Shown here piece after piece: positions 1-32,000 of a DNA stretch of 32,000 nucleotides. Positions within the stretch are counted from its first letter, which is position 1; each line of letters opens with the position of its first letter. The notes beneath the pieces are model-generated. The model worked only from the letters and a program-made list of their open reading frames with translations, was not told the DNA's origin and did not search any database. The position numbers and the translations under genes were made by a program. The stretch comes from Peristeroidobacter soli (GTDB lineage: Bacteria; Pseudomonadota; Gammaproteobacteria; Steroidobacterales; Steroidobacteraceae), in the NCBI RefSeq assembly GCF_004138485.1, contig NZ_RYEV01000005.1, positions 636,827 to 668,826 of the forward strand, written 5' to 3'.

Positions 1-1
1 C

Positions 2-256
2 TCCATTCTGAATACGCGCGGCTGGGTCAAGTTCAAGCGCGGCGAGTTCCAGGAATCCGTGGCGCTGCTTCAGCAGGCCGTGGAGAAATCGCCCGAGTCG
101 CCGCTCATGCGATATCACCTCGGCATGGCGCAGTTGAAGACGGGCGATCGGGTCTCGGCGGAGAAGAATCTCGAAGCGGCGGTGCGCTCGGGCCGGCAGT
201 TCCACGGCGCCAAGGAAGCGCAGGCCGCGCTCGATCAGATCAAAGCAGCGGGCTAG
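2..256 (+). CDS. TPR-repeat protein, C-terminal fragment (5' end outside the window)
   Basis: The open frame runs from the window edge. The translation ...GWVKFKRGEFQESVALLQQAVEKSPESPLMRYHLGMAQLKTGDRVSAEKNLEAAV has the TPR helix-pair pattern. Stop codon at 254-256. Confidence 0.6.
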   Translation, partial: SILNTRGWVKFKRGEFQESVALLQQAVEKSPESPLMRYHLGMAQLKTGDRVSAEKNLEAAVRSGRQFHGAKEAQAALDQIKAAG

Positions 257-290
257 GGCAGACGCGCGGTGCGCCGCGTGGGGAGCATTT

Positions 291-2333
291 GTGCTTGAAA
301 AAGTCATCATGGCGCTGGCCGCGTGGCTGGCGTTCGGCGTCGGCGTTCCGGCCGGAGCCGTCACTCACCTGGATACATCGGAGGTGGTGGCCGCGACGCC
401 CGAAGCCGCCGCGCAGTTGCCGCCAACGTATGAATTCACGCTGGCTGCCGCGGGCAACTACGTCGTGACGTTGAAAGACATCAGTGTGGATTCCGGTCTG
501 CCCCAGTCGCTGCAGTCGTTGCAGGTGCTGGTGACGCGCGATTTGCAGGTCGTCGCCCGACTCGCCGTCGAGTACCCGAGTCAGAACACCGTGGCGCCGC
601 TGCCCAAGACGCAGACGTTTGCGGGTACGCCCGGCATCTATCGCGTGCACGTGCTAGGCGCGATTGCGACGAACGGCGCCGGCGGATTGTTCAGCGTCGA
701 TGTCGCTCCTTCGGCAGGTGGCGCGGCAGTGTTCAATGTCGCCGATGCGATCGCGACTCAGAGCGCGCCGCCATCGGAACAATCGGTGCTGCAGACCGAA
801 TTTACAGTGAGCGCGTCGGGCACCTATCGAGTGCTCGCGCTCGATCGGGGCTTTCCGGCTGCATTGACCGATAGAAGCGTGCTGGTGATCCGCAGTTCGA
901 CTCAAACGCCGGTCGTGAGCAGCACCGGCGCGTTCACCACTGGCGACGTTGGAACATTCAGCGCGCAGGCCGGCGAGACTTATGAGCTGATCGTCATCTC
1001 GACCGCGGGTGTCGGCAGCGCGGGCTTGTATGGCGCACTCGTGCAAAATGTTGCTACGAATGCTGTGATCTATCGCAGCGAGAACGGCGTCGGGCGCTTG
1101 CCACCGGCGCGTCCGTTGAGCATTCCAACTGCGGCTACGTACTCACTGGCGCTCACTGATCTGCATTTCCCGGCGGCGCTCACGGCGTTCTCTGCCGCGA
1201 TCATCCAGAGCGACACGTTCGTCGGCAGTGTGACCGGTGCCACGCCCGGCGATGTCGCACTAAGCGCGGGTCCAGCGCAGTTGTTTGTATATTCAACTGC
1301 CGCGACGACGGGCACAGTGTCGGCACTGCTGTCGAGCGGTGGGCAGGTGGCGTACGGCGATGTTCACATCATCGACGCGTCAGCCGATGCGACGACGCCG
1401 GCGATCTATTCCTTCTCGCCCAGCGAGCCAGTGGCCGCAGCCAATTACACCTTGTCGCTGGACGACCTGCGTTTTCCGAACGAGCTGCCGAATCTGCAGG
1501 CGATGCTGGTCCAGCAAGGGCTGCCGCTGGATCGGCTGAACGGTTCCGGCAGCAGCGCCCCCATTGCCTTGGCGGCGGGCAAGGTGCGAGTGCTGGTGGC
1601 CGCGACGCCGCCGCCGGCGTCCGGGACGTTGGCCGGCAATGGCGCGTTCGCGCTGGCATTGAAAGCTGCTAACAACGCCATCGTGTTCGAAAGCACTCAG
1701 GGCGTCGGCGGTCTGTTCAACGCCAAGGTGGTCAATCTGCCCGCCGCCGGTCGCTACGACATCGAGCTGAAGGATTTCGAATTCCCGGCCCGGCTGCGCA
1801 TCAGCTGGCTCGCGGTCACGCACGGCACGCAGCTGGTCGGTCAGGTGATCGGCAGCAGCCCCATTCAGAACCTGCAGCTGGAAGCCGGCGTGCATGTCCT
1901 GAACTTCATCGGCCAGCCCGCCGCGAACACCAGCTACGGTGCGTTCGGCGTGAAGGTGTCTGACTCGACACCGGCGCCGGTCGTGACGCTGTCGGCTTCG
2001 CCCACGTCGGTCACGGCGGGACAAGCGTCCACGCTGACCTGGTCTGCAACCAATGCCACCTCCTGCACGGCCACCAATGGCTGGAGCGGTACCAAGACGG
2101 CCTCGGGGACCCAGTCGACCGGTGCACTGTCGACCAGCTCGAATACGACGTTCGCGCTGGAGTGCGTCGGCCCGGGCGGTCGAGGGAGCGCATCCGTGAC
2201 AGTCACGGTCACCGCGCCGACCTCGGGTAGCAGCGGCGGGGGCGGCGGTCATCTGGATCCGCTGCTGCTGGTGTCGCTGGCCAGCCTGTTGACGCTGGCG
2301 AGCGCGCGCCGTCAGCCTCGTGTAATGAAGTGA
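291..2333 (+). CDS. Secreted repeat protein with Ig-like domain and C-terminal Gly-rich/TM/Arg sorting tail (GlyGly-CTERM or PEP-CTERM-like)
   Basis: 680-aa ORF with an N-terminal signal peptide (MALAAWLAFGVGVPAGA). Five internal repeats carry the motif Y-x-(V/L)-x-L-x-D-x-x-FP-x-x-L. A Ser/Thr-rich beta domain follows (SASPTSVTAGQASTLTWSATNATSC). The tail is SGGGGGHLDPLLLVSLASLLTLASARRQPR. The start is either GTG 291 or ATG 309. Confidence 0.75.
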   Translation: MLEKVIMALAAWLAFGVGVPAGAVTHLDTSEVVAATPEAAAQLPPTYEFTLAAAGNYVVTLKDISVDSGLPQSLQSLQVLVTRDLQVVARLAVEYPSQNTVAPLPKTQTFAGTPGIYRVHVLGAIATNGAGGLFSVDVAPSAGGAAVFNVADAIATQSAPPSEQSVLQTEFTVSASGTYRVLALDRGFPAALTDRSVLVIRSSTQTPVVSSTGAFTTGDVGTFSAQAGETYELIVISTAGVGSAGLYGALVQNVATNAVIYRSENGVGRLPPARPLSIPTAATYSLALTDLHFPAALTAFSAAIIQSDTFVGSVTGATPGDVALSAGPAQLFVYSTAATTGTVSALLSSGGQVAYGDVHIIDASADATTPAIYSFSPSEPVAAANYTLSLDDLRFPNELPNLQAMLVQQGLPLDRLNGSGSSAPIALAAGKVRVLVAATPPPASGTLAGNGAFALALKAANNAIVFESTQGVGGLFNAKVVNLPAAGRYDIELKDFEFPARLRISWLAVTHGTQLVGQVIGSSPIQNLQLEAGVHVLNFIGQPAANTSYGAFGVKVSDSTPAPVVTLSASPTSVTAGQASTLTWSATNATSCTATNGWSGTKTASGTQSTGALSTSSNTTFALECVGPGGRGSASVTVTVTAPTSGSSGGGGGHLDPLLLVSLASLLTLASARRQPRVMK

Positions 2334-2424
2334 GCCTATTTTGTTGATAAGAGAGGACTGATTTGCCGGTGGCCGGGGCTTGCTCTATTCTCCCTGGCCA
2401 CCGTTCAGCGAACCGGGGACCGCC

Positions 2425-2709
2425 ATGAAAAAGAAGTCTGCGCCGGCCCAGGCCGAAAAGAAGGGCAAGAAAAAGAACGTCGGCGAGCTGCAGCGGCGGG
2501 CCCTGGATGCACGCAAGCGAGCCGAGTCCGCGAGAAAGGAAGCGCGCGACGCCAAGGATCGCGCCCGTGAAGCACGCAAGCTATTCAAGGAAGCGAAGAA
2601 GGTTGCGAAAAAAGCCCGCGCCGAGCTGGAAGGCCTGAGCAAGAAATTGAAGAAACTGCTCGGCCCCGACGCCACCCTCAAAGCGAAGCCGAAGCAGCGC
2701 TCCGCGTGA
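2425..2709 (+). CDS. Small Lys/Ala/Glu/Arg-rich basic coiled-coil protein (histone-like or low-complexity)
   Basis: ATG at 2425 (MKKKSAPAQAEKKGKKKN...). The composition is strongly biased toward K, R, A and E. No family was recognised. Confidence 0.45.
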   Translation: MKKKSAPAQAEKKGKKKNVGELQRRALDARKRAESARKEARDAKDRAREARKLFKEAKKVAKKARAELEGLSKKLKKLLGPDATLKAKPKQRSA

Positions 2710-3086
2710 GCTGATCGCCACGCCGGCGGCTCGGCTCGACGGCTTTGACTTTGGCCTGAGGCTGGTGACGTTTGAGCCGTTGCCGCTCACGATGACCGGC
2801 CCGTGCCACCAGGTCCTGCCATTCAGGGTCCGTCATGGGCCGGACGTATTGCAGTGGCGAGCGGATCAGATCTTTCATGGGCGGCGCCTTGCATGGCGGT
2901 CAGCGGGGAAGGGACATTCAACCCTCCCAACGTGACGCGAGCGTGTCAGCGCCGTTTCAAGCTCGCACTCATATCAAACTCGGGATCGGGCTTCCTGCCA
3001 CGACCCTCGTGACTTTTAGCAGCTCGCCGCCGCCTGTGGCGGCGGGGTACATCCATGTACCCGGGACGCACTGGCAGCTGACTTTG

Positions 3087-4712
3087 TTAGATGGCGGTGC
3101 GCAGCGCATGCCGCTGCAATTTTCCAGTCGCAGTTTTCGGCAGCGAGCTGCGGAATTCGACGGCGCGCGGATATTTGTACGGCGCGATGGTTTGTTTCAC
3201 GAACTGCTGCAGTGTTTGCACGAGCTCCGCCGACGCGTCGTGTCCGTCATGGAGCACGACGAAGGCTTTCACGAGCTGGCCGCGCGCTTCATCCGGTACG
3301 CCGATCACCGCGCATTCCTTGACGGCAGGATGTTCCAACAACGCGCATTCCACTTCCGGTCCGGCGATGTTGTAACCGGCGGAGATGATCATGTCGTCGG
3401 CGCGCGCCTCGAAATGAAAATAACCGTCCTCGTCCTGTGAATACAGATCGCCCGTGACGTTCCATCCTTGATAGACATAGTCACGCTGGCGTGGGTCGTC
3501 GAGATAACGGCATCCCGTGGGTCCCTTCACGGCGAGTCGTCCAATTTTTCCCGGCGGCAAGGGCAGGCCATCGGGATCGAGGATGCAGGCTTGATAGCCG
3601 GGCAGGGGCTTGCCGGTCGTGCCGGGATGAATCTGTTCGCCCTTGGCGGAAATGAAAATATGGATCAGCTCGGTGGCGCCGATGCCGTCGATGAGTCGCA
3701 TGCCGGTCGCGGCGAACCAGGCGTCCGAGGTGGCTCTCGGCAGGGCTTCGCCGGCGGAGATGCAGCGTTTCAGGCTGGCAATATCGAACTTGGGCAGCAG
3801 CGGGATCAGTGAGCGATACGCCGTCGGCGAGGTGAACACGGCGGTCGCTCCGAAGCGTTGCACGGCCGCCAGCAGGTTTTCACCGCTGGGCTGCTCGACG
3901 AGGACGCTGGCCGCACGGCGACCCAGTGGGAAGACGAGCAAGGCTCCCAATCCAAACGTGAAGCCGAGCGGTGGACTGCCGACATAAATGTCCTCCGGTG
4001 AGGTCTCGAGCAGATGTCCGGCGACGATCTCGCGCATCGCGAGCACGTCGCGATGAAAATGCATGGTCGCTTTCGGCGTGCCGGTCGTTCCGGAGGTGAA
4101 CGCGAGCAAACAAACGTCATCACGGGCAGTGTCGACATTGTCGAACGTCGAGGCCTGCCCGTTCATCATTTTCTCCAGGTGCCCATCCCCGAACTGCACG
4201 ATGTTGCGCAGACGCCCGCCGAGTTTCGCCGCCTGCTGCAGCTCCTGTGCGAAGCGTGAGTCGCACAGTGCGTGATCGATTTGCGCGCGCTCGGCGATGA
4301 TCGATAGCTCGTGTGCGCGGAGCAAAGGCATGGTGGTTACTGCGATAGCGCCGGCCTTCATCACGGCCAGCCAGCAGGCGACCAGCGTAGGATTGTTCGG
4401 GCCGCGCAACAACACGCGATTGCCGGGCACGACGCCCATGTCGTTCACCAGAACATTGGCAATGCGGTTGCTGCGTTCGAGCAGTTGCGCGTAAGTCCAC
4501 GTGCCACCGTCGGCGTAGAGCGCGACTCGATCGCCGTGACCTTCGCGGACGGCATCGTCGATGAGCACGACGCCGCAGTTGATGCGCTCGGGATATTGCA
4601 GCTCGGGCAAGTCGAATCGAAACTCCGGCCACAGATGCGGCGGCGGTAGCCGTTCCTTCGCGAATCCATCCACGTGCGAGGAGTAGGGCATGCGAAAGGA
4701 CTCGGCAAACAT
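3087..4712 (-). CDS. AMP-dependent aryl-CoA ligase, resembling 2-aminobenzoate (anthranilate)/benzoate-CoA ligases
   Basis: AMP-binding motif FTSGTTGTPKATMH. The N-terminus SSHVDGFAKERLPPPHLWPEFRFDLPELQYPERINC resembles 2-aminobenzoate-CoA ligases as I recall them. The ATG at 4712-4710 overlaps the kynU stop (TGATG). The longer 677-aa ORF extension is Arg-rich and overlaps kynU, so it was discarded. Confidence 0.85.
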   Translation of the reverse strand: MFAESFRMPYSSHVDGFAKERLPPPHLWPEFRFDLPELQYPERINCGVVLIDDAVREGHGDRVALYADGGTWTYAQLLERSNRIANVLVNDMGVVPGNRVLLRGPNNPTLVACWLAVMKAGAIAVTTMPLLRAHELSIIAERAQIDHALCDSRFAQELQQAAKLGGRLRNIVQFGDGHLEKMMNGQASTFDNVDTARDDVCLLAFTSGTTGTPKATMHFHRDVLAMREIVAGHLLETSPEDIYVGSPPLGFTFGLGALLVFPLGRRAASVLVEQPSGENLLAAVQRFGATAVFTSPTAYRSLIPLLPKFDIASLKRCISAGEALPRATSDAWFAATGMRLIDGIGATELIHIFISAKGEQIHPGTTGKPLPGYQACILDPDGLPLPPGKIGRLAVKGPTGCRYLDDPRQRDYVYQGWNVTGDLYSQDEDGYFHFEARADDMIISAGYNIAGPEVECALLEHPAVKECAVIGVPDEARGQLVKAFVVLHDGHDASAELVQTLQQFVKQTIAPYKYPRAVEFRSSLPKTATGKLQRHALRTAI

Positions 4713-5986
4713 CAGGTCACCGCGGCGCGAACGGCGTAACGAGGATCGGCCCAGCAACCGCTGTGAACCACATCGGCCACGGTATAGGCGGCGTCCCAGA
4801 CATCCTGATAGCGCAGATATAAAGGGGTGAAGCCGAAGCGCAATAAATCCGGCGCGCGGAAATCGCCGATCACGCCGCGTTCGATCAGCGCCTGCATGAT
4901 CGCGTAGCCTTCCGGGTGCGCGAAAGAAACATGGCTGCCGCGCTCGCTCACATTCGCGGGGCTCACCAGCCGCAGCGACGGGCAGATGTCGGCGATCAGA
5001 TCGACGAACAATTCGCTCAGCCAGCGGGACTTCTGCACGATGTCCTGCATCCGGCTGCGCAAGATCAGATCGACGCCGACCTCGAGGCTGAGCACGCCGA
5101 GGATGGACGGCGTGCCGCACAGGAAACGTCGGATGCCCTCGGCGGGCTCGTAGTTGTCGATGAATTCGAACGGACGGTTGTGACCCATCCAGCCCTTGAG
5201 CGGTGAGGTGAGCTCGGCCTGCAATCGCTGCGAGACGAACAGGAACGCCGGCGCGCCCGGCCCGCCATTTAGATATTTATAGCCGCACCCCACGGCCATG
5301 TCGGCTTCGCAGCCGTTCAGATCGACCTCGATCGCGCCGACGCTATGACTCAAATCCCAGATCACCAGCGCGCCATGCTCGTGAGCCTTGGCCGTGATGG
5401 CTCGCATGTCGTGGATGGCGGCGGTCTTGTAGTGGACATGCGTGAGCATGACCACTGCGGTGTTCGAATCGATGGCGTCGAGGATGCGCTCGGCGGATTC
5501 CAGCCGCAGCTGCAACGGACAACTGCGCGTGCCGATGGCGCCTTCGGCCATGTACAGGTCGGTGGGAAAGTTGCCGGGCTCGGAGAGCACGACGCAGCGG
5601 TCCGGGCGGGCGGCCAGCGCCGCACCCAGCAGCTTGAACAAGTTCACGGAGGTGGAGTCGGCCACGACGACCTCACCGCTGCGCGCGCCGATCAGTCTGG
5701 CGATCTTGTCGCCGACCCGGAGTGGGGCGTCGATCCATCGATGCTCGTTCCAGCTGCGGATCAGGCCCTGGCCCCATTCCCTGGCGACCACCTCATCGAT
5801 GCGGCCCCGGGTGGCCCGTGGCAGCGGCCCGAGCGAGTTGCCATCCAGATAAATGACGCCGCCCGGCAGTTCGAAGTCCTCGCGACGATGGCGTAACGGA
5901 TCTTCCTGATCCCACCGGCGGATCGCCGGGTAGGTAATCGCATCGCGCCGCTCGAAGGTCGTGATCTTGTCGAATTTTCGGTGCAT
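4712..5986 (-). CDS. kynU: Kynureninase
   Basis: 424 aa. The N-terminal DPLRHRREDFELPGGVIYLDGNSLGPLP and the PLP-fold body (ADSTSVNLFKLL, WDLSHSVGA, GCGYKYLNGGPGAP) are typical of bacterial kynureninase. Confidence 0.9.
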   Translation of the reverse strand: MHRKFDKITTFERRDAITYPAIRRWDQEDPLRHRREDFELPGGVIYLDGNSLGPLPRATRGRIDEVVAREWGQGLIRSWNEHRWIDAPLRVGDKIARLIGARSGEVVVADSTSVNLFKLLGAALAARPDRCVVLSEPGNFPTDLYMAEGAIGTRSCPLQLRLESAERILDAIDSNTAVVMLTHVHYKTAAIHDMRAITAKAHEHGALVIWDLSHSVGAIEVDLNGCEADMAVGCGYKYLNGGPGAPAFLFVSQRLQAELTSPLKGWMGHNRPFEFIDNYEPAEGIRRFLCGTPSILGVLSLEVGVDLILRSRMQDIVQKSRWLSELFVDLIADICPSLRLVSPANVSERGSHVSFAHPEGYAIMQALIERGVIGDFRAPDLLRFGFTPLYLRYQDVWDAAYTVADVVHSGCWADPRYAVRAAVT

Positions 5987-6118
5987 CTGGTCAGCCCCTT
6001 GACTTACGTCAAAGTGTCGCGCCAGCGCCCCGAGACATTGTTCCGAAAGCGCGCCCTTGCCAACGGCCGGGAAGAACGTTAGTAGTGGAGATACCCCAAT
6101 CCGAAGGACAATGTCCCG

Positions 6119-6574
6119 ATGCTGGACAAGACCGAGACCACTATCCTGAAATTGCTCGAAGACGACGGACGACTCTCGTACGCCGAGCTGGGCGAGAAGG
6201 TCGGCTTGTCGAAGAGTCCCTGCTGGTCCCGGGTGCGGGAACTGGAGCGCCAGGGCGTGATCCGGCGTTATCGGGCGGAGATCGATGCGGCGGCGGTCGG
6301 GCTGGATCTACATGCGTTCGTGCAGGTGACCATCAACTCGGCGCGACACACCGACTTCGAGGCGGCGGTGAATCGCCACCCGTCGGTGCTCGAGTGCTTC
6401 ACGACGGCGGGGCAGGCGGACTATCTGCTCCACGTGCTGGTGCGTGGCATCGGTGAGCTGGACGATTTGCTGCGTTCACAGATTTCGCGTCTGCCCGGCG
6501 TGCAACGATTGGAAACGACGGTCTGCATGAAGACCATCAAGCATCGCGGCTCGGTCATGGCCTGCCTGCGGTGA
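6119..6574 (+). CDS. Lrp/AsnC family transcriptional regulator (KynR-like position, divergent from kynU)
   Basis: MLDKTETTILKLLEDDGRLSYAELGEKVGLSKSPCWSRVRELERQGVIRRY is the canonical Lrp HTH, followed by a RAM ligand-binding domain. Confidence 0.9.
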   Translation: MLDKTETTILKLLEDDGRLSYAELGEKVGLSKSPCWSRVRELERQGVIRRYRAEIDAAAVGLDLHAFVQVTINSARHTDFEAAVNRHPSVLECFTTAGQADYLLHVLVRGIGELDDLLRSQISRLPGVQRLETTVCMKTIKHRGSVMACLR

Positions 6575-6615
6575 GCTGCTACAGTCAACGTGACAGAGTT
6601 TTGAGGAGAACGAAT

Positions 6616-6900
6616 ATGGTCGGCGGCGTCAGCGCGGTGGTCCTCATCAAGGCCGAAACTTCCAGTGTCAACGAGCTCGCGCAACAGCTGGTGGAGCTCA
6701 AAGGGGTCGCCGAAGTGTTCTCGGTGGCGGGTCAATACGATCTGGTCGCCATCGTGCGCGTCAAGGAAAACGAGCAGCTGGCCGAGGTGGTGAGCGACAA
6801 GATGCGCAAGCTGCCCGGCGTGCAATTGACCGAGACCATGATCGCGTTCCGTGTTTTCACCAAGGCCGCGGTCGAAGGGATGTTCGATCTCGGCAGTTGA
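6616..6900 (+). CDS. Lrp/AsnC ligand-binding (RAM) domain-only protein
   Basis: ATG 6616 is preceded by GAGGAG. The 94-aa product (VVLIKAETSSVNELAQQLVELKGVAEVFSVAGQYDLVAIVRVKENEQL...) matches the RAM domain and has no HTH. Confidence 0.7.
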   Translation: MVGGVSAVVLIKAETSSVNELAQQLVELKGVAEVFSVAGQYDLVAIVRVKENEQLAEVVSDKMRKLPGVQLTETMIAFRVFTKAAVEGMFDLGS

Positions 6901-7010
6901 GCGTACCTGTCGTTTGCTGACAAAGGCGTCAGGTTAACGTCAGTACGGCTTGGGCATCATCCTCCACGGTCGCGCCGTAGAGCGCGCTCGATTTCAACCG
7001 TGGAGATTTA

Positions 7011-8339
7011 ATGAGTTCGCACAACCCAAGCGCAGACGTTTCGTCGATGCAGCCCGGGGGGAGAACAAGGACCCTTCTCGCCGTTTCAATCTTGCTGGCC
7101 GCGCTGAGCCCCAGCGCGTTCGCTCAGACGGCGAACAGCGCCGATGCCGCCGCGCTTCGTGCTCAGATCGAAGCCCTGCGAGCGGAGCAGGCGCGCATCG
7201 CCGAGATGCAGCGTCAGACCGAAGCGAAGATTCGCGCGCTGGAATCCAGCGCGGGCGTTGCAAGCCCTGCACCGGCCGTTGCTCCGTCGGCTCCGCAGGT
7301 CGCGAGCGCCGATGCCGCTTCGAAGTTGAATGTCACTGGCGATCTGCGTCTGCGCTTCCAGGGCGATTATTCCGATGACGATGCCCGCGCCCGTCGCAGC
7401 GGTCAGGTTCGTGGCCGCATCGGCGCGACCTATGCCGTGAACGATCGCGTCACCATCGGCGCTCGCCTCGCGACCGGCGATCCGGACGACCCGAACAGCA
7501 CCGACGTGCAGCTGTCGAACTGGGACGACGATTTTCAGGTCAGCCTGGATCTGGCGTACGCGCAGGTCAACTTCGGCGATCTGAATATCTACGGCGGTAA
7601 GATTCCGCAGCCGTTCGCTCGCACCGATCTGGTGTGGGACGGCGACGTGAATCCGCAAGGCTTGAGCGGCGTCTACAAGCACAAGCTCGGCAACGGCTCG
7701 GCGCTGCGCGCGAGCGGCTTGTTCTTCGTCATCGATGAAAACGCCGTCGCGGCCGACAGCACGATGGTCGGCGGACAGGTCGGTTACGACACCGCCCAGC
7801 TCGGCGACTTCAAGTTCGACGTGTCCGCGGCCTACTACGACTACACCTTGGGTAGCGTGGCGGGCGCCGATGCCGGCGACTTCCGTAACAACCTGCGCCG
7901 CCCCGATGGCCGCTATCTGTCCGACTTCAATCTCGGCGATCTGATCGTCGGTGCGACCTGGTCGGGTCTGGGCTCGCGTTGGCCGGTGCGTTTCGTCGGC
8001 GACTACGTGAAGAACTTCGGTGCCGAAACTTCGGAAGACACCGGCTTCGGCGCGGATCTGGGCATCGGTCGGGTCACTCAGCAGCACGACTGGCGCGTGA
8101 CGTACGGCTACTCGGTCGCCGAAACGGATTCGGTGCTCGGCGCGTTCTCACACGACAACATCGGCATCGGCACCAACTACAAGTTGCACGCGCTGACTGT
8201 CGATTACGTGCCCATGCCGAAGACGCTGCTCACGGCTTACTGGTATCACTACAAGCCGGACAACGCCCTGGACGCGGGCAGCAATGCCATCGGCGACTGG
8301 CTGGACCGGGTTCGGGTCGCGTTCCTGGTCTCGTTCTGA
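7011..8339 (+). CDS. Putative outer-membrane porin with N-terminal coiled-coil
   Basis: GGAG RBS and signal peptide (LLAVSILLAALSPSAFAQ). A coiled segment (ALRAQIEALRAEQARIAEMQRQTEAKIRALE) is followed by alternating beta-strand-like sequence ending in ...VAFLVSF (terminal Phe). Confidence 0.7.
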   Translation: MSSHNPSADVSSMQPGGRTRTLLAVSILLAALSPSAFAQTANSADAAALRAQIEALRAEQARIAEMQRQTEAKIRALESSAGVASPAPAVAPSAPQVASADAASKLNVTGDLRLRFQGDYSDDDARARRSGQVRGRIGATYAVNDRVTIGARLATGDPDDPNSTDVQLSNWDDDFQVSLDLAYAQVNFGDLNIYGGKIPQPFARTDLVWDGDVNPQGLSGVYKHKLGNGSALRASGLFFVIDENAVAADSTMVGGQVGYDTAQLGDFKFDVSAAYYDYTLGSVAGADAGDFRNNLRRPDGRYLSDFNLGDLIVGATWSGLGSRWPVRFVGDYVKNFGAETSEDTGFGADLGIGRVTQQHDWRVTYGYSVAETDSVLGAFSHDNIGIGTNYKLHALTVDYVPMPKTLLTAYWYHYKPDNALDAGSNAIGDWLDRVRVAFLVSF

Positions 8340-8360
8340 GCTGACCCGAGCGGCTGAGAC

Positions 8361-8395
8361 ACGGCCCTTGGGTACTCCAACCAAGGGCCGTTTGC
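8361..8395 (+). terminator. Rho-independent terminator after the porin gene
   Basis: Perfect 11-bp stem ACGGCCCTTGG / CCAAGGGCCGT (8361-8371 / 8381-8391) with a 9-nt loop, followed by TTTGCT. Confidence 0.65.
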
Positions 8396-8407
8396 TACGA
8401 TCCGGGC

Positions 8408-9424
8408 ATGACAGCGCCCGCCACTCGCTACGTCGCCGCCGGCGACCGATATGAACGATTCGCCTATCGCCCGGTCGGCCGCAGCGGTCTGAAGCTGCCG
8501 CCCCTGTCACTGGGGCTGTGGCACAACTTCGGCGACAACACGCCGCTCGAACGTCAACGCGAAATCCTGCGCACGGCATTCGATCTCGGGATCACTCACT
8601 TCGATCTCGCCAACAACTACGGCACGCCGTATGGCAGTGCCGAGATCAATTTCGGCCGCCTCCTCAAGGAAGATTTTCAGGCGCATCGTGATGAGCTGAT
8701 CATTTCCACCAAGGCGGGCTGGGACATGTGGCCGGGCCCGTACGGGCAGGGCGGTGGCTCGCGCAAATATGTGCTCGCCAGTCTCGATCAGAGCCTGCGG
8801 CGCATGGGGCTCGAGTACGTCGATATCTTCTATTCCCATCGTTTCGATCCCGAGACGCCGCTCGAGGAAACCGCGTCGGCGCTGGCGACAGCGGTTCAAC
8901 AAGGGAAGGCGTTATACGTCGGCATTTCCGCCTATTCGCCACAGCAGACGCTGGAGTTGGAAGCGTTACTGCGCCGGTGGCAGATTCCTCTGCTGATTCA
9001 TCAGCCGAAGTACAGCATGTTCAACCGGGAGATCGAGGCGGGATTGTTCGAGGCGGTCGAGAGTGTCGGCGCCGGCATGATCGCGTTCTCGCCGCTCGCG
9101 CAGGGGCTGCTGACGAATCGCTATCTGCAGGGCATTCCCGCCGATTCGCGCGTTGGCCGGGGCACCCGTTTTCTATTGCCGGAGCACGTCTCCGAGTCGG
9201 TCGTGAAGAAGGCAGCCGCGCTGAATGAGATCGCTTTGGCGCGTGGCCAATCACTCGCTCAGCTCGCGATTGCGTGGGTACTGCGCGATCCGCGGATGAC
9301 TTCCACCATCATCGGCGCGAGCAGCGGGGCGCAGGTGCGTGAGAATCTCGGCGCGCTGGAGCAGTTGAGCTTCAGCAAAGAAGAGTTGGCCGCGATCGAC
9401 CGCATCGCCCCCGGACCGGCGTGA
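8408..9424 (+). CDS. Aldo/keto reductase (YghZ/Gpr, Kv-beta-like subgroup)
   Basis: 338 aa containing LSLGLWHNFG, THFDLANNYG, DELIISTKAG and VDIFYSHRFD, which are typical AKR motifs. Confidence 0.9.
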   Translation: MTAPATRYVAAGDRYERFAYRPVGRSGLKLPPLSLGLWHNFGDNTPLERQREILRTAFDLGITHFDLANNYGTPYGSAEINFGRLLKEDFQAHRDELIISTKAGWDMWPGPYGQGGGSRKYVLASLDQSLRRMGLEYVDIFYSHRFDPETPLEETASALATAVQQGKALYVGISAYSPQQTLELEALLRRWQIPLLIHQPKYSMFNREIEAGLFEAVESVGAGMIAFSPLAQGLLTNRYLQGIPADSRVGRGTRFLLPEHVSESVVKKAAALNEIALARGQSLAQLAIAWVLRDPRMTSTIIGASSGAQVRENLGALEQLSFSKEELAAIDRIAPGPA

Positions 9425-11083
9425 TTACCTCTGTTCCAGCACCTGGCGCACTTTGGTCGCGAGCTGCTGGATGGTGAAGGGCTTGGGAAGGAACGACACG
9501 TCGCGGTCGAGCATGCCGTTGTGGATGACGGCATTGCGGGTATAACCGGTGGTGTAGAGCACTTTCACGCCGGGCCGCAGCTCGCGTACCCGATCGGCGA
9601 GCTGCTTGCCGTTCATGTCGGGCATCACGACGTCGGTGAACAGCAGATCGAAGGAAACATCCGTTTCCAACATCGCCAGCGCGCGCTTCGCATCGCTCGC
9701 GTGGATGACGGTATAGCCGAGATCTCTCAGCAACTGCACCGACATCTGACGCACGCGGTCCTCGTCCTCGACCACGAGAATGACTTCCGCCGCCGTGCCT
9801 TCCAGCGGGCGATCCGCCGGCTGCGTGGAATGAACCGGCTCGTCCTCGCCGGTGTAGCGGGGCAGGTAGAGCTTCACCGTCGTGCCCTGGCCGAGCTCTG
9901 AATAGATCTTCACATGCCCGCCGGACTGTTTCGCGAAGCCATAGACCTGCGACAGGCCGAGGCCCGTGCCCTGACCGGGCTTCTTGGTCGTGAAGAAGGG
10001 ATCGAAGGCTCGTGACATAACCTCGGCAGTCATGCCTGTGCCCGTATCGCTGACCGCGATGGCCACATACTGACCCGGTCGCACTTCGGCATGGGTCGCG
10101 GCGTAAGCATCGTCGAGATGCGCGTTCATCGTTTCCAGCGTGATCTTGCCGCCGTCGGGCATGGCGTCGCGACCGTTGACGCACAGATTCAGAATCGCAC
10201 TCTCGAGTTGCGGCGGGTCGGCGAACATTCGCCACAGGCCGCCGGCAAGCACCGTCTCCATGCGCACGTTGCCGCCGAGCGTTCGCGTCAGCAACTCCGA
10301 CATGCCGCTCACCAGTTTGTTGGTGTCGACGGGGCGGGGATCGAGCGGCTGCTGGCGGGAGAAGGCGAGCAGTCGTGCGGTGAGCTCGGCGGCGCGCGTG
10401 GCGCCTTCCATCGCATGATCGATGGACCGCGATGCCTTCACTGGATCGCGTGGGAAGTATTTTTTCGCCATGTCGAGCGAGCCGACGATGATGGCGAGCA
10501 TGTTGTTGAAGTCGTGCGCGATGCCGCCCGTGAGCTGACCGACGACTTCCATCTTTTGCATCTGCCTGATCTGCGCTTCCGCGGCGGCTCGCGACGCGAC
10601 CTCGTCGCGCAACTGCTGATTCGCGGCTTCCAGCTCGGCGGTGCGCTCGGCGACACGAGTCTCGAGCAGGTCGTTCATCAAGCGACGTTGCCGATCGTCC
10701 TGTGCATATTCGGCAAATCCGCGATGCATGGCCGCCGTTTGCAACAGAATCACGCCGGCCAGCGTGGCGTAGAAGCCCATGCCAATCCAGTTCGAGATGC
10801 CCGCGCCGGTCAGCGACCAGTCCTGCGGCAACAGGAAGTGGCCAGAAATGAGCGCACCGAGCACCGCGGCCAGCGCCCCGGCCCGCCAACCGAACACAAA
10901 CGCGGTCAGCACGATGGCGACGAAGAACGTGATGAACGGAAAACCTTCCAGGATGCCACTGAGCAGCACCCGCACGTACATGGCCCCGATGCTGGTCAAC
11001 AAGCCAAAGGCATAACCGAGCCAAGCGTGCTCGCGCAGGAATTGCGTGGCTTCGTACCACTTGCGGATGCGTCTGACGAGCAT
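9425..11083 (-). CDS. Hybrid sensor histidine kinase/response regulator
   Basis: N-terminal TM helices; H-box GGIAHDFNNMLAIIVGSLDM; HATPase N, G1 and G2 boxes (NGRDAMPDGG, DTGTGM, GTGLGLS); C-terminal receiver (ILVVEDE...DLLFTDVVMPDMNG...KVLYTTGY). The start is ambiguous between ATG 11083 and GTG 11155. The stop abuts the AKR stop with no intergenic base. Confidence 0.85.
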   Translation of the reverse strand: MLVRRIRKWYEATQFLREHAWLGYAFGLLTSIGAMYVRVLLSGILEGFPFITFFVAIVLTAFVFGWRAGALAAVLGALISGHFLLPQDWSLTGAGISNWIGMGFYATLAGVILLQTAAMHRGFAEYAQDDRQRRLMNDLLETRVAERTAELEAANQQLRDEVASRAAAEAQIRQMQKMEVVGQLTGGIAHDFNNMLAIIVGSLDMAKKYFPRDPVKASRSIDHAMEGATRAAELTARLLAFSRQQPLDPRPVDTNKLVSGMSELLTRTLGGNVRMETVLAGGLWRMFADPPQLESAILNLCVNGRDAMPDGGKITLETMNAHLDDAYAATHAEVRPGQYVAIAVSDTGTGMTAEVMSRAFDPFFTTKKPGQGTGLGLSQVYGFAKQSGGHVKIYSELGQGTTVKLYLPRYTGEDEPVHSTQPADRPLEGTAAEVILVVEDEDRVRQMSVQLLRDLGYTVIHASDAKRALAMLETDVSFDLLFTDVVMPDMNGKQLADRVRELRPGVKVLYTTGYTRNAVIHNGMLDRDVSFLPKPFTIQQLATKVRQVLEQR

Positions 11084-11230
11084 TGGATCGGCGGCGGCCC
11101 GGCGCTGACAAAGCGCGCAATCTAGCAAAGCGCGTGCTTTCCCGACACCCCGCACCGGAACCCGTCGCGTCTCTGGACGATTGCAGAAACGCCTTCGTGC
11201 CGCTGTCCAACCTTGTGTTTCGAGGCTTTC

Positions 11231-11470
11231 ATGGATTTAGTGTCGCTGCTGCAATGGCCCGCGATGGTCATCACCCTGGCCGCCGCCTGGCTGGTCGCCT
11301 CCCAATCCAAGACCCGCCGCAGCTGGGGCTTCTGGACCTTCATCGTCAGCAACGTGCTCTGGATCATCTGGGGCTGGAGCGAGGACGCCTGGGCACTGAT
11401 CGTCCTGCAGGTCGGCCTGTTCGTCCTGAACCTGCGTGGGGCGAAGAAGAATGACCCCGCGGCGGCATGA
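11231..11470 (+). CDS. Small hydrophobic membrane protein (about 3 TM), function unknown
   Basis: 79 aa, MDLVSLLQWPAMVITLAAAWLVASQ...FWTFIVSNVLWIIWGW...LIVLQVGLFVLNL. Trp-rich TM segments; no family assigned. Confidence 0.5.
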   Translation: MDLVSLLQWPAMVITLAAAWLVASQSKTRRSWGFWTFIVSNVLWIIWGWSEDAWALIVLQVGLFVLNLRGAKKNDPAAA

Positions 11471-11483
11471 TCCCGGCGCGAGC

Positions 11484-11492
11484 TGCTAGAAT
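11484..11492 (+). promoter_or_regulatory. Candidate extended -10 promoter (TGcTAGAAT) for tRNA-Arg
   Basis: TGCTAGAAT ends 12 nt upstream of tRNA position 1. No good -35 was seen. Confidence 0.4.
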
Positions 11493-11503
11493 GCCGCCCG
11501 GCT

Positions 11504-11579
11504 GCCCCCGTAGCTCAGTGGATAGAGCGACCGCCTCCTAAGCGGTAGGTCGCAGGTTCAACTCCTGCCGGGGGCACCA
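11504..11579 (+). tRNA. tRNA-Arg (anticodon CCT), with encoded CCA
   Basis: Hand-folded cloverleaf. Acceptor GCCCCCG/CGGGGGC; D arm GCTC-AGTGGATA-GAGC; anticodon arm ACCGC-CTCCTAA-GCGGT (CCT at positions 34-36); variable loop AGGTC; T arm GCAGG-TTCAACT-CCTGC; then ACCA. Confidence 0.9.
11558..11579 (+). repeat. attL core: 22-bp direct repeat (tRNA 3' end)
   Basis: TCAACTCCTGCCGGGGGCACCA recurs exactly at 26842-26863. Confidence 0.85.
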
Positions 11580-11674
11580 GTCCTGCCTCCGAAGCCATCC
11601 GAGGCCGACTGAAAGAACTCGAAAAACCCTAGAATTCCGCCGAAATTCCCGCTGCTGAGATCTGCAGCCATCCG

Positions 11675-11741
11675 TTGACAGCATAGCACCGTCGGGGGTA
11701 TCTGTGGGGGTACCTGCCCAGAAATCGCTCCTGGTACCCCC
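11675..11741 (+). promoter_or_regulatory. Candidate int promoter (TTGACA 11675-11680) overlapped by GGGGGTAYC repeats (11694-11702, 11706-11714, inverted copy 11733-11741)
   Basis: Motifs read directly from the sequence. The same tandem pair occurs at 26768-26788 next to attR. Assigning them as integrase arm-type or operator sites is inference. Confidence 0.4.
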
Positions 11742-11745
11742 ACGC

Positions 11746-13065
11746 ATGGCAATCAACACTCTGACCGATTCAGCCATCAAGGCGGTCAAGGTTTCGGACA
11801 AGCCAGTGAAGCTGTTCGACGGTGCTGGCCTGTTCGTTTTGGTGAAGCCCACGGGCGCAAAGTACTGGCGTCTGAAGTATCGGCATGGTGGGCTCGAGAA
11901 GACGCTGGCGCTCGGCGTCTATCCGGAGGTCTCGCTGAAGCGTGCTCGCGAGAAGCGGGATGAGGCGAGGCAGCTGCTTGATCGGCAGATCGATCCGAGC
12001 TCACTTCGCAAGGCTCACAAGCAGGCGAACAAGGTTGCCAAGGAGAATACGTTCGCGGCGGTGGCCGAGGAGTGGTTCGCTCATTATCGCGAGCAAAGGG
12101 AGCAGGGGCAGAGGGCGCTGTCGCGAGCGACGATCGTCAAGACTCAGTGGCTGTTGAACCTGGCTGAGTATCGGGCGAAGGAGAACAAGGCTGATGCGCC
12201 ACATCCGTTGCGAGCAATCAGCGATCGGGCAATTCAAACTATTTCGAAAGATGACATTGCGGCCGTTATCAATGGCCTGAAGAAGCGGAACAAGATCGAA
12301 ACCGCTCACCGCATGATTGACCGTGTCGAGCGGGTGTTTCGGTATGCCGTTGGCACCGGGCGAATGCAGATCAATCCTGCCGCCGCATTCCGAGACAGCG
12401 CCGATCCGCGGGACAAGCTGCCGCCGCTGGCTGTGAAGAACCACGCGGCGATTACCGAGCCGCGTCGGGTTGGCGAGTTGCTCCGTGCGATTGCCAGCTA
12501 CAGCGGGCAGCCCGTGACTGAGGCTGCGATGAAGCTAGCGCCATACTTGTTTGTTCGGCCGGGCGAGCTTCGCGCGGCTGAGTGGTCGGAATTCGATCTG
12601 ACCGGCGACGACCCAACATGGCGCATTCCAGCGGCGCGAACAAAAACGCGCCGTGAGCATGTCGTGCCGCTCGCGTCGCAGGTTGTTTCGACCCTCAATG
12701 AGCTCCATCCACTGACCGGTCCCGACGGATTGGTGTTCCCATCGCTCACAAACTCCACGCGACCGCTGTCGGAGAACGCGATTACTGCCGCTCTGCGTCG
12801 CATGGGGTATTCCGGCGATGAGATGACCTGGCACGGTTTCCGTACGACCGCGACCACGCTGCTACGTGAGCTGGGCTGGGAGGATGAGTTGATTGAACGG
12901 CAGCTTGGGCACGATGTCGGGAACGATGTGAAGCGGGCCTATGACAAGTCGAAACGGCTGCCGGATCGCCGGAGGATGATGCAGGCGTGGGCTGATTATC
13001 TTGATGGGCTGCGTGTCGGTGGCAAGCCTCCACCGATCCGCGCTCGTGCCGCGCCAACGAGGTGA
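11746..13065 (+). CDS. int: Tyrosine-type site-specific integrase, P4/CP4-57 family
   Basis: The N-terminus MAINTLTDSAIKAVKVSDKPVKLFDGAGLFVLVKPTGAKYWRLKYRHGGLEKTLALGVYPEVSLKRAREKRDEA is the DUF4102 arm-binding domain. The catalytic region contains WHGFRTT and LGHDVGNDVKRAYD. Confidence 0.92.
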   Translation: MAINTLTDSAIKAVKVSDKPVKLFDGAGLFVLVKPTGAKYWRLKYRHGGLEKTLALGVYPEVSLKRAREKRDEARQLLDRQIDPSSLRKAHKQANKVAKENTFAAVAEEWFAHYREQREQGQRALSRATIVKTQWLLNLAEYRAKENKADAPHPLRAISDRAIQTISKDDIAAVINGLKKRNKIETAHRMIDRVERVFRYAVGTGRMQINPAAAFRDSADPRDKLPPLAVKNHAAITEPRRVGELLRAIASYSGQPVTEAAMKLAPYLFVRPGELRAAEWSEFDLTGDDPTWRIPAARTKTRREHVVPLASQVVSTLNELHPLTGPDGLVFPSLTNSTRPLSENAITAALRRMGYSGDEMTWHGFRTTATTLLRELGWEDELIERQLGHDVGNDVKRAYDKSKRLPDRRRMMQAWADYLDGLRVGGKPPPIRARAAPTR

Positions 13066-13178
13066 TCGTCAGATGCTTACCGAGAAAGGAGTGGATGCCA
13101 CTTCTACACATCGCGACACACCGTGCTTGAGCAATCGCCACTGAGCGGTATCGGTAGTTGTTCGATCCCTACTAGAGC

Positions 13179-13251
13179 GCGTCGATTCTGGCACCGCCCT
13201 GGGCCATAACGCGTCGATTCCCGCCGGCTGTACGAAGAAACGCGTCGATTC
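13179..13251 (+). repeat. Three direct repeats GCGTCGATTC at 13179, 13211 and 13242 (31-32 bp phasing)
   Basis: Read directly: GCGCGTCGATTCTGG, AACGCGTCGATTCCCG, AACGCGTCGATTCACA. Confidence 0.7.
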
Positions 13252-13267
13252 ACACAACGAGAGTTCG

Positions 13268-13348
13268 AATTGGCGACCATTTCATTGGTCATCACGTCGA
13301 AATGGCGGCCATTTCTCCGGCCGACGAATGGGAAATGGCGTCCTTTTC
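13268..13348 (+). repeat. Three repeats (A/T)AATGGCGNCC(A/T)TTTC at 13268, 13300 and 13333 (32-33 bp phasing); the middle copy is a perfect 8-1-8 palindrome
   Basis: AATTGGCGACCATTTC, AAATGGCGGCCATTTC (within GAAATGGCGGCCATTTC) and AAATGGCGTCCTTTTC, read directly. They continue the phasing of the preceding repeat set. Confidence 0.7.
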
Positions 13349-14307
13349 TTCTGAACGTCACGACAAACTGCGCAGGCGGGACCAAAAGCGTGTGCCGGGC
13401 ATTCATCGTTTCGTTCTTTCACCCGCGCGGCGTCGTCCGACCAATCAAGAACAGGGGCGGGCGCGCGGAGGCGATGGGGTGCGCATGACAAGCCGCGCCG
13501 ACTTCATCAATTGGAGTGCCAAGTGCGTGTCTGGAATTGCCTCGTGCAAGACAGAGTGATTGCACTGTGGACAACCAACTGCTTGAAAGTGCCCGCCATC
13601 AAACGCTTATAAATCACAGCGCTCTTGCAGAAACATTCTGAGCGACTCAACGCAGAGTTGCATCCCTGTCGCAGCGATGCACGACCGCGCACGAAATTTT
13701 CTTGGAGAAAGCATTGAAAATTGCGCTGGCAAGCGCAGAATGATTGCCGTATCGAAGGATCGTGAATCGATCCGACAGGGCGAAGGCCCTGAGCAGCGCA
13801 AGCCGACGCTACCCAAACCGGCCTGGAATGTCTGGTCCGACTAACCGGTCTAGACCACACGAAATAGCCAGCTAGTCAAGCTGGCACATCTTAAGCCCGC
13901 CCCTTAGATCGCGTGAGCGACCACAGCTCGTTTTGATCCAGTCGCATTCGGCACTGGCTCTAACGTCATGCAAGCCTACGCACGACGTCGAACCACTCGG
14001 CCCACTACGGAATTTGCTCGCGCACCCAGCGGATCAGAGGATCCGGCGCCCCTGTAGCAGCTACCAGGCGTAGCTCCTCAGGACGTTGGTGCACAAGGTC
14101 GAAGCCGCGTCGGCAACGCGGTGTGCTCTCACGACCTGCAATTTCCTGAATCGCGCTCCCGATGGACGGCCCGACGGCCGAAGCCGCGGAAGCGAATGCG
14201 CTTGCCTGAGCGCGAGCACCCAACCCTCAAGTAACTGCCTGGTGTGTAACACCGAACGGAGAGCGCCGATCCCCCAATCCATTTCATTTTCTAACGCGGA
14301 GAAAGTC

Positions 14308-15330
14308 ATGAGTTCCTTCGACAGGCTGAAGACCCGTGGATCACGAGTGATGAGGCTGGGCTATAAAGTTTGGCGCCAGGTGCGCCAAGAGTTTCCAGCG
14401 GCCTTACTGAAGTCCGCGAATGGCGTGCGACTAGTCGGTGCTAAAACCCGGCGCGATCGCGCCATCACGCTGCGTAAATTCGTCTTTTGGGTCGTCGCGG
14501 AGTTTGAGATTCATTCCGTGACGCATCTCAAGCGCAAGCACATCCAGGCATATTGCAAGGATCTGGAGGAGCGAAAGCTGCGTCCTGCGACGATCGCTAC
14601 GGAGCTTTCTCACCTGGCGGTGTTGTTCAGGCAGCTCGGCAAGTCGCAACTGCTGGATGACCGCGACAGTCTCTTTTCGGACCCGAGCATCTTGAGGCGC
14701 AATCTAGTCGCCACAAGAGATAAGTCCATTGAAGGTGCTGGTCTCGATTTCGAGGTGATTTTCGCAGCGGCCGATGCTCTCAACCCGCGTGTGGCAGTCC
14801 AACTGGCGCTCTGTTGGTATTTCGGTCTACGGGCCCAAGAGGCCTGGTGTTTCAGGCCGCATCTAGCAGTGCAGGATGGATTCGTGTGCGTGAACTGGGG
14901 AACAAAGGGCGGCCGCCGACGCTCGCTCTCCGGGCCACTGACGGACGAACAGTGGCATCTGATCGAGCTTGCAAAGACCTTCGCTGCCACAGCGCCGGAG
15001 TCGACGGTGCCGAGAGGGTGTTCGCTCAAGAAGTGGAAGGCCATCTTCTATCGGGTGACCCGAAGAATTGGCCTGACGCGGGCCAAGTTAGGCGTCACGC
15101 CGCATTCCCTTCGACACTCGTACGCCCAGCGCCAGTATCAGCGAGTGACGTGGCATCTGACGCCTGTGCAGGGTGGCACACTGGCTGAGGATGATGGTCC
15201 CGCTGATAGTGCGGCTCGAGAGATTGTTTCCAGCGAGTTGGGGCACTCGCGAGCGTCGATTGCGTCGGCATATATCGGCGGTACCCGTGTGACCGGAGAG
15301 GGAAAAGCCGAGCAGGGCGGGGCAGGTTGA
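14308..15330 (+). CDS. Second tyrosine recombinase-like protein (integrase-domain protein)
   Basis: ATG 14308 after GGAG. Candidate catalytic residues are in YFGLRAQEA (Arg), TPHSLRHSYAQ (His-x-x-Arg) and LGHSRASIASAYIG (His, Tyr). The N-terminal part resembles a SAM-like core-binding domain. Confidence 0.7.
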   Translation: MSSFDRLKTRGSRVMRLGYKVWRQVRQEFPAALLKSANGVRLVGAKTRRDRAITLRKFVFWVVAEFEIHSVTHLKRKHIQAYCKDLEERKLRPATIATELSHLAVLFRQLGKSQLLDDRDSLFSDPSILRRNLVATRDKSIEGAGLDFEVIFAAADALNPRVAVQLALCWYFGLRAQEAWCFRPHLAVQDGFVCVNWGTKGGRRRSLSGPLTDEQWHLIELAKTFAATAPESTVPRGCSLKKWKAIFYRVTRRIGLTRAKLGVTPHSLRHSYAQRQYQRVTWHLTPVQGGTLAEDDGPADSAAREIVSSELGHSRASIASAYIGGTRVTGEGKAEQGGAG

Positions 15331-15448
15331 TCAGGAGGAACATTCGCGAAGAAGGTCTCGGCAATGGAGCCGGGGCCGCTCAGACCCTCTTGCAGATTTG
15401 GTCATCCATGCTATCGCTCGACTGAGTGCACTGACAGTCGAGGCGACT

Positions 15449-15859
15449 ATGCGTGGCAAAGTAAAATGGTTTTCTCGGGAGAAAGGTTACGGCTTCATCA
15501 CAGATGAGCAGGCGCGCGATCACTACTTCTCTGTGCAGGACGTTCGAGGCGCGGACCTGCCGGCGTCCGGAGATCAGGTTCAGTTTCAATCGCAAGATAC
15601 GAGTCAGGGTCTACGAGCGTCGGCAATTCAGTTGGTCGCCCGAAGCGAGGATGGCCGTCGTAGCGATGACCGCGTGAAATGCGGCAACTGTGGAAGGAAG
15701 ATGGTGCCGCGGATCATTAGCTACCAAGGACAAGTTGAGCGATCGGTGTGTCCGTTCTGTGCGGAGACTTATTGCGACTTCTTGCCGCCCTCAACTTCTA
15801 TATGGGGATGGGTTGTGGTGGTGGTCTTTATCTTGGTTGCCTTCATTGGATGGTTCTAG
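15449..15859 (+). CDS. Cold-shock-domain protein fused to a CxxC...CxxC zinc ribbon and a C-terminal TM helix
   Basis: GAGG RBS. MRGKVKWFSREKGYGFITDE (RNP1-like KGYGFI); then KCGNCGRKM...VCPFCAETYC; then IWGWVVVVVFILVAFIGWF at the C-terminus. Confidence 0.75.
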   Translation: MRGKVKWFSREKGYGFITDEQARDHYFSVQDVRGADLPASGDQVQFQSQDTSQGLRASAIQLVARSEDGRRSDDRVKCGNCGRKMVPRIISYQGQVERSVCPFCAETYCDFLPPSTSIWGWVVVVVFILVAFIGWF

Positions 15860-15950
15860 TCCTGAGAATGCGTAGATACAGCTCCATGTGAATCAGTTAC
15901 TTACCGGAGCCTTGCCACCCGAGTCTATGGGCTCTTGCCCGGAGTCATGG

Positions 15951-15997
15951 CCGATGAAATCGTAGACAGGATAGGGAATCCTGTGTACGCTTTCATC
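15951..15997 (+). promoter_or_regulatory. Nested palindromic operator/leader immediately upstream of abiEi
   Basis: The outer arms are GATGAAA...TTTCATC and the inner arms ACAGGAT-N5-ATCCTGT. The element ends 2 nt before the ATG at 16000. AbiEi antitoxins are known autorepressors that bind inverted repeats. Confidence 0.5.
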
Positions 15998-15999
15998 GG

Positions 16000-16596
16000 A
16001 TGAATCGCAGAGCAATTATTCCGGGTCGAAAGGCCTTACCTTCGGCCTTCACCTACACGCAGGCCAGGGCTGCCGGTATCTCGGCCGAGCGGCTGTACGC
16101 CTATCGTTCCCAGGGCCTTATCGATCAGGTCGCCCGCGGGCTGTATCGCTGGGCCGATGCACCCGAGATCGATCAGGATCTATTGGAGATTGCTCATCGC
16201 GCGCCGCAAGGCACGCTCTGCTTGGTCACTGCGCTGGCTCGCCACGGGCTGACGGATATCATTCCGCCACGCATCGACATTGCGCTGCCCCGAGGTAGCC
16301 GCGTTCCAGCGCTGCGCGAGACGATCCAAGTTCACGTCTTCGCTCGAGAAATGTTCGAACTCGGTCGAGATGAGATCAGCATCGGCGATAAACTTTCCAT
16401 CGGCATTTACTCTCCGGAGCGTACGATCGTCGATGTCATTCGGCTGCGACATCGTGAAGGGTCGGTTGTCGCGTGGGAGGCGCTTCGCCGCTGGATTTCG
16501 CGCAAAGGTTCCAAGCCCGCTGCGCTTCTGACGATCGCAAAACACTTTCGCGGCGCGGAAAAGGCTGTCCGGGCGGCACTGGAAGTCGTTTTATGA
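16000..16596 (+). CDS. abiEi: Type IV toxin-antitoxin system antitoxin, AbiEi family
   Basis: 198 aa with an N-terminal wHTH-like FTYTQARAAGISAERLYAYRSQGLIDQVARGLYRW, then LCLVTALARHGLTD. Its stop overlaps the abiEii start (ATGA). Confidence 0.85.
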   Translation: MNRRAIIPGRKALPSAFTYTQARAAGISAERLYAYRSQGLIDQVARGLYRWADAPEIDQDLLEIAHRAPQGTLCLVTALARHGLTDIIPPRIDIALPRGSRVPALRETIQVHVFAREMFELGRDEISIGDKLSIGIYSPERTIVDVIRLRHREGSVVAWEALRRWISRKGSKPAALLTIAKHFRGAEKAVRAALEVVL

Positions 16597-17489
16597 GTCC
16601 AGTGGATCGCACGTCAGTTGCCGGTGCGCGATATCTTGATCTCCAGCGCAAAGCGCGGCTAACCGGGCGACCGACCGACGAATTGATACAGCTATACGCG
16701 CTTGAGTGCTTTCTCGATCGCCTGACGCGGTCCGACTATGAGCAGAAACTAGTGCTCAAGGGTGGGGTGTTGCTCGCGGCTCTCGACGCCCGCCGTCCAA
16801 CAAGAGACATCGATTTGGCTGCTACTGCGCTCCGAAACACGGAGGCCGAGATACTGGGGGTCGTTCGCAAGATTGCTGACATCTCACTGGAAGATGGCAT
16901 TGCGTTCGATCCTGCGCAGGCCACTGCCGAGGTGATTAGAGAGGAGGATGATTACAGTGGCATACGTGTGACGCTCGGCGGAACATTGTCGCGCGCCACG
17001 GTTCGTCTCCATGTTGATGTGAACGTTGGCGATCCGATCTGGCCAGAGCCGCAGCACGTCAGCCTGCCGCGGCTGCTCGATGGGGCTCTACGGGTGCGCG
17101 GATATCCCCTGGAGATGGTGCTGGCCGAGAAGGTTGCGACCGCGATTGTCAGAGGCACGGCGAACACTCGATGGCGCGACTTCGTAGATCTATATACATT
17201 GGCCAGGCGACATCCGGTGAATGGCGCAACCTTCCGCGCCTCTCTTGATCGAGTGGCGCAGTACCGGAAGGTTGCTCTTGCGCCATTGGCTTCCGTGCTG
17301 ATTGGGTACTCGGAAATCGGTCAGGCGCGGTGGAGTGCGTGGCTGAGGAAGCAGAGGCTCGAGACGACGGTACCAACCGAGTTTTCCGCCGTACTGGATT
17401 ACGTTGTTTCGTTTGCCGACCCGATCATCGCTAGTCAGCCGGGCGGGCGCGGAACCTGGAATCCCGAGCGGCGCTGGTGGCATGACTAG
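16593..17489 (+). CDS. abiEii: Nucleotidyltransferase toxin, AbiEii/AbiGii family
   Basis: FLDRLTRSDYEQKLVLKGGVLLAALDARRPTRDIDLAA is the family's NTase motif. It shares a 4-nt overlap with abiEi. Confidence 0.85.
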   Translation: MSPVDRTSVAGARYLDLQRKARLTGRPTDELIQLYALECFLDRLTRSDYEQKLVLKGGVLLAALDARRPTRDIDLAATALRNTEAEILGVVRKIADISLEDGIAFDPAQATAEVIREEDDYSGIRVTLGGTLSRATVRLHVDVNVGDPIWPEPQHVSLPRLLDGALRVRGYPLEMVLAEKVATAIVRGTANTRWRDFVDLYTLARRHPVNGATFRASLDRVAQYRKVALAPLASVLIGYSEIGQARWSAWLRKQRLETTVPTEFSAVLDYVVSFADPIIASQPGGRGTWNPERRWWHD

Positions 17490-17749
17490 CTCGAACCTAT
17501 AACCAACTCATCAAGAGCCGGGATTGAGTGGAACGATGTGCGTTGTTGGAGAGACCGACGATCGGGGCATCAGGCTAGGTATGCCAAACCGGATTGCACA
17601 GGGGCGGCCAGAGATGCGTCTAGGGGCTTGGCGGGCCGGTAGTCATGAGCTGCAATCGTTTGCCGCGAATAAAGACAAACAGTAGGCAAGCGGCTTGTCC
17701 GATAGTCTCAGCGGTCGCGGATATGTGCCGCGATTGAATTGGAGGGCGC

Positions 17750-19462
17750 GTGCTTCAGATTGCCACTGGAAAATTGTTTACCAGGCCTGCAAGCAGAGAG
17801 AATCGTTTGCGCGGCATGCTCTATACGAATGCAATTCTCAGTCAAGACGGGGCTGTAGATACCGTCGCGGGACGATTGTTGCCGTCATCCAGCTATTCGA
17901 TACGTCCCAATGTCTTGGTCTATGAATTTACTGAGCGTATAGAAGCTGAAGAGCAGGGGCCGGGCGTGCTCGTGTCTTCCGGTGTCGAACCTTACCTCCA
18001 AGACTATTCGCTGGTGGTCTCGTTTGCGCTGAATTGCATATGTGCACCCGACGTTGATTTGGTCAGGAGGCTAACGAGCGGCCAGCGTGGATTGGCGACA
18101 ATGGTCGCTCCGCAAGTGCTCGTTCGCAGGTTCTTCGACAGAGAGCTTTGGTGTAATGCGGGTGAGCTAAGGTTTCTGGCAGACTTCATCGCCAAGGTCG
18201 TTGGATTGCCGAGACGAACTTTTCTCGGCGTCATGCGTGCGCTTCGGACCTATGTCAATGGAATGCATCGTATCGCTGATGATTTGGAACTGGCGTACAC
18301 GTTACTGGTTGCGTCCGTAGAGTCGCTTGCTCAAGACTTTGATGGTCATGAAAGTGACTGGGATTCGTTTGATGAGCGCAAGCGAAAAGCGATTGATAAG
18401 GCATTGTGTGGTGCAGACGAGGTGATTGCACAACGCGTTAGACGAGCCTTGCTCACGGTCGAGCACGTCGCGTTGGCGCGTCGCTTCCGAGAGTTCGCGG
18501 TGGCGCATACCTCGCCGGCCTACTTTCGCCAAGTGTCTGTTGATGGCCCGCAGCTTGCAAAATCGGAGCTTGCTGGGGCGCTTGGAGCTGCCTACCAGTC
18601 GCGATCCAAATACGTGCACCAACTCCGGCGGCTCCCGGATCTCGTGACATTGGGGCAGGGCTACGGTGAGACGGTGCTTGAAGGTCGGAGCACGCATCTG
18701 ACGCTGCAGGGGCTTTCACGACTGATGCGCAACGTGATAATCGAATTCGTCATGCGTCAGCCCTCGTTGGAGCATGAACCGTACAATTACCGATCAGAGC
18801 AAAGCGGCGTTGTTCGATTGCGTCTAGCTCCACAGTACTGGGTCGGTAGCACAGAAGGTGATATTACTCAGCAGGGACGTGACAAGCTGGAGGGGTTCTT
18901 AGAACAACTAGCGTCTTGCCTCCTCAAGGAGCTGAACGCGGTTCTCACAGATATGCGCCCGGTGCTGACAGCGGTCGCCGAGTTTCTACCAAGCCTTCCG
19001 AAGCACCTCAGGTTGCCATATCTGGCGTTGCATGAGCTTTTTAACATGCATGTGGCGAAGCAGGACTCGATCGAGACTCCTCCGGCAATCAGCACGCTAA
19101 TTCAGCACGAACTTGGCGAGCCGTCCCCTGAAAGTCTCATTGTTCATGCGCTGTCCGATCAAACCGCACCATGGTCGTTGGAAGTTCATCAAGCGGCTCT
19201 AGATAGTTACTGGCGTCGGCGCGCAGCTGCAAGCGGTCTGAGATTTCCGCGTGCCTTCGAGGCTGCTATGGCTTTGGAACTGGCCGAGCGATATCGCTGT
19301 GCGGGTGATATGAAAGGATGTGAGATTATCGTGGCGTTGGCGGTCGAAAACTATCCTGGGCTTTCTGGTCTCTTGGAGTTCGAGATGAATTTGCAGCCGA
19401 CTGTCCCGATTAGTTGGCGCGATGTCATATTGCCTAGGGCGGAGCGGCCGGCTCAACAGTAA
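17750..19462 (+). CDS. Hypothetical 570-aa protein; mid-protein Rx4H motif (RSKYVH, 18602-18619) suggests a possible HEPN-like domain
   Basis: GTG start 4 nt after GGAGGG. The long uninterrupted ORF has protein-like composition. I recognise no family. The HEPN assignment rests only on the motif and its helical context. Confidence 0.7.
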   Translation: MLQIATGKLFTRPASRENRLRGMLYTNAILSQDGAVDTVAGRLLPSSSYSIRPNVLVYEFTERIEAEEQGPGVLVSSGVEPYLQDYSLVVSFALNCICAPDVDLVRRLTSGQRGLATMVAPQVLVRRFFDRELWCNAGELRFLADFIAKVVGLPRRTFLGVMRALRTYVNGMHRIADDLELAYTLLVASVESLAQDFDGHESDWDSFDERKRKAIDKALCGADEVIAQRVRRALLTVEHVALARRFREFAVAHTSPAYFRQVSVDGPQLAKSELAGALGAAYQSRSKYVHQLRRLPDLVTLGQGYGETVLEGRSTHLTLQGLSRLMRNVIIEFVMRQPSLEHEPYNYRSEQSGVVRLRLAPQYWVGSTEGDITQQGRDKLEGFLEQLASCLLKELNAVLTDMRPVLTAVAEFLPSLPKHLRLPYLALHELFNMHVAKQDSIETPPAISTLIQHELGEPSPESLIVHALSDQTAPWSLEVHQAALDSYWRRRAAASGLRFPRAFEAAMALELAERYRCAGDMKGCEIIVALAVENYPGLSGLLEFEMNLQPTVPISWRDVILPRAERPAQQ

Positions 19463-19541
19463 GGGGCCTGGCTTTCGCCCGATGCCGCTCTCAACGGAGC
19501 GACCAACGTGCAGTTTGGAGAGGCAGAGAAGAAAGCTTGTC

Positions 19542-19559
19542 AGGGAGCGACGGCTCCCT
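19542..19559. terminator. Candidate bidirectional hairpin between the convergent genes
   Basis: AGGGAGC-GACG-GCTCCCT is a perfect 7-bp stem. There is no U-tract, so this is weak. Confidence 0.3.
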
Positions 19560-19633
19560 ACCTCAAGGAGAGCGTCCATCGGTGCCGTTAACTCTTCGGA
19601 ATGATTCGGTCGCGATTTCTTCGGGCGTCAGAA

Positions 19634-20764
19634 TCACTCGGGGAGTGAGCTGACGGTGGGGTGTCCGTTCTGAGTATCCAGATCGCTACGTCGATGTTTC
19701 CGTTGGGGAGTGACGTTCACTGTTGAGCCTGGTGGGTCGTTGTCGCTGGGCTGCCCGTGCCGCTGCGATACTACTCGGCCCTTATACTGGGAACGAGCAG
19801 ACGCCACTACTTTCGCAAGGAGTGTCTCCCACGGGATTGTTTCCTCACTACACTTGCTGGAACCGATCGCTGCTATCGCGTGCTCCAACTCCTCCCTTTG
19901 GCGAGGACTTACGCTGAAGTTCGGAATCGAGTACAGAATGTAGAGATAGTCAGCGTCCAGCCAGTGATCAAGATCAAAGAATAGGGCTGCACTTCCGTGC
20001 TGACCCAGGGTGCCATTGCACCATTTCTTCAGTCTGCGCTCTATATCCGTAACTACTCCGCTGGTGAGCGGGCCGTCGGGTACGATATAGGCGTCTGGGG
20101 GTATTCCAAAGCGTCTTCTCGCGTCTCCCTCCCAAGCCTGCATACGGCGCTCGAATGCCTCGTCGTGCGAGTCGTCATCGTCGTCCTCGTTGCAGTTGTC
20201 GGGTCTGGCTTCAAACTCCTCCTTAATCTTCAGATCGTACGCGCTGTAGTACGCTGCAATTTGGTGGAAATTCATTAGCGATCGAAACGTAAGCGATCTC
20301 ACATGGTGGCGTCCCTCTGAGAACTGTCCGATCGCCGCGCTCGTGTCCCGATTAAGCCGTGCATGTAGGGCCTGCTTGATCTTCTCAATTACGTCAGTAA
20401 TCCCAAGACCAGAAGGTATCGCGATCTTGTCAGCGATCAGCGGTGAATAACGCGCTACTGCATCTCGATCCATGTTGTGCCAGATTGTAACCAGTGGCTT
20501 TCCACTCGCCACTTCCTGACCAGTAAGCGCGGAAAGTTCCATCTGAGGCCATTCCTTTTCAAAAAAGGACGGGCTCAAAACCACGATTCCCGCTGCTGAG
20601 CGAGCCAATCCATGATCGATAGAGCGCCGGAGGCTGTCTCCCGGTACGAGGGAAAACTCGTCGTACCAAACCTTATAGCCTTGCGCATTCAATCCATTGG
20701 CGAGTGTGGTTACAAAGGGAATCCGGTCCTCGCTCGCGTAGCTAATGAACAGATCCCATTTCAT
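19634..20764 (-). CDS. TIR-domain protein with uncharacterised ~230-aa C-terminal domain (TIR-X)
   Basis: MKWDLFISYASEDRIPFV...YKVWYDEFSLVPGDSLRRSID...VVLSPSFFEKEWPQMEL are the TIR box motifs, including the conserved Glu. The C-terminal half (acidic NEDDDDDSHDE linker, then an unknown domain) was not recognised. An alternative GTG start lies at 20800. Confidence 0.8.
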   Translation of the reverse strand: MKWDLFISYASEDRIPFVTTLANGLNAQGYKVWYDEFSLVPGDSLRRSIDHGLARSAAGIVVLSPSFFEKEWPQMELSALTGQEVASGKPLVTIWHNMDRDAVARYSPLIADKIAIPSGLGITDVIEKIKQALHARLNRDTSAAIGQFSEGRHHVRSLTFRSLMNFHQIAAYYSAYDLKIKEEFEARPDNCNEDDDDDSHDEAFERRMQAWEGDARRRFGIPPDAYIVPDGPLTSGVVTDIERRLKKWCNGTLGQHGSAALFFDLDHWLDADYLYILYSIPNFSVSPRQREELEHAIAAIGSSKCSEETIPWETLLAKVVASARSQYKGRVVSQRHGQPSDNDPPGSTVNVTPQRKHRRSDLDTQNGHPTVSSLPE

Positions 20765-21691
20765 CCAGTCTTTACTCCCATCGCACGCTTCAGTGGGCAC
20801 TTAGAGTCTAAACATAACTTGCATATTGCCGCATCGCGGTGCGCGCAAGTACGCTGGACTAGCAGGTTCGAAGCTGTGCGCGATTCTATCAACAGATAAA
20901 GTAATGTTTCGACAGATCACTGGATATTGACGGCAACAGTATGGCCTGCGAAACCTAGTGTTCTTGCGCTCGTGTGAAGGCGCGCTTAATCTTGCCGAGC
21001 CTCACGGCGGTGGCGGTTGGCGGCGAATCGAGCTGCTCTCGACTCCGACGGTGGAATGACCGCCGATTTCCTTTACAGATCTTGCTGCGCGAGTCGGGCG
21101 CCACTAGACGCGGAGGCAATGAGGCAGCAGTATGGAGGCGCAATTGCGCGTGTCCAGAATAACTCAGCTATTGTCGATTCAGCAGATGCCAACGAGCGGA
21201 AGTCTCGTACCACCCGCATCAAACATCGATGTGATTGGATGCATGAAGCACGCTCGAGCGTGTCTTGCCTTACGCGCCAGCGTCCTTGGTTTCGATAGCT
21301 AACTTCCGTAGGGCTGCGGCGAGAGCTTCGACCGTTCAACAGCTCATAGCATAGCCCGTGCAGAGCACCAGCTGCAGTGAGATGTAACGACGCGAGGGAG
21401 GAAGGTGGGCGCTCATCGCTGCCGGTTGTTCGAGTCATAGCGACATCGAAGAGGTCGTTCAAACGCGCGTTCGGGATGGACGGCGTGGTGGTGTATCATC
21501 AACGGCTCGCTAACGTCACCAGGGCGGTCGGCAGCTAGAATGACAGGTAGAATATTATGACAAAGCACAGTCACGCTGCGAATCGTAGGTCGAATACTGT
21601 GAGATCCTAAATCGCTTGAAATTCCTGGGCGCCGAGACCGCATAAGAATCAAATTGTCACTAATGGTTTGAGCTTTTGGGGAGATACGGAA

Positions 21692-22189
21692 ATGGCTCGA
21701 CGGGTGTTCTTCAGCTTCCACTACGATGATATATGGCGAGTTAATCAAGTCCGCTTCTCCCAGCTCATCAAGAAAGAGAGTGAGACGAACAGCTTCATTG
21801 ACGCAGCCGAGTTCGAGAAAATCAAGCGCAGAGGCGCAAACTCGGTTGAACGGTGGATCGACGAGCAGCTTGAAGGCACATCTACCACCATAGTGCTGAT
21901 CGGATTCGGGACCGCAGATCGCCCGTACGTGCAATACGAGATCCGCAAGAGCTACGAACGCGGCAATGCCCTGCTTGGGATATGGCTGGACAACATCAAA
22001 GACCAGGGCGGCCAAATCAGTTTCTTGAGAGGCGCAAACCCTTTCGAGAAAGTCAAAGTTCCCGGCGGCTTCTTTGGCGAAATCTCCATTGCTGACAAGC
22101 TCAGTGTCCCCGTCTACGACTGGGTGAATGCTGACGGTCGCAACAACATCGCCACCTGGATCGCGGGCGCACCCCGGAAGCAGAGCTGA
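21692..22189 (+). CDS. thsB: Thoeris ThsB, TIR-like (DUF1863-type) protein, copy 1
   Basis: GGAGA RBS. MARRVFFSFHYDDIWRVNQVR...TIVLIGFGTADRPYVQYEIRKS parallels Bacillus cereus MSX-D12 ThsB as I recall it (RVFFSFHY...RVN.VR...RWVRYEI). It ends 7 nt before thsA. Confidence 0.85.
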   Translation: MARRVFFSFHYDDIWRVNQVRFSQLIKKESETNSFIDAAEFEKIKRRGANSVERWIDEQLEGTSTTIVLIGFGTADRPYVQYEIRKSYERGNALLGIWLDNIKDQGGQISFLRGANPFEKVKVPGGFFGEISIADKLSVPVYDWVNADGRNNIATWIAGAPRKQS

Positions 22190-22196
22190 TATCCCC

Positions 22197-23639
22197 ATGG
22201 CAATAGTCAGTCTCGAGTCGTTTATAGAAGATTTTTCGTCCGAATTGCGCGACCGCAATGCTGCGATATTCGCCGGCGCTGGTCTTTCCGTCGATGCCGG
22301 CTTTGTGAACTGGAAGGGCCTGCTGCGTCCCCTTGCGGTCGAGCTCGGCCTCGACGTAGACCGAGAACACGACCTAGTACGCATCGCGCAGTATCACGTG
22401 AATCACCACGACAGCAACCGCCATGACCTCACGCAAGCGGTCTTGAACAAGTTCGCCGAGAAGGAAGCGCGGGTCACAGAGAACCATCGCATCCTCGCGC
22501 GGCTGCCAATACAGACATTCTGGACCACGAACTACGATTCCTGCATCGAACAGGCGCTGCGCGCTGCCGGAAAGAACCCGGACGTGAAGCACGATCCAAA
22601 ACAGCTGCCACACACGCTCCATGGGCGTGGCGCCATCGTTTACAAGATGCATGGCGACCACTCGCATCCCAGCGAGACGATCCTCTGCAAAGAGGACTAC
22701 GAGAGGTATCCAGTTAGTCACGGAGACTTTCTTACGGCGCTTGCCGGAGACCTTTTGTCGAAGACCTTTTTGTTTGTCGGTTTCAGCTTCTCCGACCCGA
22801 ATCTTGATTATGTCCTCGGTCGCCTCTATACGCGCCATGGGAGAAATCAGCGCAAACATTATTGCTTCGTGAAGAAGGAGAGTGCTGAGGCGGCAGATGC
22901 TCCCGGCGACCTCGAGTATCGCGTTGCCAAGCAGGAACTCTTCATTCGCGACCTTGGTCGCTACAACATTCGGGCGGTAGTGATCGATGCGTACGAGGAC
23001 ATCACGCGAGTGCTGTCGCTGGTTGAGAATCGATACAAGAGCAAGACGGTGTTTGTTTCTGGCGCCGCGCACGAATACGGAGCGCTGAGTGAAAGGGATG
23101 CGCTCGGCTTTGTGCATTCACTCGGGAAAACCCTGATCGACCGTGACTTCAGGATCGTGACTGGCCTCGGGCTCGGTGTTGGCAGCACCATCGTTGACGG
23201 AGCGCTCCAACAAATCTATCAGGTGCAACGACGATCGCTTACGGATCAGTTGCTCATTCGACCTTTCCCTCAGTCAGTTACCGGAAAGATGCTATGGACC
23301 AGCTACCGCCACGACATGCTCGCCTACGCCGGCTTGGCAGTATTCATGTTCGGAAACAAACTTGAAGGTGGCGCGACGCCATCTGTAGTCGACTCGAACG
23401 GAATGATCGAGGAATTCGAGATTGCGTGCGCCAAGGGAACGCGGGTGTTGCCGCTAGGTTTTACAGGCTATGTGGCTCGGCAGCTCTACGAAAAGGTTTT
23501 TGCCTCATTTGGGGCGTATTATCCAACTGCAACCACTGCTTTCAAACAGCAGTTCCGCCATCTTGGCGACACGACAAGAACGCTGACCGAGCAGCTGACA
23601 ACGACAGTCGACGCTCTCGTCGAGCTACAGAAAATGTAA
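22197..23639 (+). CDS. thsA: Thoeris ThsA, SIR2 NADase domain + SLOG signal-binding domain
   Basis: Near-collinear with B. cereus ThsA as I recall it. Shared segments: NAAIFAGAGLS, ENHRILARLPIQTFWTTNYD (Asn at residue 112), VYKMHGD (His at residue 152), SKTFLFVGFSFSDPNLDY, then the SLOG part KTVFVSGAAHEY, TGLGLGVGS, IRPFPQ, FMFGNK. Confidence 0.92.
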   Translation: MAIVSLESFIEDFSSELRDRNAAIFAGAGLSVDAGFVNWKGLLRPLAVELGLDVDREHDLVRIAQYHVNHHDSNRHDLTQAVLNKFAEKEARVTENHRILARLPIQTFWTTNYDSCIEQALRAAGKNPDVKHDPKQLPHTLHGRGAIVYKMHGDHSHPSETILCKEDYERYPVSHGDFLTALAGDLLSKTFLFVGFSFSDPNLDYVLGRLYTRHGRNQRKHYCFVKKESAEAADAPGDLEYRVAKQELFIRDLGRYNIRAVVIDAYEDITRVLSLVENRYKSKTVFVSGAAHEYGALSERDALGFVHSLGKTLIDRDFRIVTGLGLGVGSTIVDGALQQIYQVQRRSLTDQLLIRPFPQSVTGKMLWTSYRHDMLAYAGLAVFMFGNKLEGGATPSVVDSNGMIEEFEIACAKGTRVLPLGFTGYVARQLYEKVFASFGAYYPTATTAFKQQFRHLGDTTRTLTEQLTTTVDALVELQKM

Positions 23640-23657
23640 GTCAACCAAGGAAGATCT

Positions 23658-24143
23658 ATGGCAAGAGAACCAGTCTTCTACAGCTTTCACTTCGACAACG
23701 ACGTGTTTCGTGTTCAGCAGGTCCGGAACATGGGCGTAATCGAGGGCGATGAGCCCGTTTCGGCAAATGAGTGGGAGCAACTCAAGAGACGATCCGGCGG
23801 CGTCGAAAGGTGGATCGACGATAACATGAAGTACAAGCGGTGCGTTGTTGTGCTCATCGGCTCCGAGACCGCAAGTCGTCCTTGGGTGAAGTACGAGATC
23901 AAGAAGGCCTGGAATGACGGGCGAGGGCTGGTCGGTATCTACATTCACAACCTCAAATGCCTTCGAACCCGTACAACCTGTTCCAAGGGAATAAATCCGT
24001 TCGCAAACTTCACTGTAGATGGCCAATCAATGGCGAACCTGGTCACATGTCACGACCCTAACTCTTGGGATGCCTATGCAGACATCAAAGACAACCTTGA
24101 GTACTGGGTGGCAGATGCTATTGCACGGGCCAAGCGCCGTTGA
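23658..24143 (+). CDS. thsB: Thoeris ThsB, TIR-like (DUF1863-type) protein, copy 2
   Basis: AAGGAAG RBS. MAREPVFYSFHFDNDVFRVQQVR...VVVLIGSETASRPWVKYEIKKA; a divergent paralogue of copy 1. Confidence 0.85.
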   Translation: MAREPVFYSFHFDNDVFRVQQVRNMGVIEGDEPVSANEWEQLKRRSGGVERWIDDNMKYKRCVVVLIGSETASRPWVKYEIKKAWNDGRGLVGIYIHNLKCLRTRTTCSKGINPFANFTVDGQSMANLVTCHDPNSWDAYADIKDNLEYWVADAIARAKRR

Positions 24144-24161
24144 AGTGCGGAGATTTCTGAA

Positions 24162-24740
24162 TTGGCCGTCCTTTCGAAGAGCGACCTTCTGAGGCGATAT
24201 AACTTGAGGCAGACGACGCGTCTGTCGGAAGGCGGTGAAAAGCAGTTCTCGAAGTATAGGTTGATGGAGGCGGGCAAAGCCTTTTCGTACACTACCAAAT
24301 ACGACGTGTTTCTATCTCATTCTTTCGATGATGCTCGCATCGTGCTACTGATCAAGGAAATGATCGAGGAGGCGGGACATACGGTCTATGTCGATTGGAT
24401 GGAGGATGATCACCTAGACCGCGGGCGAGTGAACGAGGCTACCGCAAGAACACTTCGCGACAGGATGAATCAGTGTTTATCACTTATCTATCTTACGTCG
24501 CAATCCGCCGCACAATCACTCTGGATGCCTTGGGAGCTTGGGTACATGGATGCTAAAACCGGCAGAATTGCGGTTGCGCCGATTCTCGAAGACAATGAAT
24601 CGTTTGAAGGGCGCGAGTACCTAGGTCTGTATCCATACCTTGACCTTACAGTCGGTAGGTTCTTCATCCAGCGTGCACCCCGCGAATGGACATCCCTACA
24701 ACAGTGGATCGCTGGCGAGAATCCGCAGTTGCACGTCTAA
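24162..24740 (+). CDS. thsB: Third ThsB-position protein, canonical TIR domain
   Basis: TTG start 9 nt after GGAG (alternative ATG at 24264). YDVFLSHSFDDARIVLLIKEMIEEAGHTVYVDW...LIYLTSQSAAQSLWMPWELGY are TIR motifs with the conserved Glu. The gap after copy 2 is 18 nt. Confidence 0.75.
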   Translation: MAVLSKSDLLRRYNLRQTTRLSEGGEKQFSKYRLMEAGKAFSYTTKYDVFLSHSFDDARIVLLIKEMIEEAGHTVYVDWMEDDHLDRGRVNEATARTLRDRMNQCLSLIYLTSQSAAQSLWMPWELGYMDAKTGRIAVAPILEDNESFEGREYLGLYPYLDLTVGRFFIQRAPREWTSLQQWIAGENPQLHV

Positions 24741-25336
24741 CTTCGGCCATAAGCCTTATCATCGCGACAACGGTGATACCGAGGGGCGAAGGAGGGCCGA
24801 ATGAAGGGAATGATGGGATGGGGACGTCAGCCCATTCCGCTTCGTCTTTCTATCGCTCGAGATCGTCACGGTATAGCTTGTGACCACAGCGGTGCGAATC
24901 GCTGAAACTTTTTCGTTGAGTTCGCCTTCTCGCCCAGTTCTTGACGTCCTGTTCCTTCTGACTTACGTTCCATCTGGGCACCATCAGGTGTGTATTAGAC
25001 TTGGCCGCCGAAGAACTTCCTGGTCATCGGTGGCACCCGCAGTGAATCCGTCAGAACGCCTGTTCTGTCCGATTCAATGAAGACGTCGCACGCTGACCAG
25101 CCAATCAGCGAGCTGATTACCTCGACCGCATGCGTCCACTACGGTCGCAAGACAGACGGCTTCCCATCGCCCGCGGGTCACCATCCTCACCGGGAATTCT
25201 TCACCATGCATGCGTCTCCGACGATTCTCTTTGCGCGCCGATCGGCGAGGATGAGCTTTGCTTTTACAATGCATTCATCCCGGTTAGGTCACGATAAGAA
25301 TGCGTGGCTTCTTCGCACATCATGGGAGGGCGTAAG

Positions 25337-25651
25337 ATGAACACGCCTCGTTTACTACGGCTGCGGCAGGTCATTGAGATCACCGCATTGGGCCGGGACA
25401 CCATCTACCGCTACATTCGCGCTGGTCAATTCCCGCGTCAACGACGCATAAGTGAGCGCGCCAGCGCGTGGCGAGAGGATGAGATCAAGGAATGGGTCGA
25501 CTCGCGCCCGATTGTCGAACTGAACTCTGAAACGCCGCAGTCGTCCGGGAGCCACCGACGAAGCCGCCGCGCAGCGAATTGTGACACAGCCCGAGAACCA
25601 GTGCCGACAGCGAGTGCCGTGGCTGTTGGAACTAGATGCGCGGATTCTTAA
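25337..25651 (+). CDS. alpA: AlpA-family phage regulatory protein / putative excisionase
   Basis: GGGAGG RBS. LLRLRQVIEITALGRDTIYRYIRAGQFPRQRRISERASAWREDEIKEWV is the AlpA/MerR-like HTH. The C-terminal tail is unusually long and low-complexity. Confidence 0.75.
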   Translation: MNTPRLLRLRQVIEITALGRDTIYRYIRAGQFPRQRRISERASAWREDEIKEWVDSRPIVELNSETPQSSGSHRRSRRAANCDTAREPVPTASAVAVGTRCADS

Positions 25652-25713
25652 CGATCCACTGCGCGGAGAGTCTCGGGCCCATGGACCTTGCGAGCCTAGT
25701 CGGGGCTGGCACA

Positions 25714-26103
25714 TCATCCGGTCCTCTTGTTCGCGGCCTCGAGCGTATCGATGATCCGGATCACGAATCGCTGTTGCGTCTTGCTGAGTGCCTGAAGCCG
25801 CTCAGCGTGACGCATCGCTCTGGGTGACAGCCGGCCTTTGTGAGCGGGTGTCTGCCTGGCTAGTCCGATTAGATGCTCTACCGGAACGGTGAGCACCTTC
25901 GCGATCTTGGCAAGCACGAGTACGGAAGTGCGGCGCTCGCCGAGTTCGTACGCGAAGACGGCTTGCTGAGATACGCCGATGGCGCGAGCCAGCTCGGCTT
26001 GCGTCATGCCTCGAGCCTTGCGCAGCTGGGTGATTTGCGCGCCGAGCAGCGCGAAGTAGCGCTTGGACTCTGCTCTGATTCGTGGGGACAAAGTTGCGGT
26101 CAT
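25714..26103 (-). CDS. XRE-family HTH transcriptional regulator
   Basis: LGAQITQLRKARGMTQAELARAIGVSQQAVFAYELGERRTSVLVLAKIAKVLTVPVEHL is a Cro/C1-type HTH. Confidence 0.85.
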   Translation of the reverse strand: MTATLSPRIRAESKRYFALLGAQITQLRKARGMTQAELARAIGVSQQAVFAYELGERRTSVLVLAKIAKVLTVPVEHLIGLARQTPAHKGRLSPRAMRHAERLQALSKTQQRFVIRIIDTLEAANKRTG

Positions 26104-26318
26104 GTCCTGCTCTCCGACTGGCCGAGCATGGCAATCGCGCTTTCCACGAGCGTACTGAGCCCGGCGACGGCGTCCGCGAGATCGAGCTGCTGATGCTCGT
26201 CAGGATGATCGGCGGCAATCTCGATGCACTTCGCGACCGCCAAAGCTGTCTGCATGCGACGGTGCGGGGCGTGGACTTGGGCGCGTTCTCGCCGCGCCGA
26301 GGCCTTGGCAGCCTTCAC
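26100..26318 (-). CDS. Hypothetical 72-aa protein, translationally coupled (ATGA) to the XRE gene
   Basis: The stop overlaps the XRE ATG and the GTG start overlaps the upstream ORF's stop (GTGA). No family was recognised, and high-GC frames make this uncertain. Confidence 0.4.
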   Translation of the reverse strand: MKAAKASARRERAQVHAPHRRMQTALAVAKCIEIAADHPDEHQQLDLADAVAGLSTLVESAIAMLGQSESRT

Positions 26319-26530
26319 GGGCCCTTCGCCCGGAGCTTGCGAAGCTCCTGTTCCAATTGCTCGATTCGGTCCAAGCAGCGCATGGCCAGCGCCACCATGC
26401 TGTCCAATGCATCGGCGGCATGGTTGAGCCGGAAGTGAAGCGAGCTTTGGTCGGCGCGATCAGCCCTCGCCGTCGCGCGCAGCACCTGCGAAGTAGCGAG
26501 CGTCTCGGCGAGCTGGGTTGCGGCGTTCAT
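26315..26530 (-). CDS. Hypothetical 71-aa helical protein, coupled within the same operon
   Basis: Coiled-coil-like C-terminus (LDRIEQLEQELRKLRAKGP). Start and stop overlap on both sides. Confidence 0.4.
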   Translation of the reverse strand: MNAATQLAETLATSQVLRATARADRADQSSLHFRLNHAADALDSMVALAMRCLDRIEQLEQELRKLRAKGP

Positions 26531-26679
26531 CGGTCACCTGCGGCCGGGTCAGGCAGGTGGAGCGGATGAGGCTCGCCGCGGAACGAGGCGGTATCGACTC
26601 GAGCGGAGAGGAAGAGATCGTCCGCGATAGGGAAGCGGAAGCGTCCCCGGACCCGACGGGGGACGATGGGCGTAGCCAT
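26527..26679 (-). CDS. Hypothetical 50-aa ORF (not in the supplied track, below the size cutoff), first gene of the coupled operon
   Basis: Hand translation: MATPIVPRRVRGRFRFPIADDLFLSARVDTASFRGEPHPLHLPDPAAGDR. GAGGT lies 7 nt upstream of the ATG at 26679. The stop TGA overlaps the next ATG. Confidence 0.35.
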   Translation of the reverse strand: MATPIVPRRVRGRFRFPIADDLFLSARVDTASFRGEPHPLHLPDPAAGDR

Positions 26680-26767
26680 GGACGGCACCTCAGTTTTGAG
26701 GGTGTGGTCAGGCCGTCGTCAGTGTCTCACTACCGGCGACAGCCGCTCATGGCTGCAGCTTCAGCGC

Positions 26768-26788
26768 GGGGGTACCTGCGGGGGTATC
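26768..26788 (+). promoter_or_regulatory. GGGGGTACC-N3-GGGGGTATC pair near attR (candidate integrase/Xis arm sites)
   Basis: The same 9-mers, in swapped order, as at 11694-11714 next to attL. Confidence 0.4.
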
Positions 26789-26841
26789 TCGATCCCTCGA
26801 TGGTCCTTATAGCCTATAAATCAGCCGAAAACTCCATTCGC

Positions 26842-26863
26842 TCAACTCCTGCCGGGGGCACCA
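26842..26863 (+). repeat. attR core: 22-bp copy of the tRNA-Arg 3' end
   Basis: Exact match to 11558-11579. The upstream sequence has no further tRNA similarity. Confidence 0.85.
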
Positions 26864-27012
26864 AGTCAAATTAATAACTTAAGATTATCGGCTGAGACTC
26901 AAATACCTCTATGTAGGCACAGTGTAGGCTGCGGCTGCGGATCGCCTCTCGGCAAAGATCGCCGCGCACTTATGTGGGATCGGGTCCATAACAACAGCGG
27001 GAACCGGATGCC

Positions 27013-27315
27013 ATGACATCGGATGAGCTGACGCCGGAATTCATTCGTACGGTCAGAGAAGGCGGGCGAGAACGCATCACTAAGATGTACGCGCAGTTTG
27101 CCGCGCTGGATCGGTTGATCGCGGCCGGCAGAATTAAAAGGGTTCGCGGCGGATATCAGATCGGCGACGGCGCCGCGTATGAGCAGGTCGGGTTGCTCAT
27201 TAGCGGAGCGACGATTTCAGCAAATGGCCGAATGAGTACGGTCAAGCTGATGAAGCGAACGAAGAAGTTTGACGCCACCGCCAGAAAGTTCGGCGTGGAC
27301 ACGCCTTCGGAATGA
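27013..27315 (+). CDS. Hypothetical 100-aa protein
   Basis: ORF with plausible composition (MTSDELTPEFIRTVREGGRERITKMYAQFAALDRLIAAGRIKRV). No family recognised. Confidence 0.4.
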   Translation: MTSDELTPEFIRTVREGGRERITKMYAQFAALDRLIAAGRIKRVRGGYQIGDGAAYEQVGLLISGATISANGRMSTVKLMKRTKKFDATARKFGVDTPSE

Positions 27316-27573
27316 AGGTGCGCACGCAGATCATCGTTGCAACAGCCGGGACGCATCCAGCAAGCAAAAGAGAAGGCGGCTGATGAGCGAACTCGTTGAC
27401 GCTATCGTCAGTAGCGACTTTCTGAAGCTGGTCATTCCGGCGGCTGGCGCCATTGTCGCGTGGTTCTGGAACGAACGCCGGAAGGTGCGTCTACGACTTC
27501 GTCGGTCGACTTCTCGGCGAGGGTCATGTGCCAAAACGTTGGCAGTTATGAATAACCGCCTACACTTTGACAC

Positions 27574-27850
27574 ATGGTAATTCCATCCAGTCAGCACGCG
27601 TTGCGGCTTGCCAAGCGGTGGCAGGGCGCAACCGCGCGCGATTTCGCGGAGGCAGGTATCCATCGGCAGGTGCTCACGCGCTATGCTCTTGAACGATATC
27701 TTTATCGATTGTCGCGCTCCACCCACGCCGAAAAATTTGTTTTGAAGGTGCGCTCTTAATGCTCGCTTGGATGTGAGACACCTTCCGTCCAACGCGCGAC
27801 GCGGGACATGCTGTCCTTTCTGCGCAGAGACTCACTGCGATTTTTCGGCG
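27574..27850 (+). pseudogene. Decayed abiEi/abiEii remnant (deletion fusion, frameshift and in-frame stop)
   Basis: ATARDFAEAGIHRQVLTRY resembles the AbiEi wHTH. It is fused to ALERYLYRLSRSTHAEKFVLK, the AbiEii N-terminus (compare FLDRLTRSDYEQKLVLKGG at 16593+). After a -1 shift the reading continues GALLMLAWM*DTFRPTRDAGHA, which breaks the RPTRDxD motif. The 3' limit is uncertain. Confidence 0.5.
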
Positions 27851-27988
27851 TTCCCAACTTCATCATGGGGGTGGATCGTGATTGGTTGGGATCTTGAGAG
27901 TGCCCAAATGAAGCTCAGCAGGGTGGGATGAAGCAGACACTCAGTGGACGCTGCCGGCGAGTTCGTCGGCTCTGATCCCGAGCCGAAA

Positions 27989-28036
27989 CCGATGAAGTCG
28001 TAGACAGGACATCGACTCCTGTGTCCGATTTCATCC
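27989..28036 (+). promoter_or_regulatory. Second copy of the abiEi-type nested palindromic operator
   Basis: CCGATGAAGTCGTAGACAGGACATCGACTCCTGTGTCCGATTTCATC matches 15951-15997 at about 40 of 47 positions by hand alignment. Confidence 0.5.
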
Positions 28037-28076
28037 TGGACGCCACGCCTGTCAACGACAACCGCTGTGCCGAGTT

Positions 28077-28177
28077 TGGCGACAATAGGGCCTAATTACG
28101 ACCAAAATGGCGACACAGGTGTCGTCTTGTGTCTAAAATGGCGACATAATGGCTATCTTACCCCTAAAATAGCGACA
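28077..28177 (+). repeat. Four direct repeats (AAAA)T(G/A)GCGACA phased at exactly 31 bp, upstream of the Fic gene
   Basis: TGGCGACA at 28077, then AAAATGGCGACA at 28104 and 28135, then AAAATAGCGACA at 28166. A CGACAC-AG-GTGTCG palindrome lies at 28111-28124. Confidence 0.7.
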
Positions 28178-28208
28178 CCATCAGCCCTTCCTTCTATGCC
28201 TTCCTTAT

Positions 28209-29687
28209 GTGGAGAACAGCGACGTGCTGAAGCTCGCCGGCAATGACCGGGCCGAGGCCAGGCGCCTGCAGCGGCTGGCTCGGCAAGGGCAATTGCAGCG
28301 GCTGGCGCCCGGCATCTACACCGACAACTTGGATGCGCCCATCGAGTCGGTTACCCGCAGGCACCTCAATGAGATCTGCGCGCTCATCATGCCTGGCTGC
28401 ATTGTGTCGCATCGTTCCGCGTTCGAGCACCGGCCGACAACCGGCGGACAGTACTTCCTCACCGGCCCCTACCGGCGCGAGGTGCAACTGCCTGGAGTGA
28501 AGCTGCGTTACGCCCGGGGCCCTGGTCCCACCGACACAGACATCAAACTGCCACTGCAGAGTGCCGATGCATTCATTTCGAGTCAGGCTCGGGCTCTGCT
28601 GGAGAATCTCTCGCTCAGCCGCGGCGATCCCGCCGAACGACGCACGCTGGGGGCTTCGTTCGTAGAGGAGTGGCTCGAGCGATTCATCAGTCGTGACGTG
28701 AGCAATGAAGTCAACAAGCTTCGCGACCATGCCCGATCGATTGCGGATTCATTGGGTCTCAACGAGGAATTCAAAAGGCTGGATGCGATGATCGGCTCGC
28801 TGCTCGGCACGCGGGCAGCGACATTGATCACGCCTCAGGCGATCGCGCGCGCCGCACGTCGCCCATACGACGATGATCGGGTGACGTTGTTCGAAACGCT
28901 CGCCGCTGAACTTCAGAGCAACCCGATGGTGGTGCCGCCCGCGGCTGCTAATGAGGATCCGCAGCTGCAGGCGTTCATCGAAACATATTTCTCGAACTTC
29001 ATCGAAGGAACCGAATTTGAGATCGAGGTGGCGCACGACATCGTGGTCAACGACCGGCCACTGCAGTATCGCGAAGATGACTCCCATGACATCTTGGGAA
29101 CCTACCGCGCCATCCTGCGCTCGAAGCGCGACCCAAGCCTCCCGCAGAGTGCGGAGGCGTTTATCGCTCAGCTCAAAGATTGGAATCGACTCGTCATCGA
29201 ATCCCGCCGGGAGAAGCACCCAGGCGATTTCAAAACGGCGGCAAACCGGGCCGGGCAAACCGTCTTCGTCGACCCGGACAAGGTCGTCGGCACGCTGATG
29301 AAAGGCTATGAAGTCACGATGGCGGCCGCAACACCTGCCAACCGGGCGGCGCTGGCGATGTTCGTCGTCACCGAAGTGCATCCGTTCGATGACGGCAATG
29401 GTCGTACCGCGCGTATCGCCATGAATCATTTCTTGTCGAATGCAGGGCTGACAAGAATCATCATTCCCACGATCTATCGTGACGACTATCTCAGCGCACT
29501 GAAGGCGATGTCGAATGGTCATCCCGTGCCGTTGCCCCGCATGCTGGCCTTTGCTGCAGGCTTCAGTCGATGGCTCGATGTCAGCTCGAAGGAGAAGGCG
29601 TTTCGAGCGCTGGCGCAATCGAATGCGATGAAGGAGGATCCGAGGAGGTTTCGTTTGGAGATTGGGGATGGGGGAAGGGCGATTTAG
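28209..29687 (+). CDS. Fic/DOC family protein with N-terminal AbiEi-like wHTH domain
   Basis: Fic motif HPFDDGNGRTARIAMNH. The N-terminus AEARRLQRLARQGQLQRLAPGIYT...IVSHRSAFEH resembles the AbiEi_4 domain. GTG start at 28209. Confidence 0.85.
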   Translation: MENSDVLKLAGNDRAEARRLQRLARQGQLQRLAPGIYTDNLDAPIESVTRRHLNEICALIMPGCIVSHRSAFEHRPTTGGQYFLTGPYRREVQLPGVKLRYARGPGPTDTDIKLPLQSADAFISSQARALLENLSLSRGDPAERRTLGASFVEEWLERFISRDVSNEVNKLRDHARSIADSLGLNEEFKRLDAMIGSLLGTRAATLITPQAIARAARRPYDDDRVTLFETLAAELQSNPMVVPPAAANEDPQLQAFIETYFSNFIEGTEFEIEVAHDIVVNDRPLQYREDDSHDILGTYRAILRSKRDPSLPQSAEAFIAQLKDWNRLVIESRREKHPGDFKTAANRAGQTVFVDPDKVVGTLMKGYEVTMAAATPANRAALAMFVVTEVHPFDDGNGRTARIAMNHFLSNAGLTRIIIPTIYRDDYLSALKAMSNGHPVPLPRMLAFAAGFSRWLDVSSKEKAFRALAQSNAMKEDPRRFRLEIGDGGRAI

Positions 29688-29818
29688 CCAGTCATTCCGA
29701 CTTTGCTGGAAAAGGTGGGACGAATGACAGTGCCAGCTTGCTATCTGGCCCGCGTGACGTCGTTGGCCGAACCGTGGCGCTCACTTTCCGTCCGGCGGGT
29801 TTGCTTCTAAGTCGACGC

Positions 29819-30061
29819 TCATGCGACGACTTCGGATGGTCTAAAAGGCGGGATGAGCAAATCCGCGGGAATGTGAAACCAGTCGGGCAGCGACGGCGCA
29901 CATCTCGGCCACCGAGAGCGCTCATACGCCTCGGTCAGGTACGCTTGAGCCACCATCCGGGCTTGGTCGGCCGGATCCTTCGAGTTCATCAGCTTCTCAA
30001 TCAGCGCCTTGGCCTGCGCGTGATCCGCGTCGTTCTGGAGGACGATCAGTGTGGTCTTCAT
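29819..30061 (-). pseudogene. HigA-like antitoxin, apparently truncated (N-terminal domain only, no HTH)
   Basis: IVLQNDADHAQAKALIEKLMNSKDPADQARMVAQAYLTEAYE matches the HigA N-terminal pattern, but the usual Cro/C1 HTH is absent. Confidence 0.35.
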
Positions 30062-30150
30062 TACACGGTCTCCGCATTCACCTTTTTGTAGTCCTCATGC
30101 GATCCGAAGAATCGGATCATCAGCATGTAGAGAAGTGCCAGGCCAGTTTG
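30061..30150 (-). pseudogene. HigB toxin C-terminal remnant
   Basis: Hand translation ...LLYMLMIRFFGSHEDYKKVNAETV* matches the HigB C-terminal motif (yIRfiGtHaeYDki). TAATG overlaps the higA-like ATG. There is room upstream for only about 68 codons before the next gene. Confidence 0.4.
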
Positions 30151-30267
30151 CTCACTTGCGCACGGTCTTCTCCGAAAAATGGGAGGTGCAAGATCTCTGG
30201 ACCCTCACTGGACCAACGGCGTCGAGTCCACGCTCGGCGATTGAGCGTCGGTGGGTGCCGGAACGCG

Positions 30268-30867
30268 TCAGTGCGGCGGCGGCGACTCCACGATCTGCCG
30301 GCGCAGCGTGTTCGCCTGTTCCAATTCAAAGGGCGTGAGTTGGTCGCGCAGTTGCCGGTAATAAAGATTCGGATCGTCGACGAACTGCTCGAGACGTTGC
30401 CTGAAGTCGGGCTCCGGATTCAGATCCACAGAAGCCATCAGATAGGCATATGCCACCGCCTTGTTCTGTGGCAATCCCATCTGACCCGAATAATGAAGTT
30501 CCCAGACACGTTCCAACGCGGCTCGATTTCCCGCGCGAGCTGACCTATCCAACGACTGCACGATGCTCGCACGCGCCTGAACGATTTCCTGTGTCGCGTG
30601 CTCTGACCATACCTCGCTTTTTTGCACAAAGGCGAGCTGAGCATTCGTCACTCCCGCTTCCGCCGCTCTGAGGAGCCAGTGCAACTCCAACGCTCTCTCC
30701 GAAGCAGGGATCGTGGCGCAATAAGCGACTCGTTCTTGCGGAACGTCCTGGGTGGCAGACAGGCGGCGGCATGCGAGCAAGATACGATAGAGCTGGAAAG
30801 CGCCTTCCCCATCACCGGCTTCGGCGCGTTTGCGTATCTCGTCAAAAGGCTTATCGAAGTCAACCAT
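30268..30867 (-). CDS. Hypothetical protein with Sel1-like (SLR) repeats
   Basis: LLRAAEAGVTNAQLAF and RSARAGNRAALERVWELHYSGQMGLPQNKAVAYAYLMAS fit the Sel1 repeat pattern. The start was chosen at ATG 30867; the ORF extends to 30978. Confidence 0.45.
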   Translation of the reverse strand: MVDFDKPFDEIRKRAEAGDGEGAFQLYRILLACRRLSATQDVPQERVAYCATIPASERALELHWLLRAAEAGVTNAQLAFVQKSEVWSEHATQEIVQARASIVQSLDRSARAGNRAALERVWELHYSGQMGLPQNKAVAYAYLMASVDLNPEPDFRQRLEQFVDDPNLYYRQLRDQLTPFELEQANTLRRQIVESPPPH

Positions 30868-31230
30868 GGGGGCGATCCTTTGACCTGCCGGAATTCTGGT
30901 GCTCATGTTGGACGTTGGCGCACCGACGCCAGTCGAGGCTGTCTGCTGCCTCGGCGCGAGTGCATCCTGCCAATGCAACTGACAGCAGGTTCCCGAGACT
31001 GCAGCCTCGATTTCGACAACTGGTCGGCCGGCGGACGCGACATCTGGGAGGGCTGCTGTTACATGAGGGATGACCTTGGGGAACGGACATGTAGCGATAG
31101 ATCAAGGACTTGCCAAGGATCGCCGCCCTTTACCTCGACGCCACACGAGTCCGCGAGTCGTGCTAATCTAGTCAGCATGACTAGATCACCCAAATCCAAA
31201 TCCGGCCCCCCCAAGAAGCCCCAGCGCGCC

Positions 31231-31500
31231 ATGGCCAAGAATCGACGGGGGTATTGGCTCCTGCAGGATGCCAAGGCGCGTTTCAGCGAACTGGTCCGCA
31301 AGGTCAGGAGCGAAGGGCCGCAGCACGTGACCGTGCATGGGCGCGACGAAGTGGTAGTGATCGCTGCTGAGGACTTTCGACGCATGCAAGGTGACGTGAC
31401 CGGTGAGGCGCTCATCGCAGCGATGCAGGCATCACCTTATCGTGACATTGAGATCGCGCCAGAACGCGAGCCGATGCCCGTGCGAGACATGTCTCTGTGA
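31231..31500 (+). CDS. Type II antitoxin, Phd/YefM family
   Basis: WLLQDAKARFSELVRKVRSEGPQHVTVHGRDEVVVIAAEDFRRM is the Phd/YefM signature. An alternative start is ATG 31177. The stop overlaps the vapC GTG (GTGA). Confidence 0.8.
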   Translation: MAKNRRGYWLLQDAKARFSELVRKVRSEGPQHVTVHGRDEVVVIAAEDFRRMQGDVTGEALIAAMQASPYRDIEIAPEREPMPVRDMSL

Positions 31501-31937
31501 CGGGCTGGCTGCTGGATACAAACGTTCTTTCAGAACTGCGTCGGCCGAGGCCGGAGCGTAAGGTGGTCGCCTTCGTTGCGAGCCAACCCCTCGATCTGTT
31601 CCATATCAGCGTCGTGACGCTGGCTGAGATCCGCTTTGGTATCGAGCTCGTGCCCGATGCCGGACGGCGCTCCGAGCTCATGGACTGGCTCTCTCACAAA
31701 GTCCGGCCCATGTTCGAGCGACGCGCGCTCGTGGTATGCGAAGACGTCATGTTCAAGTGGCGGCTCATGGTCGAGGAGGGGCGTAAGAGCGGGCATACCT
31801 ATTCGCAACCCGATCTGATCATCGCCGCGACCGGCCAGCATCACGGCCTCACAGTTGTCTCGCGCGATACCGCCGAATATACAAAGGCGCGCGTGCCAGT
31901 GTTCAATCCATGGGTGGACACTTTGTCTGATTCCTGA
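31497..31937 (+). CDS. vapC: PIN-domain ribonuclease toxin, VapC/FitB family
   Basis: WLLDTNVLSELRRPRP...VTLAEIRFGIE...QPDLIIAATGQHHGLTVVSRD contains the PIN acidic residues in their canonical positions. Confidence 0.85.
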   Translation: MTGWLLDTNVLSELRRPRPERKVVAFVASQPLDLFHISVVTLAEIRFGIELVPDAGRRSELMDWLSHKVRPMFERRALVVCEDVMFKWRLMVEEGRKSGHTYSQPDLIIAATGQHHGLTVVSRDTAEYTKARVPVFNPWVDTLSDS

Positions 31938-32000
31938 GTATCAGCGATCCTCCCTCCACAACCACCGCAGTATATCCGGCAACAGTGCGCCCCCGTGCGT

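Follow-up and report, generated by a model that had tools for sequence, protein, structure and literature searches.

The window analysed here, a 32,000-nt stretch of the Peristeroidobacter soli genome, contains two convergent genes, ORF-A and TIR-X, with AbiE on one side and a type I Thoeris locus on the other. An initial annotation had described them as candidate undiscovered defence genes in a tRNA-borne island, acting either separately or as a signal-generator/effector pair. The question raised by this locus is whether the two genes form one module or are independent, and what each may encode.

The island and its gene models

The tRNA-borne defence island is genuine. A tRNA-Arg gene, a P4-type integrase, att repeats (23/25 match) and a reduced G+C content of 0.52–0.59, against ~0.63 outside, were all found, over a span of 15.3 kb (Table 1). 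The two convergent open reading frames were likewise recovered, although one start required revision.

Table 1. Coordinates of features in the window
Feature	Position	Strand	Remarks
tRNA-Arg(CCT)	11504–11579
P4-type integrase	11704–13065
AbiEi	16000–16596		upstream of ORF-A
AbiEii	~16593–17489		upstream of ORF-A
ORF-A leader	17714–17749	+	~35 nt; GC-rich inverted repeat TCGCGG..CCGCGA, then GGAGG
ORF-A	17750–19462	+	570 aa, GTG start; 100% identical to WP_129779436.1 (Peristeroidobacter soli)
ORF-A N-terminal region, aa 1–135	17750–18154	+	near-invariant M1-L2-Q3..G7, N27
ORF-A central helical domain, aa 136–345	18155–18784	+	candidate HEPN-like catalytic domain
Rx4H motif, R285-S-K-Y-V-H290	18602–18619	+	family pattern AYxxRSxx[VIL]H, 50/50 diverse members
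ORF-A C-terminal TPR-like helical repeat domain, aa ~370–565	18857–19444	+	AF2 and TPR_14
Convergent spacer	19463–19633	.	171 bp
Perfect hairpin AGGGAGC/GCTCCCT	19542–19548 / 19553–19559		7-bp stem, 4-nt loop
TIR-X	19634–20764	-	376 aa, WP_129779438.1
TIR-X disordered tail, aa 346–376	19637–19729	-	pLDDT <50
X domain, aa ~122–335	19760–20401	-	~215 aa, all-helical
TIR domain, aa 1–120	20405–20764	-	AbTir/BtTir/TcpB/PdTIR class; Pfam TIR_2 E 4e-21
WxxxE motif, W72-P-Q-M-E76	20537–20551	-	cyclisation Trp and catalytic Glu
Sigma-70-like promoter candidate for TIR-X	20883–20912	-	TCGAAA-18-TAGAAT, extended TG; consensus match only
ThsB (first)	21668–22189		type I Thoeris locus
ThsA (SIR2-STALD)	22128–23639		type I Thoeris locus
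ThsB (second)	23658–24143		type I Thoeris locus
ThsB (third)	24162–24740		type I Thoeris locus
Direct repeat of tRNA 3′ end	26839–26863		23/25 match

The GTG of ORF-A is preceded at 4 nt by the Shine-Dalgarno sequence GGAGG, and this start is considered right because the N-terminus it produces, MLQIATGKLF, is retained even by homologues as distant as 25% identity. TIR-X had been read from a GTG as a 388-aa frame (19634–20800, minus strand). Both the NCBI annotation and 26 homologues begin instead at the internal ATG at 20764 (MKWD...), which has GGGAG 10 nt upstream, indicating that the original frame is 12 codons too long and that translation probably does not begin with the GTG at 20800. The good ribosome-binding sites credited to both genes were present for ORF-A and absent for the TIR-X GTG, which lacks a Shine-Dalgarno sequence.

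The 171-bp spacer and its perfect 7-bp hairpin were confirmed; by our own arithmetic, a stem of this kind is expected by chance ~0.06 times in 171 bp. On the minus strand, TTTCTTCT comes 8 nt after the hairpin, which is therefore a possible weak terminator for TIR-X. It escaped the terminator scan, the T-run being too far off to score. The spacer was not kept at other ORF-A loci, as determined by blastn. A promoter candidate for TIR-X was identified by consensus match only, with such sites occurring in the region at the frequency expected from shuffling.

ORF-A, a candidate HEPN-like effector

Searches with ORF-A returned zero matches in Pfam, PADLOC, NCBIfam, PHROGs and PDB, in agreement with the earlier statement that no family could be recognised. 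Judged by its sequence relatives, the family is large, unnamed and horizontally mobile. At E ≤ 1e-3 it comprises 983 clusters (50% identity) from five phyla, with members in Proteobacteria, Dehalococcoidia, Bacillus, Paenibacillus, Nocardia and one cyanobacterium, and one 90%-identity cluster spans Pseudomonas aeruginosa, Burkholderia, Stenotrophomonas, Achromobacter and Xanthomonas.

Nucleotide homology to other ORF-A loci (blastn) begins at positions 17714–17751, regardless of the upstream gene, and ends at the stop codon. The short leader follows the pattern CGCGG-N5-7-CCGCGATTGA-N3-GGAGG-N4-GTG across 12 aligned loci. Since homology is confined to the open reading frame and ~35 bp upstream, the convergent neighbour lies outside the transferred unit. 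A scan of the plus strand between AbiEii and ORF-A identified neither a sigma-70-like promoter nor a terminator.

Neighbouring genes were called with a naive ORF caller at the 34 genomic loci of the comparison set. AbiEi/AbiEii lie directly 5′ of ORF-A at four of these (L002, L005, L006 and L017), and Lamassu LmuABC at three (L007, L008 and L012). The 119 neighbour proteins include Dsr1, GajA, a retron RT and an ATPase-Toprim protein, while plasmid-borne copies adjoin UvrD and AAA genes, Cas9 with GIY-YIG, or TrlF, CBASS, AbiV and HEPN-Toprim genes. With AbiE, Lamassu, Dsr1, Gabija, retrons, CBASS and Cas9 among the neighbours elsewhere, ORF-A homologues are embedded in defence islands, which bears out the proposed setting for an undiscovered defence gene. 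The upstream gene is co-directional with ORF-A in about two-thirds of loci, often <100 bp away. As ORF-A usually lies just downstream of other defence genes in this way, transcription probably reaches it by read-through, at this locus from AbiE; the mobile entity would be the open reading frame with its ~35-nt leader.

Alignment of 50 members (25–71% identity) identified R155, E191, W204, Y282, R285, S286 and H290 as invariant residues of the central domain, along with L2, Q3 and N27 in the N-terminal region. In the AF2 model, the C-terminal domain was the sole confident part (pLDDT ~86–95, all helical), and TPR_14 matched this family in 17 of the 50 members (best E 9e-5). The core was modelled poorly (pLDDT <50–70) and the N-terminal region unreliably (pLDDT <50). 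When members were scanned singly, HEPN_Apea (PF18739) was the only recurrent Pfam family. Both matches covered aa ~186–296 against profile positions 3–101 of 136, in the same register and spanning E191–H290; the better had an E-value of 0.0036, and its 18.2 bits fall short of Pfam's gathering score, 24.4. No match came from Foldseek or from profile searches of the PDB, and hhalign comparisons with single AbiV and HEPN/Toprim sequences were negative.

These data suggest, from sub-threshold profile matches and a short motif, a HEPN reading for ORF-A. It resembles the Apea-like HEPN proteins in having Rx4H in a helical domain, an invariant acidic residue before it and a weak, register-consistent profile match. 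However, the score is below the Pfam threshold, the fold is putative, and the residue after the Arg, usually Asn, Asp or His in HEPN motifs, is Ser. ORF-A also differs from HEPN RNases in its 570-aa, three-domain architecture, whose invariant N-terminus is unique and whose C-terminus is TPR-like. HEPN toxins usually require an antitoxin or tight autoinhibition; no conserved partner gene was seen in the compared loci. We infer that ORF-A is a HEPN-like effector encoded by a single gene and equipped with a repeat sensor. The central domain would be a divergent HEPN-type (Apea-like) RNase, the TPR-like domain would sense a phage component or keep the enzyme inactive, and activation would lead to RNA cleavage and abortive infection. 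A comparable single-protein HEPN system, DS-11 (CBS-HEPN, PMC13092281), also occurs in defence islands and likewise joins a putative sensor/regulator to a putative RNase in one polypeptide. An uncharacterised gene of 589–619 aa lies directly 3′ of ORF-A in seven of its closest relatives, so it may not work by itself in every case.

TIR-X and its enzyme class

On sequence grounds, TIR-X is a rare variant of the TIR class of predicted NAD-cleaving enzymes. Its TIR domain matched PdTIR (E 6.5e-35), BtTir (2e-34), TcpB/BtpA (~1e-31) and AbTir (3e-30) in phmmer searches of the PDB, and Foldseek gave target-normalised TM-scores of 0.8–0.89 at 41–49% identity, with WxxxE conserved. EWPQMEL of TIR-X aligns with KEWPQKEL of PdTIR, and all 27 family members share W72 and E76; the motif is read from the roles of W204 and E208 in AbTir (bioRxiv 10.1101/2022.05.07.491051). 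What the initial annotation described, a catalytically plausible TIR domain joined to an unannotated one, was therefore confirmed, including the conserved Glu, with the second domain measuring ~215 aa rather than ~230 aa.

The X domain was modelled well (AF2 pLDDT mostly 85–98), has W248, G251, D272, P281, N282 and G301 as invariant residues, and gave no PDB sequence match. A profile search with this domain only returned 43 matches, all of them TIR-X proteins or fragments. The tail is absent from all 26 other aligned sequences, the closest homologue included.

Conservation of WxxxE implies that NAD+ cleavage, possibly with cADPR-isomer formation, would be expected, and TIR-X probably works on its own, as an NADase or a generator of a cADPR isomer. 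The X domain would drive or permit self-association, probably when a phage protein triggers it, and the self-associated enzyme would cleave NAD+ to ADPR and/or a cADPR isomer. SpbK, encoded by Bacillus subtilis ICEBs1, operates in this manner through its non-TIR domain: it is a TIR NADase made by one gene, and it causes abortive infection when the portal protein of SPbeta activates it (PMC11984713, PMC12847820). Like TIR-X, it combines a TIR NADase and a non-TIR domain in one polypeptide, on a mobile element and with no partner; this precedent for a single-polypeptide sensor-plus-TIR NADase supports a self-contained TIR-X. The domain order differs, however, as SpbK (267 aa) has an N-terminal sensor and a C-terminal TIR, whereas in TIR-X the TIR is N-terminal and the helical domain C-terminal. 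The order is also reversed relative to the AbTir class, where in solved constructs and in PADLOC/PHROG profiles the TIR lies C-terminal to other sequence, which is described as a coiled-coil region in this class, and the helical domain of TIR-X is unrelated to it. The best PADLOC/NCBIfam matches were to PDC-S66, a single-gene TIR defence candidate (E 1.5e-47), and Retron_TIR_antiphage, the type XII retron RT-TIR (E 2e-19), but these covered the TIR part only (profile positions 146–280 of 282 and 337–451 of 464, respectively), again with the order reversed, and TIR-X has no RT domain.

One module or two independent genes

No homologue of TIR-X, ThsA or ThsB was found within 10 kb at any of the 34 ORF-A homologue loci, and neither ORF-A nor ThsA at the 16 loci (10 distinct contexts) with full-length TIR-X homologues. 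This lack of co-occurrence contradicts the two-gene module that had been envisaged, in which the TIR protein would make a nucleotide signal and ORF-A would act as effector or sensor; its sole support is adjacency in one genome and the precedent of TIR-based signalling in Thoeris. The genes converge and hence share neither promoter nor operon, the ORF-A transfer unit stops at its own stop codon, and ORF-A has no recognisable nucleotide-sensing domain (SLOG, SAVED, CARF or Macro). The families also differ more than tenfold in size: ORF-A has ~980 clusters at 50% identity, and TIR-X has tens of clusters at 90% identity. The pair reading is close to refuted, and we regard it as highly improbable.

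The comparative data favour the other suggestion of the initial annotation, that the genes act separately as single-gene systems. In line with this, TIR-X homologues are solitary, beside TA modules or transposases, and have no neighbour in common. In the reading we prefer, to which we assign a probability of about 0.5, ORF-A and TIR-X would be unrelated, separately acquired cassettes that abut by chance in the tRNA-Arg island, the former a HEPN-like RNase with a repeat sensor and the latter a TIR NADase. It is plausible that each provides anti-phage defence by itself.

An anti-phage role for one or both genes could nevertheless be mistaken. ORF-A might be a selfish toxin, an addiction gene or an inter-bacterial conflict gene hitch-hiking in islands, and TIR-X a housekeeping or regulatory enzyme of NAD or NAD-RNA processing. 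Several TIR-X homologues lie among housekeeping genes with no more than a TA module or transposase close by, and bacterial TIR proteins of this class also decap NAD-RNA (PMC10937652). Against this, ORF-A neighbourhoods across phyla are mostly bona fide defence systems, the neighbours of TIR-X include a retron RT (directly 5′ of one homologue, at locus L126), PDC-S67, PDC-M50 and Thoeris, and both families show patchy, HGT-like distributions; such roles therefore seem improbable. We consider slightly less probable still that ORF-A is coupled to its upstream gene, here the AbiE nucleotidyltransferase, or is a promoterless accessory effector of varied defence operons. Coupling of this kind would resemble HEPN/MNT toxin-antitoxin systems, where a HEPN RNase is associated with, and controlled by, a nucleotidyltransferase of the Pol-beta type; the putative HEPN gene has such a neighbour in the window, as it has in two other locus groups. 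Co-directional AbiE or AbiEii-like pairs lie 5′ of ORF-A in the window, in L002, L005, L006 and L017 (another subtype) and, weakly, in L024, L026 and L033 (a third); the frequent co-directionality and the conserved unit, with its 35-nt leader and no promoter, are also consistent with coupling. Yet AbiEi and AbiEii already form a complete pair, with AbiEii as its toxin, and most ORF-A genes have no nucleotidyltransferase neighbour, about three-quarters of loci lacking AbiE. Upstream genes are mixed (Lamassu, unannotated genes of 1062 aa and 407 aa, and others), the L002 group shares a single ancestral arrangement, the AbiEii-like call in Dehalococcoidia falls below threshold (E 4e-4), and a 260-bp gap separates AbiEii from ORF-A in the window. 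Because AbiE is very common in defence islands, chance adjacency is plausible.

TIR-X might instead be a fourth, divergently transcribed ThsB of the adjacent Thoeris, making a cADPR isomer upon infection to activate ThsA, with ORF-A unrelated; this we rate as unlikely, though it carries more weight than these other alternatives. TIR-X lies 868 bp from the first ThsB gene and two genes from ThsA, in a locus that already has three ThsB genes, and its TIR matches the PADLOC ThsB models PDLC00417 (E 4.6e-28) and PDLC00424. TIR-made 3′cADPR activates ThsA, but AbTir and TcpB, the nearest structurally solved relatives that the paper names as producers, make 2′cADPR, with 3′cADPR being the potent activator (10.1101/2022.05.07.491051). 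The model matches cover the TIR part only (120 of 303 profile positions), TIR-X and Thoeris lie on opposite strands, and neither ThsA nor ThsB was found in 9 of 10 other TIR-X contexts, so the family is not tied to ThsA elsewhere. The initial annotation had left this reading aside. In Steroidobacter cummioxidans, a 71% identical TIR-X orthologue is again transcribed divergently from a ThsB_TIR gene, one that shares 59% identity with the second ThsB of the window; the neighbour in Steroidobacter is a PDC-M50 pair (TM protein and TIR), without ThsA. The positions beside Thoeris here and beside PDC-M50 there hint at a link between TIR-X and TIR-signalling loci.

Island and gene models

Both genes lie within a complete tRNA-Arg(CCT) island of 15.3 kb (about 11580-26863), as delimited by a repeat of the tRNA end, an integrase and a drop in G+C. 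At the far end of the island the 3'-terminal 25 nt of the tRNA are repeated (0 matches in 100 shuffles), and G+C is ~0.63 outside and 0.52-0.59 between the tRNA and its repeat. Gene order is integrase, integrase-like ORF, cold-shock protein, AbiEi, AbiEii, ORF-A, TIR-X, a gap of 868 bp and a type I Thoeris locus. An Rfam scan of the island found nothing beyond the tRNA.

Features of the island, with two recurrent neighbour genes of ORF-A homologues in other genomes (loci numbered with L)
Feature	Position	Remarks
tRNA-Arg(CCT)	11504-11579	tRNA end of the island
attL	11555-11579	3' end of the tRNA
P4-type integrase	11704-13065	Arm-DNA-bind_3, Phage_int_M and Phage_integrase matches
Second integrase-like ORF	14086-15330	Integrase_1
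Cold-shock-domain protein	15398-15859	C-terminal Cys-rich region and hydrophobic tail
AbiEi	16000-16596
AbiEii	about 16593-17489
ORF-A	17750-19462	+ strand, 570 aa
TIR-X	19634-20764	- strand
ThsB, first (ThsB1)	21668-22189	type I Thoeris locus
ThsA	22128-23639	SIR2-STALD, PADLOC E 2e-181
ThsB, second	23658-24143
ThsB, third	24162-24740
attR	26839-26863	23/25 repeat of the tRNA 3' end
c3, downstream of ORF-A	e.g. L002:5262-7031	L001, L002, L003, L007, L011, L012, L022
c7, upstream of ORF-A	L002:2802-3488	also L004, L005, L006, L013

Both ORFs were present as the initial annotation had described them. ORF-A starts with GTG at 17750, with GGAGG 4 nt upstream, and this start is secure because the N-terminus MLQIATGKLF is conserved throughout the family. 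The proteins are 100% identical to WP_129779436.1 (ORF-A) and WP_129779438.1 (TIR-X), both from Peristeroidobacter soli. For TIR-X the reading frame held and the proposed GTG start at 20800 did not, as it lacks a Shine-Dalgarno sequence; the ATG at 20764 (MKWD...), preceded by GGGAG, is the start in the annotated protein and in all 26 aligned homologues, giving a protein of 376 aa. The 171-bp spacer in which the genes converge does carry a perfect 7-bp hairpin with a 4-nt loop (19542-19559). It received no score in a terminator scan, and a T-rich stretch follows 8 nt beyond it on the minus strand; the hairpin would be at most a weak terminator for TIR-X.

The cold-shock protein matched the PADLOC model CSD_V, which is associated with type V retrons (E 4.7e-15), despite which no RT gene was seen within the island. 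The gap between TIR-X and ThsB1 (20801-21667) contained three weak minus-strand promoter-like sites, and no credible ORF, Rfam match or remnant of the neighbours at related loci. With the ORF limits given in the table, ThsB1 and ThsA share 62 nt; their profile matches begin only at Met codons further in (about 21692 and 22197), so the true coding sequences are probably separate. Beyond the island, the window encodes a Fic-domain protein whose N-terminus resembles AbiEi_4 (28209-29687) and a Phd/YefM-PIN toxin-antitoxin pair (30622-31937).

Separate occurrence of ORF-A and TIR-X

It had been proposed that the two genes act separately or, alternatively, form a TIR-based signalling pair. Homologues of each were scored for co-occurrence, and the two were never found together at the other loci examined (0/34 ORF-A loci and 0/16 TIR-X loci). 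By tblastn, the 34 genome loci of ORF-A, taken with 10-kb flanks, contained no homologue of TIR-X, ThsA, ThsB or the AbiE of the window. The 16 TIR-X loci represent 10 distinct contexts besides the window; neither ORF-A nor ThsA occurred in any of these 10, and no neighbour gene was common to them. ORF-A and TIR-X are therefore independent cassettes and not a module. Adjacency within a defence island is no proof of a system, and comparative genomics separates these two genes cleanly. Each is a credible single-gene defence candidate; any mechanistic step beyond domain content and conservation, for either gene, is one that we infer. Searching the literature by accession returned nothing.

The limits of the transferred unit point the same way. 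When the window was compared with 24 other loci, nucleotide homology ran from 0-36 nt before the ORF-A start codon to the stop codon, which places both the AbiE side and the TIR-X side outside the unit. A leader of ~35 nt (17714-17749 in the window, ~9965-10000 in L002-L022) accompanies the gene in many genomes. It comprises a GC-rich inverted repeat, CGCGG-N5-7-CCGCG, followed by ATTGA-N3-GGAGG and a start codon that is mostly GTG, and, judged from its sequence, may act as a hairpin in translation or regulation. Between AbiEii and ORF-A in the window, neither promoter-like nor terminator-like sites were found. The promoterless ORF suggested an integron cassette, an explanation we rejected as neither a conserved 3' element nor an attC-like site was present.

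Elsewhere, the neighbours of ORF-A are heterogeneous yet heavily defence-related, in keeping with the expectation that homologues would sit in defence surroundings. Lamassu LmuA/B/C lies upstream in L007, L008 and L012, and PADLOC analysis of 119 neighbour proteins also identified Dsr1, GajA, retron RTs and ATPase-Toprim (2 each). On plasmids, the gene is found beside UvrD and AAA genes in Acinetobacter baumannii, beside Cas9 and a GIY-YIG nuclease in Bacillus thuringiensis, and beside TrlF ATPase, CBASS, AbiV and HEPN/Toprim genes in Bradyrhizobium. The upstream gene is co-directional in ~2/3 of loci, often no more than 100 bp away.

A constant AbiE neighbour would suggest ORF-A as a third component of that system. 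AbiEi/AbiEii or AbiEii-like pairs of three types lie upstream on the same strand: those of the window, a differing subtype in L002, L005, L006 and L017, and a further type in L024, L026 and L033. This arrangement recalls the HEPN-nucleotidyltransferase pairing of HEPN/MNT systems. With the linkage confined to the window and 7 of the 34 loci and missing elsewhere, such a role for ORF-A is unlikely. No additional NTase neighbours came to light when every ORF of the 34 loci was searched by jackhmmer with AbiE queries. The neighbourhood may instead reflect chance co-location in defence islands.

Two other genes recur beside ORF-A, neither with a Pfam or PADLOC match. One (c3, 589-619 aa) directly follows ORF-A on the same strand in seven of the closest relatives and holds a conserved string, DLRIADAHE, which is another Rx4H; the window lacks it and has TIR-X on that side. 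The other (c7, ~228 aa) lies directly upstream in five loci, in three of them between AbiEii and ORF-A. It bears a canonical-looking RNxxxH string (ARNRDQH), in members 77-78% identical and thus too alike for conservation to be judged. No remnants of c3, c7 or a third recurrent neighbour group, c41, were found in the window.

The ORF-A family and its candidate HEPN-like core

A word-indexed search returned 675 homologues of ORF-A, and an exhaustive profile search 983 clusters at 50% identity (E<=1e-3), 455 of them at E<=1e-30. Full-length members are nearly all 560-620 aa long, and none in the exhaustive search is fused to a known domain. Their hosts include Gamma-, Beta- and Alphaproteobacteria, Dehalococcoidia, Bacillus, Paenibacillus, Nocardia and one cyanobacterium, and the gene is found on chromosomes and plasmids as well as on a single phage-like contig; the ORF-A DNA had no match in E. 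coli genomes. A single 90%-identity cluster spans Pseudomonas aeruginosa, Burkholderia, Stenotrophomonas, Achromobacter and Xanthomonas, which indicates recent horizontal transfer. One full-length homologue (36.5% identity) lies at 9849-11540 of MT835554.1, an unannotated 33-kb contig of human faecal origin labelled 'Bacteriophage sp.', and the family may thus also be phage-borne.

That ORF-A belongs to no recognised family was borne out by zero matches in Pfam, PADLOC, NCBIfam and PHROGs. Across a 50-member alignment reaching down to 25% identity, only L2, Q3, N27, R155, E191, W204, Y282, R285, S286 and H290 are invariant, and all 50 members carry AYxxRSxx[VIL]H. The HEPN superfamily is characterised by a conserved Rx4-6H motif, which the family possesses, and from sequence R285...H290 reads as an Rx4H motif of HEPN type. 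When the isolated core (aa 136-345) was compared with Pfam member by member, the only recurrent family was Apea-like HEPN (PF18739). Both matches aligned aa ~186-296, a segment that closely brackets E191 and H290, with profile positions 3-101 of 136, at E values of 0.0036 and 0.18 and a best score of 18.2 bits, below the gathering score of 24.4. The protein of the window itself did not match this profile.

At the C-terminus, TPR_14 matches were obtained in 17/50 members searched one by one, in agreement with the AF2 model, of which only aa 370-565, all helical, are confident (pLDDT about 90). The model was built from a 25-sequence alignment, which was too shallow, and is poor overall (pLDDT 59.5); aa 137-336 are helical throughout at pLDDT <50-70, too low for fold comparison. 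Foldseek with this model found nothing in the PDB at E<0.1. Profile searches of PDB sequences with the full-length family or the core domain alone gave chance-level matches only, and a comparison of the family by hhalign with individual AbiV and HEPN/Toprim proteins from locus L130 was negative. Given these negatives and the low confidence of the core model, we treat a HEPN-like RNase core joined to a TPR-like sensor as the most likely reading, at a probability of roughly 0.5-0.6, rather than as established. On this reading ORF-A would be a new family built on a known principle, in which repeats act as sensor and the effector is nuclease-like, and for which the invariant E191, R285 and H290 provide a direct mutational handle.

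A wider proposal is put forward tentatively. ORF-A might represent a new, widespread single-gene anti-phage family of ~1000 clusters (50% identity) in at least five phyla, in which an invariant N-terminus and a TPR-like sensor accompany a very divergent HEPN-like RNase core (E...AYxxRSxxxH), and which would spread as a promoterless ORF with its 35-nt leader behind other defence operons, AbiE included, and perhaps be controlled by them. Such a promoterless plug-in arrangement, if true, matches the description of no named system. Of the two genes ORF-A is the more valuable, being a large family with strongly conserved length and architecture that moves between orders at >90% identity. It is found beside at least eight different known defence systems, yet goes unrecognised by Pfam, PADLOC, NCBIfam, PHROGs and the PDB. 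Should it prove to be a defence gene, present defence annotation overlooks it in many Pseudomonas, Burkholderia, Xanthomonas, Acinetobacter and Bacillus genomes.

TIR-X architecture and relation to Thoeris

Residues 1-120 of TIR-X form a TIR_2 domain (E 4e-21). Its closest solved relatives are PdTIR (E 6.5e-35), BtTir, TcpB/BtpA and AbTir (phmmer range 6.5e-35 to 3e-30), and Foldseek against the AbTir/TcpB/PdTIR class gave target-normalised TM-scores of 0.8-0.89 at 41-49% identity. The catalytically plausible Glu singled out in the initial annotation is E76, invariant in the family. Together with the equally invariant W72 it forms the WxxxE motif (WPQME) of this subclass; in AbTir, the Trp is required for ADPR cyclisation and the Glu for catalysis (10.1101/2022.05.07.491051). 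The domain order, however, differs: that class has an N-terminal coiled-coil and a C-terminal TIR, whereas in TIR-X the TIR comes first.

The X domain that follows (aa 122-335) is all-helical and confidently modelled (AF2), with W248, G251, D272, P281-N282 and G301 invariant; the final ~30 residues are disordered and missing from aligned homologues. A profile search with the X domain alone gave 43 matches, all to TIR-X proteins or their fragments, so that X is always TIR-fused, and no relative was found among PDB sequences. Foldseek matches in the PDB covered the TIR only, and the viral library gave nothing. Matches to PDC-S66, ThsB models, RT-TIR and phrog_15646 were likewise confined to the TIR part, that to PADLOC PDC-S66 spanning positions 146-280 of 282 and not the whole model. 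The PADLOC, NCBIfam and PHROG profiles have their TIR at the C-terminus, and the architecture of TIR-X is thus reversed. TIR-X appears to be a new architectural variant among bacterial TIR NADases, a reversed enzyme whose partner domain is found nowhere else. Because of the TIR-only X domain and the reversed order, it should be useful for studying how TIR NADases switch on, and any cross-talk between solitary TIRs and Thoeris.

SpbK is a single-gene TIR precedent (PMC11984713). SpbK-like abortive-infection proteins, in which a phage protein triggers NAD+ depletion, carry TIR and non-TIR parts in one polypeptide without a conserved partner gene, as does TIR-X, for which SpbK would, by analogy, be the closest functional precedent. 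A link of TIR-X to ThsB-type loci seems unlikely. Like Thoeris ThsB, it has a TIR domain with a catalytic Glu. A match to the ThsB model PDLC00417 (E 4.6e-28) extended over only profile positions 166-285 of 303 and 31% of the protein. The Thoeris neighbours in the window keep the link alive, as does a locus of Steroidobacter cummioxidans (L121:5660-7261), where a 71% orthologue is divergent from a PDC-M50 pair. The pair consists of a 134-aa TM protein (PDC-M50A, E 3e-53) and a ThsB-like TIR protein, 59% identical to ThsB2 of the window, and is followed by a 227-aa uncharacterised protein; this is a Thoeris-like locus without ThsA. ThsA adjoins TIR-X in the window only, and a ThsB-like gene elsewhere only in L121. 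With ThsA missing from all 10 other contexts, TIR-X and ThsA do not form a conserved locus.

No full-length TIR-X was found on plasmids, and the relatives from a metagenome scan nearly all consisted of the TIR alone and lay on short contigs of little context value. Most homologues are solitary insertions beside TA modules (HigB, ParE, PIN) or transposases, and three contexts adjoin defence candidates: L121 and two others. In L126 (6648-8969) an HTH gene and a retron-type RT (PADLOC RT_VI, E 3e-52) precede the homologue by 58 bp, and in L122 (7388-8996) a gap of 4 bp separates the homologue from PDC-S67 (E 1.6e-64) on its upstream side. The RT and PDC-S67 are possible alternative partnerships of the TIR-X family.

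What the first reader, a model, noticed from the sequence alone, without database searches (positions are those of the whole stretch)
17750..19462. 570-aa orphan with a mid-protein RSKYVH (Rx4H) motif, a possible ApeA-like HEPN nuclease with an extra C-terminal helical domain
The motif AYQSRSKYVHQL (R285...H290, nt 18602-18619) fits the HEPN catalytic signature Rx4-6H. A predicted helical segment precedes it (LAYTLLVASVESLAQDF). The N-terminal ~190 aa look beta-rich, and the last ~230 aa look helical or TPR-like (AFEAAMALELAERYRCAGDMKGCEIIVALAVENYPG). Single-gene HEPN defence proteins such as ApeA have an N-terminal-domain-plus-HEPN layout. I do not know of this extended C-terminus in those proteins.
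Basis: inference. Interest (0 to 1): 0.7.

Follow-up and report, generated by a model that had tools for sequence, protein, structure and literature searches.

The report
Unrecognised ApeA-type HEPN defence protein family
This gene encodes a widespread but unannotated protein with a probable RNA-cutting (HEPN) core related to the anti-phage protein ApeA, flanked by two domains of its own, and it sits in a mobile island full of anti-virus genes, so it is most likely a new variant of a known kind of bacterial immune protein.

Summary
The ORF (17750-19462, +, 570 aa) and its RSKYVH motif are real. The bare motif is chance-level: the protein has six Rx4-6H matches, and shuffles average 3.4. The protein is not an orphan. 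It belongs to a family of at least 774 clusters (50% identity) spread across several phyla, all labelled hypothetical and unknown to Pfam, NCBIfam and PADLOC. Across 82-93 diverse members only five residues are invariant: E191, Y282, R285, S286 and H290. A confident AlphaFold model (pLDDT 90) puts E191 in helix 2 and R285-H290 at the end of helix 3, with a helical insert between them, as HEPN domains are defined. Profile-profile comparison with a recognised ApeA-like HEPN family gives 86-93% probability (z 12-14 against shuffles), and the catalytic residues align in register. The N-terminal domain (1-131) and the C-terminal TPR-like domain (346-570) match nothing in ApeA, so this is not an ApeA family member. 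The gene lies in a 15.3-kb tRNA-Arg island with AbiE, TIR and Thoeris genes. Homologues occur in prophage, conjugative-element, plasmid and R-M contexts, with no fixed partner. Best reading: a self-contained, infection-activated HEPN RNase. No activity has been tested.

The parts
17741..17746 (+). Shine-Dalgarno-like GGAGGG just upstream of the GTG start codon
   Evidence: Sequence read directly. The start is supported by the conserved N-terminus MLQI.TGKLF in homologues.
17750..19462 (+). Complete gene, 570 aa (WP_129779436.1, Peristeroidobacter soli, 'hypothetical protein')
   Evidence: The family has at least 774 clusters at 50% identity.
17750..18142 (+). N-terminal alpha/beta domain (aa 1-131): a beta-sheet (strands within 14-77) plus helices. 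Near-invariant M1-L2-Q3, N27, G41, F92. Proposed sensor or regulatory domain.
   Evidence: AlphaFold model, conservation. No similarity to the N-terminal or Mid domains of ApeA or to the reference HEPN family. No Pfam hit.
18158..18769 (+). Central HEPN domain of the ApeA clade (aa 137-340): H0 137-152, H1 155-176, H2 179-197, insert 198-270, H3 271-291, beta-hairpin 308-317, H4 319-336
   Evidence: AlphaFold full-length and domain-only models, pLDDT 90-91. hhalign against ApeA-like HEPN family A7: probability 86-93%, z 12-14. H0-H2 against Ec2ApeA: 0/120 shuffles reach the real score. Pfam HEPN_Apea aligns to residues 184-294 of member P0174. The only Foldseek targets with TM ~0.4 are Csm6 HEPN chains.
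18191..18226 (+). Segment AKVVGLPRRTFL (aa 148-159) with near-invariant L153 and R155. It aligns with the allosteric regulatory loop 331-341 of Ec2ApeA.
   Evidence: Conservation 96% and 99%. Alignment to ApeA. Role of the ApeA loop from bioRxiv 10.64898/2026.01.26.701840. The correspondence is an inference.
18320..18322 (+). E191, the invariant acidic residue in HEPN helix 2 (motif VASVESLAQ)
   Evidence: Invariant in 93 sequences. Aligns with E284 of the reference HEPN family and with E371 of ApeA.
18341..18559 (+). Family-specific helical insert of about 73 aa between HEPN helices 2 and 3 (aa 198-270); includes near-invariant W204
   Evidence: AlphaFold secondary structure. An insert at this position is a general HEPN feature (PMC3710099). 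It is longer than in the reference family (~40 aa) and shorter than in ApeA (~128 aa).
18593..18619 (+). Catalytic signature Y282-Q-S-R285-S286-K-Y-V-H290 at the C-terminal end of helix 3
   Evidence: Y282, R285, S286 and H290 are invariant. They align in register with Y326/R329/S330/H334 of the ApeA-like HEPN family and with Y499/R502/N503/H507 of Ec2ApeA.
18785..19459 (+). C-terminal all-helical domain (aa 346-570) with near-invariant W364, W475, A531, P536. One TPR-like helix pair lies at aa ~501-546 (nt 19250-19387). Proposed sensor or oligomerisation domain.
   Evidence: AlphaFold. TPR_14 below threshold in 28/82 members, at ~507-545. Only generic solenoid Foldseek hits. No similarity to ApeA domains.
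11504..26863 (.). Context: a 15.3-kb integrated island. tRNA-Arg(CCT) 11504-11579; attL 11558-11579 and attR 26842-26863 (perfect 22-bp repeat); integrase 11704-13065; integrase-like 14086-15330; CSD 15398-15859; AbiEi 16000-16596; AbiEii 16473-17489; target; TIR 19634-20800 (-); ThsB 21668-22189; ThsA 22128-23639; ThsB 23658-24143; TIR 24162-24740.

Best explanation
The gene encodes a stand-alone immune effector with three domains. Its central domain (aa 137-340) is a HEPN ribonuclease domain of the ApeA clade. E191 in helix 2 and the Y282-x-x-R285-S286-x-x-x-H290 signature at the end of helix 3 form the metal-independent RNase site. As in other HEPN enzymes, this site is probably completed by dimerisation.

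The family-specific N-terminal alpha/beta domain and C-terminal TPR-like helical domain most likely keep the nuclease off until they sense an infection cue, which could be a phage protein, a nucleic acid or a small molecule. They may also drive oligomerisation. The conserved GL-x-R155 segment, which aligns with ApeA's regulatory loop, may pass on the signal.

Once activated, the enzyme would cut host and/or phage RNA. By analogy with ApeA, DARNA and PrrC the target is most plausibly tRNA anticodon loops. Translation stops and the infection aborts. No antitoxin or partner gene is needed.

Shown: family size, invariant residues, predicted fold topology, profile homology to ApeA-like HEPN domains, mobile defence-island context, and absence of a fixed partner.
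Inferred: RNase activity, dimerisation, the trigger, the RNA target, and abortive infection.
For: Conservation. Only E191, Y282, R285, S286 and H290 are invariant in 82-93 members at 26-50% identity. They also hold in Bacillus and Nocardia plasmid homologues.

Fold. AlphaFold gives pLDDT 90 and pTM 0.75 for the full protein, and 90.6 and 0.81 for the domain alone. The order is H1-H2(E191)-insert-H3(motif at its C-terminal end)-H4, which matches the HEPN definition in PMC3710099.

Homology. hhalign against a family that NCBI and UniRef name HEPN / Apea-like HEPN scores 36.6 for H3-H4 (probability 93%, E 2.4e-7, z 14, 0/80 shuffles). With the insert excised it scores 38.1 (probability 86%, E 4.7e-6, z 12.5) in one collinear alignment that pairs E191 with E284 and YxxRSxxxH with YxxRSxxxH. 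H0-H2 against Ec2ApeA scores 20.7, versus 9.2+/-2.0 for shuffles (0/120). Pfam HEPN_Apea aligns to residues 184-294 of one member, and PADLOC Cas13-ApeA hits one member at E 0.0011. The Foldseek PDB targets with by far the highest TM are Csm6 HEPN RNases.

Context. In the window the gene lies in a tRNA-Arg island with AbiE, TIR and Thoeris genes. Elsewhere, homologues lie in variable cargo of a P2-like prophage next to TIR and TacA genes, in conjugative-element cargo, next to CBASS, at the end of a type I R-M operon, on plasmids near cas9 and on a phage contig.

Autonomy. No neighbour is shared by more than 9 of 31 loci. No antitoxin-like ORF, repeat array or Rfam RNA flanks the gene.

Precedent. 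ApeA and DARNA are single-protein HEPN tRNases switched on by ligands.
Against: No library recognises the protein at threshold: Pfam, NCBIfam, PADLOC and PDB sequences are all negative. The HEPN_Apea and Cas13-ApeA grazes involve only 1 of 82 members and fall below Pfam's cut-off (15.4 bits against 24.4).

Foldseek found no significant match. The best E-values were 0.55 for the full protein and 0.72 for the domain, and it did not list ApeA structures even though they are in the PDB sequence copy.

Unedited hhalign of the whole domain against Ec2ApeA is not significant (E 0.33; 36/120 shuffles equal it). The strongest hhalign result needed segmenting or removing the insert, a choice guided by the model. 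Helix 4 shows no detectable sequence match.

I had no model coordinates, so I could not measure how close E191 lies to R285 and H290. Dimerisation, RNase activity, toxicity and phage protection are all untested. The defence role rests on neighbourhood and analogy.
Confidence: 0.62

Rival explanations
1. The protein is a HEPN RNase, but its job is selfish: an addiction or stabilisation toxin for the mobile elements that carry it, or a weapon against competing elements, rather than anti-phage immunity.
For: It is nearly always found on mobile DNA: a tRNA island, conjugative-element cargo, a prophage and plasmids. TA modules are frequent neighbours: AbiE, HipAB and TacA.
Against: No cognate antitoxin gene or RNA is conserved next to it. 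An addiction toxin with no antitoxin is hard to maintain. The large accessory domains suggest regulated sensing. Its neighbours are mostly dedicated anti-phage systems: Thoeris, CBASS, R-M and TIR.
Confidence: 0.12
2. It is one part of a multi-gene system. The 589-619-aa gene immediately downstream in some lineages, or the 284-290-aa gene upstream in others, is a functional partner. The copy in this window has lost that partner and may be inactive or rewired.
For: A same-strand ORF of 589-619 aa lies 0-69 bp downstream in 9/31 loci, and a 284-290-aa ORF ends 13 bp upstream in 5/31. Both carry HEPN-like R-x4-H strings (LRIADAH and ARNRDQH).
Against: At least 17 of 31 loci, including this window and the Pseudomonas, Dyella, Bacillus and Nocardia loci, have neither gene. 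The target is intact and fully conserved here. Variable neighbours are typical of defence hotspots, where independent systems sit side by side.
Confidence: 0.1
3. The central domain is not a HEPN nuclease. It is an unrelated helical domain, either an enzyme of another kind or a binding module, and its E...YxxRSxxxH pattern resembles ApeA-type HEPN domains by convergence.
For: No library hit at threshold. Foldseek is not significant. Whole-domain hhalign against Ec2ApeA is at noise level. Short helical motifs can give spurious profile matches.
Against: Three collinear elements match ApeA-type HEPNs in order: the H0/H1 segment, the phi-A-x-phi-E-S-L helix, and YxxR[SN]xxVH. z is 5.7 to 14 against shuffles, and reversed controls stay at noise. 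The secondary-structure topology fits the HEPN definition point by point. The only invariant residues are exactly the HEPN catalytic set. An accepted ApeA-like HEPN family (A7) is equally invisible to HMMER against ApeA PDB sequences, so the negative searches carry little weight.
Confidence: 0.1
4. It has a HEPN fold whose conserved site binds a nucleotide or another ligand and does not cleave RNA, with some other part of the protein or a partner acting as effector.
For: Some HEPN domains are non-catalytic (PMC3710099). No other effector domain was recognised, but 355 aa of the protein have unknown function.
Against: Non-catalytic HEPN domains usually lose the R or H, and here both are invariant across phyla, along with the polar +1 residue and the helix-2 Glu. 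The nearest relatives are catalytic (ApeA R502A abolishes function).
Confidence: 0.06

Closest known systems
ApeA (Gao et al. 2020 single-gene defence system; Ec1-4ApeA structures 9HXI etc.; Pfam PF18739 HEPN_Apea + PF18862 ApeA_NTD1)
   Same: A single ~570-590-aa protein with no partner gene. The HEPN core carries the same signature: phi-A-x-phi-E-S-L in helix 2 and Y-x-x-R-[N/S]-x-x-V-H at the end of helix 3. The HEPN is split by a large insert. The segment before H1 aligns with ApeA's regulatory loop 331-341. Both sit in defence islands and mobile elements..
   Different: In ApeA the HEPN is C-terminal (335-583) and follows helical N-terminal and Mid domains. Here it is central (137-340), preceded by an unrelated alpha/beta domain and followed by a 225-aa TPR-like domain. 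The protein falls below the Pfam and PADLOC ApeA thresholds. Residue +1 is Ser, not Asn. The H2-H3 insert is ~73-90 aa against ~128. Whether it shares ApeA's oligomeric ring, tRNA target or dinucleotide ligand is unknown.
[quoted passage not shown]
   Same: This is the closest detectable sequence relative of the HEPN core. It has the identical invariant set, E...Y-x-x-R-S-x-x-x-H. hhalign probability is 86-93% and z is 12-14.
   Different: Its HEPN is C-terminal and compact (H2-H3 insert ~40 aa). Its ~250-aa N-terminal region is unrelated to either flanking domain here, and it has no C-terminal TPR-like domain. It is itself experimentally uncharacterised.
DARNA (HEPN tRNase activated by ssDNA presented by phage SSB; bioRxiv 10.64898/2026.02.22.705581)
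   Same: A single-protein HEPN effector in which the HEPN domain is followed by a large all-helical repeat domain that acts as the sensor. The nuclease is autoinhibited and released on infection.
   Different: DARNA's HEPN is N-terminal (1-159) and Csm6-like, and DARNA has no domain ahead of it. I had no DARNA sequence, so I could not test similarity. No PADLOC model matched.
PrrC/RloC anticodon nucleases embedded in type I R-M loci
   Same: A HEPN RNase used as a back-up defence. One homologue (L030) lies directly after hsdR-hsdM-hsdS.
   Different: PrrC and RloC carry an N-terminal ABC-ATPase domain, and no P-loop domain is present here. R-M linkage was seen in only 1 of 31 loci.
HepT/MntA (type VII) HEPN toxin-antitoxin pairs
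   Same: Minimal HEPN RNase chemistry (Rx4H, dimeric active site).
   Different: No adjacent MNT nucleotidyltransferase antitoxin. The protein is four times larger and has accessory domains.

Membership tests
HEPN superfamily (definition of Anantharaman et al. 2013, PMC3710099) | Conserved Rx4-6H motif | tested here: met
   R285-x4-H290 is 100% conserved in 82-93 members and in Bacillus and Nocardia homologues.
HEPN superfamily (definition of Anantharaman et al. 2013, PMC3710099) | Polar residue immediately after the conserved Arg | tested here: met
   S286 is invariant. The paper lists N, D or H as the most common, and Ser is also found in the ApeA-like reference family.
HEPN superfamily (definition of Anantharaman et al. 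2013, PMC3710099) | Motif at the end of helix 3 of a four-helix up-down bundle, often with an insert between helices 2 and 3 | tested here: met
   AlphaFold secondary structure: H1 155-176, H2 179-197, helical insert 198-270, H3 271-291 with R285-H290 at its C-terminal end, H4 319-336. pLDDT is 90-91.
HEPN superfamily (definition of Anantharaman et al. 2013, PMC3710099) | Conserved acidic residue in helix 2, close to the motif | tested here: met
   E191 is invariant and lies in H2. Its 3D proximity to R285 and H290 was not measured.
HEPN superfamily (definition of Anantharaman et al. 2013, PMC3710099) | 3D superposition on solved HEPN structures | tested here: inconclusive
   Foldseek found no hit at E<=0.001. 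The only targets with TMq 0.38-0.42 are T. thermophilus Csm6 chains (probability up to 0.63), and all other targets are below 0.3. ApeA entries were not listed.
HEPN superfamily (definition of Anantharaman et al. 2013, PMC3710099) | Profile-profile similarity to a recognised HEPN family | tested here: met
   hhalign against the ApeA-like HEPN family A7: probability 93% (H3-H4) and 86% (core with insert excised), z 14 and 12.5, 0/80 shuffles, reversed controls at noise. The unedited domain gives probability 49%, P 1.7e-4.
HEPN superfamily (definition of Anantharaman et al. 2013, PMC3710099) | Metal-independent RNase activity from a dimeric composite site | not testable with these tools
   Needs biochemistry or a multimer model.
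ApeA family (Pfam PF18739 + PF18862; PADLOC ApeA) | Pfam HEPN_Apea at or above the gathering score | tested here: not met
   No hit for the window protein. One of 82 members reaches 15.4 bits against a 24.4 cut-off, at residues 184-294.
ApeA family (Pfam PF18739 + PF18862; PADLOC ApeA) | ApeA N-terminal and Mid domains (ApeA_NTD1) | tested here: not met
   No ApeA_NTD1 hit in 82 members. hhalign of the N- and C-terminal domains against ApeA 1-320 is at noise level.
ApeA family (Pfam PF18739 + PF18862; PADLOC ApeA) | HEPN domain at the C-terminus of a three-domain N-Mid-HEPN protein | tested here: not met
   The HEPN is central (137-340) and followed by a 225-aa helical domain.
ApeA family (Pfam PF18739 + PF18862; PADLOC ApeA) | PADLOC ApeA model match | tested here: not met
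   0 families for the window protein. Only one of 82 members touches 'Cas13-ApeA', at E 0.0011.
ApeA family (Pfam PF18739 + PF18862; PADLOC ApeA) | ApeA-type catalytic signature: ESL in H2 and Y-x-x-R-[N/S]-x-x-V-H in H3 | tested here: met
   ApeA consensus LWIALESL...IYRTRNxIVH compared with LLVASVESL...AYQSRSKYVH. H0-H2 similarity: 0/120 shuffles reach the real score.
ApeA family (Pfam PF18739 + PF18862; PADLOC ApeA) | Decameric or dodecameric ring, tRNA anticodon cleavage, activation by 5'-phosphorylated deoxydinucleotides | not testable with these tools
   Described in bioRxiv 10.64898/2026.01.26.701840. These need experiments.
HepT/MntA type VII toxin-antitoxin | Adjacent MNT nucleotidyltransferase antitoxin gene | tested here: not met
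   The neighbours are AbiEii upstream (its own AbiEi pair) and a convergent TIR gene downstream. No conserved partner in 31 loci.
PrrC/RloC anticodon nucleases | N-terminal ABC-type ATPase fused to the HEPN; embedded in type I R-M loci | tested here: not met
   No P-loop or ABC hit in any of 82 members. R-M adjacency occurs in one locus only.
TPR repeat proteins | Tandem 34-residue helix-turn-helix repeats above the Pfam threshold | tested here: inconclusive
   TPR_14 is below threshold in 28/82 members (best E 9e-5), always on one unit at ~507-545. Foldseek hits to TPR/ARM solenoids have E>0.5.
DARNA | N-terminal Csm6-like HEPN plus a C-terminal Pds5-like ssDNA-sensing domain | not tested
   No DARNA sequence was available to me. 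The architecture is only partly similar, a HEPN followed by a helical domain.

The most novel reading that the evidence does not exclude
This is the founding member of a widespread, cross-phylum, single-protein immune sensor-effector family that no database recognises. An ApeA-type HEPN RNase is gated by two previously undescribed sensor domains, an N-terminal alpha/beta domain and a C-terminal TPR-like domain. These would recognise a trigger different from the known ApeA (dinucleotide) and DARNA (SSB-ssDNA) cues, for example a conserved phage protein. The GL-x-R155 segment would act as an allosteric switch shared with ApeA. If so, the ApeA-type regulatory loop would be an ancestral, portable control element of this HEPN clade.
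Probability: 0.3. Interest if true: 0.65.

Novelty: new variant of a known kind. Interest (0 to 1): 0.5.

Why it matters
If this reading is right, at least 774 sequence clusters now labelled 'hypothetical' become a defined defence family. They are found in Pseudomonas, Burkholderia, Xanthomonas, Acinetobacter, Ralstonia, Bradyrhizobium, Bacillus, Nocardia and cyanobacteria. Current defence-annotation tools miss the family entirely: PADLOC, Pfam and NCBIfam all return nothing.

It would also widen the ApeA-type HEPN clade beyond the ApeA architecture. That gives a natural comparison for a specific question: how is one catalytic core, and perhaps one regulatory loop, wired to different sensor domains? 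The activation mechanisms of HEPN abortive-infection nucleases are only now being worked out (ApeA and DARNA, both 2026).

In practical terms, the invariant residues E191, R285 and H290 and the near-invariant R155 give ready-made mutants. The P. aeruginosa and P2-prophage homologues provide tractable hosts for testing.

Tried and rejected
1. Single-sequence and HMM searches of the target against Pfam, NCBIfam, PADLOC and PDB sequences found nothing usable.

2. Foldseek of the full model against PDB gave only generic TPR/ARM solenoids with E>0.5. The domain-only model gave no significant hit against PDB (Csm6 on top by TM) or against BFVD (one unnamed protein, E 0.08).

3. hhalign of the domain profile against a single TtCsm6 sequence, fetched from plasmid pTT27, found nothing. 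The test has low power.

4. hhalign of the whole domain or the whole protein against the Ec2ApeA branch was not significant and no better than shuffles. Only the segment tests were informative.

5. The additional file of the HEPN paper is only an HTML index with no alignments.

6. I searched the DefensePredictor supplements, as held here, for signature peptides of this family and found none.

7. I considered the HEC-08 and DS-11 HEPN systems from the literature and rejected them. Their architectures differ: DUF3644 plus Zn-ribbons, and CBS plus HEPN.

8. I looked for an antitoxin (small ORFs, tandem repeats, Rfam families) and found none.

9. I looked for sigma-70 promoter and intrinsic terminator consensus sites around the gene and found none. 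This is uninformative for this organism.

10. I tested the N- and C-terminal domains against the ApeA and reference-family accessory domains and found no similarity.

11. The search for related loci with the diverse alignment failed because no stretch was conserved enough. I repeated it with the closer alignment.

12. Finding the one member behind the HEPN_Apea hit used four family searches.
Full report
OBSERVATION

The ORF is real. It runs from 17750 to 19462 on the + strand and encodes 570 aa. It starts with GTG, and a GGAGG(G) lies at 17741-17746. The start codon is corroborated by the N-terminus MLQI.TGKLF, which is conserved in homologues. The sequence AYQSRSKYVHQL is present, with R285 at nt 18602-18604 and H290 at nt 18617-18619.

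The motif on its own is worthless as evidence. This Arg-rich protein (51 R, 13 H) contains six Rx4-6H matches, and 5000 shuffles give a mean of 3.35. An Rx4H occurs in 70% of shuffles.

'Orphan' is wrong. The word-indexed search found 675 relatives, and the exhaustive search found 774 clusters at 50% identity (601 of them at E<=1e-10). Nearly all are ~570 aa, all are labelled hypothetical, and none has a Pfam domain. The exact protein is WP_129779436.1 of Peristeroidobacter soli, a gammaproteobacterium of the family Steroidobacteraceae.

WHAT CONSERVATION SHOWS

I built alignments of increasing diversity: 23, 36, 93 and 82 sequences, the last reaching 26% identity. In the two largest, exactly five columns of the whole protein are invariant: E191, Y282, R285, S286 and H290. 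None of the other five Rx4-6H strings has both residues above 80%. The near-invariant positions (at least 90%) include N27, F92, L153, R155, Y183, V187, W204, G321, W364, W475, A531 and P536.

Full-length relatives on a Bacillus thuringiensis plasmid (24% identity) and a Nocardia plasmid (28%) keep the three-domain layout and all of these key residues.

STRUCTURE

AlphaFold2 with the 36-sequence alignment gave a confident model, with mean pLDDT 90.0 and pTM 0.75. It shows three domains:
- An N-terminal alpha/beta domain (aa 1-131, strands within 14-77).
- A central helical domain: H0 137-152, H1 155-176, H2 179-197, a helical insert 198-270, H3 271-291, a beta-hairpin 308-317 and H4 319-336.
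- A C-terminal all-helical domain (aa 346-570).

The central domain modelled on its own gave the same secondary structure (pLDDT 90.6, pTM 0.81).

[quoted passage not shown] The model matches each one. E191 is in H2, the insert follows H2, and R285-H290 close H3. I had no access to coordinates, so this is a topology-level match and I did not measure distances.

Foldseek did not give a significant match. The full model returned only generic solenoids (best E 0.55). With the isolated domain, the only PDB targets showing real overlap (TMq 0.38-0.42, probability up to 0.63) were six chains of T. thermophilus Csm6, a HEPN RNase. Every other target was below 0.3. BFVD returned one unnamed 222-aa protein (E 0.08, TM 0.45). 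ApeA structures are present in the PDB sequence copy but were not among the Foldseek hits listed. I count that as a gap in the evidence.

SEQUENCE HOMOLOGY OF THE CORE

Scanning 82 members one by one gave a single sub-threshold hit to Pfam HEPN_Apea (E 0.026) and a single hit to PADLOC 'Cas13-ApeA' (E 0.0011). I traced the Pfam hit to member P0174. There, profile positions 3-101 of 136 align to residues 184-294, which is the stretch from H2 to the end of H3.

I then obtained real reference sequences from two sources.

Ec2ApeA branch. The ApeA preprint's supplement gives the first ~400 aa of six ApeA proteins. Using the Ec2ApeA fragment I retrieved 120 full-length relatives and aligned 36 of them (A6). 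Their invariant residues include E371 in 'LWIALESL' and Y499, R502, N503 and H507 in 'IYRTRNxIVH'. This is the same pattern as this family's 'LLVASVESL' and 'AYQSRSKYVH'.
- Whole-domain hhalign against this branch is not significant (E 0.33; 36/120 shuffles equal it). Its top alignment is nonetheless collinear through all the motifs.
- The H0-H2 half alone scores 20.7, against 9.2+/-2.0 for shuffles (0/120) and 7.8 for the reversed control.

Collimonas-type family. The DefensePredictor supplement contains a 375-aa Collimonas protein that NCBI names 'HEPN domain-containing protein' and UniRef names 'Apea-like HEPN'. Its reported HHblits probability to ApeA is 91%. Its family (A7, 54 diverse members) has as invariants E284, Y326, R329, S330 and H334.
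- The unedited domain against this family gives P 1.7e-4.
- The H3-H4 segment gives score 36.6, probability 93%, E 2.4e-7 and z 14 (0/80 shuffles; reversed 11.2).
- With this family's longer insert excised, a single 60-column alignment pairs E191 with E284 and Y282/R285/S286/H290 with Y326/R329/S330/H334. Its score is 38.1, probability 86%, E 4.7e-6 and z 12.5.
- A7 aligns to the Ec2ApeA branch over the same helices (score 26.9, E 0.025).

The A7 profile is also invisible to HMMER against the ApeA chains in the PDB. This shows that the earlier negative HMM searches say little.

I conclude that the central domain is a HEPN domain of the ApeA clade, with confidence of about 0.85.

WHAT IS NOT SHARED

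The N-terminal and C-terminal domains show no similarity to the N-terminal and Mid region of ApeA (residues 1-320) or to the N-terminal region of A7 (z between -0.8 and 1.9). No ApeA_NTD1 hit occurs in any of the 82 members.

In ApeA the HEPN is C-terminal (335-583), and in DARNA it is N-terminal (1-159). Here it is central. The C-terminal domain gives sub-threshold TPR_14 hits in 28/82 members, always on one helix pair at about 507-545.

The protein therefore fails the membership tests for the ApeA family while sharing its catalytic core.

CONTEXT

In the window, a tRNA-Arg(CCT) at 11504-11579 is followed by a P4-type integrase at 11704-13065. A perfect 22-bp repeat of the tRNA 3' end (11558-11579 and 26842-26863) delimits a 15.3-kb island that coincides with a drop in GC from about 0.63 to about 0.55.

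The island carries the following genes:
- A second integrase-like gene and a cold-shock-domain protein.
- AbiEi and AbiEii.
- The target.
- A convergent TIR gene.
- A Thoeris-like ThsB-ThsA(SIR2-STALD)-ThsB cluster and one more TIR gene.

Homologues elsewhere lie in similar settings:
- Variable cargo of a P2-like prophage, between the tail and Ogr/replication modules, beside TIR and TacA genes.
- T4SS conjugative-element cargo, in one case with HipAB and a Lit-type peptidase.
- Next to CBASS and AbiEii.
- Directly after hsdR-hsdM-hsdS.
- On 17 plasmid records, one of them near cas9.
- On one phage contig.

An all-against-all clustering of flanking ORFs in 31 loci found no universal partner. 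A 589-619-aa ORF lies immediately downstream in 9 loci, and a 284-290-aa ORF ends 13 bp upstream in 5 loci. Neither is present in the window. No small conserved ORF, repeat array or Rfam RNA flanks the gene.

MECHANISM

The best-supported reading is a self-contained HEPN ribonuclease that is activated by infection. By analogy with other HEPN enzymes it acts as a dimer or a higher oligomer. E191, R285, S286 and H290 form the metal-independent active site. The two family-specific domains hold the enzyme inactive until a cue is sensed.

ApeA and DARNA are single-protein HEPN tRNases switched on by deoxydinucleotides and by SSB-presented ssDNA respectively, so they set the precedent.

One specific lead comes from ApeA's loop 331-341, its allosteric switch, where R334A, R336A and a triple mutant change activity. 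In my H0-H2 alignment this loop corresponds to residues 148-159 here, which contain L153 (96% conserved) and R155 (99%). This is an inference from a moderately significant alignment.

RNase activity, the target RNA, the trigger, the oligomeric state and the defence phenotype are all inferred, and none has been shown.

NOVELTY AND VERDICT

HEPN-based single-gene defence is a known kind of system, and the catalytic core here belongs to a known clade. The new elements are the architecture (alpha/beta domain, split HEPN, TPR-like domain), the size and phyletic breadth of the family, and its complete absence from Pfam, NCBIfam 2026 and PADLOC 2023. I also found no member in the literature or supplements I could search.

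I class it as a new variant of a known kind, of moderate interest.

Noticed in passing
window 11504-26863: A 15.3-kb integrated island is bounded by a perfect 22-bp direct repeat (TCAACTCCTGCCGGGGGCACCA) at 11558-11579, which is the 3' end of tRNA-Arg(CCT), and at 26842-26863. A P4-type integrase lies at 11704-13065, and GC is lower between about 13 and 25 kb.
   Followed up: yes
window 19634-24740: A dense TIR/Thoeris block: a TIR protein at 19634-20800 (-), ThsB at 21668-22189, ThsA (SIR2 + STALD/SLOG) at 22128-23639, ThsB at 23658-24143 and a further TIR/ThsB-like gene at 24162-24740. That makes three ThsB-type genes around one ThsA.
   Followed up: partly
window 15920-15997 and 27958-28035: A 78-nt direct repeat (74% identity) lies just upstream of the AbiEi gene (start 16000) and just upstream of a Fic/DOC protein with an AbiEi_4-type N-terminal HTH (28209-29687, outside attR). 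It may be a shared operator or promoter for two AbiEi-family regulators.
   Followed up: no
window 15398-15859: A cold-shock-domain protein inside the defence island carries an unusual C-terminal extension: two CxxC pairs (CGNCG...CPFC, zinc-ribbon-like) and a hydrophobic tail (WGWVVVVVFILVAFIGWF). This looks like a membrane-anchored CSD protein.
   Followed up: no
window 14086-15330: A second integrase-like gene (Pfam Integrase_1 plus SAM-like N-terminal domains) lies inside the island, downstream of the P4-type integrase. The island may be composite or hold a nested element.
   Followed up: no
L011:11762-13531 (also L001, L009, L010, L015, L016, L019, L020, L028): A 589-619-aa ORF with no Pfam hit lies 0-69 bp downstream of the target's homologue on the same strand in 9 of 31 loci. 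Near its C-terminus it has 'NNDLRIADAHE', an Rx4H string, so it may be another unrecognised HEPN protein.
   Followed up: partly
L012:9116-9988 (also L010, L013, L014, L021): A 284-290-aa ORF with no Pfam hit ends 13 bp upstream of the target's homologue in 5 of 31 loci. It contains 'ILARNRDQHPE', a canonical R-N-x3-H HEPN-like motif. In three of these loci an AbiEi/AbiEii pair precedes it.
   Followed up: partly
L030:2495-11755: A 47%-identical homologue sits directly after a complete type I R-M set: HsdR 2495-5047, HsdM 5051-6508 and HsdS 8224-9975. This resembles the PrrC arrangement.
   Followed up: partly
L006/L007:1-17719: In Pseudomonas the homologue lies in variable cargo of a P2-like prophage, between gpD/gpU/tail genes and the Ogr/primase/integrase module. 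A TIR protein, a TacA-type antitoxin with a 173-aa partner, and a DUF5677 protein sit immediately around it.
   Followed up: partly
window 21413-22384 (-) and 22374-23117 (-): Long antisense ORFs (323 and 247 aa) overlap the ThsB and ThsA genes. They are probably artefacts of high GC rather than genes.
   Followed up: no
alignment A5, residues ~516-549 of several members: Six of 82 family members give weak hits to Pfam EAD1 (Effector-associated domain 1, best E 0.007). In the one member where I saw coordinates (P0127), the hit falls on the same C-terminal helix pair that gives the TPR_14 hits. It may be noise or a hint of an adaptor-like module.
   Followed up: partly
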